Positions 1 through 64,000 of a DNA stretch of 64,000 nucleotides are shown here, piece after piece. Position 1 is the stretch's first letter; each line of letters begins with the position of its first letter. The position numbers and the translations under genes were made by a program. The notes under the pieces are model-generated. The model was not told where the DNA came from. It worked only from the letters and a program-made list of their open reading frames with translations, and searched no databases. The DNA comes from Acidobacteriota bacterium. Its GTDB lineage: Bacteria; Acidobacteriota; Blastocatellia; UBA7656. The DNA is taken from positions 65,864 through 129,863 of the forward strand of contig JACQDB010000030.1 of NCBI GenBank assembly GCA_016201275.1, read 5' to 3'.

Positions 1-1366
1 CCATTCAGACGGGCGCGAAAATCCGTTGCATACAATTGCGGCTTCTCGTCTTCTCGCCAGAACTCCATCCAATGCCCGTAGCGTTCCGCCATAGGCTTGG
101 TTGCCACCGCCAGAAAGCGCTTGGCCTGGCGCAAACGATTTTTCGGATTCAGCGAATCGGGCAACACTTGATGGAGCGCACGCGCCGACCACGCAAAGCC
201 CGGCACTCGATTGGCGCGTTCGGCAATTCGATTGCCCCTATAGCGTTCATAACCGGCAAAGCTTTCGTCGCCGCCATCACCGTTGAGCGCCACCGTGACG
301 GCTTGCCGCGTCATCTGCGATAGGTAATACGTCGGTATCGCCGAAGAGTCGGCATACGGCTCGCCATAATGCCGCACCAGTTTCGGCAGTATGGCAAGGG
401 CGTCGGCTTTGACGATGAATTCGTGATGCTCGGTGTTCCACAAACGGGCGATGCGGCGGGCGTGTTCGGTCTCGTTATAGGCCGCTTCTTCAAAGCCTAT
501 CGAAAATGTCTTCACCGGCTGGCTCGATAGTTGCGCCATCAAACCGACGACGATGCTGGAATCAATGCCGCCGGATAAAAATGCGCCAAGCGGCACATCG
601 GCAATCAGGCGCAGGCGCACCGCTTCGGTCAATTTGTCGCGCAGTTGTTCCACCGCTTCGGCTTCGCTGATGACGGTTTTCGGCGTGTAGTCGAGCGCCC
701 AATAGCGCGTCACCCGCATATCGAAATCATCATCGCGCCCATCCAGAGTCAAATAATGCGCTGGCGGCAGCTTGAAAATATTTTTGAAAGCGGTGTGCGG
801 CGCGGGAACATAGCCCCACGAAAGATAGGCATCAAGCGCCGCCGGATTCACTTCACGCGGCAGCGAAGCATCAGCAAGCAAGCCTTGCAATTCGGAAGCA
901 AAGACAAAGCGTTTGCCAAATCGCCCGTAAAATAAGGGTTTTTTGCCTACTCGGTCACGCGCTACGAATAAGCGTCGCCGCTGTCTGTCCCATATGGCAA
1001 AGGCGAACATTCCGCGCAGACGCCGCAAACAATCCACGCCCCATTGTTGGTAAGCGTTGACGATGACTTCGGTATCGGTGCGCGTGTGAAACGGGTAGCC
1101 CAATGTTTCGAGTTCGTCGCGCAGCGCTTGAAAGTTATAAATCTCGCCGTTGAAAGTAATCCACAAGTTGCCGCTGTGATTGGTCAGCGGATTGCGACCC
1201 GCCGCCGACAAATCAATAATCGCCAGCCGCCGATGCCCCAGCGCGCAATACTCGTCATGCCACACGCCCCAATCATCCGGGCCGCGATGCACCAGCGCGT
1301 CAATCATCGGATTGATGGCGGACGCTGAGGGTTCAAAGGAAACACTACCGGCTATTCCACACATGA
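1..1366 (-). CDS. asnB: Asparagine synthase (glutamine-hydrolysing), EPS-locus type; C-terminus runs off the window start
   Basis: Minus-strand translation from ATG at 1364-1366 gives MCGIAGSVSFEP... (Cys2 Ntn amidotransferase N-terminus) followed by an SGGIDSS PP-loop. The frame stays open to position 1. It is absent from the ORF track because it is truncated. Confidence 0.9.
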
Positions 1367-1459
1367 AGTTACTTGCGAAAAACGTCTATCGAACCGCGTA
1401 AGAAATTGGGCGACTCAACCTGATTGAAAATTTCTGGCCTGATGATTTTTGCGCCGTAG

Positions 1460-1553
1460 GCGCACAGGAAATTAGTCTGTGCGGTAGTTGACACGCCTGC
1501 GCCAGCACGCTCCACGCACTCACGGCGCACAGGAAATTAGTCTGTGCGGTAGG
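1460..1553. repeat. Two 29-bp direct repeats (GGCGCACAGGAAATTAGTCTGTGCGGTAG) 36 bp apart, each with a CGCACAG-N9-CTGTGCG hairpin
   Basis: Copies at 1460-1488 and 1525-1553 are exact. They lie in the asnB upstream / gmd downstream intergenic region. A small GCGCC-GTA-GGCGC palindrome immediately precedes copy 1. Confidence 0.6.
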
Positions 1554-1763
1554 CACTGGAAAACGTCAAGGGCTTGAGCGCCGCGCTCTGGAGGAGCGCC
1601 GGGGCTTGCCTGAGTTTATCTCCTGCACCCTTTCCGGACGCGATGAATTTGCATGATTCAATTCCAGTGCCTGCAACACTGGCTAATTTCCTAAACCCCT
1701 GCGAGGTTTCTAGGGCTGAGTTATAGCGGAATTTGCTTTATTCTACGCGCCGACGTGATGCGC

Positions 1764-2753
1764 TCACACCGGCGTACCGCCCAGATAAGCCAGATCCGCG
1801 TCCACCATTTCGCATACCAGATCGCGGAAATTCCCTTCGTACTTCCAGCCGAGTTTGGTCTGCGCTTTGGTGCTATCGCCAAGCAGCAGATTGACCTCGG
1901 CGGGTCTGTAGAGTTGCGGGTCAATGACGACATAATCCTGATAATTCAAGCCCACGCGGGCGAACGCGATCTCCAGAAATTCGCGCACGCTGTGGGTTTC
2001 GCCGGTGGCAATCACATAGTCGTCGGGCTTCTCCTGTTGCAACATCAACCACATGGCTTTGACATAATCTTTAGCGTTGCCCCAATCGCGTTTGGCGTCC
2101 AGATTGCCAAGCTTGATCTCTTTGGCTCGACCGAGTTTGATCTTTACGGCGTGCGAAGTGATTTTGCGCGACACGAATTCAAAACCGCGCCGTGGTCCTT
2201 CGTGATTGAACAGTATGCCGCTCGACGCATGAAGGCCGTAGGCTTCTCGATAATTGCGCGTCAGATCAAAGCCCGCGACTTTCGATATGCCATAAGCCGA
2301 ACGCGGATGAAACGGGGTTATTTCCGTCTGCGGCATTTCGCGTACTTCGCCGAACATTTCGCTGGAACCGGCGAAATAAAAATGCGCTTGCGGCGCGACT
2401 TCGCGCATCGCCGCCAGCATATAATGTGTGCCGTTGATATTGGTGTTGAGCGTCGAAAATTCATCTTCAAACGAATAACTGACAAAGCTCTGCGCCGCCA
2501 GATGATAAACCTCATCGGGTTTGATAGTGGTCATCACGCGAAAAATGCTCGGATAACTTTCCAGCGAACCGGGTTGCAGATGCAGGTCTTTGAGTATGTG
2601 TTTGATGCGAAACAGGCGATGCTCAGGGTCTTCCAAAGCGACGCGCCGGACGATGCCGTAAACTTCATAATCTTTTTCCAACAGCAGTTCGGCCAGATAC
2701 GAGCCGTCCTGTCCGGTGATGCCGCTGATTAATGCTTTGCGTTTCATATTCAA
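1764..2753 (-). CDS. gmd: GDP-mannose 4,6-dehydratase
   Basis: 329 aa. N-terminus [31 protein letters not shown] (SDR Rossmann), then NHESPRRG-like and YxxxK regions typical of Gmd. Confidence 0.92.
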   Translation of the reverse strand: MNMKRKALISGITGQDGSYLAELLLEKDYEVYGIVRRVALEDPEHRLFRIKHILKDLHLQPGSLESYPSIFRVMTTIKPDEVYHLAAQSFVSYSFEDEFSTLNTNINGTHYMLAAMREVAPQAHFYFAGSSEMFGEVREMPQTEITPFHPRSAYGISKVAGFDLTRNYREAYGLHASSGILFNHEGPRRGFEFVSRKITSHAVKIKLGRAKEIKLGNLDAKRDWGNAKDYVKAMWLMLQQEKPDDYVIATGETHSVREFLEIAFARVGLNYQDYVVIDPQLYRPAEVNLLLGDSTKAQTKLGWKYEGNFRDLVCEMVDADLAYLGGTPV

Positions 2754-2891
2754 AAATCCTTTTGCCGAGGAAGGGTTGACGCCTTCAACTGTGATGATTG
2801 GTCAATGGTGCTTGCGATGTTCGCATAGCTGCGATGGCGGCGCGTGTCGCCAACAGAGGAACAGACTACGCCATTCGCCTCTTGCCGCAGA

Positions 2892-4217
2892 TCAATTCGT
2901 ACTCATGTTCTGGAGCGTTGCAAAGAACGGCGTCTCTTCCATAGCTCTACTGAAAATAAGTTTTTCCGCCGTGGAGACCATCATCAACCGGGCATCCGAT
3001 TTGCGATACATTCGGTAGTTGATGAAGAGGCGAATCGGAGCCATTTCAGGAGCAATATTTTCTGTTGCAAAAGGATTCTCTACGAACGCCTCTATATCAA
3101 TCGAAAGAACATCGTGCGCGGATGCGTTATTGAGATAGGCGCTCTGGCGACGAACTAAGGTGCGTCTATCAATCAACTCGTCCGTGAGCGGCAACTCGGC
3201 GGTTGCCAAAACGTCGCGCTCGCACACATCCAGAAAGACCGGATAGTTGGCGAAATAGACCAAACCCGCGCCATTCAAATCTCGATCCGGCACCAGCTTA
3301 TACTCTCTATTGATCGCCCCTTTGGTCATCGGCACAAAGCCTGGAGGCGGCAGCGCAAAGTGGCAGTCTTTTTCAGCCCGCTTCACCGAAGCGTAAGAGT
3401 CCGGCGCTTCGGACATCTCGGTGATGCGCTCGAAGCCGGGGTTTGCGGGGCGCGATTTCTTCAACCACTCCGCGCCGCCGAATTGCATAACGAAAATATT
3501 AGAGAGACGCACCGCCGGAACGCCCGCTGCCAACGCTGCCTCTATGTTGGCGAACGCCGGTGTGGTGGTCTCCGGATAATCTTCGGGCAGCAAATAAAAA
3601 GTGCCATCCAGCATCGAAGCGCCAAAGCGTTGCAACGCGCTGGCGGCTTTCAGTCTATCGTTTTCGCCAAACGCCGCCATCGGGCGATGCCTGGGAAAGC
3701 CGATCTCAACATAAAAGAAGGTCGGATAAAGGCGATGCCCTTCGGCATCCACGATCTGTTTACTTGGTACGCCGCAAAGGTGGCTGAGGTGTCCCCAACG
3801 CAGATCACCGAGTCTTTGCAGTAAGGGGCCTTCGGCCAAATGATTTCGCCCGGTCAGCGGCATTCCGATTTCGATGTCGGCATAGAGCATACCGGATGGC
3901 CTATATCGGCGTTCGCTGGTTGGCCGCGCATCCGGTTGCGCTGGCGCTACGACGTTGTGGTTTGCCGCCCCGTTGAGCGCCGCTTTCTTGTTGCTGAGGT
4001 AATCCACCAGTTCGGCCATGGAACGAAAGCTCAACCAGACGCTATCGGACAGATGAACCTGGAAGACGCTTTCCAGCGTTTCGCGCAGCACCAGCAATTG
4101 CAGAGAGTCAATGTTGTAATGCGTGACCCACTTCAATACATCAAGGCTCGCTTCATCGGTTTTGGACATCTCGGCAACGATGCCTTTGACCTGAAGCTCC
4201 ACCATCGCTTTATCCAT
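2892..4217 (-). CDS. Acyl-carrier-protein domain fused to a ~360-aa domain of uncertain function (possibly LnmK/Pnap_2097-like acyl-ACP forming/processing)
   Basis: The N-terminal ~80 aa resemble an ACP, with a candidate phosphopantetheine-attachment Ser in NIDSLQLL. The remainder is not recognisably similar to any enzyme I can name with certainty. Confidence 0.5.
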   Translation of the reverse strand: MDKAMVELQVKGIVAEMSKTDEASLDVLKWVTHYNIDSLQLLVLRETLESVFQVHLSDSVWLSFRSMAELVDYLSNKKAALNGAANHNVVAPAQPDARPTSERRYRPSGMLYADIEIGMPLTGRNHLAEGPLLQRLGDLRWGHLSHLCGVPSKQIVDAEGHRLYPTFFYVEIGFPRHRPMAAFGENDRLKAASALQRFGASMLDGTFYLLPEDYPETTTPAFANIEAALAAGVPAVRLSNIFVMQFGGAEWLKKSRPANPGFERITEMSEAPDSYASVKRAEKDCHFALPPPGFVPMTKGAINREYKLVPDRDLNGAGLVYFANYPVFLDVCERDVLATAELPLTDELIDRRTLVRRQSAYLNNASAHDVLSIDIEAFVENPFATENIAPEMAPIRLFINYRMYRKSDARLMMVSTAEKLIFSRAMEETPFFATLQNMSTN

Positions 4218-4248
4218 AAAAAGTTTTCAACCTCATGACCAAGCTCAA

Positions 4249-4989
4249 TTAGACCTTGGCCGGAATCGGATACGCTTCGTCGGGCAAATCTTTGCGCGTC
4301 TTGTCGAAGATCGTTTCATAATCATCGGGCGTGAGTCGGCGTTGCGGACGCGCCGGAACCCCGACGATCAACGAATAACTTTCATCAATCGGGCGCGTCA
4401 GCAAAGAGCCTATGCCGACGATGCAGCAATCCGGCACACTAGCACCCGGAGCGATGCGTAGTTCCGAGCCTAGATAGCAATAATTGCCAATCTCTACCGG
4501 AGCGCTTTTGCGCCGATTGTGTGTCCAGATGGAAGAATTCCGTCCGCCCAACATCGAGCAACGGCCAATCGTCACGCGGTCGGTAAAGTCTATGCGATGC
4601 TCGGCGGTCACCACCGCGCCATAGCCCAGATAAAACGACGGGTCAGGGTTATTGGTGCAGTCGTTATCGGGAATCGCGTTGATGATATTTTGACGAATGA
4701 CTAGCGAATAATCGCCCAGGTAAATGCTCTTGCCGCCGCGAAACAGATTGAGCCAGCCGATGATGGCGTGTTTGCCGATCTGCACCTCGCCACATTGCCA
4801 GAAGACTACGCCGGTCGCAATGCGCGCGTTGTCGTCTATGACGAGGCGGGCGCAATCTAAAAAGGCCATGCCGATGCGGACGTTTCGGCCTATGCGAAAG
4901 CCGAAGCACAGGCGATAGACCGGGCGCTTCAAAATATTCGGCAACACAGCGGCGCATAGCAGACCAAAGATTCGCAAATACTTTTTCAT
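4249..4989 (-). CDS. Hexapeptide-repeat (left-handed beta-helix) acyl/acetyltransferase
   Basis: 246 aa with repeated [LIV]-G-x-x-x-x-I hexapeptide units (IGRNVRIG, VQIGKHAIIG, VTIGRCSMLGG, VEIGNYCYLG). Confidence 0.6.
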   Translation of the reverse strand: MKKYLRIFGLLCAAVLPNILKRPVYRLCFGFRIGRNVRIGMAFLDCARLVIDDNARIATGVVFWQCGEVQIGKHAIIGWLNLFRGGKSIYLGDYSLVIRQNIINAIPDNDCTNNPDPSFYLGYGAVVTAEHRIDFTDRVTIGRCSMLGGRNSSIWTHNRRKSAPVEIGNYCYLGSELRIAPGASVPDCCIVGIGSLLTRPIDESYSLIVGVPARPQRRLTPDDYETIFDKTRKDLPDEAYPIPAKV

Positions 4990-5122
4990 GTGATGATGCG
5001 CTTAATGAACCAAGCAGCGCGCTTTGCTTTCGGCAGTTGTCGTCGTGGCCACATCAATCGCGTTTGGTTCGCGCAGCCATGCGCTCAACCCTGCGTCCCT
5101 TACGCGAGACGGATCGGCAATA

Positions 5123-6775
5123 TTATTTTTGCGGAGCGAAGGTGATGATTTTATATACCAGGCGTTGGCGTTGGTCATAAATCCCCTGCTCTTCCCGTAC
5201 CACCATGCCGGATTGTTGCGCCGCTGAGGCGAGGGCGATTGGCGCGCCGGGAAAGACTGTGGACGCGGGCGCGTTGACGACGAAAATATTATTCGTATCG
5301 GCTACCAGTTGCCGTAGCTCTTCTTGAGGTTGAGACGATTGCCGGTACGGATTAAACGACTCCCGCAAATACAATTGCCCTTGCGAGAGAAAAAACAGGG
5401 TATTGCCCAAGCCCCAATCCATCAGTTGAATCGGGCGGTCGGGGTAGCGTCTCTGTAACAGGTCGGCCAGTTGATAAATCTCCGCGCTCCAAGCTCCCGC
5501 GCCGCCTGTGTTGTGCAGCAAGCGGCGATAACTCGCCAGCACCAAAAGATTCGCGCTCACCGCCAGCACAACTACGGCTGTACCAAGCCATCGGCATACT
5601 GTGCGCCAGCGATTTTGTCTGACCACACGCTTCCACAAAGTCACCAGCGTTAAGGCAACCGCCAAATGTGGAAAAGGATAAATGCCGATCCAGTGATGTC
5701 CGCCGATCAGGCGCGGAGTTAAATAGATTTGCGCCGCCATCGCCAACATCACAAGCGGCAGAAACAACCATCGCCAACGCCGTTTTAAGATGGCGATGGC
5801 GATGAGCGCCAGCATGGCGAAAAGCGACAAAGGCAGCAACAGCGTATGGGAAACGCCCCAACAGGGCGATAGTTTTTCGCCGCACATCAATACGTCGAAC
5901 CCGCGTCCGTCGAGCAGGTTTTTCAACACCGCCGTGCGTTCGGGAAGTAAACCCAGCAAGCGCGTCAGGGAAGCCTCTTCGCCTGGCCGGGCGATCAAAC
6001 GAAAAGTGATCCAGTGTTCGGAGAGATTATAAATCCACAGCGGGGCGCTCGCCAAAAGTCCCGCCAGCACCGCCCAAAACCAGGGTATAAACGTGAGGCG
6101 CGGACGATTTTTATTGATGCTCCAGGCCGCTGCCCCAACTCCCATGAGTGCCACAATGAACCACAGGAAATTCGTTTTATCGTAAATGCCCAAGCCCAGC
6201 AAAGCACCGGCGAGAATCAACGCATAGGTATTTTTTCCGGCGCTCTTCCACCAACGATAAAGGAACAATAGGGCTGCTGCGCGCAAGGCAAAAGCTATTG
6301 CCATCGGCCCGTAGTCAGAGCGCGAATAGAGAACCAACGAAGGATCGGTGGCCACCAGCCAAACGCCCACCACACTCACTTGCCGCCCGTACATGGCGCG
6401 GGCAAAACGCGATGTAAACAGCAGTCCGATTATCGTCACCAAAATGTTGGTGAGACGAAATGCTGTGACGTGAATGCCGAAGACGGAAAAGACCAGCGCG
6501 AAAAGATACGCTTTCAACGCGCCGATATATTGATAGCTCATCAACGCGAAGGTGCGTCCGCCAACGGTGAAAGAGCCGAAGTGACGATAGTTCCCGTTGA
6601 TTTCTCCCTTGACCAGGTGTATAGCCGAAGGGGTTTGCAATACCTCGTCATATTGAATTCCCGGCAAGGTAAGATTCGCCGCCGCCGACCACAGATACGT
6701 CGCCATAGCGGAAGCGAGCAGCGCATAATAAATTTTATTGCGCTGCTTTCGTATCAACCGTGATGTCGTCTGCAT
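5123..6775 (-). CDS. Polytopic membrane glycosyltransferase, ArnT/PMT (GT39/GT83)-like
   Basis: 550 aa with at least 10 predicted TM helices. N-terminal region has the DE/aromatic loop layout of undecaprenyl-phosphate-sugar dependent GT-C enzymes. Pairs logically with the DPM1-like GT2 at 15302-16429. Confidence 0.5.
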   Translation of the reverse strand: MQTTSRLIRKQRNKIYYALLASAMATYLWSAAANLTLPGIQYDEVLQTPSAIHLVKGEINGNYRHFGSFTVGGRTFALMSYQYIGALKAYLFALVFSVFGIHVTAFRLTNILVTIIGLLFTSRFARAMYGRQVSVVGVWLVATDPSLVLYSRSDYGPMAIAFALRAAALLFLYRWWKSAGKNTYALILAGALLGLGIYDKTNFLWFIVALMGVGAAAWSINKNRPRLTFIPWFWAVLAGLLASAPLWIYNLSEHWITFRLIARPGEEASLTRLLGLLPERTAVLKNLLDGRGFDVLMCGEKLSPCWGVSHTLLLPLSLFAMLALIAIAILKRRWRWLFLPLVMLAMAAQIYLTPRLIGGHHWIGIYPFPHLAVALTLVTLWKRVVRQNRWRTVCRWLGTAVVVLAVSANLLVLASYRRLLHNTGGAGAWSAEIYQLADLLQRRYPDRPIQLMDWGLGNTLFFLSQGQLYLRESFNPYRQSSQPQEELRQLVADTNNIFVVNAPASTVFPGAPIALASAAQQSGMVVREEQGIYDQRQRLVYKIITFAPQK

Positions 6776-6874
6776 GAAAATTTGACGCCGGTACTTTGCC
6801 TATCCGTTTTTGATTTCCCTGTGGCAATCGCATAGTTGCCAAGATCATCCCGTTTTCGGAGAAAGAGAATTCAC

Positions 6875-6952
6875 CACAGATGAACACCGTTGAACACCGC
6901 TACCAGAAAACTTCTGGCTTTTCCTATCGGTGTTTATCGGTGTTCATCTGTG
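6875..6952. repeat. 78-bp palindromic element (25-bp imperfect arms CACAGATGAACACCGTTGAACACCG / CGGTGTTTATCGGTGTTCATCTGTG) with inner CCAGAAAACTTCTGG hairpin
   Basis: Arms read directly from the sequence. Each arm contains a tandem GAACACCG motif. Located ~100 bp upstream of the start of the 5123-6775 gene. Confidence 0.6.
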
Positions 6953-7057
6953 ATTCCAATTCGCCCTTCTTTATTGCGCTTTGAAAGCCCTCTGCATAGT
7001 TGTCTGGCGTCTCGCAAGCAAGCGTTAGCGAGCGTTGCCCCGATAAACCTAGCGCCC

Positions 7058-7186
7058 CTAGAGCGGTTTTTGTTTGAGATTACGGAAACCTCAAAGCCGT
7101 TGAGCGGCGGTCGAAGACCTTCGCGCGGTCGAAGACCGCTGCTCAACGATAAGGGGTTCCGTACACATACATGAAAACCGCTCTAG
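7058..7186. mobile_element. MITE-like palindromic repeat, family A, copy 1 (TIR GAGCGGTTTTTG...CAAAAACCGCTC, flanked by TA)
   Basis: ~95% identical to 55373-55499. Terminal inverted repeats, internal GTTGAGCGGCGGTCGAAGACC palindrome, TA on both flanks. No coding capacity. Confidence 0.6.
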
Positions 7187-7217
7187 ACGAGGCGGCAGAG
7201 GGTTCACAGGGCTGCGC

Positions 7218-8336
7218 TTACCGCACCAGACTGCGGGTCTCCATTTCAGCGGTGGCGGTTGCCACTTTGTCTGTGGCGTGTTGCCCGCGCACCCATTCCA
7301 GCAATTCCGGTATGCCTTGCTCCAGACTGATTTTCGGCTCATAGCCCAACAACTTTCGCGCACGAGAAATATCGGCCACGCAATGGCGTATATCGCCTTC
7401 GCGATATTTGCCGACGATCTCCGGTTCAAGCGCTTTGCCCAAGCCTTCGGCCAATAAATGCGCCACCTGTTTAATCGAAGTAGCGCGGCCTGTGCCGACG
7501 TTGATGGCCTGATAATCGGCGGCCTCAGCTTGCAGCGCCAGTACATTCGCCTGCACGATGTCGCTGACGTGTGTGAAGTCTCTGGATTGCCCACCGTCTT
7601 CAAAAATCATCGGCGGTTGATCGTTCAACAGACGCGAAGAAAAAATTGCACAGACGCCGGTGTAAGGATTCGACAACGCCTGCCGCGTGCCATAGACATT
7701 GAAATAACGCAGCGCAATCGTAGGGAGGTTGTAAGCGCGACCGACGACCAGGCAGAGTTGCTCTTGATCCTGTTTGGTTATCGCATAGACCGAAGTCGGA
7801 AACAGCGGCTTGTCTTCGGTAGTGCCGACCGGCGCAAGCGGCAAACCGGTGTTGACGGATTCCAACTCCCAACGCCGTTCCAGCAGTTGCGAAGTCGAGC
7901 GCAGTTGCGGATAAACAATCGCTTCGCCATCCCTGTACGCGCCCTCGCCATAGATGGACATCGAAGAGGCAACGATGATTTTGCGTATGCGGTCGCGGCG
8001 TTCGACGAGGGCTTCCAGTAAGACCGAAGTGCCAAAGGTATTGGCGCGCACATACTTCTGCATTTCGTACATGGATTGACCGACGCCGACTTCTGCGGCC
8101 TGATGATAAACCACATCTATGCCATCAAGCGCCTGTGAGAGTTTCGCTGCGTCGCAGACATCGCCAATAATTAATTCGGCTTCAGCGTGCAGATGTTGCG
8201 GACGTGCGTTTTGATGAACCTGCGACACCAGCGCATCCAGTACGCGCACCTTGTGACCTTCGGCAATGAGCGCATCCACCAGATGCGAACCAATAAATCC
8301 GGCTCCGCCGGTGACCAAGATATTCAATCTTTCCAT
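7218..8336 (-). CDS. NAD-dependent sugar epimerase/dehydratase (SDR family)
   Basis: 372 aa. N-terminus ILVTGGAGFIGSHLV (GxxGxxG) and a YxxxK catalytic region. The substrate cannot be assigned from sequence alone. Confidence 0.8.
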   Translation of the reverse strand: MERLNILVTGGAGFIGSHLVDALIAEGHKVRVLDALVSQVHQNARPQHLHAEAELIIGDVCDAAKLSQALDGIDVVYHQAAEVGVGQSMYEMQKYVRANTFGTSVLLEALVERRDRIRKIIVASSMSIYGEGAYRDGEAIVYPQLRSTSQLLERRWELESVNTGLPLAPVGTTEDKPLFPTSVYAITKQDQEQLCLVVGRAYNLPTIALRYFNVYGTRQALSNPYTGVCAIFSSRLLNDQPPMIFEDGGQSRDFTHVSDIVQANVLALQAEAADYQAINVGTGRATSIKQVAHLLAEGLGKALEPEIVGKYREGDIRHCVADISRARKLLGYEPKISLEQGIPELLEWVRGQHATDKVATATAEMETRSLVR

Positions 8337-8476
8337 CTCGCTTTCCTGAAATCAGAATGGTGCTGCGTGAACGGGACGTGGGGCAAAGAGCGCTTGGCGA
8401 GGCGACAGTAATTTTGTCCACGTTGCGCCAGCCGTTTTGTTCGCATTGCGCCAGCGCTGGTCACCAAGACAGACCT

Positions 8477-10464
<1,988 letters not shown>

Positions 10465-10489
10465 GATCGTTATTGTTCCGAATTGAAAA

Positions 10490-11584
10490 TCAAACCTGTG
10501 CCTGCGCGGTACGCTCGGCAATCAGTGAGGCGAACAAATCATAGACTCTGGGGGCTTGCGAGACAGCCGAATAGTTGGCTTCGACGGTGGCGCGTCCGGC
10601 ATCACCAAGCCGTTTTCTCAACGCCGCCGATTCCAGCAGCCGAGTCAGTTTCTCAAGCCACTCGGTTTCCGTAGCGGCCAAAAATCCGTTGTTATCATCG
10701 CAGATGATGTCGGTGTTGACACCCACCGGCGAACAGATCGTAGGGATACCTAAAGCCATGTATTGCAGGGCCTTCAAACCGCATTTGCCGCGACTCCATT
10801 GATCGTCCGGCAACGGCATCACGCCTATATCAATGGGGCGCAAATCAGCGACTTCGGTGGCAGCGCGCCAAGCCATCGCATCGAGCTCAACGCCAGGAAG
10901 TTCATACTGTGGCGTGCCAATCACGCGCAAACGAAACGACACGCGCCCGGCCAGTTTCTGCAACGCGCCGCGCAAAGTGTCCAGATGCTGCACGGTACTG
11001 TAACTGCCGCTCCAACCGATTACGGGAACCTCGTTTTCGGGCTTCGGTTGTGGACGATATTTTTCCGTATCAATGGTCGTCGGCACGATGGTGACGCGCT
11101 CGTTAACCTGTCGCGCATAGTCGGCAAGATAAGCATTGCCCGTCATGACACCAGCAGCGACGCGGCAAATTGCGCGGGTCTTGGCGGGAAATTTCAAATA
11201 GCTGAGATAGCCGTTGGCCGGACTCACATACGGCACGAAGATGGCATCATCGAAATCGAAAACCATTGGCACAGCCGAGCGCGCCATCCAGCGTTCAAAG
11301 ATCGCCGGTCCCAGCAACGCAGCTTCGCGGAACACATAGACGGCATCGAATTCAGCAACGCTTCGTACCTGGGCAAAGCGACGCACAAAGGCTTGTGCGA
11401 TCAAGCGCGCTTTGGTCGCCAGATGGCCTGCTTGATAAAGTGCCGTGTGGAGTTCGGCATTTTCAAACGCCGCATAGACAATCTCGACGCCACGCCGTTT
11501 GAGCAAAGGTTCCCATTGCTCTATGCGGAACCTTTGACCGGGCGAAGTATCGAACAGACTGGGAACAATGGCCAGCAATCGCAT
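10490..11584 (-). CDS. Glycosyltransferase family 4
   Basis: 364 aa, GT-B. The C-terminal half has the GT4 E-x7-E-like region ([26 protein letters not shown]). Confidence 0.8.
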
Positions 11585-11601
11585 AAAAATTAGCGGAACA
11601 A

Positions 11602-12978
11602 TTACAGCGGTTTCTGTGGCAACTCGGCAACCAAAGGTGACGCCACAGGGGGTGCAAGCGTAGAGCGTGCAAGCGGGCGACTGCCCCCTTGGGTGCGCTG
11701 TTTTTCAGCGTGTTTGGATTGGCGAATTTCCAGACCGACAGCGGCAAAAATCAACAACCACGGCAACAATTGAGCGCGCTGTCGGAAGACCAAACCGACA
11801 TTGCCAAACATTAGACTGTAGAGAAAGCCCAGCCCGAAGATGAAGAAGAGCATCGGTTGAATTTCGTTGAACCGTTTGCGAATCAAAAACCAGAAGCCGG
11901 GAACGATGCCAACAAAAAAGAGCCACCACCAAGCCAATAATTCCGGCAGCGATAAAAGCATTCGCACGCTGCCACCGCCCAGTTGCCAGGGGAAAGGTGC
12001 CAGCAACAGATGCGCTGCGCCGATCACCACCGCCAGCCCAAAGCCGGTGGAAGTATTCAGGTCGTAGTCCGATTTTACGCCGGAATTGGTGCCGAATTGC
12101 GCTGGCCCTGTTGAGACGTTTTCTTTGAACTTCTGCACGAACTGCAAATCGAATGCTTCAAATTGTTTTTCATGTTGCGCCAGTACGCCCGACATGGTAA
12201 CCACCGGAAGCACCACCACCGCCAGCAACACCGCCGAGCCGAGGGAGAGTTTGCGTTTGCCGATTTGCGGCAATATCAAACTCAAGGTCACCGCCGCCGC
12301 AATGATATAAGCCGCATAAAAGCGAAATGGAATCACTAAAATCATGGCCGTCGCGCACAACAGAATATCGCGTATCGAAAAGCCTTTGACTTTCAAACGC
12401 ACGCACCCATAAAGCGCGACGGTTTCCAGTAAAATCACCACAGGCTCTTTGACGGTCTGCGCCGACCAGATAATCATTGAAGGAAACAGGCAGGTCAGCC
12501 AGCCCACTCGCGTCGCCACCCATTCGGAAAACAGCGTGTGCGCGGCACGGTAAGCGAAAATCACCGTCAACCCGCCGAAGAAACAATTGAGCGCCGCCGC
12601 CGCCAGACGATCCGGCATCTTGGTCACATAAAACAGAAGCCCAGTTAGATAATAGTATCCCGGCACATTACCCTGATAAGCCTGCGCCAGCACGCTTGGC
12701 ATATCCAGCAGCGCCAGCTTCTGCCATTGTTGAAACAACACCGCCCCGTAATACCAGCCCAGACTATCCTCATCGCCGGTTATCTGCGCTAACCCGAATA
12801 CATACAGTACGACCGACAGCGCAAAGCGAATGAAAAAAGCGTAGAGGAAAAGCTTGACTTGAAACTGCACGGTTAGCCGGTGATTGCGACTCGCAGAGAC
12901 CAGCATGACGCCCAGCACGCCCAGCAAAATAAAGATCACTAGACCGGAAACCAGATCAGGATTGTTAGAATTATTCAC
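11602..12978 (-). CDS. Polytopic membrane protein, possibly Wzy/O-antigen-polymerase-like
   Basis: 458 aa, about 11 hydrophobic segments and a Pro/Ala-rich C-terminal tail. No motif I can assign securely. Confidence 0.35.
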   Translation of the reverse strand: MNNSNNPDLVSGLVIFILLGVLGVMLVSASRNHRLTVQFQVKLFLYAFFIRFALSVVLYVFGLAQITGDEDSLGWYYGAVLFQQWQKLALLDMPSVLAQAYQGNVPGYYYLTGLLFYVTKMPDRLAAAALNCFFGGLTVIFAYRAAHTLFSEWVATRVGWLTCLFPSMIIWSAQTVKEPVVILLETVALYGCVRLKVKGFSIRDILLCATAMILVIPFRFYAAYIIAAAVTLSLILPQIGKRKLSLGSAVLLAVVVLPVVTMSGVLAQHEKQFEAFDLQFVQKFKENVSTGPAQFGTNSGVKSDYDLNTSTGFGLAVVIGAAHLLLAPFPWQLGGGSVRMLLSLPELLAWWWLFFVGIVPGFWFLIRKRFNEIQPMLFFIFGLGFLYSLMFGNVGLVFRQRAQLLPWLLIFAAVGLEIRQSKHAEKQRTQGGSRPLARSTLAPPVASPLVAELPQKPL

Positions 12979-14240
12979 TGCTGCTCGCTTCCCTGGAGTT
13001 TTGCGGTGAACTGTTCATCCCGCAACAGGACATCATATACCTGCCCGTAGCGCTTTGCACCAACGGTTTCGAGGGCCAGGTGAGTGGCGGCAAATTGATG
13101 GCGTTCCGCTCTGCCGTCTTTGCACGCCCACATCTTTGTCAGTTGATCGAGCGCCGCCTCATAGTGCGCTGCGTGCAATTCCGCCAGCACTGCGCCCATT
13201 TGATGTTGAGCAATCCAGCGACTGTAATCACCGATGCTGTCGGTGATTACAACAGGCAAACCTGCCGCTAGATATTCACCAATTTTAATTGGCGAACTGC
13301 CGCGCTCGCATCCGGCGCTGCGTATGAAGGCAAGCCCCGCATCACAGGCCGATAGATACTCGCCCACTTTCTCATGTCGGGCATATTGCACCCAATAGCG
13401 ATTATGAGATATGCCTACGCCTGCGGCAATCCGATGAAATGCTTCCGGGTCATCACCGCTCAAAATCAACAGGCGAGCGCCGCCGCTACGGGCTTGCGCG
13501 ACGCGGAAAAATTCAAACATTTCGGCAACCTGATAGCGCGCTCCGGTCTTGCCAACATAGACAAACACTTTTTCATCGCCGACGCCCAATTCTCGGCGGC
13601 AGCGTTCCCGACTCGCCTGATTGAATTGAAAGACCTGCAGATTTACGCAACAGGGGATGACTTCGATGGGCGCATTCACTTGAAACTCGCGGCGAAAATC
13701 ATCACGCAGAGTTTCGCTCAACACGATGATCGCATCGGCACGTTTTCTCGCTTGCGCTTCAACCCAGGCGGTGACGCGAAACGCACGGCTATCGCGTGAC
13801 CAGTGACCATTATCGGCATATTCTTCCGAAAGCCTAGCATCGGCATCATACAGAAATTTCAGTCGCCCAATGAAGGCAATCCCCAGCGCCATCGCCGCCG
13901 CTATGCTGGAACGCGAATGCACCACTTTCGGGCGATGGCGCAAGGCAATCCACAGTCCCATCAAGATGCCGCGCAGACAATCATAAGCAGTCGCCAAAAG
14001 CGGCCAGCGTTTATGATACGTCAGCGGAAACCACAAGATGCCTTGCTCTGCCAGTTGACGTTTCATCGCGGCAAAGGGTGAGGCCTGTAGCGCGTACTTC
14101 TCCTGCTCGAAGGTGATAAGCGCAAAGCGCCGTCCGCGAGCCGTCAACTGTAACAGATAAGCCAAACTCTGGCTTTGGCACAAAGGGTCGAGCAGGCTCC
14201 AATAACAAATGTATAAAGCCGTTATGTTTTTGTCAGTCAT
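12975..14240 (-). CDS. Glycosyltransferase family 4
   Basis: 421 aa. C-terminal GT4 signature region (SSPIKIGEYLAAGLPVVITDSIG). Confidence 0.8.
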   Translation of the reverse strand: MTDKNITALYICYWSLLDPLCQSQSLAYLLQLTARGRRFALITFEQEKYALQASPFAAMKRQLAEQGILWFPLTYHKRWPLLATAYDCLRGILMGLWIALRHRPKVVHSRSSIAAAMALGIAFIGRLKFLYDADARLSEEYADNGHWSRDSRAFRVTAWVEAQARKRADAIIVLSETLRDDFRREFQVNAPIEVIPCCVNLQVFQFNQASRERCRRELGVGDEKVFVYVGKTGARYQVAEMFEFFRVAQARSGGARLLILSGDDPEAFHRIAAGVGISHNRYWVQYARHEKVGEYLSACDAGLAFIRSAGCERGSSPIKIGEYLAAGLPVVITDSIGDYSRWIAQHQMGAVLAELHAAHYEAALDQLTKMWACKDGRAERHQFAATHLALETVGAKRYGQVYDVLLRDEQFTAKLQGSEQQ

Positions 14241-14299
14241 TCAAACCACTGTGCAGCGATTGCTTCGCGCTTTCGCGCTCCTTTCTTTATCGAACAAAC

Positions 14300-15262
14300 C
14301 TAGCGGCTCTTATAATAATCAAGCGCGCCGCAAAGAGCCGCCACATCTATGCAAAGAAGCAAACCAGCAACGAGCAGATAGGTATGAATGCCTATACGAT
14401 GCTTGAGGGTCAAAGATGCTTTTCGCGCTTGGATACTGCGCTGCGTTCGCCAGAACAGCGCCGCCACAATCAGCAAAAACCACGACCAATGATGCGCCAT
14501 CGCCAGCAATAAAAAGACCGCGCCAATGGCGTACATCTTTGCCAACGCCAGATGCCAGGTTCGCCCTAACCGCGCTTTCAAGGTGTGCTGCGAGTAGGCT
14601 CTAAATTTGCGAAAGACCGCCGCCAAGTCATCTTGAATATGCCAGCGCACCAAAGCATCCGCAGCATACCGGATAACAAAATCGCTGCGCTTGAGGCGCT
14701 CGAAAAATAATAAATCTTCGCAGGCTCGCAAGTCTTCAGGGAATTTCCCCAAGGTCTCCCACACGCCCTTTTGTAACATCATCGAAGCTGTGCTTGGTCC
14801 TCTGAACCAGCGCCCTTCTATCAACTGCGCTGGCGCAACATAAGTCAACGCCAAACCCTCTTTGAAAAAGTTGGTCAGTATCGGCTGATAGGTTCCCAAG
14901 ATAACCTTTGCTTCAGGGTCGCTTGCCGCTTTGCCAATCAGCTTGTCTAACCAATCCGCTTCGACCAATGTGCCTGCATCAACCAGGGCAATCCATTCGT
15001 TGCGCGAGGCTTGAATGGCTAGGTTTCTGGCGCGTCCCGGATAAGCCTCAGCGTCTTCGAGTAAACGAATCACATGACCTTGAGCAATGAACTCTTTAAT
15101 GATCTCTTTGGTCTTATCGGTAGAGCCGCCATCGGTAAGGATAATTTCATCAGGTGAAAATTTTTGCTTGAGCAGGGCTTGAAGAAATGGGCGTATGCTT
15201 GCTTCTTCATCGCGCACCGGCGCAATCAAACTGACTTTAAAATCTTCTGGCGTATTATTCAC
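14300..15262 (-). CDS. Glycosyltransferase family 2 with C-terminal TM segments
   Basis: VSLIAPVRDEE...DEIILTDGGSTD...LVDAGT (GT-A DxD region), then hydrophobic C-terminus. Confidence 0.8.
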   Translation of the reverse strand: MNNTPEDFKVSLIAPVRDEEASIRPFLQALLKQKFSPDEIILTDGGSTDKTKEIIKEFIAQGHVIRLLEDAEAYPGRARNLAIQASRNEWIALVDAGTLVEADWLDKLIGKAASDPEAKVILGTYQPILTNFFKEGLALTYVAPAQLIEGRWFRGPSTASMMLQKGVWETLGKFPEDLRACEDLLFFERLKRSDFVIRYAADALVRWHIQDDLAAVFRKFRAYSQHTLKARLGRTWHLALAKMYAIGAVFLLLAMAHHWSWFLLIVAALFWRTQRSIQARKASLTLKHRIGIHTYLLVAGLLLCIDVAALCGALDYYKSR

Positions 15263-15301
15263 TTAAAGACTGCGCGGCTCTTTGTTAAACATTCAGCATC
15301 C

Positions 15302-16429
15302 CTACGCTACCGGCTCAAACTTAGGCTCAGAGCTTGGGACTTTGCTAAAGCGCGAGTGCTGCCACAAAGCTGTAACGACGATCTGCAATTTGCTCAAGAC
15401 CACGGCGACCCCTATGGCGATAAACGGCACCGTAGGATATTTGTAGCGGTCTTGCGCTAAAAAAACCGCCTGCATCAATGCAAAGTAAGCCGTGGGAATC
15501 ATGACAATGCACCAAGAGCGCAAACTGAAATCGCTAATCCTGAATAGAGGAAAAATCAGATAGACACAAAAGAGCAGCATAATCGCGTTGAAGAAGGTAT
15601 TGCAGATTTTAATAAAGCCGCCGGACAAAATTGCTGGCAAAGGTCTGCCTGCATTTAAGCTGCTCTGCGCGACTTCAACATCAACTTCGTAAGTGCGATA
15701 AAGTCTGGCGAAAAATAAGCGCGCAAACCGTTTGGGTTTTTCTTTAATGAAAGCCATCGCCTCTTTTCTAGCTAAGGCATCGCGCAGCACTTCGTCTGTA
15801 ACCTCGGCGTGCGGCTGAAAACCTCCATCGCTTGGCAATCCTGTGGCTTCGGGATTATTGCCTTGCCATAAAACGCCGCCGCCGAAAGTAGTCGCCGGAA
15901 TGATGGCATGAAAAACTCTGTAGTTGCGATAAACCCACGGAGCCATTACGAGCAAGACAGCGACGAAAGCAAGCGCGTGAACAGTTAGAAGCGAGAAGAG
16001 TTGCATACCGATTCTTCGTCCGAGCGGCGCTTCTTTATAACTTTTTAATTTGATATAGCGTGAGCCGACCAAACAATCCCAATGATTTTGGAGAAACTCT
16101 TCGGTCATCATTTGAATCTGTTCCGGGTGGTGCTGCCCGTCTGCATCAAGGGTTATCAAGACTTCGTAGCCATTTTGCAAAGCGTATTTGATAGCCGTTT
16201 GAATGGCGCGTCCATACCCCAGATTGCAGAGATGCGTAGCGGTCACGACCTTGAGTTCGCTAAGGATTTGTCCGGTTGCGTCATGCGAGCCATCGTTAAT
16301 CACCAGCAAATCATAGCCCGGCATTGAGCCACGCACACGATTGATGACGTTGGTGATGGTCGCGGCTTCATTGTAAGACGGGATGGCAAGCAGTATTTTA
16401 TTTTGAGATTTGTTTGATGGTTTCATCAT
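15302..16429 (-). CDS. GT2 polyprenyl-phosphate sugar synthase-like (DPM1/ArnC/GtrB-like) with C-terminal membrane domain
   Basis: ILLAIPSYNEAATI...LLVINDGSHD...LDADGQHHP, then four TM helices. Classic GtrB/ArnC architecture. Confidence 0.7.
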   Translation of the reverse strand: MMKPSNKSQNKILLAIPSYNEAATITNVINRVRGSMPGYDLLVINDGSHDATGQILSELKVVTATHLCNLGYGRAIQTAIKYALQNGYEVLITLDADGQHHPEQIQMMTEEFLQNHWDCLVGSRYIKLKSYKEAPLGRRIGMQLFSLLTVHALAFVAVLLVMAPWVYRNYRVFHAIIPATTFGGGVLWQGNNPEATGLPSDGGFQPHAEVTDEVLRDALARKEAMAFIKEKPKRFARLFFARLYRTYEVDVEVAQSSLNAGRPLPAILSGGFIKICNTFFNAIMLLFCVYLIFPLFRISDFSLRSWCIVMIPTAYFALMQAVFLAQDRYKYPTVPFIAIGVAVVLSKLQIVVTALWQHSRFSKVPSSEPKFEPVA

Positions 16430-16568
16430 CTGGTTATTTGCTCGACTTCAGAAATTTCACGGCTTACCCTCCTGCTTGAAACCAAACACGCTACGATCCA
16501 CATAAAATGATTTTTGCATCTTTAGGCGACACCTTGGATGAGCCTCTGGCGCGGCTTTCGCAACCCGC

Positions 16569-17318
16569 CTAGTCAGCTTTCGTAGAGCTTTTTCTGGCGA
16601 TGCAAATCAGCGACACACCAAAAGGAAAATTTATCCAATTCAACAGAAATCTCTCGAAACCCAAAATCCCTATAAGCAGCGCATTGAGCCAACCGGGCAA
16701 GATGATGTGCGATGATTTCGGATAGACAGATTTTTTAAAGACGCTCTGGAGAAGTCGCATGATAAAAATCGGAAAGAAGAGAAAGGTTATGTAGTAGCTG
16801 ATTCTCTCAACTTCAAAGCCACTGATAGTCAATTTATTGCGTAACTCGGAAGCCGCATAGCGCCTACGGTGCTGGAGCGCCTCATCATGTTCGCTCCAAA
16901 GAAATCCATAAGCCGGAACCGTAATGACCAAAAGCCCTTCTGGCTTGGTCACTCGCAACAACTCTTGCAATCCCGCCAAGTCATCATCTATGTGTTCCAA
17001 TACATCCAGCGCCGTTATCACGTCAAAGCTGGAGGATTGAAAAGGCAGAGTTTCAACACGCGAGCATACTAGATTATTTATGCCGCGACTCTTTGCGAAG
17101 GTCAGCGCATCTTTGGAAAAGTCGCAACTAACGGTCTCTCCGTATTTCGATAGGACGTTATAGTTGATGCCTGTGCCGCAACCAACATCAAGCATAGCCG
17201 GATTCTTGAAGCGCACGATGACCTGCTTGATGGTCTTTTCGAGAAGTTTGCGACGGGCAACAAACCACCAATAAAAGCTCTCCAGCTTGAACATCTCGGC
17301 GTATTCGGGAGTATTCAT
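16569..17318 (-). CDS. Class I SAM-dependent methyltransferase
   Basis: Motif I MLDVGCGTGIN, then FDVITALDVLEHI and a C-terminal hydrophobic region. Confidence 0.8.
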   Translation of the reverse strand: MNTPEYAEMFKLESFYWWFVARRKLLEKTIKQVIVRFKNPAMLDVGCGTGINYNVLSKYGETVSCDFSKDALTFAKSRGINNLVCSRVETLPFQSSSFDVITALDVLEHIDDDLAGLQELLRVTKPEGLLVITVPAYGFLWSEHDEALQHRRRYAASELRNKLTISGFEVERISYYITFLFFPIFIMRLLQSVFKKSVYPKSSHIILPGWLNALLIGILGFERFLLNWINFPFGVSLICIARKSSTKAD

Positions 17319-17337
17319 CTATGTTGTGTCTCTGTCC

Positions 17338-18120
17338 TTATTCATAAAATTTTCCCTGCCGCTTGATGCGTGTCTCGTTGGCTCGATGTTTTCTAGTGGC
17401 AATAAAGCCCACGGCTGCGCTGTGCGATTTCGCAAAGATCAACTCGTGATCTTTCAAGTGCTGAGGCTTGCGCTGCATAAAAGACTTGACCGCCGAGGGC
17501 AATAAGGACGCCTTCACCATACCTGCGGCGATAAGGTTTCGAAGTTTGCTGGGGTAGCGCGCCCCCGCATAACCCATCTCGAAATGCGCGTTAAAGACAT
17601 TCCATTGGCGTGACAGGATGATGGATTGAACTGCAAAACCGCTGCTGCTCAACAACTCATAGACCGCTAGCGGTGAGCAATGAAAATAGGAAATGTGATA
17701 AGGCTCCGAAAAAGCTATAGAGCCAACAAACAGGCTGCCCTCTTTCGCCACGCGCGCCGCTTCCGCCATTGCCACATGGGGATTTTTCAAATGCTCGAAG
17801 ACCGCCGAGCTTATCAGTAAATCAAACGATTCATCTTGAAAAGGCAAGAGATGCAAATCGGCTAACAGGTCAGGAGCTGCGCCCTCAAGATCAACGCCTG
17901 TAAGATGGTAGCCCAGCATTTCAAGCGGCTCTTTAAAGCGTTGGCGCTCAACCCCGCAACCTAAATCTATGGCGCATTGCTTCGATTCAGTTTTTGGTAC
18001 GGAACGAATTATGGAAAGCTCGGTGCTTTCCCATTCTGTAGATAGCGGAAAAGGCAATTCGTTTTCGGGCCAATGAATCTCCCCGCAGCTTGCTGCGGGG
18101 TATCGGGGAGTTACTGGCAC
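17338..18120 (-). CDS. Class I SAM-dependent methyltransferase
   Basis: AIDLGCGVE ... FDLLISSAVFEHLKNP. Confidence 0.75.
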   Translation of the reverse strand: MPVTPRYPAASCGEIHWPENELPFPLSTEWESTELSIIRSVPKTESKQCAIDLGCGVERQRFKEPLEMLGYHLTGVDLEGAAPDLLADLHLLPFQDESFDLLISSAVFEHLKNPHVAMAEAARVAKEGSLFVGSIAFSEPYHISYFHCSPLAVYELLSSSGFAVQSIILSRQWNVFNAHFEMGYAGARYPSKLRNLIAAGMVKASLLPSAVKSFMQRKPQHLKDHELIFAKSHSAAVGFIATRKHRANETRIKRQGKFYE

Positions 18121-18392
18121 AATTGATACGCTGGCAAACTGCCATCTGCCAGCGCAGAGAGCGCCTCCTTCGCAGCAAGCTGCGGGGAACTAACCCCATA
18201 GAGATTAGATAAAAGCTTTTGAAGGCTTAAAGCGAACGCGAAGCCCTTCTACAATGCGTCCGCTACTATTGTGGTTCCCCTGCCGAAATGGCTTACCACC
18301 CGACCACCAGTACAAAGCGAAAGCGCTGGCACAAATCTTCAATGACATATCTATGGGCGTGCGCGTGACAAGTGCTATCGAGCTTTTTGACT

Positions 18393-19409
18393 TCATTTCA
18401 ATAGCGCAAGCTCCGGCATTTGAGTATAAATCCGTTTCCCTAATTCCTGAGAAAAAATTGCCGCGCCATCTTTATTCACATGTACACCATCTAGAAAGTG
18501 GTTTGTTGACAAAAAAGGAGACATGCTGAAATCAAGCAAAGTAAATTTTAACTCGTCCTGCAAATAGCCCATTCGTTCAACCATCTCTTCCACTATCTTG
18601 TCGCGTTTTCTCAACGGTGGTATGACCAATATAAATTTGAAATTGCGATTTCGCGCCAGGAGTGCCAAGTCTCGAATCACCTGAATCTTTTCAACTTTTA
18701 TCTCTGATGAAGTTGCCAATGAAGTCGAGGGCGAAGGATTCCGTGCTGATGGTTCAGGAGTTGCCTCAATCAAGGGGGTAAACCCGCGCTGTGCCCAAGT
18801 CTGTTTGAGGCTCTCCTTTGCAAAGCTGGAGTTCTTCACATAAGGAGTAACGCGCATCAGCCATAACAGTCGCATCTCTTTGTAGAACGAAAAGGGAGAC
18901 TCGACTCTTTTACAGATCGGCGAATTTAATATTTGCGCCTCAGCTTTGTCGGTCGCCAGAAAGCCGTAGGGGCTGAACAAGGCAATGACTACTTTTGGTG
19001 GCGCATAGGGTTCGTTAAGCAGTGGGAGCGTTGTGCAATGACAAGCCATAGGATAGTTCGCCGGAGTCGCCAGATTATAACTATCAACGGCAGCGGGTAA
19101 TGTAGTCCGTAAGGCTTGGAGGTCAATGCCGAAGCGCGCCGTTGAGTCGCCAATGATGACAAGATTAGGCGCTGCTCCCTGCATGATATGTTGACGATAT
19201 GCCTCAAATCGAAAGCCAGACTCATCTTCCCAGTATTCACAATAGGGAGAGACGCTATGAACCAGCAATCGTGCGCCAACTTCTGCGACAAAGACAAGGG
19301 CGAGAGTTAACGCCAGCGCTCGAAAAAATCCTTTCGGTCTGGCTTTCTCCAAGCGCAACGTATCAAAACTGAAAATAGATGAACGGAATATTGGCACCCA
19401 AGCCTCCAA
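18393..19409 (-). CDS. AlgJ/AlgX/DltD-like O-acetylation partner protein (SGNH-like, membrane anchored)
   Basis: N-terminal TM anchor, then LVIIGDSTARFG (GDS motif). Lies immediately downstream of, and overlapping, the MBOAT gene, as in algI-algJ and dltB-dltD pairs. Confidence 0.5.
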   Translation of the reverse strand: MEAWVPIFRSSIFSFDTLRLEKARPKGFFRALALTLALVFVAEVGARLLVHSVSPYCEYWEDESGFRFEAYRQHIMQGAAPNLVIIGDSTARFGIDLQALRTTLPAAVDSYNLATPANYPMACHCTTLPLLNEPYAPPKVVIALFSPYGFLATDKAEAQILNSPICKRVESPFSFYKEMRLLWLMRVTPYVKNSSFAKESLKQTWAQRGFTPLIEATPEPSARNPSPSTSLATSSEIKVEKIQVIRDLALLARNRNFKFILVIPPLRKRDKIVEEMVERMGYLQDELKFTLLDFSMSPFLSTNHFLDGVHVNKDGAAIFSQELGKRIYTQMPELALLK

Positions 19410-20799
19410 AAATCAGAATCAAGATGATTAAACTGGCATAACATACGCCTCTCACAAACCATCGTTGCTTGAGGATGAATACCTCATCGTGGCTGAACTC
19501 TTGTGCTATATCCAATGCAAAGATGCCTACGCACAAGGCCGTGATACGCAAGCCCAATAGGGATGCAGGAGAATTGGCTGTCGCCGGATGCCAGGTAAGT
19601 ATGCCGTACAGATATTTCCAGGCCATGCCAAACGATTCGGCACGAAAGAAAATCCAAGTTAGAGCGACAAGATGGAACGTGGCAACAACCTTCAACAAAA
19701 GGACAAATTTGTCTAGCAAACTGGTCGGCAAACTTTCACTCTTGATCGGGGTTCTATCCAACAAGAATTTATGCGCGGCGAGATATAAACCATGCAGTCC
19801 GCCCCAAACCACAAAGGTCCAACTCGCGCCATGCCACAAGCCGCCGAGTAACATGGTGAGCATCAAGTTGCGATAGGTTTTTGCCACAGCATCGCGGTTT
19901 CCCCCCAACGGTATATATAGATAATCGCGCAGCCAGGTGGACAGCGAAATATGCCAACGATGCCAGAAGTCTGTGATCGAAGCAGCGAAATAAGGGCGGT
20001 TAAAATTGATTAATAGCTCAATACCAAACAGCTTGCTAACACCTCGTGCAATATCCGTATAACCAGAAAAATCGCAGTAGATCTGCACCGAAAAAAGATA
20101 GAGCGCAACGAGCAAATCGAAGCCGGAGCAGCTCGCCGGATTCAGAAAACGAAAATCCACAACCGGCCCCAGAGCATCGGCAACACCAACCTTTTTGAAG
20201 AAACCGATGAGAATCAGCAGCAGACCTTCGCGAACCAGTTGCCAATTGACCCGCCTCGGTCTTGCTAGCTGCGGCAAGAGATTGGCAGCGCGGGCAATCG
20301 GTCCAGCAACCAGTTGAGGGAAATATAATACATATAAGACGTAGAGCCAGAAGTCGGACACCGGCTCTAAATCCTCGCGGTAAACATCTATAACATAAGA
20401 AAGCTCATGAAAGGTGTAAAACGAAATGCCCACCGGCAAAATGATACTCAAGGTTGGTAAAGCATGGTGTACACCGATGGCATTCAACAATGTGTCGGTC
20501 GAGCCAATGAAAAAATTAAAGTATTTGAAAAATCCCAGAATCGTCAGGTTGGTGCAGACACTGAACAGTAGATAGGATTTTTTTCTTTTTGGTTCAGCGG
20601 CACGATGAATTTGTAACGCACAGAGGTAATCAATTACCGTTGGAACAATCAAGAGAAGTAGAAATCGCGGATCCCACCAGCCATAAAAAACTAGACTGGC
20701 TAGCAGCAGCCAGAAATTCTGCGCTCTGGTTTTCAGCGTAAAGTAAACCGATAAAACCAAAGGTAGAAAAATAGCAAAGGCGATGGAATTAAAAAGCAT
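19363..20799 (-). CDS. MBOAT-family membrane O-acyltransferase (AlgI/DltB-like)
   Basis: 478 aa polytopic protein with FWHRWHISLSTWLRDYLYIPLGG and LGGLWHGASW (conserved His of MBOAT). Confidence 0.9.
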   Translation of the reverse strand: MLFNSIAFAIFLPLVLSVYFTLKTRAQNFWLLLASLVFYGWWDPRFLLLLIVPTVIDYLCALQIHRAAEPKRKKSYLLFSVCTNLTILGFFKYFNFFIGSTDTLLNAIGVHHALPTLSIILPVGISFYTFHELSYVIDVYREDLEPVSDFWLYVLYVLYFPQLVAGPIARAANLLPQLARPRRVNWQLVREGLLLILIGFFKKVGVADALGPVVDFRFLNPASCSGFDLLVALYLFSVQIYCDFSGYTDIARGVSKLFGIELLINFNRPYFAASITDFWHRWHISLSTWLRDYLYIPLGGNRDAVAKTYRNLMLTMLLGGLWHGASWTFVVWGGLHGLYLAAHKFLLDRTPIKSESLPTSLLDKFVLLLKVVATFHLVALTWIFFRAESFGMAWKYLYGILTWHPATANSPASLLGLRITALCVGIFALDIAQEFSHDEVFILKQRWFVRGVCYASLIILILIFGGLGANIPFIYFQF

Positions 20800-20933
20800 G
20801 GTTGCCCTATTCCGACAAGGTTTGAAAGCAACGCTGACCAGAGTCGTGCGTCATGGAGATTTGCATCCTTCACTGAAACGGTCTGCGCTGCATTGAATTC
20901 AACAACTGAGGCCGCGCCGCGTTCCTTACCCCT

Positions 20934-22277
20934 TTAGAAGGCTTTGGAAATATCGGTTGATTCTTTCCGATAGGGAAACCGTTTTTTCAAGTTATTAATA
21001 GGCCGTTCAAAAATCTCCCAGGAGATGGCTGCTGCGGCAATCGCAAAGGTACACGAGAGGATAAAATAAATGGCTGTATTCATGTGAGGAAGCGAAAGTA
21101 GGTCTCTCTTCATCGCCGCATAAATAAGCAGTACCAGCAGCAGGCTGGAACTACCAAGATAAAATAACGGTTTCACTATGGCGGCATTGATCAGAAGGCG
21201 CTGCAATTTTTTTGAAGCGATAACGCTCATCAATGAGACAAAAACCAGAGTAGTGATTATGGAAGCCACCAGCATCGGTCTCTGCTTTAACAGACTTAAT
21301 AGCCCATCAAGAACGCCCTGAATACAGCTATGATAAACGTAGATGCCATAGCTGATCGTCCCCATATAGAGCAGCGATTTGGATTCAAGAATTTTACCGA
21401 ATATGCCTGTGAACCCTTTTGCGGCGGTTGCGATCAACCAAACACAAGACAATCCCATAACAATATCAAAGGTTAGAAATTGCCATAGCGCACCGCTCTT
21501 CAGATAATAAAGAAAGAGGTCAACAAAGAGCAGTGGCACGCCCATATATAGGGCGATCTTCAAAAAAATCTGCCGACTACGAGACTGTGCAAAATCCTTA
21601 TTTGACAGCAGTGCCAGCAATGCGCCAAGACCCAGTGTGTCCAGACAAGCAAATGGAAGAACCGCCCAGTTGCTAAAATTCAACCCGAGCACCGCGATGC
21701 TCAATCGGAAGATCGGAGCCAGCAGTATCACCCCAAAAATCACTTTGAGGAGGTGTCTCCTTGAGGTATAGAGAATCACCCAAGGCCAGACAAGATAAAA
21801 CTGCTCTTCAACAGCAAGCGTCCAGAAGGGCGACAACGCGCCAGGCCAGTTTCCCGTTTTGGTTATATAGACATTCGATAAATAGGTGGCGTGCCAGAAA
21901 AAGGTCTGGCGTGCAGGAGCCATATTGACGATCACTGCCAAAAGTAAGACAAAATAGAATAGCGGGAAGATGCGTAGAAAGCGCCGTATATAAAATCGTC
22001 GCAAGGTAAAGCCGATGCTTTGCTCTGTGGTGTCAGTAATCTCTTTGCATTTCAGGAGAATTCCGGTGATAAGAAAGCCGCTCAAAACAAAAAAGAGCTT
22101 TACCCCCATAGCGCCAAAAGGGGCTATAGCTATTGAGGCTGGCAGGAAGTGCTGAAGCAGAACCCCTGATACGGCAAACGCACGCAGCGCATCCAACTGC
22201 ATCAGATGAGGAACACGCTGTTCTCTTGTCTTGCTGTCAGTATCTAATTTCAGCATTAAAGGATTTGGCGGAATCAA
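20934..22277 (-). CDS. Acyltransferase family 3 (OafA/YrhL-like) membrane O-acetyltransferase
   Basis: LDALRAFAVSGVLLQHF...GVKLFFVLSGFLI N-terminal signature, at least 10 TM helices. Confidence 0.85.
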   Translation of the reverse strand: MIPPNPLMLKLDTDSKTREQRVPHLMQLDALRAFAVSGVLLQHFLPASIAIAPFGAMGVKLFFVLSGFLITGILLKCKEITDTTEQSIGFTLRRFYIRRFLRIFPLFYFVLLLAVIVNMAPARQTFFWHATYLSNVYITKTGNWPGALSPFWTLAVEEQFYLVWPWVILYTSRRHLLKVIFGVILLAPIFRLSIAVLGLNFSNWAVLPFACLDTLGLGALLALLSNKDFAQSRSRQIFLKIALYMGVPLLFVDLFLYYLKSGALWQFLTFDIVMGLSCVWLIATAAKGFTGIFGKILESKSLLYMGTISYGIYVYHSCIQGVLDGLLSLLKQRPMLVASIITTLVFVSLMSVIASKKLQRLLINAAIVKPLFYLGSSSLLLVLLIYAAMKRDLLSLPHMNTAIYFILSCTFAIAAAAISWEIFERPINNLKKRFPYRKESTDISKAF

Positions 22278-22280
22278 CCT

Positions 22281-23576
22281 TCAACCAAGGCTATTGATCT
22301 CTTCCGGCCTCTTCAGACCGCACTCGTTTGGCCGGGGTCTGGCGGCCTTCACAATCTCAAGAAGATAGGTCTCGGTTTCAGCGGCGATAGTTTCGATGTC
22401 AAATCTTTCCCGCATCAGTTGCTGTCCAGCAGTTGCCAGCCTAGCAAGCCATGGCGGATTATCAATCAGTTGAATAAGGCCATCGGCAATGGCTTCGGGA
22501 GTGTTCTGCCATAATACCACGCTGTTGATCTGATCTTTCAGTAACTCGCTGCTGCCTCCTGAAGTTGTGCCAACGACCACAAGCCCACACGCCATCGCTT
22601 CTAAAAGCGTCATGGGTAAGCCCTCGAGGTGCGTAGAAGGAAACACCAGTACATCATGTTGTCTATAAATCTCCGGTAATTTTGGGTTATCTACCATACC
22701 AAGAAATTTTATGTAGTCCTGTAACTGATTTTCTTCGACCATCCGATGAAGCGATTCGCCATATTCAAAAGGATATGCCGGAACTCCTACTATACTTAAA
22801 CGCACCTGATGATAGTTACGGCGTAGCATCTCCGAGATCGCCTGGATCGCCAGATGTGCGCCTTTTTCACTTACCAGACGCCCGACAAAGAGAACCTTCA
22901 ACGCTCTTTCCTGATTAAACGAAGGCGTCCCGTTAAACCGGGCCATATCCAGTCCATTATAAATAACTCGCCAATCATTCAATGGCAGTCCGGCTTGTAC
23001 ATGACGGGAGTGCTGGTACTGACTGCAAAAGACGACGTGGCTCAAGTCAAGATGGGAAAGTTCTACCGGGGTTAGCCAGTTGGAGTAGCGTAATTGGAAG
23101 GTCGTGCGAACCATCCCCTTGGCCAACTGTTTGACTGGATTCGAGCCTGACTTGAGCCACAGTTGCCGCTGGCGCTCGCCCCCGGCCAGGTGGTTAGGTA
23201 TCCACAGATCATGTAGGTTGAACAGTATCGGAGTAATAAATTCGCGCAGCGTGAGATACAAAGAAGGGAAGAGCTGCGATAAACTCCACGCCGATATTAC
23301 GTCTGGTGCCAGCGATTGAACCAATTGTCGAATGATCGCATTGTCGCTAGTCTCCCAGCGTGCGATTTGGAAGAGGCTTGGCGAGTCTTGTGGACGATGG
23401 AGTAGTCTGTAGATATGCCCATCAACTGCTGTTTTGCCTGCCAAGCCATAATTGCTGGTCAGCACGAATAGCTCATGCCCACGTTTTCGGAGTTGTTCGG
23501 TTACTGTCGCACAGGCAATTTCGTAGCCGCCAGCATAGTAAGGCGGATAGCGATCTGTCAGTACCAATATACGCAC
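22281..23576 (-). CDS. Glycosyltransferase family 4
   Basis: MRILVLTDRYPPYYAGGYEI... N-terminus and C-terminal EGLPMTLLEAMACGLVVVGT. Confidence 0.8.
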   Translation of the reverse strand: MRILVLTDRYPPYYAGGYEIACATVTEQLRKRGHELFVLTSNYGLAGKTAVDGHIYRLLHRPQDSPSLFQIARWETSDNAIIRQLVQSLAPDVISAWSLSQLFPSLYLTLREFITPILFNLHDLWIPNHLAGGERQRQLWLKSGSNPVKQLAKGMVRTTFQLRYSNWLTPVELSHLDLSHVVFCSQYQHSRHVQAGLPLNDWRVIYNGLDMARFNGTPSFNQERALKVLFVGRLVSEKGAHLAIQAISEMLRRNYHQVRLSIVGVPAYPFEYGESLHRMVEENQLQDYIKFLGMVDNPKLPEIYRQHDVLVFPSTHLEGLPMTLLEAMACGLVVVGTTSGGSSELLKDQINSVVLWQNTPEAIADGLIQLIDNPPWLARLATAGQQLMRERFDIETIAAETETYLLEIVKAARPRPNECGLKRPEEINSLG

Positions 23577-23653
23577 TGAATTTCTCTCCCTTTACGAATC
23601 TCCTTGGATGAATCCAGCAACCTTGCACGTCGGCAAGGAATGATAAACAGCCT

Positions 23654-24535
23654 TCATGATTTGAACCCGGCGAGGATGGCATTTGGCGTGATGCTTGCTC
23701 GCAGGCGGACAGCGGCCTTCAAGAATGGGCGCAGCCCTACGGCGCATAGCAGGGTAAAAACGATTCTCAGCACCTTGTTATGGATGGAGTTTGGCGTTTC
23801 AATTTTGCGCCGCAGAACCGCTTCACTGGCGTTGACGGAATAAACATCAATTCCTTTTTTGGCGCAAACGCGAGCCAGTAATGGGGGGATCGGCAGCATC
23901 TCCACATCATAGTTTCTCCCAACTCGTTTTCGCGTGTACCATCTGGCCAGCGGTAGAGGCAACAACGTGACGCCGAACAAGTGATAGTGAGGGTCGCTCC
24001 AGACATTGCGTAGAGACAACAGATTGGGGAAGGACAAATACAAAACGCCACCTTTTTTCAATACCCGCGACATTTCTGCAATCAAACTGTTTTTATCTTT
24101 CACATGTTCGAGCACTTCAGTGCAGATCACAATATCGAAAGATTCATTAGTAAAGGGCATATTATAGGCATCAGCACAAAGTACCGTCGTCGCCAAACCG
24201 TGTAACGAAAGTCGCTGACGGCACAGCACCAGTTCTTCCTGATTCATATCTATGCCCACACACCGCGCCCCCATACGGTCCAGTATGCTGACAGCGCCGC
24301 CAAAGCCGCAACCCACGTCCAGCACCAACTTGCCTTCCAGACCAGTCAAGGCAGAAAGCTCGCGGGCTATTCTTTCTCCAGCCTGGTACGTGGCTGGTCC
24401 GGTAGCCTCCACCCAGTGAGAAAAAAGCGGATACTCACGCGACACTCCCTGCGCGACATACCATTCTTCCAGTAGCGCTTTGAAATCTTCTTCTGCTTTT
24501 GGCACCATACTCATAGCTCTCCCGCAACCCTGCAC
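23654..24535 (-). CDS. Class I SAM-dependent methyltransferase
   Basis: VLDVGCGFGGAVSIL ... FDIVICTEVLEHVKD ... GGVLYLSFPN. Confidence 0.75.
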   Translation of the reverse strand: MQGCGRAMSMVPKAEEDFKALLEEWYVAQGVSREYPLFSHWVEATGPATYQAGERIARELSALTGLEGKLVLDVGCGFGGAVSILDRMGARCVGIDMNQEELVLCRQRLSLHGLATTVLCADAYNMPFTNESFDIVICTEVLEHVKDKNSLIAEMSRVLKKGGVLYLSFPNLLSLRNVWSDPHYHLFGVTLLPLPLARWYTRKRVGRNYDVEMLPIPPLLARVCAKKGIDVYSVNASEAVLRRKIETPNSIHNKVLRIVFTLLCAVGLRPFLKAAVRLRASITPNAILAGFKS

Positions 24536-24540
24536 TGACG

Positions 24541-25638
24541 TTATCTTGGTAAATCGTTGTCGTGTTCTGCCGCCCTACGGACCTTGCCGAGCAAGTCGCC
24601 AACCGGCTGTAACACCTTTTCCCAACTCAGTTGGTGTGCGGTTTCCCTCGCCGCTTCATTCATGCGATGCCAAGTGGCAGGCGCTGCCGCCGCATAAACC
24701 TGCTCAATGAAGTTCTCTTCGTTGTAGGCCATAGCGCAATCGGGATAGGTGTATCCTTCTTTCATCCACTCCGGGAATAAGACCGGCAATCCGCAAGCAA
24801 AGTAATAGGCGAACTTTGTTGAGGGTGAATGCTGACGCAGCAGGTCACGCGATACTGTGATTAAGCCAAATTGATAGTCGGCGAGAAAATCTAACCCTTG
24901 TGCATAGCCTTTATAATTCAACAGCGTTGGCAAAAATAAGCGATTCGGATTCGCTGGGCCGAAACAGTCAATCGGATATGGAGAGATTTTTGCCAAGGAC
25001 GCCAGCAGGTAGGGATCTTGAATATAGTAGTACGATCCTGCATACACCATTCGCGGACGAGGGCTATATTGAGCCTGTAACGATGACCGTTCGCACCCCA
25101 TCCGAGCGGTTATCGCTTTTGCCGAGAACTTACCATCCGTATCGAATTGGCGTATAAAGAATTGCGTTAATAATTCATGGTGGCAGAAGATGTAATCCAC
25201 GCTGTTGAAAATACTCATCTCCTTTGCAAAGGTCTCCTCCACTTCAGTCAAATTCGGACCCCAGACATAATAGGCTTCAAGAAAAAGGATGTTCGCCATG
25301 TCAAGAATTTTCAGACAGTCAAACGAGCGGGTTAGCACATATGCCATATCTTGGCCGCGCCCAATGACCGCATCGAAATGACCGCGCCGGATTTGTGGCT
25401 CTAATTGATCGGCGAGAAAATCCCAGTGGTGCGGCAAAGTTTGGCGGCGTAGCAAACGACGTTTGAGTCGCGCCGCCAAGCCGTAGCGCTGGCGCTCGAA
25501 TCGCTCCAGCGCAGCGGCATCTGGAGCCAACACTTCGACGTGATGCCCACTATTTTCCAAATAGCTTTGCATCGCCCGCCCACGAACTCCGGTGGCCGAT
25601 TTCTGCTCGGCACTATATTCTAGTAAGGCAATCTTCAT
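24541..25638 (-). CDS. Putative GT-B fold glycosyltransferase / hypothetical protein
   Basis: 365 aa. Weak GT-B-like C-terminal region (FACGLPVLFPEW). No confident family assignment. Confidence 0.3.
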   Translation of the reverse strand: MKIALLEYSAEQKSATGVRGRAMQSYLENSGHHVEVLAPDAAALERFERQRYGLAARLKRRLLRRQTLPHHWDFLADQLEPQIRRGHFDAVIGRGQDMAYVLTRSFDCLKILDMANILFLEAYYVWGPNLTEVEETFAKEMSIFNSVDYIFCHHELLTQFFIRQFDTDGKFSAKAITARMGCERSSLQAQYSPRPRMVYAGSYYYIQDPYLLASLAKISPYPIDCFGPANPNRLFLPTLLNYKGYAQGLDFLADYQFGLITVSRDLLRQHSPSTKFAYYFACGLPVLFPEWMKEGYTYPDCAMAYNEENFIEQVYAAAAPATWHRMNEAARETAHQLSWEKVLQPVGDLLGKVRRAAEHDNDLPR

Positions 25639-25645
25639 CTACCTA

Positions 25646-26020
25646 TCACAACCTCAATTCGACTGGTGCATACGTTCTTTGCGCCATCAATAACTTCCCA
25701 ATTTTAGCCAAGATGAATACCGAAGCGACGATACTTAGCCCTATCATCATCAGGATGAAAATCCGCGGAGGTTGAGATACGGAGAACGCATAGGTATTCA
25801 GGGAGGTAGTGATTCCCCCGATAATCATAAGCAGGCTAAGGGAAGAATCTTTGGTCAAAGGATGAGATAAACTGGCAGTGCAGGCAAACGGCACCAGCAG
25901 AATGAGTGAGCGATTCCAATCGCCTAACATTAATAGCGGTACGCCAAGGAGAATAAAAGCGAAGTCTATTTGGTCGCGATGAGAGCCTGTCGTTTCGAGA
26001 ATTACTGATTTCGTTGTCAT
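25646..26020 (-). CDS. Small hypothetical membrane protein
   Basis: 124 aa with three hydrophobic segments. No recognisable motif. Confidence 0.3.
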   Translation of the reverse strand: MTTKSVILETTGSHRDQIDFAFILLGVPLLMLGDWNRSLILLVPFACTASLSHPLTKDSSLSLLMIIGGITTSLNTYAFSVSQPPRIFILMMIGLSIVASVFILAKIGKLLMAQRTYAPVELRL

Positions 26021-26056
26021 GGTTTTGGCTGGTTGATGTTGCGTCTTCCCTATTAG

Positions 26057-26164
26057 GATTGTGAACTAAATAACCTGCAACTTTGTACGGGCGACCACCG
26101 CAGGGTCGCCCATACAAGGCATTGGAAAATCTCTCAAGTTTTGCAGGTTATTTAATCCACAATC
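26057..26164. repeat. 108-bp palindromic element (arms GGATTGTGAACTAAATAACCTGCAACTT / AAGTTTTGCAGGTTATTTAATCCACAATCC) with inner GC-rich hairpin CGGGCGACC-ACCGCA-GGGTCGCCC
   Basis: Read directly. Lies just downstream of the stop of the 26190-27488 gene. No flanking U-tract. Confidence 0.55.
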
Positions 26165-26189
26165 CTTAGCTGCGAGTTGCGGCGATTGT

Positions 26190-27488
26190 TCAGCCGACAT
26201 CAATGGCAATATTTTTCGGTCTTTGCAATCGTCGCACAAATAAACCGCGCTTCTGATGCAGCCATTGCATACCCTGCGCTGCATTTATTAAAAGAAAAGG
26301 CAATGCTGGAATCCAGAAGCGATATTCAATCCACATCGGAATATGTATCAACAAGGTGTATATCCAAACACTTGAACAGAGTAAAGCAAGGCTGTGCGTC
26401 TGGATGCGAAAGAGTCCAAACACTGCGAGCATTAAAGGGATAATAGAAAATAGAGTCATTAAAATGATTTTGATGATCAGATGCAACCAATCTCTTTGTA
26501 CCCATAAGACTCCAAAAGATTGGTTAAATTCAGTAAAATTATCAAAGCTGGAAAGCACTAGATAGGGAAAGCTGCGGAGGCGCGATTGAAGATAAGCTCG
26601 CGGGTTGTCGCGGATATTTTCTACGGCTTTGCGAAACCCGAATTGATCTGCCTGCGCCATCTCTTGCGGATTAGTGGCCGCGGTCAAACGCTTGCCATAC
26701 TCATCTTCCTCAGCAAAAGCCGGCCACAGGTGTTGCTGATCTTTTTGATCCCAGTCCCACCGCGTTGGTATATAGAAGTTCACGGCGCTTGCGCCCTGCA
26801 CCAGAGTCAACCGTTTGGCAACCAGACTACAGCGCACTGCCCAGGGAGCGATCACCAGAAACGCCAGGGCCGGAACCAGCACAGCATAGCGCCAAGAGTG
26901 CGAGCGCTGCCGGTTCAATAGCATTACCACGGCGCATAGAAAGGGGACGATCAAAGCAATGGGTCTGCACAAGCAGGCCAGCCCAAACATCGTGCCGCTG
27001 ATGGCATAAAACTGCCATTGACTGCGAATCATGGCGTAGGCCAAAAAACCTATACCGCATACCAGCAGCGCAGTGAACAACGTTTCGTTGAGCAGCGACA
27101 CGGAAGCAACAATTGCGCCGGGATGCAGAGCATACCCCAAAGCCGCCAACATCGCCCACTTCAGCGTGGCGACGCGGCGCGCCAGAACAAAAATGGCAAC
27201 CGCGATCAACGAATCCAACAGGCTTTGCAGGCTTGCGATGATAAGCGACGAAAAGAGGCCGAAGATTTTGAAAAAGGCAAGTATGGCTGGATATAACGGG
27301 GCGCGGCGAATGGTCGGCGCATAGGGAGCATCGACGTTGAGACTGAAGGCTCCGTGAACCGCAAGATTATCCGCCAATCGGAAATACCCTTCGGTGTCGT
27401 GCGCTAACACCGGCCCCCGAACCACCAGATAGCCCACACGCGCAAGCAGCGCAATAACAAACAACAGGAAGTAATGCCTAGGTTTCAA
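26190..27488 (-). CDS. Polytopic membrane glycosyltransferase, ArnT/PMT (GT39/GT83)-like, second copy
   Basis: 432 aa, at least 10 TM helices. N-terminal loop HDTEGYFRLADNLAVHGAF resembles the DE-loop of GT-C enzymes. Confidence 0.5.
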   Translation of the reverse strand: MKPRHYFLLFVIALLARVGYLVVRGPVLAHDTEGYFRLADNLAVHGAFSLNVDAPYAPTIRRAPLYPAILAFFKIFGLFSSLIIASLQSLLDSLIAVAIFVLARRVATLKWAMLAALGYALHPGAIVASVSLLNETLFTALLVCGIGFLAYAMIRSQWQFYAISGTMFGLACLCRPIALIVPFLCAVVMLLNRQRSHSWRYAVLVPALAFLVIAPWAVRCSLVAKRLTLVQGASAVNFYIPTRWDWDQKDQQHLWPAFAEEDEYGKRLTAATNPQEMAQADQFGFRKAVENIRDNPRAYLQSRLRSFPYLVLSSFDNFTEFNQSFGVLWVQRDWLHLIIKIILMTLFSIIPLMLAVFGLFRIQTHSLALLCSSVWIYTLLIHIPMWIEYRFWIPALPFLLINAAQGMQWLHQKRGLFVRRLQRPKNIAIDVG

Positions 27489-27545
27489 GCCCTTTTCTCA
27501 CTGATACTGAATGCTGACCATTCAGACGACGCATCCGCTATTCTG

Positions 27546-29993
27546 TTATCCATTGCTCACCTCGACGTTTTGAAATATCGCCGCCAGTTGGCGAGTGTTT
27601 TTGGTAAGGTCAAAAGCGACTTCGATTTTCCGACGTGCAGCGCAACCAAGCGCCCGACTAAACTCCACATCCTGAATCAAATGCTCTATCGTATCAGCCA
27701 ACCCAACCTCATCTTTTTCCGGCACCAGCAGGCCCGAAACGCCGTCTTCAATCAATTCCGGGATGCCGGAAAGCGGAGTCGAAACCACTGGCAATCCCAT
27801 CGCCATCGCTTCCATAAGCGCCACGGGAATTCCATCTATATGTTCTCCCTGTCCACGCATATCAAGGCACGCCAAAACAAACAAATCGGCTTTTTGAAGG
27901 CGACGAATAACTTCATTGTTTGGCAACGAACCACAGAGCGTTACCGTTTCCGCCACCTCTAACGCCTCAATTTCATCTTGAAATCTTTTTTCGAGATTGC
28001 CATCGCCAATAATCTCGCAGCGCAAGTCAAGCCCTCGGTCACGTAATTCTTTGCACGCCCGAATCAAATAACTGTGCCCTTTCTGAACCATGAGCGTACC
28101 AATAGAAATAATGTAACAAGGTGCTGAAAATTGTGCTTTCTCCCCGTCCCCAGACAATCTATTGGTATCCACGCCCAAATAATTGACGATGATTTTTTTC
28201 GTCTCTATACCCTTGTAGGTCGCGCCGATATAGTGCTTATTGAACGCCGAGATGGTTCGCATAAAACGGGCTTTGCTGGTCTTCCACACCAATGAGGGGT
28301 TGGGATTGAAGATGTCATACGCGTGTGTCGTAAAACTAAAGTCCACGCCTGCGAGTTCAGCCGTCAAATAGGCTAGGGTGGTCGTGCGCGTGCCAAAGGT
28401 GGCGTGCAGATGCGTAATGCCATCGCGGCGCACCCTCTTTGCATAGTAGGCCGCCAAAATCAGCATTCGCAGCGAGGCTTCTGGTTCACGAAACAGAAAT
28501 ATCAGAAGCTTGAGGAAGGTCAGCGGCTTGCGAAGCAACACCCATCCCAAAGCCGTCAACACGCCTCGATAATAAGGGGCGAAATAGAAACTTTCCTGAC
28601 GCAGACTCTCTTTTACCGGATCAATTTTAATCGCCGGACGGAAGGCGTTAAAGACGCTCACCGCAGCGCCTTGTTTCCGCAGTTCAAGAATTTCATTGAC
28701 CACAAAGGTCGCATAGCACTCGACGAAATAGCCCAGCCGCAGACCAGCACTCGGATAATCCTCCGGTAAGGAGCGATACACCCGCTCCATCGCATCAGTC
28801 ACTGCTGTCGGCGTGTAATCGCGCACATAATGCTCCCGTCCGCGCTGCCCCATTTCGACGCGCCGTTCCGGGCTTTCAACCATTATGCGGAAACGCTCCG
28901 TCAAAGCGTCAATATCGCCGACATCAACCAGATAACCGGTGACTCCATCTTCGACAAAATCCGGTATGCCGCCAAAGTTGGAGGCAATCACCGGTTTGCC
29001 ATACGACATGGATTCGGTGATTGGCATACACTGCGATTCAGAAGCTGAGGTCAGCGTGAAGACATCAAACTGCTGCATCACATCTTCAAGCTTTTCAAAC
29101 TCGCCGGTAAAGGTCACACGATCCTCGACGCCCTGCTGACGGGCAAATTCCTGTAGCGCCTCGCGCATAGGCCCGTCCCCGGCAATCACCAGCCCGACAT
29201 CATGTCCTTCCCGACAGAGATTGCGTAAAGCCAGCATCAAGTCTTGATGGCGCTTATGCGGCACCAGTCGCCCAATAGCGCCAAAGTTCACTCTGCCATC
29301 ACCGTTGCGCCGCGTTTTTAATGCCCGCTCTCCGGGGTCTTGAATCATAAACGGAATCGTTGCGATTTCGCCCTTGTAGCCATAGATGCGACGCAGGCAA
29401 TCGGCAACCGAGCGCGAACAACAGATCACCCGCTGCGCTTTATTGATGGCGGCTACTGTGCTCTCTAATTGCCAGGTCTTGATGTACAACTCATCAGCTT
29501 CGCCCATCTCGTGATAGATGGAATAGACGCCGTGCTGTTCAGCCCATTCCAGAAGCCTTGGCGTCAAGGCCGCAGGTCCCCAGATTTGCAAGATGACCTG
29601 GTCTCTGCCAGCAATGGTTTGCGAAAGCTCCTTAAATATACGGCGCTTTTCCAGGCGACTGAGCCGCGTCAAAACAATAGAACCGACCGCCTGCCAAGCA
29701 TCCTGCAACGAATGGCGACGCCACAACGCATAAGGCAACACCAGCAACAGGCTGGCAAGAAACCGCAGCCAGCGCGCCATCCGCAACTCTTCATAGCGCG
29801 GCCATACTCCGACCGGCACGCCGATTTTATTGAGCCATTGGATGTAACGATGCTGTGGATTGAACGGTGGGCGCGTAAACAGCTTGATGTCATAGCCGCG
29901 CCCTGCCAGTTCCTGCACCAGCAACGACATGGCGTGTTGGCCGCCGCCGGTCGCCGATAACACAGTAGTATAAAAAATAATCAGCGGTTTCAT
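27546..29993 (-). CDS. Tandem fusion of two GT4 glycosyltransferase modules
   Basis: Two complete GT-B units. Each ends with a GT4 motif: ESQCMPITESMSYGKPVIASNFGGIPDFVEDGVTGYL, and EHIDGIPVALMEAMAMGLPVVSTPLSGIPELIEDGVSGLL. Start set to internal ATG 29991-29993 (MKPLIIFYTT), giving an ATGA overlap with the upstream gene. Confidence 0.8.
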   Translation of the reverse strand: MKPLIIFYTTVLSATGGGQHAMSLLVQELAGRGYDIKLFTRPPFNPQHRYIQWLNKIGVPVGVWPRYEELRMARWLRFLASLLLVLPYALWRRHSLQDAWQAVGSIVLTRLSRLEKRRIFKELSQTIAGRDQVILQIWGPAALTPRLLEWAEQHGVYSIYHEMGEADELYIKTWQLESTVAAINKAQRVICCSRSVADCLRRIYGYKGEIATIPFMIQDPGERALKTRRNGDGRVNFGAIGRLVPHKRHQDLMLALRNLCREGHDVGLVIAGDGPMREALQEFARQQGVEDRVTFTGEFEKLEDVMQQFDVFTLTSASESQCMPITESMSYGKPVIASNFGGIPDFVEDGVTGYLVDVGDIDALTERFRIMVESPERRVEMGQRGREHYVRDYTPTAVTDAMERVYRSLPEDYPSAGLRLGYFVECYATFVVNEILELRKQGAAVSVFNAFRPAIKIDPVKESLRQESFYFAPYYRGVLTALGWVLLRKPLTFLKLLIFLFREPEASLRMLILAAYYAKRVRRDGITHLHATFGTRTTTLAYLTAELAGVDFSFTTHAYDIFNPNPSLVWKTSKARFMRTISAFNKHYIGATYKGIETKKIIVNYLGVDTNRLSGDGEKAQFSAPCYIISIGTLMVQKGHSYLIRACKELRDRGLDLRCEIIGDGNLEKRFQDEIEALEVAETVTLCGSLPNNEVIRRLQKADLFVLACLDMRGQGEHIDGIPVALMEAMAMGLPVVSTPLSGIPELIEDGVSGLLVPEKDEVGLADTIEHLIQDVEFSRALGCAARRKIEVAFDLTKNTRQLAAIFQNVEVSNG

Positions 29994-31174
29994 GATGTCA
30001 AATCCAAGGCTAGCAAAGCATCCACATAAAATTTCGCCGCCCAGTTTGGATAGCGGAATGGGTCGTAGCCGCCCCATACGGGATGCGAACCTTTGATGCC
30101 GCCGCATATCGGGTCATCCGTGGCGGTCAGACAAACCTGCGTGCGTTTGACAAAGCCGAGCAGTTTCTGTGCCGCCTCAACGTATTCTCTCTTTCCCGTC
30201 AGCTTCGACAAACGTATCCACACATAAGCAATCTGGCAAGCGCCGGTTAAACAGTTCCATGACACCTGCGGTTTCCAGTCGGCATCAAACCGGCCTCTGA
30301 GAAAACCGTCTGCTTCTACATGGTTCAATAAATGCTCCGAGGTCAACAGCACCGCATTCAAGTAGCGCTCTTCCTGCAACATCATCGCCGCGTCTAAAAA
30401 ACCTTCTAGGGTATAGCCGATGGTGTGCGTCAAGGGTTTGGTGTTATCGGTCAGGCACTTGTTATCAAACCAGCCGTTGGCTCTCTGTTGCGTCAGCGCC
30501 CAATCAAAATTGCGAATCGCGGCGCGCTTGACCCGCTCATCTGCGAGCAATTCACCGGCTTCTAGCAGTGCCGAAGCGCTGCGGACATTATAGGTCGCGG
30601 GCGTCTGTAAGGTCAGCGGCGACATAAACCGTCGCCAGCAACCATCCTCATCCTGTACCTCGGTCAACCACTGCGCGGCGCGCCGCAAACTGTCGAGTAG
30701 CGCATCATCGTGAGACTCACGATAGGCATGACACCAGCCCTGCAATACTTGACCGGTGTTAAAGATCGTCGGTTGCGGATTGGTGCCCAGCGTCCCCCCC
30801 TGCACCGCGCCACTCTCCATCTGCACAGTGGTCAGCCAGTCAGCCATCCGCCGCGCCCGCTCACGCATGAGGTTGGCTCGCGCCGCTCTACCATCGGCTT
30901 CGCACCGCCGCGCATAGTTCAGAAAGGTGGGGATGATGTAGCCGGTGGTTTCCGGGTATGGCGGCAGCCAGCCGCTTCGCAGGTCATAGCCATATGAGAC
31001 CCCGCCGCCTTTGACCTGATCCTGAGCGCGGCACAACCAATTTATAGTCTCGTCAATATAGACGCCGGTTTCGCAACCGTTGGTCGCCAATTTCAGATCG
31101 CGAAGACTGGCGCGCAGCGTCTGCCGTGAAGCGAGGATTTCTCTAATGGTATAAAGATCAAAGGGTAATTTCAT
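29990..31174 (-). CDS. alpha/alpha-toroid protein with QW-like repeats (prenyltransferase / squalene-hopene-cyclase-like or glycoside-hydrolase-like fold)
   Basis: Repeated Q-x-x-(D/N)-G-x-W units (VQDEDGCWRRF, TQQRANGWFDN, VQMESGAVQGG) spaced about 45 aa apart. Confidence 0.4.
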   Translation of the reverse strand: MKLPFDLYTIREILASRQTLRASLRDLKLATNGCETGVYIDETINWLCRAQDQVKGGGVSYGYDLRSGWLPPYPETTGYIIPTFLNYARRCEADGRAARANLMRERARRMADWLTTVQMESGAVQGGTLGTNPQPTIFNTGQVLQGWCHAYRESHDDALLDSLRRAAQWLTEVQDEDGCWRRFMSPLTLQTPATYNVRSASALLEAGELLADERVKRAAIRNFDWALTQQRANGWFDNKCLTDNTKPLTHTIGYTLEGFLDAAMMLQEERYLNAVLLTSEHLLNHVEADGFLRGRFDADWKPQVSWNCLTGACQIAYVWIRLSKLTGKREYVEAAQKLLGFVKRTQVCLTATDDPICGGIKGSHPVWGGYDPFRYPNWAAKFYVDALLALDLTS

Positions 31175-31211
31175 ATTGTCGTTCTAGTGAACAACCTACG
31201 GTTGCCAACCG

Positions 31212-32033
31212 CTATGCCGCCGCAGAGGATATTTTTTGCGCGATAATAAATAATCCCTGCCCTTCTCCCGCATAGCGTTCGTCAAAAGCCGTCAGACGAT
31301 TGAGCAGTGGGCACAAGACGAAGATCAATTTCGGATGGATGGACAGCAACAGGTAGAAGACCTCTTTTGCCAGTATGGAGGCGCTTTTAATGATCGGTTG
31401 CATTCGCACGATCTCGAAGCCGCTTTGGGTAAGCAGAGCGATGATTTCGTCGTCACCAAAAGCGCCGCGCGCTTCATGAAATTCCGGCAGGCGTTTTACC
31501 GCCTTTGACGATTTCATGAGATACGCCGTTTTCGACAAGCGCGGAACCTGCATCATCAAATAGCCATCTTTAGAAAGCGCACGATAGATGTTTTGAAACA
31601 AAGCTTCAGGATCGTGAATAAATTGCAAAACCGCCATGCAAGTGATGATGTCATATGCGCCTGCGGGAAATTCGCTCTCCAAGTCTTGCATCTGAAAGCG
31701 TGCGTTGCTCAGATGATTCTGGTCTGCCAATTTCTTCGCATAGGCGATGGCTTGTTCATCACGATCAATGCCCAGAATGGAACTGTTATGGTGGACAGCA
31801 GCAAGCAGATTGGTCAGCGTTCCAGTGCCGCACCCGACATCGAGCAAAGAGTTGAACGGGAAATCTAGCAACGCCTGATAGAGATAGAGCGCCGTCACTT
31901 GCAGGCGCACATCCGGCATTCCGAACCAGTCGAGATAGCATCCCTTGAGTCCTTGTGCCTGTGGGATCACATAATCGCGCCCAAGCAGACCAGGGCGGTA
32001 ATGTCGCGCCGCTGCCATTAAGTATTCTGACAT
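31212..32033 (-). CDS. Class I SAM-dependent methyltransferase
   Basis: LLDVGCGTGTLT ... YDIITCMAVLQFIHDP ... DGYLMMQVP. Confidence 0.75.
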   Translation of the reverse strand: MSEYLMAAARHYRPGLLGRDYVIPQAQGLKGCYLDWFGMPDVRLQVTALYLYQALLDFPFNSLLDVGCGTGTLTNLLAAVHHNSSILGIDRDEQAIAYAKKLADQNHLSNARFQMQDLESEFPAGAYDIITCMAVLQFIHDPEALFQNIYRALSKDGYLMMQVPRLSKTAYLMKSSKAVKRLPEFHEARGAFGDDEIIALLTQSGFEIVRMQPIIKSASILAKEVFYLLLSIHPKLIFVLCPLLNRLTAFDERYAGEGQGLFIIAQKISSAAA

Positions 32034-32111
32034 CGTCCTCTCTGAAGGTGTTTATTAAATTGTCGGATAGAATAAGCTGTCGGTAGTTTCGCGGCTATCA
32101 CACGCCTCGCC

Positions 32112-33428
32112 TCATGCCTGACGACGTTGTGCGCTGGCATCGAATACCTGCGCCAATTTTTCGGTCAAATGGCGGCGTTCGTATTGAGCAGCGAACCCAG
32201 ACAGCTTTTCCGTCGCCCCTTTTCTGCCTTCGCCCAGCAGGTCAAGCAAAGCGGCGTGGGTTTCGGCAACACAGGTGCGCTCAACCAGGTGCGCCGCCGG
32301 ATAATGCTGCAGTACCCGTGCTGCAGCTCCCTGTTTGTTGACCAGCGCCAGCACTGGCTTGCCTGTATTCAGATATTCGTAAACCTTGCCGGTCTCTTCC
32401 CAGGCGTGTTCGCCGCCAACCAGTAAAAGGGCATCCGCGCCGGTCACATAACTCAAACTCTCTTTGTGAGGCAAGTAGCCGGTTTGTCGAACTACTCCCT
32501 GTAAGGAAAGCTCGTGAATGAGTTTTTGCTCTTCGCCGATCTTGCCGACAAAGAGAATTTCAAAGGTTTGGGCAAGCTCCGGTTTTTCGTTCACCAATTC
32601 TTTCAGGGCGCGCAGAAAAACCTCTGCGGTGCGATAACCCGGCAGAAACGTGCCGCTATGCACGATGGTGAACTTGTCGAAGACTTGCGCGGGAACGCCC
32701 ACAAAATCCGCCGAGTCATAACCGTTCGGCAGATAATGAAACTTGTCCGCCCATTGCGGAAACTTTTCGGCATATACATCGCTGGCGCGATTGGCAAAGA
32801 TAGCGGCGCGACAGTGCGCCAGAATGCGGCGCTCCTGCCAGCCTTCTATGGCTTGACGCAACGGCGAACCGACGATCTGGCGATACGGCGACAGCGTCCA
32901 CGGGTCGCGCATATCTATGACGAACGGCACGCCGGTCAAACGCGAAAGCGCCGCTGCTGTAAAATATGCCGAATAGGGTTCGCCGGTCGCATAAATCAAA
33001 TCGAAGCTCAACCAACTCTCTCTGGCCAGCGCCCGCAAGGATTTTTCCCAGCCTTGTCCGGTGCTTGCCACTTTGCCATTTTGATTAGACGAAGCGGTTG
33101 CGGTGGGCGGACGCGTAAAGCGCGCCACCGGGTCCAGATGAGGGGTACGAATGACCTGAACGCCGTCGGGCAATTCCAAAATATGGGAATCATCCTGCAC
33201 GCCATAACAGGATTCCTGAACCGTCAGGACAGTCGGCAGCCAGCCCAATTCCGGCAGATACTTGACGAACTTCGCGGCACGCTGCACCCCTGCCCCTCCT
33301 GATGGGGGGAAAGCATAGGCAATAAATAAAACTCGTTTCAAGCAATCCCCAATTCGTCTCTCGTGAATTGCTGTCTCATATCGTAAGGACTTTTGCGAAG
33401 CGCTCTCGCAAAGCGGGCAGACAACCAC
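32112..33428 (-). CDS. GT4-like glycosyltransferase (parent of the pseudogene at 35638-36223)
   Basis: VLFIAYAFPPSGGAGVQRAAKFVKYL N-terminus and GT-B C-terminal half. The exact start is uncertain because of overlap with the deacetylase gene. Confidence 0.7.
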   Translation of the reverse strand: MVVCPLCESASQKSLRYETAIHERRIGDCLKRVLFIAYAFPPSGGAGVQRAAKFVKYLPELGWLPTVLTVQESCYGVQDDSHILELPDGVQVIRTPHLDPVARFTRPPTATASSNQNGKVASTGQGWEKSLRALARESWLSFDLIYATGEPYSAYFTAAALSRLTGVPFVIDMRDPWTLSPYRQIVGSPLRQAIEGWQERRILAHCRAAIFANRASDVYAEKFPQWADKFHYLPNGYDSADFVGVPAQVFDKFTIVHSGTFLPGYRTAEVFLRALKELVNEKPELAQTFEILFVGKIGEEQKLIHELSLQGVVRQTGYLPHKESLSYVTGADALLLVGGEHAWEETGKVYEYLNTGKPVLALVNKQGAAARVLQHYPAAHLVERTCVAETHAALLDLLGEGRKGATEKLSGFAAQYERRHLTEKLAQVFDASAQRRQA

Positions 33429-34422
33429 TGGTTACTATCTCTATTTGTAAAAGGTCTTGACGATACCCCCAGACGCCTATGCGCGGCAACGACTCCAGGT
33501 GAGCTTTATGCTCGCCAAATACGTTGCCTTCCAAGGTTGTGCAGGCGGTTTTAAAGCCGACTTCTTTGACGGCATCCACTTCGCGCCGACTCACGGTTGC
33601 CCGGTTGCCAAACGGGTAGGCGAAATGCTCAACCGGCTTTTGGATATGAGATTCGACTAGCTGTTTGGATTCGCCGATTTCTCGTTGCATGGTTTTGGCA
33701 GCTATTTGACTGAGGGCAAAATGATTTTTCGTATGAGCGCCTATGGTTACCTGTGGATCACCGCTTAGAGTCTTTATCTGTTCCCAACTCAGTGAAAGAG
33801 AGGTTGAATAGGTTGACAATTCCAGGCCGTTTGCCGCGAATAAATTTTGCAGCAACTCTTCCCTGCCTTGCTCATCTGCCGAAGTAATCAAATTGGCAAT
33901 GACGTGAAATGCCACTTCTTTTTGAAGCCTTGTGGATATGGGAAACTGATAGTCTATGCCGTCGTGAGAGAACCCAAGTGAGGATACTTTGACCAGCAGG
34001 TCTTCAAGGAGATACCACCAAATCACGGCTTTTTTTTCCGGGAAATTGGTCGTGATGAATACCGTAAACGGCGCTTCATACTTCTTGAAAATCGGATAGG
34101 CGATGGTGTAGGTATCCACATAGCCGTCATCAAACGTAAAGCAGGCAAACTTTTTCCGGGGCTGTTTCCCGGTGTGTAAATATTCGTACAGCAAATCAAG
34201 AGAGACGATTTCATGCCCTTTGGCAATAACCGATTCAAGCAGGGCTTCTAAAAATGCAGGGCTGATTTCGATAGCCGGATTCCCGACTCGCAGTTTGTCG
34301 GAGATGGCAACCACACGATGCAACATAAAGATCGTTCCTATGCCTGAAAAAAACGGCGAGAACATCCGATGAAGTTGCAGATATTCGGTGGCCAGTGTAA
34401 AAACTCGATTCTTTATTCCCAT
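33376..34422 (-). CDS. Polysaccharide deacetylase (NodB-homology domain)
   Basis: CFTFDDGYVDTY...APFTVFITTNF...IGAHTKNHFAL matches NodB motifs 1-3. Confidence 0.8.
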   Translation of the reverse strand: MGIKNRVFTLATEYLQLHRMFSPFFSGIGTIFMLHRVVAISDKLRVGNPAIEISPAFLEALLESVIAKGHEIVSLDLLYEYLHTGKQPRKKFACFTFDDGYVDTYTIAYPIFKKYEAPFTVFITTNFPEKKAVIWWYLLEDLLVKVSSLGFSHDGIDYQFPISTRLQKEVAFHVIANLITSADEQGREELLQNLFAANGLELSTYSTSLSLSWEQIKTLSGDPQVTIGAHTKNHFALSQIAAKTMQREIGESKQLVESHIQKPVEHFAYPFGNRATVSRREVDAVKEVGFKTACTTLEGNVFGEHKAHLESLPRIGVWGYRQDLLQIEIVTSGCLPALRERFAKVLTI

Positions 34423-34512
34423 GTCCGCTGTTCATCAATCTCTGAATTAGGATTTCGGTTTGTTATCCGAATCGTTGCCCAACCAGAGCGTCTAGCAGGA
34501 TCCGCCACCATA

Positions 34513-35514
34513 TTAATAGTCCCGTACAATCGGCTGAAGGTTATAGTTTGATGCGTTGAATGGATCAATGCCTTCCAGACTTGCGCGATTCGAGAACACG
34601 ATGAAAGGCGGTTTATAGGAAAACAGCGCTTTATTAAAGCTGTTTTTCAGAAATTGATTTTCTTCGTAAGCCTGCCTGAGCGGTTCATCCGTCGGCTCAA
34701 ACGTATAAATAAACGTGAAGCCATGTCGGTCAAACAGATAGCTGCAAACTTCGTTCATCACCTTTTTCAGCAACTCTTTATCCGATACCTGCACATAATG
34801 AATAAAGCACCGCCGTTTTTCTTCCTCTTTCCAAATCACCAGTCCGCAGAGCCGATTGGCTTGAGAAACTTTCACTATGCGATAGGCAATCAACGGGTGC
34901 GAAGCGATGCGCCAATTCAAAAATTCCCGGTTGATCTGTTGCTTGATAGTCGGTGAAGGTGTGGCTGCCGGTTCGGCAAATTCATTGCTGAACTCCTCAC
35001 CGAAAGATTCAATCTCTTCGAGAACGAAATCCCGCTTCCTTTGAAACAGATTTCGCAGCTTATGATAATGCTTCTCCAAAAAGATCAAATCAATTAACTT
35101 CACGGTTTGCCAATTCAACTTTTTGATAAACCCCGGATAAGAGGTTTCTCCGGGAAAGCCGATGACCAGTACCCATCCCTCTCTGGCGATCTGGTGTTGA
35201 TAGGTTCTTTCGGCAAGGCGGTTGAAAAGTCCCATTCTGCGATACTCCGGGTGGGTCATGGTATCCATAGACTGAAAGAACGTAACTGGTTGCTCATCAA
35301 TCAGATATTGTTCGGGAATCATTCCATAGAAGGCGGCGATTTTAGCGCCATCAACAGCCACATAGCAGACGGCTTTGCCCGCCGGATTATCCAGAAGTTT
35401 CCAGTGAAAATAATCGGCAGGTGGCTGCACGCCAAAACACAGAGAATAGAGTTCTGCCAGTTGTGGAAAGTCTGTTTGCCGAACCTCTCGATAATCAAAA
35501 TTGATTTGCTTCAT
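34513..35514 (-). CDS. GNAT-family N-acyltransferase (possibly FemAB-like, two-lobed)
   Basis: GNAT motif A region HPEYRRMGLFNRLAERT in the N-terminal lobe. 333 aa suggests a duplicated fold. Confidence 0.55.
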   Translation of the reverse strand: MKQINFDYREVRQTDFPQLAELYSLCFGVQPPADYFHWKLLDNPAGKAVCYVAVDGAKIAAFYGMIPEQYLIDEQPVTFFQSMDTMTHPEYRRMGLFNRLAERTYQHQIAREGWVLVIGFPGETSYPGFIKKLNWQTVKLIDLIFLEKHYHKLRNLFQRKRDFVLEEIESFGEEFSNEFAEPAATPSPTIKQQINREFLNWRIASHPLIAYRIVKVSQANRLCGLVIWKEEEKRRCFIHYVQVSDKELLKKVMNEVCSYLFDRHGFTFIYTFEPTDEPLRQAYEENQFLKNSFNKALFSYKPPFIVFSNRASLEGIDPFNASNYNLQPIVRDY

Positions 35515-35637
35515 AAGGATTCGTTTAACTCAATTCAACAGGTTAGTCAGTAACCTCACGATACGGTGCGAACGTCCACGGGTTGCATATATCGCCTGTC
35601 AAAGGCGACCGCACCACTGCTGTGAAAGAGGTCTCTG

Positions 35638-36223
35638 CTATCGTCTCTTGAGAAAGAGAGAGCCTGTCATAAGAAAGACTTCACGGTTCCTGAGCAGCGC
35701 CGAACCGACGATCTGGCGATACGGCGACAGCGTCCACGGGTCGCGCATATCTATGACGAACGGCACGCCGGTCAAACGCGAAAGCGCCGCTGCTGTAAAA
35801 TATGCCGAATAGGGTTCGCCGGTCGCATAAATCAAATCGAACATCGGGAATCAACAACGTCTTATCGAACGTCATCCAGGCTTTTCCGGCAACGGCGCGC
35901 AGTGCTTGTTTGCGTGATCGTTTGGCTATCGTCCTGTCGCCGTTATCGCTGCCCTGATGATTCACCGATGATGCAGCGGCAGGCAGTCGCGTGAATCGCG
36001 CAACCGGATCGAAATGCGCCGTGCGAATAATTTTTATGCTGTCAGGAAAATCATCGGTGTGGGAAGCGTCTTGCACTCCGTAGCAAGATTCGGTAACCGT
36101 CAACACTGTCGGCAGCCAACCAAACTCCGGCAGATACTTGACGAATTTCGCCGTGCGCTGCACCCCCGCCCCACCAGCCGGAGGAAAGGTGTAAGCGATG
36201 ACTAAAACACGAAGCTGATTCAC
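35638..36223 (-). pseudogene. Frameshifted, C-terminally truncated duplicate of the GT4 gene at 32112-33428
   Basis: 35702-35841 is 100% identical to 32866-33005 (140 bp). The upstream part encodes MNQLRVLVIAYTFPPAGGAGVQRTAKFVKYLPEFGWLPTVLTV, about 80% identical to the parent N-terminus. A frame break occurs near 35845-35870, and no GT-B C-terminal half follows. Confidence 0.75.
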
Positions 36224-36291
36224 TGGTTATTCAATACTTGAGTTTGCCTAAAATAGCTCTCTATCATCAACAAAGTCTTCCGCTCAATATT

Positions 36292-37569
36292 TCAATGAGT
36301 GAAATCCTTGTGGATATTATCCAGGTTGCTAAGACACTCCAAAATGTTCGTGAAGCCATATCTCTCGCTGCTTATGCTGACAGGAAACTGCATTTCCTTT
36401 GGGGCAAGTTTATTCTTATCTATCGAGCCATAGCGCACCGCTGACTCAATTGTACTCAATATAGTAGAGTTGTCTATCGCATTTCTTATTCTGGCTCGCA
36501 AACTACCAATCATTCCTTGACGTTGTGGAGGGGCAGCGGGGTATCTCCACTTTTCAATGGCTTGTGCAGCCTTATTTTTCACCTCTTCGGGCTGTCTCTC
36601 CAAGGCTTCAAATAACTCCTTTTCATCCGCACTGGTATCAATGCCTCTTGTACGAAGAGATACTATTTGACCATAAGTGGCAAGAAAGTAACTCTCCCAA
36701 TTCAGTTCAATATCTGACAGCACACTAGGCATTTTCTCCTTCACTAGCAAGAGAGTATCGCCCACATAATTAGTGACGATCACGGACTTCAAAGGTACCC
36801 TTGAAAAAAGGTCTTCGCCCTTGAACTCTGCTTTAAATTCATGAGTAGCTTCATTCCTGTTATACAGCGTTGAAGACCCGATACTCTCTCTGGCAGAACC
36901 TGCTATATATAAAGGCTCATCTATGAACAGATATCCTGCTGTCAAAGCCAGCGCCTCCACACAAAACGAATAATCGGGGCAGGATGGCAGGAAGACGCGA
37001 CCAACTTGTTTTTTTATATCTTCCAAGATTTTTCTCGATGCAAAAGAATTCAACATCTTGGGATGACGAACATGATAGGTAAAAGAAAATATATCACGTA
37101 AATCTGCTTTGCTCTCAAAGTATTGAGTGCCTCCCTGAAAATAATTGCGTATCAGCAGGGTATTTCTTTCATCCACATTATTCCAAGTCGGATGAAAATA
37201 CCATCCCGCATTCCAGGTGATGATCTCAACCTTGTTCTCATGTAATAAACCACTCACTTTAGCTAGAAGATTGGGGCTAATCGCATCATCATCACACAAG
37301 TAAGTGATATATTCCCCTTTGGCATAATTCAAAGCAAAATCCCAATGATCTGGCATGGATAAGGTTTTATCGGTACGGATGTAGCGAACCCGATCACCAC
37401 CGACTTCTCGGACAACGTCTTCTGTATCATCCGTGCAGTTGTTATTACTGACTAGGATTTCATAATCATCAAAGGTTTGATTCAGGGCGCTTTGCAAAGC
37501 ATAACGCAATAAATACGCCCGGTTGCGGGTGGGAATGACGATTGAAAATAATGGCATAATTTCTCTCAA
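36292..37569 (-). CDS. Glycosyltransferase family 2
   Basis: FSIVIPTRNRAYLL...TFDDYEILVSNNNCTDDT...YLCDDDA (GT-A, DxD). Confidence 0.8.
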   Translation of the reverse strand: MREIMPLFSIVIPTRNRAYLLRYALQSALNQTFDDYEILVSNNNCTDDTEDVVREVGGDRVRYIRTDKTLSMPDHWDFALNYAKGEYITYLCDDDAISPNLLAKVSGLLHENKVEIITWNAGWYFHPTWNNVDERNTLLIRNYFQGGTQYFESKADLRDIFSFTYHVRHPKMLNSFASRKILEDIKKQVGRVFLPSCPDYSFCVEALALTAGYLFIDEPLYIAGSARESIGSSTLYNRNEATHEFKAEFKGEDLFSRVPLKSVIVTNYVGDTLLLVKEKMPSVLSDIELNWESYFLATYGQIVSLRTRGIDTSADEKELFEALERQPEEVKNKAAQAIEKWRYPAAPPQRQGMIGSLRARIRNAIDNSTILSTIESAVRYGSIDKNKLAPKEMQFPVSISSERYGFTNILECLSNLDNIHKDFTH

Positions 37570-37599
37570 AGATAATTTGATTTTGACGGCTCAAAAATC

Positions 37600-38724
37600 T
37601 CACGACCCCAATATCTCTTGTAGAGATTCACAAACATATTCAACTTTTTCTCTGGAAAGATTGAGGCCACTGGGCAGATTTAATCCAGATGGGGCTATCT
37701 CGTAAGCGTTGCAGTTCCTAGCTCTGGCTAACGCGGCTTGCGGCATCTCAGCGTAAGCAGGAATCGAACTCAAGGGATAAAACAAGGGGCGGCAATCTAT
37801 ACCTTTTTCAGATAACCGATTCATCGCCTCTTCTTTCGCCAATTGCCATCGCTTATCGAAAAGAACGCTCACCATCCAGTAGGTGTTTTTTACCCCAAGG
37901 GCTTCACGGTTGAGGGTGATTCCTTCGACATCCATAAGCCCTTGTTGATACCAGTGAAAAATCTCGCGCTTGCGTTCGACGAGTTCTTCGACTCTCTCTA
38001 ACTGGGCAAGTCCCAATGCCGCCTGCATACTCGACATCTTATATTTATGCGCCACCTCGGTATTCCAAAACAATTTATCGCCGGGTTTGCGTCCATGGTC
38101 TTGCAGAAAGCGACAGCGTTGATAAAGCTCTTCATCATCCGTGAGCAGCATTCCGCCTTCCCCAGTCGTCAAGGTCTTTGACCCGTGAAAGCTGAAGGTG
38201 CTTAGGGAGCCAAAGCTCCCCGCTTTTTTCCCTTGATATTCGCTGCCGATGGATTCCGCCGCATCTTCAATCACCTGTATGCCGTGGCTCTGGGCAATCT
38301 CCAGTATGGCGTCCATATCAGGCATATTGCCGTAGAGATTGACCACGATGACCGCTTTGGTTCGGGGAGTGATATTTTCCAGAAATGAGTTGGCATCCAG
38401 ACACCACGAGTCTTTATCAACGTCTGCAAAAACGGGTTGCGCGCCAACGTATGAAATCGGCGCGGAACTGGCAATCCAGGTAATCTCAGGAACGATCACC
38501 TCGTCTCCTGCTTTGACCCCCAGACTCAGTAGCGCCAAGTGGAGCGCCGAGGTACAGGAAGGCAACGCCATCGCATACCTTCGTCCAACATACTCGGCAA
38601 ATGCTGTCTCGAACTTTGCGTGGTACATATTGGCATTGCCATACCAGGCATTGGTGACCGCATCGGTGACATAATCAATCTCTTTTTGGGTGATCCAAGG
38701 ACCCGAAACCGATATGCGTTCCAT
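37600..38724 (-). CDS. DegT/DnrJ/EryC1/StrS-family PLP-dependent NDP-sugar aminotransferase
   Basis: ISVSGPWITQKEIDYV..., and SFHGSKTLTTGEGG with the PLP Lys in the SKT context. About 374 aa from the internal ATG, which is too short for an E1 3-dehydrase. Confidence 0.88.
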   Translation of the reverse strand: MERISVSGPWITQKEIDYVTDAVTNAWYGNANMYHAKFETAFAEYVGRRYAMALPSCTSALHLALLSLGVKAGDEVIVPEITWIASSAPISYVGAQPVFADVDKDSWCLDANSFLENITPRTKAVIVVNLYGNMPDMDAILEIAQSHGIQVIEDAAESIGSEYQGKKAGSFGSLSTFSFHGSKTLTTGEGGMLLTDDEELYQRCRFLQDHGRKPGDKLFWNTEVAHKYKMSSMQAALGLAQLERVEELVERKREIFHWYQQGLMDVEGITLNREALGVKNTYWMVSVLFDKRWQLAKEEAMNRLSEKGIDCRPLFYPLSSIPAYAEMPQAALARARNCNAYEIAPSGLNLPSGLNLSREKVEYVCESLQEILGS

Positions 38725-38729
38725 CTTTC

Positions 38730-39482
38730 CTAATCCTTCACACATTTCAAATAGCCGTCAGGAGCTACGGTAATGAGCAATTTATTTTCTATCTCTTTAT
38801 CTATTTCAAAGCGGTCATTTTTTTTCAGAAATTCATGCACGGCTGTTTTGGGATTGTTGCCTTTACCCCAGGGGCGATCCTGAAAAAAATCTTCCGGCAA
38901 ATCTTCAATCACCGTATCAAACACCACAAGATAGCTGCCCTTGGATACCAGTGGCGCATAGAGTTGTAACTCGCGCAAGACGTGGTCATGGGAATGATTG
39001 GAATCCAAAATCACAAGAACTCTTTCCTTGCCTTTAGCAAAGTTATGAACCTTTTCCACCACCAACGAATCAACCGATGAGCCTTCAAGGATTTTTATTC
39101 TTTTATACATCGGGTGCTTTTCAAGCTCAATTCTATTGTGGCTTCTCACCTCAATATCTATTCCTAAAATTTCTCTCGTGCCACCAATCAATTCCAGCAT
39201 GGAGGCATAAAAAATCAAAGACCCTCCATGCGCGATGCCAGTTTCGATGATGAGATCAGGTTGAACCCGCCAAATAATTTCTTGCATGGCAAGAATATCT
39301 TGCGGGAACTGAATAATCGGTCTTCCCATCCAAGTAAAATTATAGGAATACTTGTATTTGGAAACTTCTGTTATCCAGGTGTTAGAAGTTTTTGCGATGA
39401 GAGAATTCTCTCCTAATCTTCTGATGTTTTCGGCTTTTTCTTCTTCAAAGGAAGTCATAAAGAGTCTCTTGCTAAAAATCAA
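38730..39482 (-). CDS. CmcI / cephalosporin-hydroxylase-family protein (class I methyltransferase fold; sugar O-methyltransferase-like)
   Basis: 250 aa. RPIIQFPQDILAMQEIIWRVQPDLIIETGIAHGGS matches the CmcI family core. Confidence 0.6.
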   Translation of the reverse strand: MIFSKRLFMTSFEEEKAENIRRLGENSLIAKTSNTWITEVSKYKYSYNFTWMGRPIIQFPQDILAMQEIIWRVQPDLIIETGIAHGGSLIFYASMLELIGGTREILGIDIEVRSHNRIELEKHPMYKRIKILEGSSVDSLVVEKVHNFAKGKERVLVILDSNHSHDHVLRELQLYAPLVSKGSYLVVFDTVIEDLPEDFFQDRPWGKGNNPKTAVHEFLKKNDRFEIDKEIENKLLITVAPDGYLKCVKD

Positions 39483-40287
39483 ATTGGTTATGCCGTTGCA
39501 TAATTGTCATTCTAATGGGGCTAAATTTTCCGACCCAAGGGAGTTTGACGGCTACTTGATGGATTTCATGGTTATAGTCAGGAGTTTCTCCGCGCATTTC
39601 GCACATCGCCGAATAAATCACCCTTGTGGCAAAGTAATAAGAACTCGAAAAATCAAGAAAGCTGATGCGCTCAAAAAACTCTTCCGCCAAGCCTACAAAC
39701 TCTGTCTCTTTGAAATACAGATTATGCCATCTGATAGGAATCTCTTTTAGCCCTACAGACTGACGGGCAGCGGTCAAATTTTCTTGCCCTTCAACAAAAT
39801 TTTCTACTGCCAGATAGTAGCCGCCGGGCTTCGTATGTTTGGCGATTTGTGCGATGGCGCGCGACTGCGCTGCCACAGAATCTAAATTGATTAGACAACG
39901 GTCTGAAATAACCACGTCGAAAAGCTCTGCGTCACAAGTCTGGTCAATATCCATCGCGTTGCCCACTTTGAATAAGACTCTGTCCTTTAGTTCAGCAGTA
40001 TTTTCTATATTTGCCTGCGCCAAACTTATCATTTGCTCACTATAATCGAGTCCCAGAAACTGAACTTCAGGAAATTTTTGAGCAATCTGAATCGTTGAAT
40101 AACCATCACCACACCCTACGTCAAGAACGCTCTTGAGCTCCGGCAAATCCAGTTGACTCATCCTGTCAATGAACGTGGCGATTTCAATTTTTCTTAGATA
40201 AATATCATCTGTAGTGGCTGAAGTCCTGCCTACATTTTGTGCCGCTCTCTCATCCCAATATTGCTTGATGTTTAAATCCTTATCCAC
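39472..40287 (-). CDS. Class I SAM-dependent methyltransferase
   Basis: VLDVGCGDGYSTIQIA ... FDVVISDRCLINL ... PGGYYLAVE. Confidence 0.75.
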   Translation of the reverse strand: MDKDLNIKQYWDERAAQNVGRTSATTDDIYLRKIEIATFIDRMSQLDLPELKSVLDVGCGDGYSTIQIAQKFPEVQFLGLDYSEQMISLAQANIENTAELKDRVLFKVGNAMDIDQTCDAELFDVVISDRCLINLDSVAAQSRAIAQIAKHTKPGGYYLAVENFVEGQENLTAARQSVGLKEIPIRWHNLYFKETEFVGLAEEFFERISFLDFSSSYYFATRVIYSAMCEMRGETPDYNHEIHQVAVKLPWVGKFSPIRMTIMQRHNQFDF

Positions 40288-40290
40288 GTC

Positions 40291-40842
40291 TCACTCCTTG
40301 AAATCCTGATAGGAAAGATCTTTTTCAGAGATCGAACGAATCTCCAAAGGTAAGCGAATACCAAAAGTCGCATCATCCCATCTTACGCCTCTGGCGCTTT
40401 CGGGATAATAAAACTCAGACATCTGGTAAAAGACTTCCGTGTTGTCGGCAAGCGTTTGAAATCCATGCGCGAAGCCTTCCGGTATGTAAAGCATCCGGCG
40501 ATTCTCTGCCGTAAGCTCTACTGCCAGCCATTGCTTGAAGGTTGCGGAACTCTCGCGCAGATCAATCATCACATCGTAGATTGCGCCCATCGTACAACGC
40601 ACCAACTTCACCTCTTGGTGCGGCGCAACTTGATAGTGCATACCGCGCAACGTACCTCTTTTTTTATTGAAAGAGATACTGCATTGCACCAGTTTGGCAT
40701 TCAAGCCATGCGCTTCAAATTCGCCTTCACACCAAGTCCGCGCAAAAAAACCTCTCTCATCTACCAACCTCTCCGGCTCTATCAGGTATGCGCCTTTTAG
40801 TTTCAATTCCGTGAATACCATAAGCCAGTGTGCTATCTTCAC
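40291..40842 (-). CDS. NDP-4-keto-6-deoxyhexose 3,5-epimerase (RmlC-like cupin)
   Basis: 183 aa. ERGFFARTW..., RGMHYQ..., and EVKLVRCTMGAIYDVMIDLR...YIPEGFAHGFQTL match the RmlC catalytic His/Lys/Tyr layout. Confidence 0.85.
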   Translation of the reverse strand: MKIAHWLMVFTELKLKGAYLIEPERLVDERGFFARTWCEGEFEAHGLNAKLVQCSISFNKKRGTLRGMHYQVAPHQEVKLVRCTMGAIYDVMIDLRESSATFKQWLAVELTAENRRMLYIPEGFAHGFQTLADNTEVFYQMSEFYYPESARGVRWDDATFGIRLPLEIRSISEKDLSYQDFKE

Positions 40843-42083
40843 ACCACTTTCAACTCTGGAATCGGGATGATGAAGCGTCCGCCCTGTTGGCGAAACTCCG
40901 ATTGTTGAGCAAGAATTTCATCAGCAAAATTCCACGTCAAAAGCAGAACGTAATCCGGAATTGCCGCAAGCAATTTTTCCGGTGCGTAAATTGGCAGATG
41001 GGTTCCAGGCGTATAATAGCCCTGTTTTTTTGTGCTGCGGTCAACCACGAAATCAATCGTTTCGCACCCGATACCAAAGTAATTCAACAGCGTGCTGCCT
41101 TTTGCGGAAGCTCCGTAAGCCGCTACTCTCTTGCCATTTGATTTCAGTTCCTTTAATAAGGCGAGCATACTTGCTTTCAATTCTTCAACCTTCGCGCCAA
41201 AGCCTTTATAAAAGCGCAATTCTTTTAAGCCTAACTCCGCTTCCTTTCGCAAAGTATCCCTCACAGCTTGAGAGCCTGTGCCGGTTCGTTGATTGTCATT
41301 CTTACAAACAAATACTCTCAGTGAGCCGCCGTGAACCGACAGATGCTCGACATCGGCAATGAACAGGTCATGGCGTTGGAACAAAGTGTTGAGCGCCGTC
41401 AACGAGAAGTAACACAGATGTTCGTGATAGATGGTGTCAAACTCTACGCCGTTTAGCATATCCAGAACATACGGCACTTCGATTGAAGCTATGCCCTCGT
41501 CTTTGAGAATGAGATGCAATCCCGCGACAAAGCCGTTGAGGTCGGCGACGTGCGCTAAAACATTGTTGGCATGAACGACATCAGCAAACTTCCCATCCCG
41601 ACTAAGTTGCAAGCCAAGCTCTTTGCCAAAGAATTCACTGATGCTCGTGATGCCGCGCTCTTCTTGAGCGACGCGAGCGATGTTAGCCGCAGGCTCTATG
41701 CCCAGCACCGCAATGCCTCTCTGTTGATAATGCTGTAATAAATAGCCATCATTGCTGGCAATCTCTATGACCAAGCTGTTGCCATTCAAGCGCCGCGATT
41801 CGATCAGCCGTCGCGCTATGGCTTCTGAATGTTGCAGCATGGTGTCGGAAAATGAGGAGAAGTAGAAATACTCTCTGAACAACTTTTCGGGTGGCACGGT
41901 CTCGGTGATTTGCACTAAGGAACAGAGCGCACAAAAGCCTAAATCCAGTGGATAAGTTGGCTCAACTTTCGCAAGTTGCTCCTGATTCAATAAAGCATTT
42001 GCCAGCGGCGTCTCTCCTAACGAGAGAATGAGTTCGAGATGGGCTTCGCCACAAGAGCGACACACCGCAGAAGTAATTTTCAT
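40839..42083 (-). CDS. NDP-hexose C-methyltransferase (TylCIII/NovU-like; Zn-ribbon + SAM MTase + C-methyltransferase C-domain)
   Basis: N-terminal CRSCGEAHLELILSLGETPLANAL...GFCALCSLVQ (Cys4 ribbon), then a class I MTase core (LVIEIASNDGY). Start set at internal ATG 42081-42083. Confidence 0.7.
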   Translation of the reverse strand: MKITSAVCRSCGEAHLELILSLGETPLANALLNQEQLAKVEPTYPLDLGFCALCSLVQITETVPPEKLFREYFYFSSFSDTMLQHSEAIARRLIESRRLNGNSLVIEIASNDGYLLQHYQQRGIAVLGIEPAANIARVAQEERGITSISEFFGKELGLQLSRDGKFADVVHANNVLAHVADLNGFVAGLHLILKDEGIASIEVPYVLDMLNGVEFDTIYHEHLCYFSLTALNTLFQRHDLFIADVEHLSVHGGSLRVFVCKNDNQRTGTGSQAVRDTLRKEAELGLKELRFYKGFGAKVEELKASMLALLKELKSNGKRVAAYGASAKGSTLLNYFGIGCETIDFVVDRSTKKQGYYTPGTHLPIYAPEKLLAAIPDYVLLLTWNFADEILAQQSEFRQQGGRFIIPIPELKVV

Positions 42084-43108
42084 CAGCCTACATCCAGGAA
42101 TTTTTTGTACCACTTAATGGTCTGCTGCAAACCTTGATCGAGGGTAAACAGCGGTTGCCAGCCCAAGTCACGACGCGCCTTTTCAGCACTCAAATACTGA
42201 TGACGAATCTCATGGCTCGCTTCGTTGCGGATGTCCGGCGCGAAATCACAAGCCATCTGCGCTAAAATTTGATTTACCAAATCCAGCACCGTCACCTCAA
42301 TTTCATTGGAAAAATTGAAGGCTTGCCCGCGCCAATCAGGATTTTCAGCAAGCTTTTCTGCCAACAAAGTATAAGCCGCTGCGCCATCTTCGACATAAAA
42401 ATAATCGCGCACATAATTGCCATCCGAACGAATGATTGGTCGTTGTCCGCGCAACACCGAGCGTATGGTTCCCGGGATGATGCGGTTCCAATTCAAATCG
42501 CCGCCGCCATAAAAATTGCCGCAGCGCGTAATCGCCACTGGCAAACCGTAGGTCTTTGTATAGGTCTGGGCTATCAAATCCGCACAAGACTTGCTGACAT
42601 CGTATGGATGGCTGCCTTGCAGCGGCGTCTCTTCATTGTATGGCAAGCTCTCGTGTTCCCCATATGCTTTATCTGATGAAGCAAGCACAATCTGTTTTAC
42701 CGCAGGGCTTCTTCGGCAGGCTTCAAGCAATGCCCAAGTACCGGCGATGTTGGTTTCAAAGGTCGAGATCGGATTGCGGTTGGCTATGCCAACAATGGTC
42801 TGCGCCGCTAAATGAATAACCGTGTCTATTTCGTATTCGCCAAGCGCGCGCTCTAGCAAGCTCTGGTCGCGCACATCGCCGCGTACAACTTTGACTTGCT
42901 CAATAAGCCGACTGCTAGTGAGTTCGCTTTGCGGAACCCAATCGCGAATCAAGCAAACGACATCAGCGCCCAACGCCAACAACCGCCGCGCTAAAGAACT
43001 GCCCACCAATCCCGTAGCGCCGGTGATCAAGGTCGGGCGGTCTTGCCAGAAGCGTTTTTTATTTTCGGTTATTCCCAGATTTTCCAAGGCGGGTTCCCAC
43101 TTTTCCAC
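42083..43108 (-). CDS. rfbG: CDP-glucose 4,6-dehydratase
   Basis: [25 protein letters not shown]..., and [10 protein letters not shown] (YxxxK). Overlaps rfbF by ~40 bp, so the true start may be a downstream non-ATG codon. Confidence 0.85.
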
Positions 43109-43839
43109 AAACTTTCAAGCAAGCGCAAATCCCTAAGCGTGTCCATGCATTGCCAGAAACCATCATGCCGATAGGCCGCCAACTGACCATCACTTGCGAG
43201 TTTTTCCAAGGCATCCGCTTCCAGGCTGCTGCTATCATCTTGCAAATATTCAAACACTCCAGGTTCACAAACCATAAAGCCGCCGTTGATCCAGCCTTCG
43301 CCAGCTTGCGGTTTTTCGGTGAACTTGGAAACCAGGTCGCCATCAAAAATGAGTCCACCAAATCGAGCCGGTGGACGCACAGCCGTTATGGTTACCAGAC
43401 GACCGTGGGAGCGGTGAAAAGTTAAGAGTTGACGAAGATTTATATCAGCGACTCCATCGCCATATGTAACCATGAAAGTGTCATCTTTTAAGTAGGATTC
43501 CAGACGCTTGATGCGACCTCCGGTCAGCGTCTCTTTGCCGGTCTCCATCAAATGAATCATCCAGTCTTCGCATTCTCTACTGCGTGTTTGAAAATCGCCG
43601 GTAGAAAAATTCATGGTAACGCTGCCGCTGAAGCTGTAATAATCCGAGAAGAATCGTTTAATAAATTCGCCTTTGTATCCTAGAGCAATAAAAAATTCTT
43701 TGAAGTCATAATGCCAATAGTGCTTCATGATATGCCATAGAATCGGATACTCGCCGATTTCCACCATAGGCTTGGGCTTCACTTCAGTCTCTTCGGCAAG
43801 GCGGCTTCCAAGTCCGCCTGCAAGGATCGCTACTTTCAC
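43069..43839 (-). CDS. rfbF: Glucose-1-phosphate cytidylyltransferase
   Basis: [41 protein letters not shown] is nearly invariant among RfbF orthologs. Confidence 0.9.
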
Positions 43840-43860
43840 AAAGATGTCCTCGCTCGCTGT

Positions 43861-45141
43861 CTAGTTTTCTTTGACGTGGTACTCGGTGTGCCATTGCAAC
43901 ATCGGTCGCACGACGCCTGGCATATGTCCCGCATAATCGCCGCGTGAGGAATTGCCGTCAAGGCTGTCCACCACCTGAAAAGCCACCGCATCTTGCTCAT
44001 GAAAATGTATGGTCACCGGGTCCATGGTGCTGATGGCTGCGCCAACAATCATCGTGCCTTCAGAGAGAAAATTACCGGGAACCCAAACCGTGCTTTTATA
44101 TCGTCCGAGGGGACGCGGTGTGGTTCGCCAATGCTCATCGAGTTCTTGAGCGACAAAGGCGCAGACTCCTTCTTCAGTATAAAAATGGTAATTGGGTACC
44201 AAAATGTGATACGGATTCAGCACAGCGTATTCCATCTCCAAGCCAATTGGTTTTCTGATGTCAACGACATCCGTTAGCTGTCCATCCTCATCAACCACGC
44301 GGATAGCGTACAGGCGAACGATGTCATTACCCGGAGCCTTTTCTAAATCTTGCCACTCTCTTACAGCCGTTGTGCCAAGCCCTGAATTCAAATATGAACT
44401 GGCCACTTTGTGGGCGGTGCCATCAGCCAGCACTTGCCCATCGCCGAGCAAAATGGCGCGTTTGCACAGCCGCGTGATCGCCGACATATTATGTGAAACA
44501 AACAGCACGGTCCTGCCGTGTTCGCCGACATCGCGCATTTTTTCCAGGCATTTCTTTTGAAACCCAGCGTCACCGACGGCCAGCACTTCGTCAACAATCA
44601 ATATCTCCGGCTCCAGATGCGCCGCGACCGCAAACGCCAGACGCATATACATACCGCTGGAATAGTGCTTCACCGGCGTGTCTATGAATTTTTCGATCTC
44701 GGCAAAGGCCACTATCTCATCGAACTTGCGCTCAATCTCGGCGCGCTTCATGCCCAGAATCGCGCCGTTCAAATAAATATTCTCGCGTCCGCTCAACTCC
44801 GGGTGAAACCCCGTACCAACTTCCAGTAAACTGCCGACCCTGCCATATAGTTTAATGTTTCCGGTGGTCGGTTCAACGATGCGCGCCAGAATTTTCAACA
44901 AGGTTGATTTGCCTGCGCCGTTGCGTCCGATGATGCCCACGACTTCGCCGGGTTTTACTTCAAAGCCAACATCTTTCAAAGCCCATATGGTTTCAACCCC
45001 ATTTCCTTTTTTGCTCTGACTCTTGCTGAAAGGCGCACGGATACTTCTAACGATTGAATCGCGCAACGTCCCATAAGACGCATCGCGTGTGCCTAGGCGA
45101 TATTGCTTGCTGACATTTTCGACGGTGATGATGGATTGCAT
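43861..45141 (-). CDS. wzt: Polysaccharide ABC-transporter ATP-binding protein with C-terminal carbohydrate-binding domain
   Basis: Walker A GRNGAGKST, signature YSSGMYMRLAF, Walker B ILIVDE. A ~190-aa C-terminal extension follows, typical of Wzt proteins that recognise a modified chain terminus. Confidence 0.85.
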   Translation of the reverse strand: MQSIITVENVSKQYRLGTRDASYGTLRDSIVRSIRAPFSKSQSKKGNGVETIWALKDVGFEVKPGEVVGIIGRNGAGKSTLLKILARIVEPTTGNIKLYGRVGSLLEVGTGFHPELSGRENIYLNGAILGMKRAEIERKFDEIVAFAEIEKFIDTPVKHYSSGMYMRLAFAVAAHLEPEILIVDEVLAVGDAGFQKKCLEKMRDVGEHGRTVLFVSHNMSAITRLCKRAILLGDGQVLADGTAHKVASSYLNSGLGTTAVREWQDLEKAPGNDIVRLYAIRVVDEDGQLTDVVDIRKPIGLEMEYAVLNPYHILVPNYHFYTEEGVCAFVAQELDEHWRTTPRPLGRYKSTVWVPGNFLSEGTMIVGAAISTMDPVTIHFHEQDAVAFQVVDSLDGNSSRGDYAGHMPGVVRPMLQWHTEYHVKEN

Positions 45142-45142
45142 A

Positions 45143-46021
45143 TCAAACGAAATCGGCGAAGCTTTTTTCCATGCGCCGAAACACATAGGCGGAAGAGACG
45201 AGCAGGAGCACGGCTATGCCCACAGAGATATTGAAAGACAGCCAATCGAAGGGTCGGTTAAACAGAGCGGCGCGGCTGTTTTCCACTATGCCGGTCAAGG
45301 GATTCAGTTTCATCAACCATTGCCATTTTTCCGGTATCAAACTCGACGGATAATAAACCGGCGTGGCAAACATTCCGACCTGCACCAGAAACGGAATCAT
45401 CGCCGCTACGTCGCGGTATTTCACATTCAAAGCCGACAGCCACATCCCCACGCCCAATGCCAAAATGGTCATCAGCACAATCAGTACAGGAAACATCAGC
45501 AGGTGGACGCTTGCGCCGACGCCGTAATAGATCATCAAACCGATCAGCACGACCACAGAGACGGCATAATCCACCAACCCCGAAAGCACGGTGGCGCTCG
45601 GAATAATCAGGCGCGGAAAATAGACTTTGGTAATCAGGTTGGCACTGCCGACCAGACTGCTGCCGCTTTGCGTGATGGCTTTCGAGAAAAACATCCAGGG
45701 CAGCAACCCGGCAAAGACGAACAGCGCATAAGGCAGATTGTCCGAAGGCACGCGCACGATTTTGCCGAAGAAAATCGTGGTAATCACCATCGTCATCAAG
45801 GGCTGCAAGACCACCCAGACGACGCCCAATAGAGTTTGTTTGTAGCGCACTTTGACATCGCGCCAAGTCAGAAAATAGAGCAATTCACGATAGGCCCAGA
45901 TTTCCTTCAAGTTCAAAGCCAACCAGGTGCGACTGGCTTTGATCTCGACGACCGGCTCCGGCGGCAACACCTGTGGCACATCCGGCGACTTGCCGGGTTC
46001 AAGCTCTGCGAGGGTTTCCAT
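45143..46021 (-). CDS. wzm: Polysaccharide ABC-transporter permease (ABC-2 type)
   Basis: 292 aa, six TM helices, ABC-2 N-terminal signature RDVKVRYKQTLLGVVWVVLQP. Confidence 0.85.
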   Translation of the reverse strand: METLAELEPGKSPDVPQVLPPEPVVEIKASRTWLALNLKEIWAYRELLYFLTWRDVKVRYKQTLLGVVWVVLQPLMTMVITTIFFGKIVRVPSDNLPYALFVFAGLLPWMFFSKAITQSGSSLVGSANLITKVYFPRLIIPSATVLSGLVDYAVSVVVLIGLMIYYGVGASVHLLMFPVLIVLMTILALGVGMWLSALNVKYRDVAAMIPFLVQVGMFATPVYYPSSLIPEKWQWLMKLNPLTGIVENSRAALFNRPFDWLSFNISVGIAVLLLVSSAYVFRRMEKSFADFV

Positions 46022-46056
46022 AGTTTCTATCAGGGTCTTTGCTGATTCGAGGTGTT

Positions 46057-48462
46057 TCAGTCGCCGCTTGCTTCGTTGCGCTCCTGTCCGTAGCTTTCAT
46101 AGTAACGATAATGGTAATAATCGTCGTAGCCATTTTTACGGTAGTCCACGTTGTTTAGCACCACGCCGAAAATCTTGGCTCCTACGGCGGTCAACTCCTG
46201 GCGCGTGCGGCGCAGCACATCGCGTGTGGTCTTGCCCGCCTGCACCACCAGTATGACGCCATCGGTCATGGTGGATAAAATCACCGGGTCGGTGACGTGC
46301 ATCAAGGGCGGCGAGTCTATCAGAATATGATCGAAGCGTTCTGATAAAGTCCGCAGCATCTCTTTCATCTTGTCGGAACTGATCAACTCCGCAGGGTTGG
46401 GCGGAATCGGCCCGCAGGGCAGCAATGAAAGATTGGCTATCGGCAGTTTTTGAATCAGGCCGTCCAATTCCACATCCCGCGACAGGTACGTAGAGATGCC
46501 GCGTGAATGGTCAACGCCGAAGACTTTATGAGTAGAAGGCTTGCGAAGATCGCAATCAATAATCAACACCGAAGCGCCGAGTTGCGCCAGCGATACCGCC
46601 GTGTTGACGGTGGTGGTGGTTTTGCCTTCACCGGGTTGACCGCTGGTCACCAGCATAATCTTGGGCGGACCACCGGCGCTCGACAGCATCACCGAAGTTC
46701 GCAACACGCGATAGGCTTCGGCTACCGAGGAACGCGCTTCCAGTGCTGCCACTTGACCGGGCATGGTGAAGGTGTCGCTTTTGGCCACCGCCGTGCTGCT
46801 GCCGCTGCCTTTTTTCACCGCTGCCAGCTTACGCATATTGCGTCCAGCCATAGCCGGTATGGCGGCCAATGCCGGCAATTGCGCGAAGGTCGCCACGTCT
46901 TCAACGGTCTTGATGGTGTTGTCCAGATATTCCAGAAAAAACGCCAGCCCGATGCCACCGGCAAAACTCAGCAGCATCCAGGTGAAAATGGTCTTCAATC
47001 TATCGGGGCCAATCGGCGCGCCGGGCGCTTCGGCAGGTTCGGCCAACTGTAGATTGTTATTCTGCTCGACGCGCTGCAAATCCGCCTGACTGGTCTTGGT
47101 CAAAAATTCTTTGTACAAGGCGCGCTGAGTTTCGACCTCCTGCTTGAGCATCGTGTATTCAATCTCGGCGCGGTTCTGTTGCGTGGCTTCGCCTTTGCTC
47201 TGCTCCAAAATCGCCTTCAACTGTTTCTCTTCGCGCAGCGCCTTTTCATAATCGGCCTTCAATTTGGCTTCCAAAGTTCCGACATTAGCTTTGATTTGTT
47301 CTTCCACCGTGGCTATCTGCTCGGTGATTTCAATGATCTTGGGATGCTTGTCGCCATAGTTGACTTCGAGTTGTGATTTCTGCACCCGCAACTCGCGCAA
47401 CTTCTTCTGCAATTCGCCCATCTGGGTATCGGTAAATATTTCCGGCAGCGTCAAAATGTTGCCCTTCTTCACCTCTTCATAGAGCGATTGCTTGAGTATG
47501 CGTTCGCCTTCTATGCGTTGCACCTGCTCATAAAAATGTAGCAGTTTATCGGTGCCTACATTGCCCGAACCGTTCCCGGATCTGCCGACAAACGACATAT
47601 CGTGATCGCGCAGATAAGTCGCCTGCGCCTGTTCGGCCTGTTCAACTTTGGCTTTCAATTCGCGGGTCGTGCGGTCGAGCCATTCGCTGGTCTTGGTAAA
47701 ATTTTCCGTTTTGCTTTTGAAGTTCTGTACAATGAAATGCTGCGCCACGGTATTGGCCACCGCCGCTGCGGTCTCTGGGTCGGTGTGGGTAAACGACACC
47801 ATAATCAAACGCGCCGCCGGTAATTGCTCGACCCCCAGGCCGCTGCCTATGACGCCCGCATAGGGCGACCACTTGGCCTTTTCTTCCGGCGTCATCTCTT
47901 TATTCAAATCAGTCGCTGGAATGTCTTTGATAACCGCAGGCGCTTTCGGATCATTGGATAAACGGACGCGGTTAAAGACCGTCTGCACCGCTTCGGTAAT
48001 GGATTTGCGCGACGTGACTTCAAAGAATTTCGGGTTCTGATCGAGCCGCAGACTGGCCGCAACTTCCAACAGCAACGGGCGACTCTTAATCATGTACATA
48101 TAGGTGTTCATGGCGTCGGAGTCGTCGGTTTGAATGACAATGTTCTGCGCTTTCATGAGCGTTGCGGCGTCTTTGCGAACCTCTATGGAAGCCGTAGCCT
48201 TGTAGATGGATTTGGTGCGATAGACTTCAATCGTCGCCGCCGAGGTAACGATAAAGACGATGACCAGAATCAGCCATTTGCGTTTGAGTACGGTGCGCCA
48301 GATGGCGCGAAAGTTGATGCCGCCTTTATCCGGCGTCGGATAGCCATAGCCATACGAACTGCTGTCCGCCGGATAGCCCGGCAAGGTCGGATAGCCCGGA
48401 CGCACCAATGGATGTTCTTCTCTTGGGGTCATGCGCTCTAGTTCTACTCGTTTATCCTCCAC
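46057..48462 (-). CDS. wzc: Polysaccharide co-polymerase / BY-kinase (PCP-2a)
   Basis: Periplasmic coiled-coil region, Walker A GQPGEGKTTT, Walker B ILIDSPP, and a Tyr-rich tail YDDYYHYRYYESYG. Confidence 0.88.
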   Translation of the reverse strand: MEDKRVELERMTPREEHPLVRPGYPTLPGYPADSSSYGYGYPTPDKGGINFRAIWRTVLKRKWLILVIVFIVTSAATIEVYRTKSIYKATASIEVRKDAATLMKAQNIVIQTDDSDAMNTYMYMIKSRPLLLEVAASLRLDQNPKFFEVTSRKSITEAVQTVFNRVRLSNDPKAPAVIKDIPATDLNKEMTPEEKAKWSPYAGVIGSGLGVEQLPAARLIMVSFTHTDPETAAAVANTVAQHFIVQNFKSKTENFTKTSEWLDRTTRELKAKVEQAEQAQATYLRDHDMSFVGRSGNGSGNVGTDKLLHFYEQVQRIEGERILKQSLYEEVKKGNILTLPEIFTDTQMGELQKKLRELRVQKSQLEVNYGDKHPKIIEITEQIATVEEQIKANVGTLEAKLKADYEKALREEKQLKAILEQSKGEATQQNRAEIEYTMLKQEVETQRALYKEFLTKTSQADLQRVEQNNNLQLAEPAEAPGAPIGPDRLKTIFTWMLLSFAGGIGLAFFLEYLDNTIKTVEDVATFAQLPALAAIPAMAGRNMRKLAAVKKGSGSSTAVAKSDTFTMPGQVAALEARSSVAEAYRVLRTSVMLSSAGGPPKIMLVTSGQPGEGKTTTTVNTAVSLAQLGASVLIIDCDLRKPSTHKVFGVDHSRGISTYLSRDVELDGLIQKLPIANLSLLPCGPIPPNPAELISSDKMKEMLRTLSERFDHILIDSPPLMHVTDPVILSTMTDGVILVVQAGKTTRDVLRRTRQELTAVGAKIFGVVLNNVDYRKNGYDDYYHYRYYESYGQERNEASGD

Positions 48463-48539
48463 AGCCTCTTCTCCTATTTCTGCTATGCTGCATACGTTGA
48501 ACGCTTGCTGCTAACACATCAGCATCGTCAAGGTGCCAG

Positions 48540-49799
48540 CTACCGAATGATGCCGCGTTGAATGGTCGTCATGCCAAAGCCTTGCAGAATGGTGCCGCCA
48601 ATGCTCCGCATACGACTGCTGGGAACCACGACCAAATCATCTGCTTGTAACAATATGTCGGACTTCTTGCCGCTCATCACGGCGTCTATGTCCACAGTGA
48701 TTTCCAATTGTTTGCCGTCTTCGTTATTGCCGCGAAAGATCACGGCGCGGCTTCGCGCCGCTTTAAAGGTCGTGCCTTGCGCCAGCGTGATGGCTTGACG
48801 CAAAGTGGTGCCTTCTTTCAAAGGGAACGAACCGGGGGCATTGACTTCGCCACCGATAAAGAAGACATTGAGCGCTGGAATGTTCACCACATCGCCCGGC
48901 AACAAGGTGATGTTCTGACTGAAGCGGCCTCTTTCCAAGCCGTTGATGTTGGCTCGAATCATTTCGTAATCCTGATTGTCGGCGGCGACTTCCGTCGCCG
49001 CCGTGGTCGCAGGCGTAGTCGCCACCGGCATCGCTGCTTCAGCGGCGGTCGTCTGTTTGGCGCTGACCGCCTCCACGCTGGCAGCGTCCGTGGTCATTGG
49101 CGCACGTTGTTTGCGCCGTATGATAAAGGCGTTGGGGCCGTGATTTTCCATCATGCCTCCAGCCAACACAATCAAATCCAAAATCGTGACTTTGCCGCGA
49201 ATCTTATAGGCTCCGGCAGCGTGCACCGAGCCATGAATAAAAAAGGTGCGGCTGTTATATTCGGTGACGTTGACGCTGATGCGTGGGCGCTTCAAATAAT
49301 CGGCCTTGATGAGCGCCTCGCGGATGCTGGCCGCCAATTGGTCGGGAGTTTTATTGACTGCCAGCAATTTGCCTATGACCTGCATCTCGATGAACCCGGC
49401 AACGCTGACGGTATAGGATTGTGATAACTCCGGCGCGTCTTCGATCTTAACCGTCAAGACATCCGACGGGCCTATGTAATAATCATCCTGCGACACCACC
49501 CAGACATTGGACGCCGAGTTATTTCCCGGCGCAGCATTTTTGCCTCGGTTGTCATCCTGACTATTGGCCGACGCGGATTGCTGCTGCGGTTGTGACTGAG
49601 CGCTGGTGGACAAGCCTGCAAACATCAGCGCCAATAGCGCCATGCCCAAGATCGCGGCGACAACGCCGGTGGGTTTTCGGCTGCTGACAAAGCCGCGCCT
49701 TGTTGGCCTGCGGTTTTTATATCGCTTGATGAGGTTTGGTCTATCGCTAGGTTGTGTGGTCATACTGCCTCCAGAACGATCCGTTGATTGATGCACCAT
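48540..49799 (-). CDS. wza: Outer-membrane polysaccharide export protein (OPX)
   Basis: PES-motif region YYIGPSDVLTVKI and two SLBB-like repeats (VSVNVTEYNSRTFFIHGSVHAAGAY...). N-terminal signal/anchor. Confidence 0.8.
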   Translation of the reverse strand: MVHQSTDRSGGSMTTQPSDRPNLIKRYKNRRPTRRGFVSSRKPTGVVAAILGMALLALMFAGLSTSAQSQPQQQSASANSQDDNRGKNAAPGNNSASNVWVVSQDDYYIGPSDVLTVKIEDAPELSQSYTVSVAGFIEMQVIGKLLAVNKTPDQLAASIREALIKADYLKRPRISVNVTEYNSRTFFIHGSVHAAGAYKIRGKVTILDLIVLAGGMMENHGPNAFIIRRKQRAPMTTDAASVEAVSAKQTTAAEAAMPVATTPATTAATEVAADNQDYEMIRANINGLERGRFSQNITLLPGDVVNIPALNVFFIGGEVNAPGSFPLKEGTTLRQAITLAQGTTFKAARSRAVIFRGNNEDGKQLEITVDIDAVMSGKKSDILLQADDLVVVPSSRMRSIGGTILQGFGMTTIQRGIIR

Positions 49800-49817
49800 T
49801 CCGTACTTGACTTGCGG

Positions 49818-51239
49818 TCAACGGGTCTCCCGCATCAAGGCTTTGCCGACGCCTAGCGCGGCAAAGAGCGTCTGCCCTGCGCTGCTATTGGTTGACGTAT
49901 CTTCATAACGCCTGACCTGTTCTACGGTCTGTGATAACAGCGCCACAAGCAGGAAGAAGAGCAAAGTATTTGAGGGCAATTGGAGATTGAAATCAAATAG
50001 GCTATGCACCAGGATTGCAAATACTCCCGCGCCGCTGCCCAGCGTCAGAGCGGCCAGCAAAGGGTCTCGCGCTTTCAGACCGCGAAGCAATTCGCGAAAG
50101 ATGAGCGCCAAAAACCACAAAGCCAGCAAACCACCTGTCAACCCGGCGTCGGCCAGCACTTGTAAATAATCGTTATGTGCTTGCCCAACGATCAACGCCC
50201 CATCGCTGTGGCTGTATTGCGGATACGCAGTTGCAAATCCACCGAGGCCAACGCCCAGCACCGGATTGGCCTTTATCATAGCCCAGGTGTCTTTCCATAT
50301 CCAGCCTCTGCTGGTATAAAAAGTTTCCTCTTGATTGGTAGCGCCCAAGACCGCGCCGCCCGTCAAGCGTCCGACCAGGCGGTCTGGCCCAACCCACAAG
50401 ACGCCCAACCCAAGAGCCAAAAGAATCGCTACGCTCAAGGCCAGCCCTTTTATCCAAGTCACGGCACGCGGCTGCAACGTCAAAGGCGCGTGCCGCCGCG
50501 CTCGCCGCTTCATTCGCAACATGATTTTGCAAAACCCCATGAAGGCAATCGCCGCCGCCAGACTGACCATGCCGCCGCGTGATAACGAAGCGACCGCTGC
50601 TGTACTCATCACCAGCGCCGCGAAGCCGTAAAAGAGTCTGGCTTCCAACTTCCTGCCTTCCGCCCAGGCCAACGCCAGCGCCAACGGAATCAGCATCTCC
50701 ATGTAACCGGAAAAATGATTGTGGCTGACGAAGGGGCCAAAGGGCGATGCGCCATTGAGATTCGGTTTGAACCAATAAAATCGCCCGTTCCAAGTGAAAA
50801 ATTGCACCAGCGAGAACATCGCCAAGGCGACGCCATAACCGACCAGAAAATTCACCACGCCGTAAAGCCGGGTTCTGCTCACCAATAGATTGATCGCCAC
50901 CAATAGAAAGACGGTCAGACAAAACAGCATCAATACTGCCCGTCGCGTCGCCTCTACATTTCGCGATAGGCTGTGCATCTCGCCGACGCTATCACTGACC
51001 GCCAGCCCCTGCACCAAGCCGACCAACAGCAAGGCGAGGACCGGCAAAGCCAGCGGCGGCAATTTCAAGGTCAGACTTTTCTGCGCTATCAGTTTGGCGG
51101 CCAAACCCAACAGACTGAGAATGCCGAGCGCCTCAAAAACGGCTACCGACCAGGCTTCTACGACGCCCTGTGCCAGCGCCGAAAAGACCACCGCAAACAG
51201 TAAAATGACGAGTAAAGTTCTTTCAAAAAACGCTGTCAT
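49818..51239 (-). CDS. O-antigen ligase-family (Wzy_C domain) membrane protein
   Basis: 473 aa, about 12 TM helices. The periplasmic loop with ...HNHFSGYMEMLIPLALAL resembles the WaaL/Wzy_C catalytic loop. Confidence 0.6.
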   Translation of the reverse strand: MTAFFERTLLVILLFAVVFSALAQGVVEAWSVAVFEALGILSLLGLAAKLIAQKSLTLKLPPLALPVLALLLVGLVQGLAVSDSVGEMHSLSRNVEATRRAVLMLFCLTVFLLVAINLLVSRTRLYGVVNFLVGYGVALAMFSLVQFFTWNGRFYWFKPNLNGASPFGPFVSHNHFSGYMEMLIPLALALAWAEGRKLEARLFYGFAALVMSTAAVASLSRGGMVSLAAAIAFMGFCKIMLRMKRRARRHAPLTLQPRAVTWIKGLALSVAILLALGLGVLWVGPDRLVGRLTGGAVLGATNQEETFYTSRGWIWKDTWAMIKANPVLGVGLGGFATAYPQYSHSDGALIVGQAHNDYLQVLADAGLTGGLLALWFLALIFRELLRGLKARDPLLAALTLGSGAGVFAILVHSLFDFNLQLPSNTLLFFLLVALLSQTVEQVRRYEDTSTNSSAGQTLFAALGVGKALMRETR

Positions 51240-51696
51240 AATTTGGCGGTCGAACCGCGCCCATCCACCACGCCTCTAGCTCCGGACACACTGCGGCCAT
51301 GTCTTATTAAACCCGCAAGGGAAACCGCACCAGCGGCAAGTAAAATTTTCAAGCTGATCTGCAACATTGTTTCTCCCCACACTGATCATGCGCCTGCCCA
51401 TAGGTAACGGCACAGTAATCTATAAAAGGGCTAATCTGGTGAGGGAGAAGAGAGGGCTCTTGAACTGGTCTTCGGAAATTGCAAGCCTGCTATTTCGATC
51501 AACCGCATCATCTTGATTGTTTCAAAGATTCTCTGATCCTGCTTGAAAATCAAGGCTCTGCTATTTTCGTTTCTTTGAAAATCAAGTCTTTGGGCTGTAG
51601 AGACACATTCTATGTGCATGAAAAAGATGCGTCAAGCAAAGTGCCTACCGATACCTGATTTATTCGTTCTTTCAAGCGTCTCTGCGGCCTCTGGCA

Positions 51697-52395
51697 TCAT
51701 CTGGCTCCGAGGCTAACCAGTCGAGCGCGTCCCTGCGCCGTCAGATTGCGGAGCCGGGTCAAGGCCCCTATGCCGAATATGACCGGCGCTTCCGAGGCGG
51801 CGCTTTCCAAGCGTAAAAAGCCGGTCTGTTGTCTGCCGACTTGCAGCATACCGATTTTCAAACCACCGCGTGTCGTCAGAGAAAATTCCGTCGCCACATT
51901 TGACGCGCCGCTTTCTTCAGCGCCTTTACCATTGGCGGCTGGTGCTCCCGCAGGCGTTTCGCTATTGGCGTCAGCCGTTTTCACGAGGTGTTCCAGCGCG
52001 TTTTGCAGCGCCGCGACTTCATCGAAATCAACGAAGCGGATGGCCTCCGGTTGTCGCTCGCCGCCGCGATTCGACAGCCGTATAAAGCTTAGTCCATAGA
52101 CCTTCGCCGCTTCACCGAGCGCCGATAACACGATGGCTTCAATCTTGACTTCGGCTCCTTGCTGGCCGGGAAGACTGCCAATCGTTGTTGCCTCTTTGAT
52201 AATCAGAACATCTTTGCGTGCCAGAAATTTTTCCACTCTGGTGCCCGCTTCATCTTTCAACGTCGCCGTTGAATTTTCCGCAGCGCGTTTGGCGCGATCT
52301 TTTTCGGTGTCCTCTTTGAGAACCTGTCTGGCCGGAGCCAATGGCGCGCCCAGCAAAAACAACATAAGCAAAATGATCATTAAACGATAGAACAC
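51697..52395 (-). CDS. Hypothetical secreted protein (signal peptide)
   Basis: N-terminal MFYRLMIILLMLFLLGAPLAPA signal, Ala/Gly-rich middle region. No recognisable domain. Confidence 0.4.
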   Translation of the reverse strand: MFYRLMIILLMLFLLGAPLAPARQVLKEDTEKDRAKRAAENSTATLKDEAGTRVEKFLARKDVLIIKEATTIGSLPGQQGAEVKIEAIVLSALGEAAKVYGLSFIRLSNRGGERQPEAIRFVDFDEVAALQNALEHLVKTADANSETPAGAPAANGKGAEESGASNVATEFSLTTRGGLKIGMLQVGRQQTGFLRLESAASEAPVIFGIGALTRLRNLTAQGRARLVSLGAR

Positions 52396-52440
52396 TTTTT
52401 TCTCCGCAATATTTTGACTGACACTCTAATCATAAAAATT

Positions 52441-52571
52441 GGGGTAGTGGAGCAAGGAGGAGAGAGGGAGTTTGGCGTACCGCCTTCCGACGGGTTTATG
52501 GTTTGCGGCAGCCGCCGCCTGAAGGCGGTACGCCAAACTTTTCTTTTCTCTCCCGATTGACCCACTACCGT
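52441..52571. mobile_element. MITE-like palindromic repeat, family B, short copy (TIR GGTAGTGGAGCAAGGAGGAGAG...GTTTGGCGTACCGCC)
   Basis: Terminal inverted repeats read directly. Related to the longer element at 58474-58755. The spurious ORFs 52380-52733 and 58662-58898 share the peptide FRRRLPQxIxPSEGxTPNS. Confidence 0.5.
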
Positions 52572-52641
52572 ATGGGCGACCAGCGCAGGATCACTCGTAC
52601 CAGGTTGCACTTTATTTGCTCCACAATCATAAGGGAATTCT

Positions 52642-53310
52642 TTAATCCCGATCACATTTTTTAAGCTGGTCCTTGTTTGAGAAGCGCATCGCCATCGGTT
52701 TTGATCGTCCTCCCTCAGTCCATAAATAGCCATAATTCAGCCAGCGTTTTTTTAACTCTTCCAGATTGTTGTCATAACTAAATCGCCCGCTTATTGTCCA
52801 GATACTGAACTGTGCGTAATGCTCATTTACACTGAAATGCTCATATGCCAAGTTTGGATGACCATCAAGATCAAAGAAAAATAAAACGGTTTCAGCCTTT
52901 TGCTCATAATCATCTCCCGGTTTTAGTATCAGGAAATCTTCACTCGGAAAGTCGCCTTCTGGTTTTGTGGAGCGAGACGTTATGGCAAAATCAATATTGC
53001 CTTCCATTTCGTACTGCCCCGATTCGGCATCTTCTTGGGTATGGGCAACCATTTCTCTGCCAATAGTCCCACTCTTTTTGTGAAGAATAATCGGATAGCT
53101 GCCGCTGTTGGCGTACTTCGTTTTGAGTTTCAAGTCTATGCGGATGGGTAGCAGCTTACTTTCCCGCAGACATTCTTTTTGTGCCACCACAGAGGTTGTA
53201 ATTTCAAGGTTGGCTCCAACTTTATTCTTGATGCTTGACTCCCTCTCTTGTGCAAATGTGAGGATAGGAATAAGCAATAAGTTCAGCAAGAACAAAATGA
53301 GTTTATTCAT
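52642..53310 (-). CDS. Hypothetical secreted protein in a low-GC patch
   Basis: MNKLILFLLNLLLIPILTFAQ signal peptide. AT-rich codon usage unlike the neighbours. No recognisable domain. Confidence 0.4.
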   Translation of the reverse strand: MNKLILFLLNLLLIPILTFAQERESSIKNKVGANLEITTSVVAQKECLRESKLLPIRIDLKLKTKYANSGSYPIILHKKSGTIGREMVAHTQEDAESGQYEMEGNIDFAITSRSTKPEGDFPSEDFLILKPGDDYEQKAETVLFFFDLDGHPNLAYEHFSVNEHYAQFSIWTISGRFSYDNNLEELKKRWLNYGYLWTEGGRSKPMAMRFSNKDQLKKCDRD

Positions 53311-53361
53311 AGCAACCTTTTTGAAACGAACTTCATGCTTGAGGGCTATGCTTGAGCAAAA

Positions 53362-54111
53362 TCAATTTCCGCTTTTGGCGCTGGCCAGACGCTGCGACGA
53401 TTTGCTCACGATAATTTGATTGTACGAGGGGAATGTCTCTTTTGCCGTTTCGGAAGCCCTGGGAGTGGCTACCGTGTTTACCGGCAATGGCGCAAGGTTC
53501 GAGCGCAAGCCCGCGTAACGCGAATAGATGGCGCGCACATAATTCTGGGTTTCCGAAAAAGGCGGTATGCGATTGCCGTAAAACTCGACCGCGCCCTCAC
53601 CGGCATTGTAAGCGGCCAGTGCCAAGCGCACATCGCCGTTGAAGCGTTCCAGCAACCAGCGCAGATATTTGGCACCGCCTAAAATATTTTCCCGCACATC
53701 GAAAATATTGCGGACCCCAAAACGCATCGCTGTCGCTGGCATCAACTGCATCAATCCCGAAGCGCCTTTGGGCGACACCGCATTGCGATTGAAACCCGAT
53801 TCGTGGCGCATCACCGATAGAATCAAATATGGATCGAGGCCATGCGTCATAGCGGCTTCGCTGACAAACCCATCTATCGCTGCATTGCCCGAAGAGATGC
53901 GTCCGCCTATTGCGGCGGGAATCCTGACCACATTCGTTGCCGGAGTGGGCGTCACCGCAGTTGGCTTTGCTACGGCTTCGGCGCGCCTCTGATTCTGTTG
54001 TTCGCCGGTCAACGGAACCGGCGGGATTTTAGGCGGCGACAGCGGCCCCTGCGCCTGCGCCGAAAGGGTGGCGATGAATACCACTGCAAGAGATAAAAAA
54101 ATCTTCGACAT
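53362..54111 (-). CDS. Lytic transglycosylase (SLT domain)
   Basis: Signal peptide, then ILSVMRHESGFNRNAVSPKGASGLMQLMPATA...AAYNAGEG (catalytic Glu in ES motif). Confidence 0.85.
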   Translation of the reverse strand: MSKIFLSLAVVFIATLSAQAQGPLSPPKIPPVPLTGEQQNQRRAEAVAKPTAVTPTPATNVVRIPAAIGGRISSGNAAIDGFVSEAAMTHGLDPYLILSVMRHESGFNRNAVSPKGASGLMQLMPATAMRFGVRNIFDVRENILGGAKYLRWLLERFNGDVRLALAAYNAGEGAVEFYGNRIPPFSETQNYVRAIYSRYAGLRSNLAPLPVNTVATPRASETAKETFPSYNQIIVSKSSQRLASAKSGN

Positions 54112-54117
54112 AAAAAC

Positions 54118-55122
54118 CTATTGCACCACTAATCTGGCAATTTCCAGATTATCATCACCACGCAGCAAAAGCACCAGTCTTTCTTTGGCGGCGACCAGCT
54201 TGGCGTCGAAGGCGATCACGCCCGTCAAGGTTTCCGAAGGGGCAAGCGTATTTTCAGGTTTCGATTGATTCAACTCCACAGGAATCGGCTGCGAGGCCTT
54301 GAGCGCCCCCGATTCCAGGGCGATAGCGGCAAAGGTGAAATCTTTGTCGCTGGCGTTTTGAATGGTATAACGCAGATAGGATTTCCCGGCAATCGTGAAC
54401 ATATCCGAGGCAAGCGTGATGATCACTTTTTTGATTTCGAGGCGCGGCGTTTTGACCTCGGCTCGCTGGACGCCGCCCAGCAGCGTTTGAATAAAACGGC
54501 GTTCCATTTCCTGCGAGCCGCGTCCGCTGGCTTGGCGTTCGCTTTCCGCAGCGCGGCTTTCGGCTTCGCTGGTGATGCGATTGGCATCTTCACGCGCCTT
54601 GCGAAGAATCTCGTCGGCCTTGGCCTGTGCCGCCTGTTCGATGGCGACTTTGCGTTTTTCCAGATCGGCTTCCGCAATGCAGGGCTTGTCTGCGCCGCCA
54701 GTGGTCGGCGGATTTTCCGGCGACGCCAGGCCGGTTTTCGGGTCTAGCACATTAATCACTCGATGCGCCTGATTGAACGGCACTACCGAGAGATCGAAAT
54801 TGTAGGTCTTTCTGCCATCGCCGGTTTTGACGAACATATTGCTTAAGCCTTTCGGCGCAATCGGTTTGATAAACACATCATTGTCGCCCTGCTGCACCAC
54901 GAACGTGCCTTTGCCGCTCTGCTGGTCATAGAGATCGCCGCAGACCACTGAAGTGACCTTGTCGGGAAAAGTAATGCGCGTGGTAATAGAGACCGCAGTC
55001 CGCACACTACAGGATTGTTCCGGTGCCAGGGTGACGGATGTGATTTGCGCTTTGGCTTCGATGTTAAGCACCGAGGCCAACACCGGGATAAGTAAAACCA
55101 GATACTTCGCTACGGCTTTCAA
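54118..55122 (-). CDS. Secreted two-domain protein with central coiled coil; N-domain resembles VirB9/TrbG/CagX beta-sandwich (tentative)
   Basis: Signal peptide. The stretch ITFPDKVTSVVCGDLYDQQSGKGTFVVQQGDNDVFIKPIAPKGLSNMFVKTGDGRKTYNFDL follows the VirB9-like pattern (F.D..I..V..GD...W.V....N.LFIKP......N..V.T..R.Y.F.L). Only a pattern-level match. Confidence 0.35.
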   Translation of the reverse strand: MKAVAKYLVLLIPVLASVLNIEAKAQITSVTLAPEQSCSVRTAVSITTRITFPDKVTSVVCGDLYDQQSGKGTFVVQQGDNDVFIKPIAPKGLSNMFVKTGDGRKTYNFDLSVVPFNQAHRVINVLDPKTGLASPENPPTTGGADKPCIAEADLEKRKVAIEQAAQAKADEILRKAREDANRITSEAESRAAESERQASGRGSQEMERRFIQTLLGGVQRAEVKTPRLEIKKVIITLASDMFTIAGKSYLRYTIQNASDKDFTFAAIALESGALKASQPIPVELNQSKPENTLAPSETLTGVIAFDAKLVAAKERLVLLLRGDDNLEIARLVVQ

Positions 55123-55372
55123 GTTCTCGCCTCCTAACCTGCTTTATGCTTCTGGCGAAAGTGGGGGAGGAAACCAGAGCATATTAAAAATTGCCGGATG
55201 ATGCCCTATTGTGACAAAGACTCCCTCACGAAATCAAGATATAAGTTGTTGCCTGCTTAGATCCCTGGCCGCAACCGCTGTGCAGCAAGGTCGGCTTGCC
55301 CTCAACAGCGGCAGTCCCTGGTTGACGAGTGTAGAACCGCGCCGCGCTACAGTGAATTGCCGTTTCCCTGAT

Positions 55373-55499
55373 TTAGAGCGGTTTTTGTTTGAGATTACGG
55401 AAACCTCAAACCCGTTGAGCGACGGTCGAAGACCCTCGCGGTCGAAGACCGCTGCTCAACGATAAGGTGTTCCGTACACCCATATGAAAACCGCTCTAG
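55373..55499. mobile_element. MITE-like palindromic repeat, family A, copy 2
   Basis: ~95% identical to 7058-7186. TA flanks on both sides. Ends 3 bp from the glgP stop codon. Confidence 0.6.
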
Positions 55500-55502
55500 T
55501 CT

Positions 55503-57974
55503 TTACTCCACATTTCTCATGTAGCGCTTGATGTTCCAAATCTCTCTGGCGTATTCCAGCACGGTGCGGTCGCTGGAAAATTTGCCGGTGCGCGCCACAT
55601 TCAAAATCGCTTTGCGCGACCACTCCTCTTGATTCAGATACTCCTGTCCGGCGCGCTCCTGCGCTTCGATATAAGAGGGCAAATCCGCCAGATGATAATA
55701 GTGGTCGCCGTAATTGAGGATGGCGTAAAACAGCCAGTTGAACAACCCCGGCTCGCCCGGATTGAAGCGGTCGGAGTTCAACGAATCCATCACTCGCTTG
55801 AGCCGCGCATCACGATAATAATAGTCCCAAGGGTTATACGAATTGGCTTCGCGCATAGCTTGAATCTCCGGCGCAGTCAGACCAAAGATAAAAATATTAT
55901 CGTCGCCCACCTCCTCTTTGATTTCGATATTCGCGCCATCGAGCGTTCCCATGGTCAACGCGCCGTTCATCGCAAATTTCATGTTGCCGGTTCCCGAAGC
56001 CTCCATTCCGGCAGTCGAAATCTGTTCGCTGAGGTTGGCCGCCGGAATGATTTTTTCCGCCAGCGAAACGCGATAATCGGGAATGAAAACTACTTTAATG
56101 TATTCGTTGGCGCGTGGGTCGTGGTTGATAACCTGACCGAGATTGTTGATTAATTTGATAATCTGTTTGGCCGCCCAATACCCCGGCGCGGCTTTACCGG
56201 CGAAGATGTAGGTGCGCGGCACCACGGGCGTCCGGTTGTCTTCGACCAGCGAGAAATAGTCGTGAATGATTCTCATGCAATTGAGCAGTTGGCGTTTGTA
56301 TTCGTGCATTCGTTTGATATGAACATCGAACAGCGAATCGGGATCAACGGTGATGGCGCAGGTATCTTTGATGACCTTTGCCAGACGCTCTTTGTTGGCG
56401 TGTTTGATGCTGCGAAACTCCTGCTGAAACTGTTTGACTTCGGCATATTGTTCCAGTTCGCGCAACTCATCGAGTTCCATAATCCAGCCATCGCCAATCG
56501 TGCTGCTGATTAATTTCGCCAACGCTCGATTGGCTTTCAACAACCAGCGGCGTTGCGTCACGCCGTTGGTTTTGTTGTTGAATTTCTCCGGCCACAGTTG
56601 ATAAAAATCCGGCACCAGAGAGTGCTTGACCAACTCCGTATGCAAGGCCGAAACGCCGTTGACCGAATGGCTGCCGACGATGGACAGATGCGCCATGCGT
56701 ACTTGCGGGTCGCCGTCTTCGGTGATGATGGACATACGTTTGGCGCGCTCGAAATCCTCCGGCCAAACCATCGCGACGCGCTCCAGAAAACGGCGATTGA
56801 TTTCGCGTATGATTTGCAGATGGCGCGGCACCACCTGTTCGAGCAGAGAGACCGGCCAACGCTCCAGCGCTTCTGCCATCAAGGTGTGATTGGTGTAGCC
56901 AAAGGTCGCCTGTGTGGTCTCCCAGGCCGCGTCCCAATCCAGCTCTTTTTCATCAATCAACACGCGCATCAACTCGGCGATGGCCAGCGTCGGATGAGTG
57001 TCGTTGAGTTGAATGGCCACCTTGCTGGCGAACGGCTGAAAATCGTCATGCGTTTTGTGATACCGCCGGATGATGTCTTTGATGGCGCAGGCCACCAGAA
57101 AATACTCTTGCATCAAACGCAGTTCGCGGCCTGATTTCACCGAGTCCGAGGGATAAAGAACTTTGGAAATGGTCTCGGAGGTAATCTTCTGCTCGACCGC
57201 TTTCATGTAATCGCCGCCGTTGAAAATGTCCATATCGAATTCCTGCGACGAGCTTGCCGTATAGAGGCGCAGATAATTCACCGTGCGTCCGCCATAGCCG
57301 ACGATGGGAAAATCGTGCGGCACGCCGATGACGATTTTGGCATCCTTCCAGTTCGGGTGATATTGAAACTGGCCGCCCTGAGCGCTTTCAATGCGCCCAT
57401 AAACCGGAATCTGGCAGGCGTAATCGGGGCGCTTGATTTCCCAAGGCGTGCCGTAAGCCAACCAGTGATCGGGGTCTTCTTTTTGAGAGCCGTTACGGAT
57501 GACCTGTTTGAACAGACCGTATTCATAGTTGATGCCGTAACCGAAACCCGGCATATCCAAAGTGGCAAGCGAATCCAGAAAACAAGCCGCCAGCCGCCCC
57601 AGCCCACCATTGCCTAGCGCTGCATCGGGTTCGATTTCGCGCACCTCTTCAAAATCCACGCCCATTTCGATGAGGGCGTCGCGGCACACTTCAAAAGCGC
57701 CCATGTTGATGAGATTGTTGCCGAGCGAACGCCCCATCAGAAATTCCATCGAAAGATAATAAACGCGCTTGGCATCCGATTGCCGATAGCGGTCTTCGGT
57801 TTCCAGCAATCTGTCCATGATGCGGTCGCGTGCCGCCAGCGCCACCGCGTAAAACAATTCTCGCGGCAACAAATCCGTCCACGCTTTGCCTATCGAATAA
57901 CGCACATGTTCGAGCAGCGACTCCTGAAACGCCTGCACGGTATTGTCCAACTCCAAATCCTTCTCGCTAACCAT
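55503..57974 (-). CDS. glgP: Glycogen/alpha-glucan phosphorylase (GT35)
   Basis: 823 aa. ALGNGGLGRLAACFLDS and the PLP-Lys region ISTAGMEASGTGNMKFAMNGALTMGTLDGANIE. Confidence 0.95.
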   Translation of the reverse strand: MVSEKDLELDNTVQAFQESLLEHVRYSIGKAWTDLLPRELFYAVALAARDRIMDRLLETEDRYRQSDAKRVYYLSMEFLMGRSLGNNLINMGAFEVCRDALIEMGVDFEEVREIEPDAALGNGGLGRLAACFLDSLATLDMPGFGYGINYEYGLFKQVIRNGSQKEDPDHWLAYGTPWEIKRPDYACQIPVYGRIESAQGGQFQYHPNWKDAKIVIGVPHDFPIVGYGGRTVNYLRLYTASSSQEFDMDIFNGGDYMKAVEQKITSETISKVLYPSDSVKSGRELRLMQEYFLVACAIKDIIRRYHKTHDDFQPFASKVAIQLNDTHPTLAIAELMRVLIDEKELDWDAAWETTQATFGYTNHTLMAEALERWPVSLLEQVVPRHLQIIREINRRFLERVAMVWPEDFERAKRMSIITEDGDPQVRMAHLSIVGSHSVNGVSALHTELVKHSLVPDFYQLWPEKFNNKTNGVTQRRWLLKANRALAKLISSTIGDGWIMELDELRELEQYAEVKQFQQEFRSIKHANKERLAKVIKDTCAITVDPDSLFDVHIKRMHEYKRQLLNCMRIIHDYFSLVEDNRTPVVPRTYIFAGKAAPGYWAAKQIIKLINNLGQVINHDPRANEYIKVVFIPDYRVSLAEKIIPAANLSEQISTAGMEASGTGNMKFAMNGALTMGTLDGANIEIKEEVGDDNIFIFGLTAPEIQAMREANSYNPWDYYYRDARLKRVMDSLNSDRFNPGEPGLFNWLFYAILNYGDHYYHLADLPSYIEAQERAGQEYLNQEEWSRKAILNVARTGKFSSDRTVLEYAREIWNIKRYMRNVE

Positions 57975-58090
57975 CTATGAAAATCCTTCCACTGTTTTAT
58001 TATGGCTCTGCAAAGCGGAAAAGCCAGACTCTTAAAAACCAATGAATCTAGCATAATCGTGCCTCACCAGCCAAAGCGCTTGGGCGGAGA

Positions 58091-58360
58091 CTAAAATTCT
58101 TCTTCATCATTTTCCACGGCGAGGATTTCATAAAGCGTCGCGGCCTGCGCTTTGGTGGGTGGTTTGAGAGGAACATCCAGCACCCGAACCGTGGTGCGGC
58201 GTCCGTGCTGTTTGAGGGTGAGAGTATCGCCAACGCGCACTTCGCGGGCGCTTTTGGCAAGGGCCTGATTGAGCCTGATCGCGCCCGCTTCGCACAACTG
58301 CTGCGCCACGGTGCGGCGCGGAATCAAGCGGGAAAGTTTTAAGAAAATATCCAGACGCAT
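58091..58360 (-). CDS. S4-domain RNA-binding protein (Hsp15/YlmH-like)
   Basis: 89 aa. MRLDIFLKLSRLIPRRTVAQQLCEAGAIRLN...VRVGD matches the S4 fold consensus. Confidence 0.7.
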   Translation of the reverse strand: MRLDIFLKLSRLIPRRTVAQQLCEAGAIRLNQALAKSAREVRVGDTLTLKQHGRRTTVRVLDVPLKPPTKAQAATLYEILAVENDEEEF

Positions 58361-58473
58361 GATGTATAGTCGCCCATCGCCCCTTTGATGATGCCCAATC
58401 GGGCGCGGACGCTTTCGGTTTGGCCTTGTGTCTTCGCCTTTTTCAGTCTAGCAGTCAGCGCCCACAAATCCCA

Positions 58474-58755
58474 GGGTAGTGGGGCAAGGAGGAGAGCAAA
58501 GAAAAGTTTGGCGTACCGCCTTCAGACCAATGGCGTTAAGTTGTACCGCCGACGGTCTAGTCTGCGGCTGACAGCAGCAAGCTACGACTGGGATTTCGTG
58601 CGCTTCTGCCACCAAGTCCGCCGCCGGCTAGACCGCCGGCGGTACCGTTTTTCTTAACTTCATGCCATTGGCCTTCAGGCGGCGGCTGCCGCAAGCCATA
58701 AAACCGTCGGAAGGCGCAACGCCAAACTCCTTCTCTCCTCCTTGCTCCTCTACCC
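58474..58755. mobile_element. MITE-like element, family B, long composite/nested palindrome copy
   Basis: Left arm GGTAGTGGGGCAAGGAGGAGAG...GTTTGGCGTACCGCC and right arm GGCGCAACGCCAAAC...CTCTCCTCCTTGCTCCTCTACC are inverted copies. The ~120-bp centre is itself palindromic (GTTAAGTTGTACCGCCGACGGTCTAG...CTAGACCGCCGGCGGTACCGTTTTTCTTAAC). Confidence 0.5.
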
Positions 58756-59373
58756 GAAAAGGTTTTGCTGCAAGTAAATATTGGGCGGCGCTGCCGCGAG
58801 AGTGGGGAGCATCGCTTACGGACAGGCGCAGCCTTTCCGCACCTCAAAGCGGCACCGCCGCACAGAGTTCAACTCTCACAACTAAGCTGGGTAGTTAGAG
58901 GTTGTCGCATAAAAGGATTTTCTGTCCAGATATTGTATGTGATAGTGTAACTATCTACAACATATAGACGGCTGCGGGGATTCTGCGACGCCCTTTAATT
59001 ATCAATAAGCTTCCTATTTACTCAGTGCACAGCGCGATGGCTTCGCGTAAAAAAGTCGGCGGGTCGCGTTTCGGCACAAACTCGTGCGCCAGATAACCGG
59101 TGAAGCCTCTCGCCACAATCGTTTTGCACAGTGCCACTCAAGGCAACTTCTGCGCGTCGTCTAGTTCGTTGCGACGCTTTTTTGAAGCCGAGGTCGCACC
59201 CCTCGTTCGCGGCTCCGTTTGACCACGAGAGATGCGCGAAATAGAAAGCGGCAAAACCGCTTTGACAGCCATTCGGATTGCGTCTAAGATTGCCCCCAGA
59301 GCGGTAAAGAGCGGAACGGGAAACAAAAATAAGAACGTAGCAATCACGGATGGTAACGATAAGGAGTGCGGCT

Positions 59374-60057
59374 ATGAAGCATCGTTTGAAATGGATGCTC
59401 ATCGGGCTTGGTTTCACGTTTGGCATTCAGGCGGCCATCTCGCTGCTGGCCAAACTGCTGTTCGGCAAGGCGCAATCTTCGCAAGGCACTATATTGATTT
59501 TACTCTTCGGCCTGACCTTGGGAGCCTTCCTCGTCGGCGGCTTTGTCATCGGCTTGATGAGCGAAAAAATCCGCCTGCTGGATGCCGCCCTCGTCGCCGT
59601 GTTGACGCTCGCGTTCAATACCGTTTTGTTGACGCTGACCTCGCCGACCAGCGGTAATTTTATTGCCATGAACTGGCTCAACGATGCCTACGGTCATCTG
59701 TTCATCACGGGTCAAAGTTTTCTCTACATCGTGCTGGCGCTGGCATCGGCCATGGCGGGAACTTATCTCGGCTGGCGCATCATGACGCCGCAAGACGGGC
59801 AGTTCGACCGCATCGCTCTGCTGGTCGGGTTGATGGGCGCGGTCATCGGTCCCTTCGTCTTATTTTCGTTTGATGGCAGCGAGAGCGAAAGCGCCAGCGA
59901 CCAACAATTCCCCTGGTATTTTCTGGTCTTCGTCATTCTGCTGGTCTTGGTCATCATGGGCATAGGCTTTTTGATGTTCACCCGCGAAACCCACGACGCC
60001 GACGAGATTTCCATCAACCCGCACAAGGGCGATGAATATTTAATCGAACCCAAATAA
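59374..60057 (+). CDS. Hypothetical integral membrane protein (only plus-strand gene in the window)
   Basis: AAGGAG RBS 6 bp upstream of ATG 59374. Six hydrophobic segments and an acidic SESESASD loop. Confidence 0.5.
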   Translation: MKHRLKWMLIGLGFTFGIQAAISLLAKLLFGKAQSSQGTILILLFGLTLGAFLVGGFVIGLMSEKIRLLDAALVAVLTLAFNTVLLTLTSPTSGNFIAMNWLNDAYGHLFITGQSFLYIVLALASAMAGTYLGWRIMTPQDGQFDRIALLVGLMGAVIGPFVLFSFDGSESESASDQQFPWYFLVFVILLVLVIMGIGFLMFTRETHDADEISINPHKGDEYLIEPK

Positions 60058-60091
60058 TCAGCAACTCACAATGCAAATCGAAGGAGAGGGA

Positions 60092-60145
60092 GTTGAGAAG
60101 CGGTCTTTGACTGCGCTTTCCGACGGTCAAAGACCGCTTCTCAAC
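60092..60145. terminator. 20-bp perfect inverted repeat hairpin (GTTGAGAAGCGGTCTTTGAC / GTCAAAGACCGCTTCTCAAC) between convergent genes; terminator-like but without a U-tract
   Basis: Read directly. The core GTTGAG..GCGGTC...GACCGC..CTCAAC resembles the internal palindrome of family-A repeats. Confidence 0.4.
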
Positions 60146-60190
60146 AGTGCAATTCAGCACTCATCAAAATCACTCCAGCACACGAAGTCA

Positions 60191-62131
60191 TTAAATTTCA
60201 CCGCTGACTTTGCGTAACTCTCTGGCGATTTCGGCGGCGGACTGGTAACGCTCTGTAGGCGTCTTTTTTAACAACCGCTCGATGATGGTAATCAACGAAG
60301 CGGGGGCGTCTTTGCGTAATTTTTTAATCGCTACCGGAGCGCGTTTGTTGATCGTTTCGATGGTCTGAAAATAGGTGTCGCCTTCAAAAGGCAAACTGCC
60401 TGTGGTCATTTCATATAACACCACGCCGAACGAAAAAATATCAGATAGGTGGGTGACCTCGCTGCGTCCGGTCGCCTGTTCGGGCGACATATAATTCACC
60501 GTGCCAAGCAAAACGCCCGATTCCGTGAGCCTGTTTTTGGGCGTGCGCTCACTTAACAACGGCGTCGGTTTGGCCAGTCCGAAATCCAGCACCTTCACCT
60601 TGCCGCGTGAAGTAATCATGATATTGGCCGATTTAATATCGCGATGAATGACGCCGCGTTCGTGCGCTTCGGCCAGCGCTTCGGCCACCTGTTCGCCAAT
60701 TTCCAACACCTCTTTCAAGTGCATCTGTCCGTTGTTAATCCGCTCGTTGAGAGTTTCGCCTTCGACGCATTCCATGACGATGTAGGGATTCCCTGCGGCT
60801 TCGCCGATCTCATAAATCGTCGCTATATTCGGGTGATTGAGTTGCGAAGCCATGCGCGCCTCGCGCAGAAAACGCTGCTTCATGGTGTCGTTTTCGACAA
60901 ACCGGGAGGCCAGCACTTTGATGGCCACCGTGCGTTGCAAATCGGTATCGTAGGCTTCAAAGATTTCGCCCATGCCGCCTGCTCCCAGCGAACGGTGTAT
61001 GTCGAATCTACCGATGTGGCCGTGCGGTTCGATCAACGGCGGCGCGGCGACCTTTTCGGTCTTGCCATCGTGAACCGCCATCGCCGCACGGTCGGTATCG
61101 CGCAACTCCGTGGTAATCAGGCGCGGACGCGAAATCACCGAGGAAAACTTGCTCGAAAACAGACGCGGACCGCGTTCGTCCTCAATGAAATAACCGGCGC
61201 GTTTGAGGTCTTCGTAAATATGTTCCTGCTCTTTTTCGACGCGGCTGTGTTCGACAAAACTGCGAATGGCGCGGCGCTGGCCTTCGCCCATCTTGTCCCA
61301 TATAAAACGGAATTGCCCTTTGGCTTCGTCCAAAAAATTCTCTTCGACCTCTTCGCGGTGCAACTTGCCGTCGTTTTCCAGCAGATAATCGAAGTAGGCA
61401 GAGCAGGCAATTTGCAGAAAATAGGGGAACTGTCCGGCGATTTCCATGATGCGCCGCGCATAATGTTCCAGCGACAAACCTTCTTCGGTGGACGGTTTGA
61501 CAATCAACTCCATAGCCTCTTTGCGCGAGAACGCCCGCAGAAAAACATTGGTGAAGATATTGAAGAACGGCGAATCGGCGATCAGTTGGGTGTAACAAAG
61601 TTCCTGTAAATCCCGCGCCGAACTGGTCACATAAGCGACATCGTAGTTGTTGGCAATCGAACGCAGGAAGGAATAGAACTCCAGATCGAAAGCGCGATTG
61701 GTGGTGATGACATCGAATTCATCAAACAGCACGATGAGTTTGCGGCCTTCATTGCGAAAGCGTTCAAGCAAGCCGCGCAGGGAATCGAAATTCGGTGCAA
61801 GGGTTTTGATAGAGTCGTCAGTTATCTCTTTGGCGATGCACAAAAACAGTTCGACGAAAAATTCCGTGAGCGTCAATTTGCGTTTCTGTTGCAGGTCTAT
61901 GAGAACGAAAATATAGGCTTCGGGTTTATCAAGGAAGCGCGCACGAATCTGCGCGTGATTGATAAAGTAGAGCAACGACGATTTGCCGATACGACGGTCG
62001 CCGACTACGGAGATGGATTGCGGACGCGAGGCGGCAAGGCGCGAAAAGATTTTCGCAACCTCACGCGAGCGCCCATAAAACTGCTCCGGCTCTTTGATCG
62101 CCACACGATTTAAGTATGGATTACGCGGCAT
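60191..62131 (-). CDS. Fusion protein: N-terminal AAA/ORC-like (ATPase_2/AAA_16-type) NTPase + C-terminal Hanks-type Ser/Thr protein kinase
   Basis: N-terminus FYGRSREVAKIFSRL...VVGDRRIGKSSLL (Walker A) and LIVLFDEFDV (Walker B). C-terminus LGAGGMGEIF, VAIK, HRDIKSANIM, DFGLAK, and SPEQ (kinase subdomains I, II, VIb, VII, VIII). Confidence 0.85.
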   Translation of the reverse strand: MPRNPYLNRVAIKEPEQFYGRSREVAKIFSRLAASRPQSISVVGDRRIGKSSLLYFINHAQIRARFLDKPEAYIFVLIDLQQKRKLTLTEFFVELFLCIAKEITDDSIKTLAPNFDSLRGLLERFRNEGRKLIVLFDEFDVITTNRAFDLEFYSFLRSIANNYDVAYVTSSARDLQELCYTQLIADSPFFNIFTNVFLRAFSRKEAMELIVKPSTEEGLSLEHYARRIMEIAGQFPYFLQIACSAYFDYLLENDGKLHREEVEENFLDEAKGQFRFIWDKMGEGQRRAIRSFVEHSRVEKEQEHIYEDLKRAGYFIEDERGPRLFSSKFSSVISRPRLITTELRDTDRAAMAVHDGKTEKVAAPPLIEPHGHIGRFDIHRSLGAGGMGEIFEAYDTDLQRTVAIKVLASRFVENDTMKQRFLREARMASQLNHPNIATIYEIGEAAGNPYIVMECVEGETLNERINNGQMHLKEVLEIGEQVAEALAEAHERGVIHRDIKSANIMITSRGKVKVLDFGLAKPTPLLSERTPKNRLTESGVLLGTVNYMSPEQATGRSEVTHLSDIFSFGVVLYEMTTGSLPFEGDTYFQTIETINKRAPVAIKKLRKDAPASLITIIERLLKKTPTERYQSAAEIARELRKVSGEI

Positions 62132-62161
62132 GAATTCTTCAACGCTCCCTCTGCTTCCGAC

Positions 62162-63106
62162 TCATTTCATATCCATTGCCAAAGAAAGTTGCACTTCGGT
62201 CTTTGGCTTTTTCACAGCTTGCTTGCCTCGGTTGCTGGCGGCAAAGCCTGCCTTAATCAACAACGCTTCGTCCATTTCGTTACGCAGGCTTTCGCTTGCA
62301 CCAACATGATAGAAATGACTGCATACGCGCAACTCAAAATCAGACCAACAGTCAACTACATGAGAGTTTTTTCGATAGCGGTTTTCAAGCCACATGGAAA
62401 CCGCAAATCCGCAAGGCAAGGACTTGGCCACAGCAGAAAGTTTCATTGCCTCTGAATCATCCCAAGCGTTGTAATAATCGGTGTGCCGCCCAATGTAGGG
62501 CGGGTCTAAATAAACGAAATCTTCCGGCTGCGCTTCCCCCACCACATCCTGCCATTTGGCAACGCGAAACTCCCAATCCAGGTCTTTCATTTGTCGGGTT
62601 GCCCAGCCCACTTGATTGACGATTTTTGTAATGTAGGTGGGCGCGAATCGTTGTGGCTTGTGACCGAACGGCACATTGAATTTGCCTTGACGATTGAAGC
62701 GCATGAGGCCATTGAAACAAGAACGATTGAGAAACAGAAAATCAAAAGGTGAGGCGAACTGATTGAAGCGTTCGCGCACTTCATAATAGTAATCCTGACC
62801 GCTGCGAGCGAGTTTTTCTCCTTCGCAAAACAGAAATTCCCGCACCGCAGCTTGATGGATTTCGCCGCTCTGAATCGCTTGATAAAACCTGATGATGTGA
62901 AGGTTGGTATCGGTGAGCAAGGCGCGCTCGGGCTGTAAATTGAACGCTACCACTCCCGATCCTAAAAATGGTTCAACCCAGCGCGCTTGCTCCGTCGCTG
63001 TCCATTTAATGCTACTGAAAATGAACGGCACTAATTTCGTCTTGATGCCCTGACACTTAATTGGCGGAACCTTTACTTGTCCGATTTGCAACGGCAGTGC
63101 ATTCAT
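62162..63106 (-). CDS. Dam-family (D12 class) N6-adenine DNA methyltransferase, M.EcoRV-like
   Basis: VPPIKCQGIKTKLVP and WVEPFLGSGVVAF (FxGxG), YYYEVRERFN, FLFLNRSCFNG, and DPPY. The blocks are collinear with M.EcoRV as recalled. Confidence 0.9.
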   Translation of the reverse strand: MNALPLQIGQVKVPPIKCQGIKTKLVPFIFSSIKWTATEQARWVEPFLGSGVVAFNLQPERALLTDTNLHIIRFYQAIQSGEIHQAAVREFLFCEGEKLARSGQDYYYEVRERFNQFASPFDFLFLNRSCFNGLMRFNRQGKFNVPFGHKPQRFAPTYITKIVNQVGWATRQMKDLDWEFRVAKWQDVVGEAQPEDFVYLDPPYIGRHTDYYNAWDDSEAMKLSAVAKSLPCGFAVSMWLENRYRKNSHVVDCWSDFELRVCSHFYHVGASESLRNEMDEALLIKAGFAASNRGKQAVKKPKTEVQLSLAMDMK

Positions 63107-64000
63107 TTTTGACCTCTTGGCGAAATATTTTTATAAGCGAAATAGGTCGCCAGATTTTTATAAGGCGGTTTTTCCAAATCCACGGCGCGAGCCATGTCAG
63201 AGGTGAGATAATACATCCAGTAATCGTCAAAGACCGCTTCGCCCAATGCTGCAAACGGCCCATTCCCAATTATCAGTTCGGCAATTGTCCAGACCGCGCC
63301 TATATTCTTGGTGTTGCCGCTTCCCGGTTGATGATTAGCGATTCGATATTTTGGTTGAACGAAAAACTCCACGTCTTTGATAACCGAAGGTATTTCTTCC
63401 AGGTCATCAAGAGAGTGCAATTTGAATTCACTGATTTTCGTATCTACTCTAGAATAAATCACGCCAAGCACAAAGTGACTGGCATACTCACCGTAAGGAA
63501 AGGTCGCATTCTTCGTCGAACTGCGATTGCGAAAGTAACCCGTAAACGCCCCCAACGTCATCGTGTTTACTTTCTCGGAATTGATGCGATAGGTACTTTT
63601 CAAATCTACTGCAAACTTGTTTTCGCTTTCATCAACGAAGGTTAAATCGGGATAGTGGTTCTGCTCACGCGAAAGAATCACTTTCAATTTGTGTTTGTCC
63701 GCAAAGGCGAGGAAATGCGGAAAGAGCATCAGTTCGATGAGTTTTGAAATGACTTTCGTATCGCCGGAAATCGTATAAACATTTTTGAAAATATCTATGA
63801 ACCCCTTTACCACCCAATCGCCGTTTTCACTGGAAATGAGCTTTTTATCATTGAGGTTTTGAATTTCTGCTTGAAGAAGTTTCAGGAAAGCGGTGGCTGC
63901 CTGTTTATCATCCTTGCCGCGCCCCCCGTTACTCCAATCCAGATTGCTGAGATTGTCTGGAAGGTCATCAACCGCCTTTCGCGCTTTCCCTGGCCGATGA
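63103..64000 (-). CDS. EcoRV-family type II restriction endonuclease; N-terminus runs off the window end
   Basis: The frame is open from 64000 down to the stop at 63103 (the ORF track shows only the part from an internal GTG). SGDTKVISKLIEL, QNHYPDLTF...VDLKSTY (PD-(D/E)xK) and GSGNTKNIG (EcoRV recognition loop GSGNTTNIG). 4-bp overlap with the methylase gene. Confidence 0.8.
   Translation of the reverse strand, partial: HRPGKARKAVDDLPDNLSNLDWSNGGRGKDDKQAATAFLKLLQAEIQNLNDKKLISSENGDWVVKGFIDIFKNVYTISGDTKVISKLIELMLFPHFLAFADKHKLKVILSREQNHYPDLTFVDESENKFAVDLKSTYRINSEKVNTMTLGAFTGYFRNRSSTKNATFPYGEYASHFVLGVIYSRVDTKISEFKLHSLDDLEEIPSVIKDVEFFVQPKYRIANHQPGSGNTKNIGAVWTIAELIIGNGPFAALGEAVFDDYWMYYLTSDMARAVDLEKPPYKNLATYFAYKNISPRGQK

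Follow-up and report, generated by a model that had tools for sequence, protein, structure and literature searches.

The locus lies at the end of the window, by which is meant the whole 64,000-nucleotide stretch of Acidobacteriota contig JACQDB010000030.1 that was analysed, and it continues on the source contig (L001; further L numbers denote related lineages and their loci). Its features are as follows.

59350-60057, plus strand: convergent neighbour, a membrane protein of 235 aa with roughly seven transmembrane (TM) helices by hydropathy.
60092-60145, no strand: very stable hairpin with perfect 20-bp arms, separating the convergent genes for the kinase and the membrane protein.
60191-62131, minus strand: 646-aa fusion of an nSTAND2 NTPase, a winged helix (wHTH), a linker and a Hanks-type Ser/Thr kinase, from the open reading frame (ORF) and Pfam.
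60236-61003, minus strand: Hanks-type protein kinase domain of the fusion (residues 377-632), catalytic motifs complete, from the Pkinase match and motifs.
61112-62131, minus strand: N-terminal module of the fusion (residues 1-340), with NPY motif, P-loop NTPase core, helical lid and winged helix.
62132-62161, minus strand: 30-bp spacer from methylase stop to kinase start, the downstream edge of the restriction-modification (R-M) insertion.
62162-63106, minus strand: Dam-family (D12 class) N6-adenine DNA methyltransferase, M.EcoRV-like, 314 aa.
63103-64000, minus strand: Type II restriction endonuclease of the EcoRV family, truncated at the window end.
64088-68260 in extended coordinates, past the window end: receptor gene, 1390 aa, next after the endonuclease on the source contig.

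The identification of an M.EcoRV-like methylase beside an EcoRV-family endonuclease, made in the first-pass annotation, is borne out by Pfam, TIGR00571, PADLOC and the EcoRV chains alike. The methylase matches the D12 class (E 1e-41), the Dam family TIGR00571 (178 bits, cut-off 114.85) and PADLOC MTase_II (E 4e-119), and its translation holds FLGSG and DPPY motifs. The endonuclease is a Pfam Endonuc-EcoRV protein (E 5e-98) and, aligned to 1az4, displays the catalytic PD...DLK and the recognition loop GSGNTKNIG (GSGNTTNIG in EcoRV); its family assignment stands, but its ORF is incomplete in the window and open to its end, the complete ORF of 315 aa starting at extended coordinate 64050 on the source contig. 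The close packing of these genes was also described correctly, with ATGA at 63103-63106 forming the 4-bp overlap of methylase and endonuclease and a 30-bp gap separating methylase and kinase. No terminator-like site was found in that spacer, and the R-M genes are probably co-transcribed here with the receptor-kinase operon. Alignment to the empty site of L002 picks up again 8 bp before the kinase ATG. Both GC and GC3 of the R-M genes lie below those of their flanks, with a GC of 0.44 for the endonuclease against 0.52-0.55 in flanking genes. GATATC occurs once in the window where 13.2 occurrences are expected; many other palindromes are as depleted in the source genome, the R-M-bearing relatives L026 and L044 have no GATATC depletion, and the depletion is not specific. 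The pair is best read as a separate, self-sufficient Type II system, probably specific for GATATC; EcoRV-type R-M systems are not known to require accessory proteins.

The neighbouring gene had been described as a 646-aa ORC/AAA_16-like NTPase with intact Walker A and B motifs joined to a complete Hanks-type kinase, and Pfam matches and motifs agree with this. The proposed Pfam comparison turned out in part as anticipated, with AAA_16 barely over its cut-off (32.9 against 32.6 bits) and Pkinase clearly matched (residues 377-632, E 3.5e-52), but ATPase_2 falls below the cut-off (26.8 against 33.2 bits) and the best match is nSTAND2 PF20702 (residues 34-288, E 4.5e-65, 220 bits against a cut-off of 24). 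By eye, the translation contains Walker A (GDRRIGKSS) and Walker B (LIVLFDEFD) in the NTPase, and GAGGMG, VAIK, HRDIKSAN, DFG and SPE in the kinase. Hydropathy reveals no hydrophobic segment in the fusion, indicating a soluble protein. Its NTPase, winged helix and kinase, the last preceded by a disordered linker, are accompanied by no sensor repeats or ligand-binding domain. No solved structure was matched at the sequence level.

The receptor, in contrast, has a sensor and no output. It comprises an N-terminal signal or anchor segment, two CarboxypepD_reg domains (E 5e-23), Reg_prop beta-propeller repeats (E 1e-44), a single TM helix at residues 971-990 by hydropathy, followed by basic residues, and, on the cytoplasmic side, an NTPase (1027-1308; Walker A GERRVGKSS, Walker B LLILLDEYE). 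Pfam detects no Y_Y_Y domain in it; by homology to the L023 receptor, in which Y_Y_Y is matched with E 3.6e-14, it may nonetheless have a Y_Y_Y-like region. The receptor NTPase and the N-terminal domain of the fusion are paralogues (25% identity over 310 aa, E 1e-19). Across 29 kinase-side and 24 receptor-side orthologs, NPY, Walker A and Walker B are kept on both sides, while fixed signature residues tell the sides apart, T143/N145/R157/S171 on that of the kinase against E/K/A/G on that of the receptor. The output domain is absent from the NTPase half of the receptor, and the two proteins are complementary halves, an NTPase without output and an NTPase-kinase without sensor.

Full-length homologs of the fusion form more than 120 clusters at 74-90% identity, all from Blastocatellia/Acidobacteriota, and across about 25 related Blastocatellia lineages no neighbouring gene is as well conserved as the kinase (74-90% identity, against 64-83% for PPDK_N, 53-81% for the receptor and 40-75% for the 7-TM protein). 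The gene order PPDK_N, receptor, kinase and convergent 7-TM protein is conserved. A receptor of about 1400 aa lies upstream of the kinase in all but one of the approximately 25 lineages. Of the 19 lineages retrieved with the kinase whose upstream flank is informative, 18 (L002-L011, L013-L016, L020, L032-L034, L048) have the receptor ortholog 12-620 bp upstream with no R-M pair between; the exception, L012, has kept the kinase and is missing the upstream receptor. The L016 pair is more distant (receptor 36%, kinase 49% identity) and, like the L023, L024 and L042 arrangements described below, shows the pairing outside this class. The 7-TM protein, for which Pfam has no family, adjoins the kinase in nearly all relatives. 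These homologs are vertically inherited chromosomal genes in conserved non-defence synteny. The hairpin between the convergent genes had been taken to bound an element; its perfect 20-bp arms are real (-45 kcal/mol, z -7.6), but the genes on either side are syntenic in all relatives, and it therefore bounds no element. It has no U-tract and is absent from the relatives' loci, and within the window relatives of its arms with 2 mismatches occur at 7128 and 55441, within a repeat of about 120 bp.

The NTPase-kinase architecture is not rare. Among the 80 representative clusters closest in the NTPase domain, outputs comprise Pkinase (34), cyclase (9), SpoIIE (5), TIR (5), caspase (3), sigma-54 activator (2) and an OmpR-type domain (1), and more distant relatives likewise carry mostly signalling outputs (kinase, cyclase, PP2C phosphatase), some of them coming after the same kind of receptor. 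Distant lineages with differing outputs show the same pairing with a receptor, at 29-60% identity. In L023 and L024, a Reg_prop and Y_Y_Y receptor, its NTPase 48% identical, is followed by an nSTAND2 protein carrying the JGI name class 3 adenylate cyclase and by a cNMP_binding and SpoIIE protein; in L042, an NTPase protein precedes an nSTAND2 protein that carries an alpha/beta-hydrolase domain. Many other family members are single genes beside different neighbours; in L021, for example, a Kelch protein precedes an nSTAND2-SpoIIE protein. No experimental study of any member of the fusion's family was found in the literature.

With moderate confidence, we regard the fusion as the cytoplasmic subunit that provides the output of a two-gene membrane signalling module, inherited vertically in the Blastocatellia among soil Acidobacteria, into which an R-M pair has been inserted between the genes. 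This reading builds on the observed domain content, paralogy, conserved synteny, R-M presence and absence, and congruent trees; heteromeric assembly, direction of signalling and kinase activation are inferred, and adjacency and paralogy do not in themselves establish physical interaction. A ligand bound outside the cell would change the state of the receptor NTPase, which would then enter a nucleotide-dependent assembly with the nSTAND2 module of the kinase; such assembly would concentrate the kinase domains and allow activation by trans-autophosphorylation on the activation loop, the activated domains going on to phosphorylate their substrates. The EcoRV-like cassette would have entered the short receptor-kinase spacer in an ancestor, co-diverged with its flanks since then and been lost in most lineages. 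On this reading the R-M pair would be a guest in a signalling operon.

Only six lineages have the R-M pair in the receptor-kinase spacer, and none of the 19 kinase-found lineages does. All five of the closest endonuclease homologs tested (72-83% identity) lie in that spacer, whereas two at 68-69% lie in unrelated contexts. Neighbour-joining trees of five taxa are congruent, the endonuclease tree ((L045,L001),(L044,L026)),L030 agreeing with those of kinase and receptor, and the pairwise identities of the three proteins run parallel. One old insertion followed by co-descent and many losses would fit this pattern, and the adjacency of kinase and R-M pair, noted at first in the window and recurring in six lineages, is attributed to common descent of that insertion; the defence island built on it is largely unsupported. 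The nearest kinase relatives, L048 (90%) and L002 and L032 (85%), have neither the cassette nor a scar, so that vertical descent requires several clean losses or recombination of the cassette between relatives. The scatter of R-M-bearing lineages in the kinase tree could instead reflect several independent entries into the spacer as an insertion hotspot, possibly via IS200/IS605-type transposition: in L026-L029 and L044 a Y1_Tnp gene immediately precedes the endonuclease on its upstream side, and R-M-free spacers have taken up small insertions of other kinds (L005-L007 and L033, palindromic repeats; L048, a MerR-like ORF). We consider repeated entry unlikely, given the congruent trees and parallel identities, the confinement to this locus of all five endonucleases of at least 72% identity, and a cassette with no transposase or terminal repeats beside it in the window, L030 or L045.

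A fusion acting alone, as a cytoplasmic STAND sensor-kinase whose adjacency to the receptor reflects co-regulation or a shared pathway and not a heteromeric complex, would account for L012 and for the many family members that are single genes with other neighbours, such as the nSTAND2-SpoIIE protein of L021. It is nevertheless improbable for a protein that itself has neither sensor repeats nor a ligand-binding domain, next to a receptor that supplies the complementary half, and in a family in which such pairing persists in distant lineages with differing outputs.

Equally improbable is that the receptor and NTPase-kinase themselves form a conflict system, independent of R-M, that detects at the envelope a threat from outside, for example adsorbing phage, a competitor or a toxin, and mounts a kinase-mediated protective or suicidal response. 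The Pfam nSTAND families owe their definition to work on conflict systems, and members with TIR or caspase (8 of 80 close representatives) or hydrolase outputs exist. Two-gene operons with two STAND-type NTPases have moreover been predicted to act against invaders: in the 'nSTAND2' operon of Kaur, Iyer, Burroughs and Aravind (2021; eLife 10:e70394, PMC8195603), one of two adjacent STAND-type NTPases bears an effector and the authors predict a hetero-multimer. However, an HMM built from the PMC8195603 nSTAND2 alignment does not detect the fusion, and here the NTPases are intact, inheritance is vertical, synteny is fixed and the sensor is extracytoplasmic. Most family outputs are ordinary signalling domains, and one relative is wired to a cNMP-binding phosphatase, a regulatory cascade.

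A role of the NTPase-kinase as abortive-infection sensor/effector or as R-M accessory, the two together forming a defence island as first proposed, is very unlikely, despite the adjacency of the same R-M clade in six lineages, the existence of kinase-containing defence systems and the TIR or caspase domains of some nSTAND2 relatives, since a defence gene is expected to show rapid turnover and patchy distribution, whereas this kinase surpasses all its neighbours in conservation, has a membrane receptor as near-constant partner, and occurs without R-M in 19 of 19 kinase-found lineages. Comparison across genomes largely returned the conserved non-defence chromosomal synteny that had been named beforehand as speaking against the proposal. 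In the PADLOC comparison of the neighbourhood, the fusion fits no model beyond generic kinase-domain similarity: PD-T4-6 models match residues 373-643 and mad6 models the kinase domain, generic PknB models match that domain equally well, NCBIfam scores lie far under the cut-offs (MAD6, 167 bits against 460; PglW, 86 against 990), and the N-terminal domain has only weak, partial matches to PDC-S27. No other defence genes were found near the locus, and co-descent accounts for the adjacency.

With PADLOC PD-T4-6, MADS MAD6 and BREX PglW the fusion shares a Hanks-type kinase domain, but its matches are restricted to that domain and are no better than those of housekeeping PknB models, and its conserved non-defence synteny argues against membership in these kinase-based antiphage systems. 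The R-M genes have their counterpart in the EcoRV system of plasmid pLG13. The methylase is 51.5% identical to M.EcoRV, and the endonuclease, matched by EcoRV chains over residues 73-303 (E 4e-40), has both the catalytic PD...D-x-K motif and the recognition loop GSGNT-NIG in common with EcoRV, but extends about 47 aa further at its N terminus. The genes here are chromosomal, embedded inside an operon and in tandem, endonuclease first, with a 4-bp overlap and no controller protein, whereas on the plasmid C and R are divergent from M.

In Mycobacterium tuberculosis PknK, an N-terminal kinase is followed by a MalT-type NTPase and repeats. The fusion likewise combines a Hanks kinase with an NTPase of AAA/STAND type in a single polypeptide, in reversed order, with another NTPase family and no repeats. 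Its closest known NTPases are nSTAND2 PF20702 proteins and the archaeal ATPase_2 fold (PABY2304, PDB 2qen; SSO1545, PDB 2fna), and its wider kin are the STAND/ORC-Cdc6 AAA+ NTPases; compared with these it has no TPR, WD40 or LRR array in the same polypeptide and its output is C-terminal. The operon of Kaur et al. (PMC8195603) resembles the pair in having adjacent genes that each encode a STAND-type NTPase, one with an output domain. That system is, however, mobile and proteobacterial, with eroded motifs in the effector-bearing NTPase and HEPN or GT4 effectors after TPRs, whereas the present pair keeps two intact NTPases, includes a transmembrane receptor, has a kinase as output and is inherited vertically.

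The receptor, with Reg_prop repeats before a single TM helix, resembles the periplasmic sensors of Bacteroides hybrid two-component systems, in which Reg_prop propellers and Y_Y_Y precede a TM helix. Those sensors bind glycans. In place of their histidine kinase, receiver and AraC module, the receptor has a cytoplasmic P-loop NTPase, and the signal would here pass to a separate Ser/Thr kinase protein.

The kinase-bearing gene is the best-conserved gene in its neighbourhood, and its distribution points to a conserved, vertically inherited kinase with a constant partner, a 1390-aa membrane protein encoded just past the window end (64088-68260 in extended coordinates) and referred to here as the receptor. 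Between the two lies an EcoRV-like restriction-modification (R-M) pair. The three open reading frames described in the first-pass annotation were all recovered, including the overlap between the R-M genes:

60191-62131, minus strand: NTPase-kinase fusion, 646 aa, two domains by Pfam
62162-63106: Dam-family D12 methyltransferase, 314 aa, identified from profile matches
ending at 63103, open at the window end: EcoRV-family endonuclease, ATGA overlap with the methylase

Residues 34-288 of the fusion match nSTAND2 (PF20702; E 4.5e-65, 220.2 bits against a cut-off of 24, profile positions 1-269 of 279) and residues 377-632 match Pkinase (PF00069; E 3.5e-52, 177.8 bits, cut-off 31.7). The translation keeps Walker A (GDRRIGKSS) and Walker B (LFDEFD, containing DEF) as well as all Hanks motifs (GAGGMG, VAIK, HRDIKSAN, DFG and SPE). 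By sequence the protein is a member of Pfam nSTAND2, in agreement with its fold prediction, and a Hanks-type Ser/Thr protein kinase. The earlier description of an intact NTPase joined to an intact kinase thereby stood, except for the family named for the NTPase: AAA_16 barely passed its cut-off (32.9 bits against 32.6), far weaker than nSTAND2, and ATPase_2 fell under its own (26.8 against 33.2). In the predicted model of the N-domain (residues 1-340), which is confident (pLDDT 86.9), the P-loop core is accompanied by a helical lid and a winged helix, with a disordered linker after them; a sequence search of this domain against the PDB gave no match, the fold search alone being informative. 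An exhaustive profile search with the N-domain returned 5542 representative clusters at E <= 0.001 and 449 at <= 1e-30. The NTPase-kinase architecture is common, as a kinase occurs in the largest share of the closest representatives tabulated here, and the N-domain family seems to be mainly one of signalling proteins. The kinase fusion belongs to a Pfam family that is common yet unstudied.

Output domains in the best 80 of the N-domain's representative clusters
protein kinase: 34 of 80
class-3 cyclase: 9 of 80
SpoIIE/PP2C: 5 of 80
TIR: 5 of 80
caspase: 3 of 80
sigma-54 activator: 2 of 80
OmpR-type DNA-binding: 1 of 80

Homologs of the kinase form more than 120 clusters, the full-length proteins measuring 642-694 aa at 74-90% identity, and those with a named source all come from Blastocatellia or Acidobacteriota. 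Synteny was compared by tblastn of the window genes against 19 genome loci, 12 metagenome loci (mostly short, from a scan for orthologous loci) and the contig of the closest homolog. Of the 19 lineages found through the kinase whose upstream flank is informative, 18 have the kinase 12-620 bp, mostly less than 175 bp, 3' of a receptor ortholog; the sole exception (L012) has unrelated genes upstream. The convergent neighbour of the kinase is an ortholog of the membrane protein at 59350-60057, and a PPDK_N gene stands farther upstream in most lineages. Across these loci identity is 74-90% for the kinase, 64-83% for PPDK_N, 53-81% for the receptor and 40-75% for the membrane protein. The upstream context at 46057-55122 is a cluster for polysaccharide export, made up of Wzz/GNVR with a ParA-like tyrosine-kinase-type ATPase, Poly_export/SLBB and a Wzy_C ligase; after it come an SLT transglycosylase and a protein whose CagX-like match is weak.

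The receptor begins with a hydrophobic segment and continues with two CarboxypepD_reg domains, propeller repeats of the Reg_prop type (E 1e-44) and a transmembrane helix at 971-990, after which come basic residues. On the cytoplasmic side, at 1027-1308, it has a P-loop NTPase whose Walker motifs are intact and which is paralogous to the kinase N-domain (25% identity across 310 aa, E 1e-19); in the 29 and 24 orthologs of the two paralogs, an N-terminal NPY, Walker A and Walker B are kept throughout, and each paralog carries its own fixed signature residues. The predicted receptor-type pairing recurs far beyond the orthologous group. One pair outside that group, L016, is 36% identical in the receptor and 49% in the kinase, while L023 and L024 encode a receptor with Reg_prop and Y_Y_Y whose NTPase is 48% identical to that of the window locus's receptor, next to it an nSTAND2 protein called a class 3 adenylate cyclase by JGI (Pfam detected no cyclase domain in the L023 protein), and then a protein combining cNMP_binding with SpoIIE. 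At L042 (4362-9211) an 815-aa protein with a C-terminal NTPase precedes an nSTAND2 protein fused to a lipase-like alpha/beta-hydrolase, an output that looks more effector-like than signalling-like. Positions 1-10750 of L023 give the appearance of a complete second-messenger cascade, the SpoIIE-bearing cNMP-binding protein being a PP2C phosphatase, and just upstream is a second pair formed by a receptor and an output-less nSTAND2 protein. L042 is itself a distant version of the pair, in which the stop and start codons overlap.

Adjacent, co-oriented and co-conserved, the two genes encode complementary halves: one is a membrane protein that has a sensor ectodomain and an NTPase and lacks an output domain, and the other is soluble and combines a paralogous NTPase with a kinase, lacking a sensor. 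The usual view of STAND-type NTPases is that they sense in the cytoplasm, and nucleotide-dependent assembly is general for STAND and AAA+ proteins. At this locus, as in distant lineages, the nSTAND2-type NTPase appears to be divided, one part belonging to a membrane receptor and the other to an output protein; if confirmed, this division would add a signalling route with swappable outputs to the poorly studied Acidobacteria. The pairing of the kinase fusion with a receptor bearing the paralogous NTPase has the appearance of a novel version of STAND-type signalling. Ligand binding might be relayed through the single transmembrane helix to the receptor NTPase, which would then assemble with the NTPase module of the kinase in a nucleotide-dependent manner; this assembly would bring kinase domains together, permitting autophosphorylation of the activation loop and phosphorylation of substrates. 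A broader and more tentative reading, possible rather than probable, is that pairs of receptor-NTPase and NTPase-output proteins make up an undescribed kind of bacterial transmembrane signalling, a 'split STAND receptor' in which a propeller sensor outside the cytoplasm drives the two paralogous NTPases to hetero-oligomerise in a nucleotide-dependent manner and the outputs are interchangeable, being a Ser/Thr kinase here and a cyclase, a PP2C phosphatase or a hydrolase elsewhere. The R-M pair would be a passenger, probably using the transcription of the operon; an addition to the broader reading, less likely still, is that the envelope sensor controls R-M expression.

The first-pass annotation had taken the locus for a candidate defence island, with the ATPase-kinase possibly an abortive-infection-type gene or an accessory of the R-M system, and this interpretation is largely unsupported. 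PADLOC matched the kinase domain (PD-T4-6 and mad6) and the R-M genes; among the receptor, the N-domain and the neighbours it gave, beyond R-M, just weak partial PDC-S27 P-loop matches to the N-domain, and none to the receptor. The PD-T4-6 match (E 1e-91) is confined to the kinase domain, the same region that NCBIfam PknB matches at 308 bits, and the genomic context argues against a defence role. The kinase is neither a MADS MAD6 nor a BREX PglW protein, scoring 167.3 against a cut-off of 460 and 86.5 against 990 in the respective NCBIfam models. The R-M pair is the sole defence system at the locus, the neighbours being a glycogen phosphorylase, an S4 protein, the membrane protein, the receptor and PPDK_N, and the flanks are syntenic across the class; a defence island would bring together several unrelated systems, with content varying between relatives and hallmarks of mobile elements, and the locus does not fit that description. 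The kinase occurs without R-M in all 19 lineages found through it, and adjacency to R-M in several genomes can arise simply from inheritance of an old insertion. A kinase-based antiphage system would have been new, as had been flagged; the evidence points elsewhere and removes a likely false positive of guilt-by-association in the search for defence genes.

Compared with the empty site of L002, the R-M pair occupies 1949 bp in place of a 49-bp spacer, beginning at the receptor stop codon and ending 8 bp short of the kinase ATG, and the GC content of its genes (0.44-0.48) is below that of the flanks (0.52-0.55), as is GC3. A one-off insertion, suggested by the lack of R-M at every genome locus found through the kinase, was rejected when look-ups centred on the endonuclease turned up the same spacer in five more lineages. 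All five of the closest placeable endonuclease homologs (72-83% identity) reside in the receptor-kinase spacer of other lineages, and those sharing 68-69% identity have unrelated surroundings. Neighbour-joining trees of endonuclease, kinase and receptor agree on ((L045,L001),(L044,L026)), L001 being the source contig that extends the window. L030, omitted from the receptor tree, falls outside both pairs in the endonuclease tree and beside (L026,L044) in the midpoint-rooted kinase tree. Pairwise identities of endonuclease and kinase run in parallel, at 81.9 and 83.4 between L026 and L044, and 74.1 and 77.3 between L001 and L045. The simplest history would be one ancestral insertion followed by co-descent and repeated loss. 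Recombinational spread or repeated gain of the cassette is also possible, because the window's nearest relatives (L048, L002 and L032) lack the cassette and carry no scar, a search for one in L048, the closest R-M-free relative, having found none. Under any of these histories the kinase is independent of R-M. The spacer tolerates insertions, as R-M-free relatives carry other small inserts there: a 91-aa MerR-like ORF in L048 (8386-9000) and palindromic repeat elements of 100-175 bp in L005, L006, L007 and L033. Upstream of the spacer endonuclease homologs stand an IS200/IS605-type Y1_Tnp gene in two cases and a 63-aa ORF in one; the transposase gene, located between receptor and endonuclease (L026 9340-9849; L044 5396-5848), may be a clue to the entry of the cassette or to later insertions into the spacer.

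Both R-M genes can be placed in known families from their sequences. The methylase belongs by sequence to the Dam-family, D12-class N6-adenine methyltransferases of the M.EcoRV type, matching TIGR00571 (178.3 bits against 114.85) and PF02086 (143.9 against 22), carrying the AdoMet-binding FLGSG and catalytic DPPY motifs and sharing 51.5% identity with M.EcoRV of plasmid pLG13. The endonuclease, complete at 315 aa on L001 (Logan SRR12113411_48647, 11.6 kb) and identical to a protein (P0240) annotated in an NCBI Acidobacteria MAG, scores 340 bits against a cut-off of 25 for PF09233 and aligns to 1az4 with a PD...DLK catalytic motif and the recognition loop GSGNTKNIG, compared with GSGNTTNIG in EcoRV; it is by sequence a Type II member of the EcoRV family. 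At its N-terminus it has about 47 additional aa of basic character (63814-64000 and L001 6485-6625), missing from its homologs of 266-270 aa and loosely resembling the separate 63-aa ORF upstream of the L030 endonuclease (shared MKK...LDWS...RGK); the resemblance suggests an in-frame fusion with a small gene upstream. GATATC occurs once in the window against 13.2 expected per 64 kb, and 40 times against 65.5 expected in pooled R-M-free relatives. This depletion fits the predicted GATATC specificity and is weak evidence for it and for R-M activity, since many other palindromes are equally depleted in the genome and none is seen in the R-M-bearing L026 and L044. Over the whole window, strong avoidance extends to numerous 6-bp palindromes (observed against expected: GGCGCC 0 and 49, TGCGCA 0 and 36, TTCGAA 1 and 30, CGATCG 0 and 16, ATCGAT 0 and 13, GACGTC 0 and 10), and depletion is much milder in related genomes, which suggests that the genome has lived alongside many restriction systems. 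The pair is an ordinary new EcoRV-family member with an unusually long stay inside an operon, a Type II system resident in the spacer while its flanks diverged to about 75% protein identity, and as such a natural example well suited to studying how R-M systems persist and are lost.

The hairpin at 60092-60145, put forward earlier as the boundary of the element, does exist and is highly stable (-45 kcal/mol, z -7.6), without a U-tract; as a boundary it was rejected, the convergent genes on either side of it being adjacent in every relative. Relatives of its arms occur inside a nested-palindrome repeat of about 120 bp, MITE- or REP-like in appearance, with copies at 7040-7165 and 55374-55498. 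Each copy is located at a gene end and has outer arms TAGAGCGGTTTTTG...AAAACCGCTCTA around an inner GC-rich hairpin, related to that at 60092-60145 through changes on both arms. The stretch 58380-59350, about 1 kb without a convincing ORF, holds nested inverted repeats (58474-58755) with 23-nt arms that are 87-91% complementary. Rfam and tRNA scans of 50000-64000, this stretch included, returned nothing, and a promoter and terminator scan yielded sites no more often than in shuffled sequence, with zero in intergenic gaps.

A literature search for a module of receptor-NTPase and NTPase-kinase, with most subscription journals outside its coverage, found none described. The name nSTAND2 was given to a mobile two-gene operon of two STAND NTPases, one of which is inactive and carries a fused HEPN or GT4 effector (Kaur et al. 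2021, PMC8195603). An HMM built from 10 diverse rows of that alignment, searched with all filters off, reached E 1.1 for the kinase fusion and did not list the receptor, and with no match the shared Pfam name was dropped as a link and kept as an analogy. The two differ in mobility, taxonomy, NTPase integrity and effectors: in the present pair both NTPases keep Walker A and B in all orthologs, inheritance is vertical, synteny is fixed and the output is a kinase, so that the pair falls outside this conflict system both by sequence and by organisation. The receptor's sensor resembles instead that of hybrid two-component sensors, sharing Reg_prop (E 1e-44), with Y_Y_Y seen only in the L023 homolog; yet the receptor is not a member of that family, its cytoplasmic part being an NTPase and not a histidine kinase.
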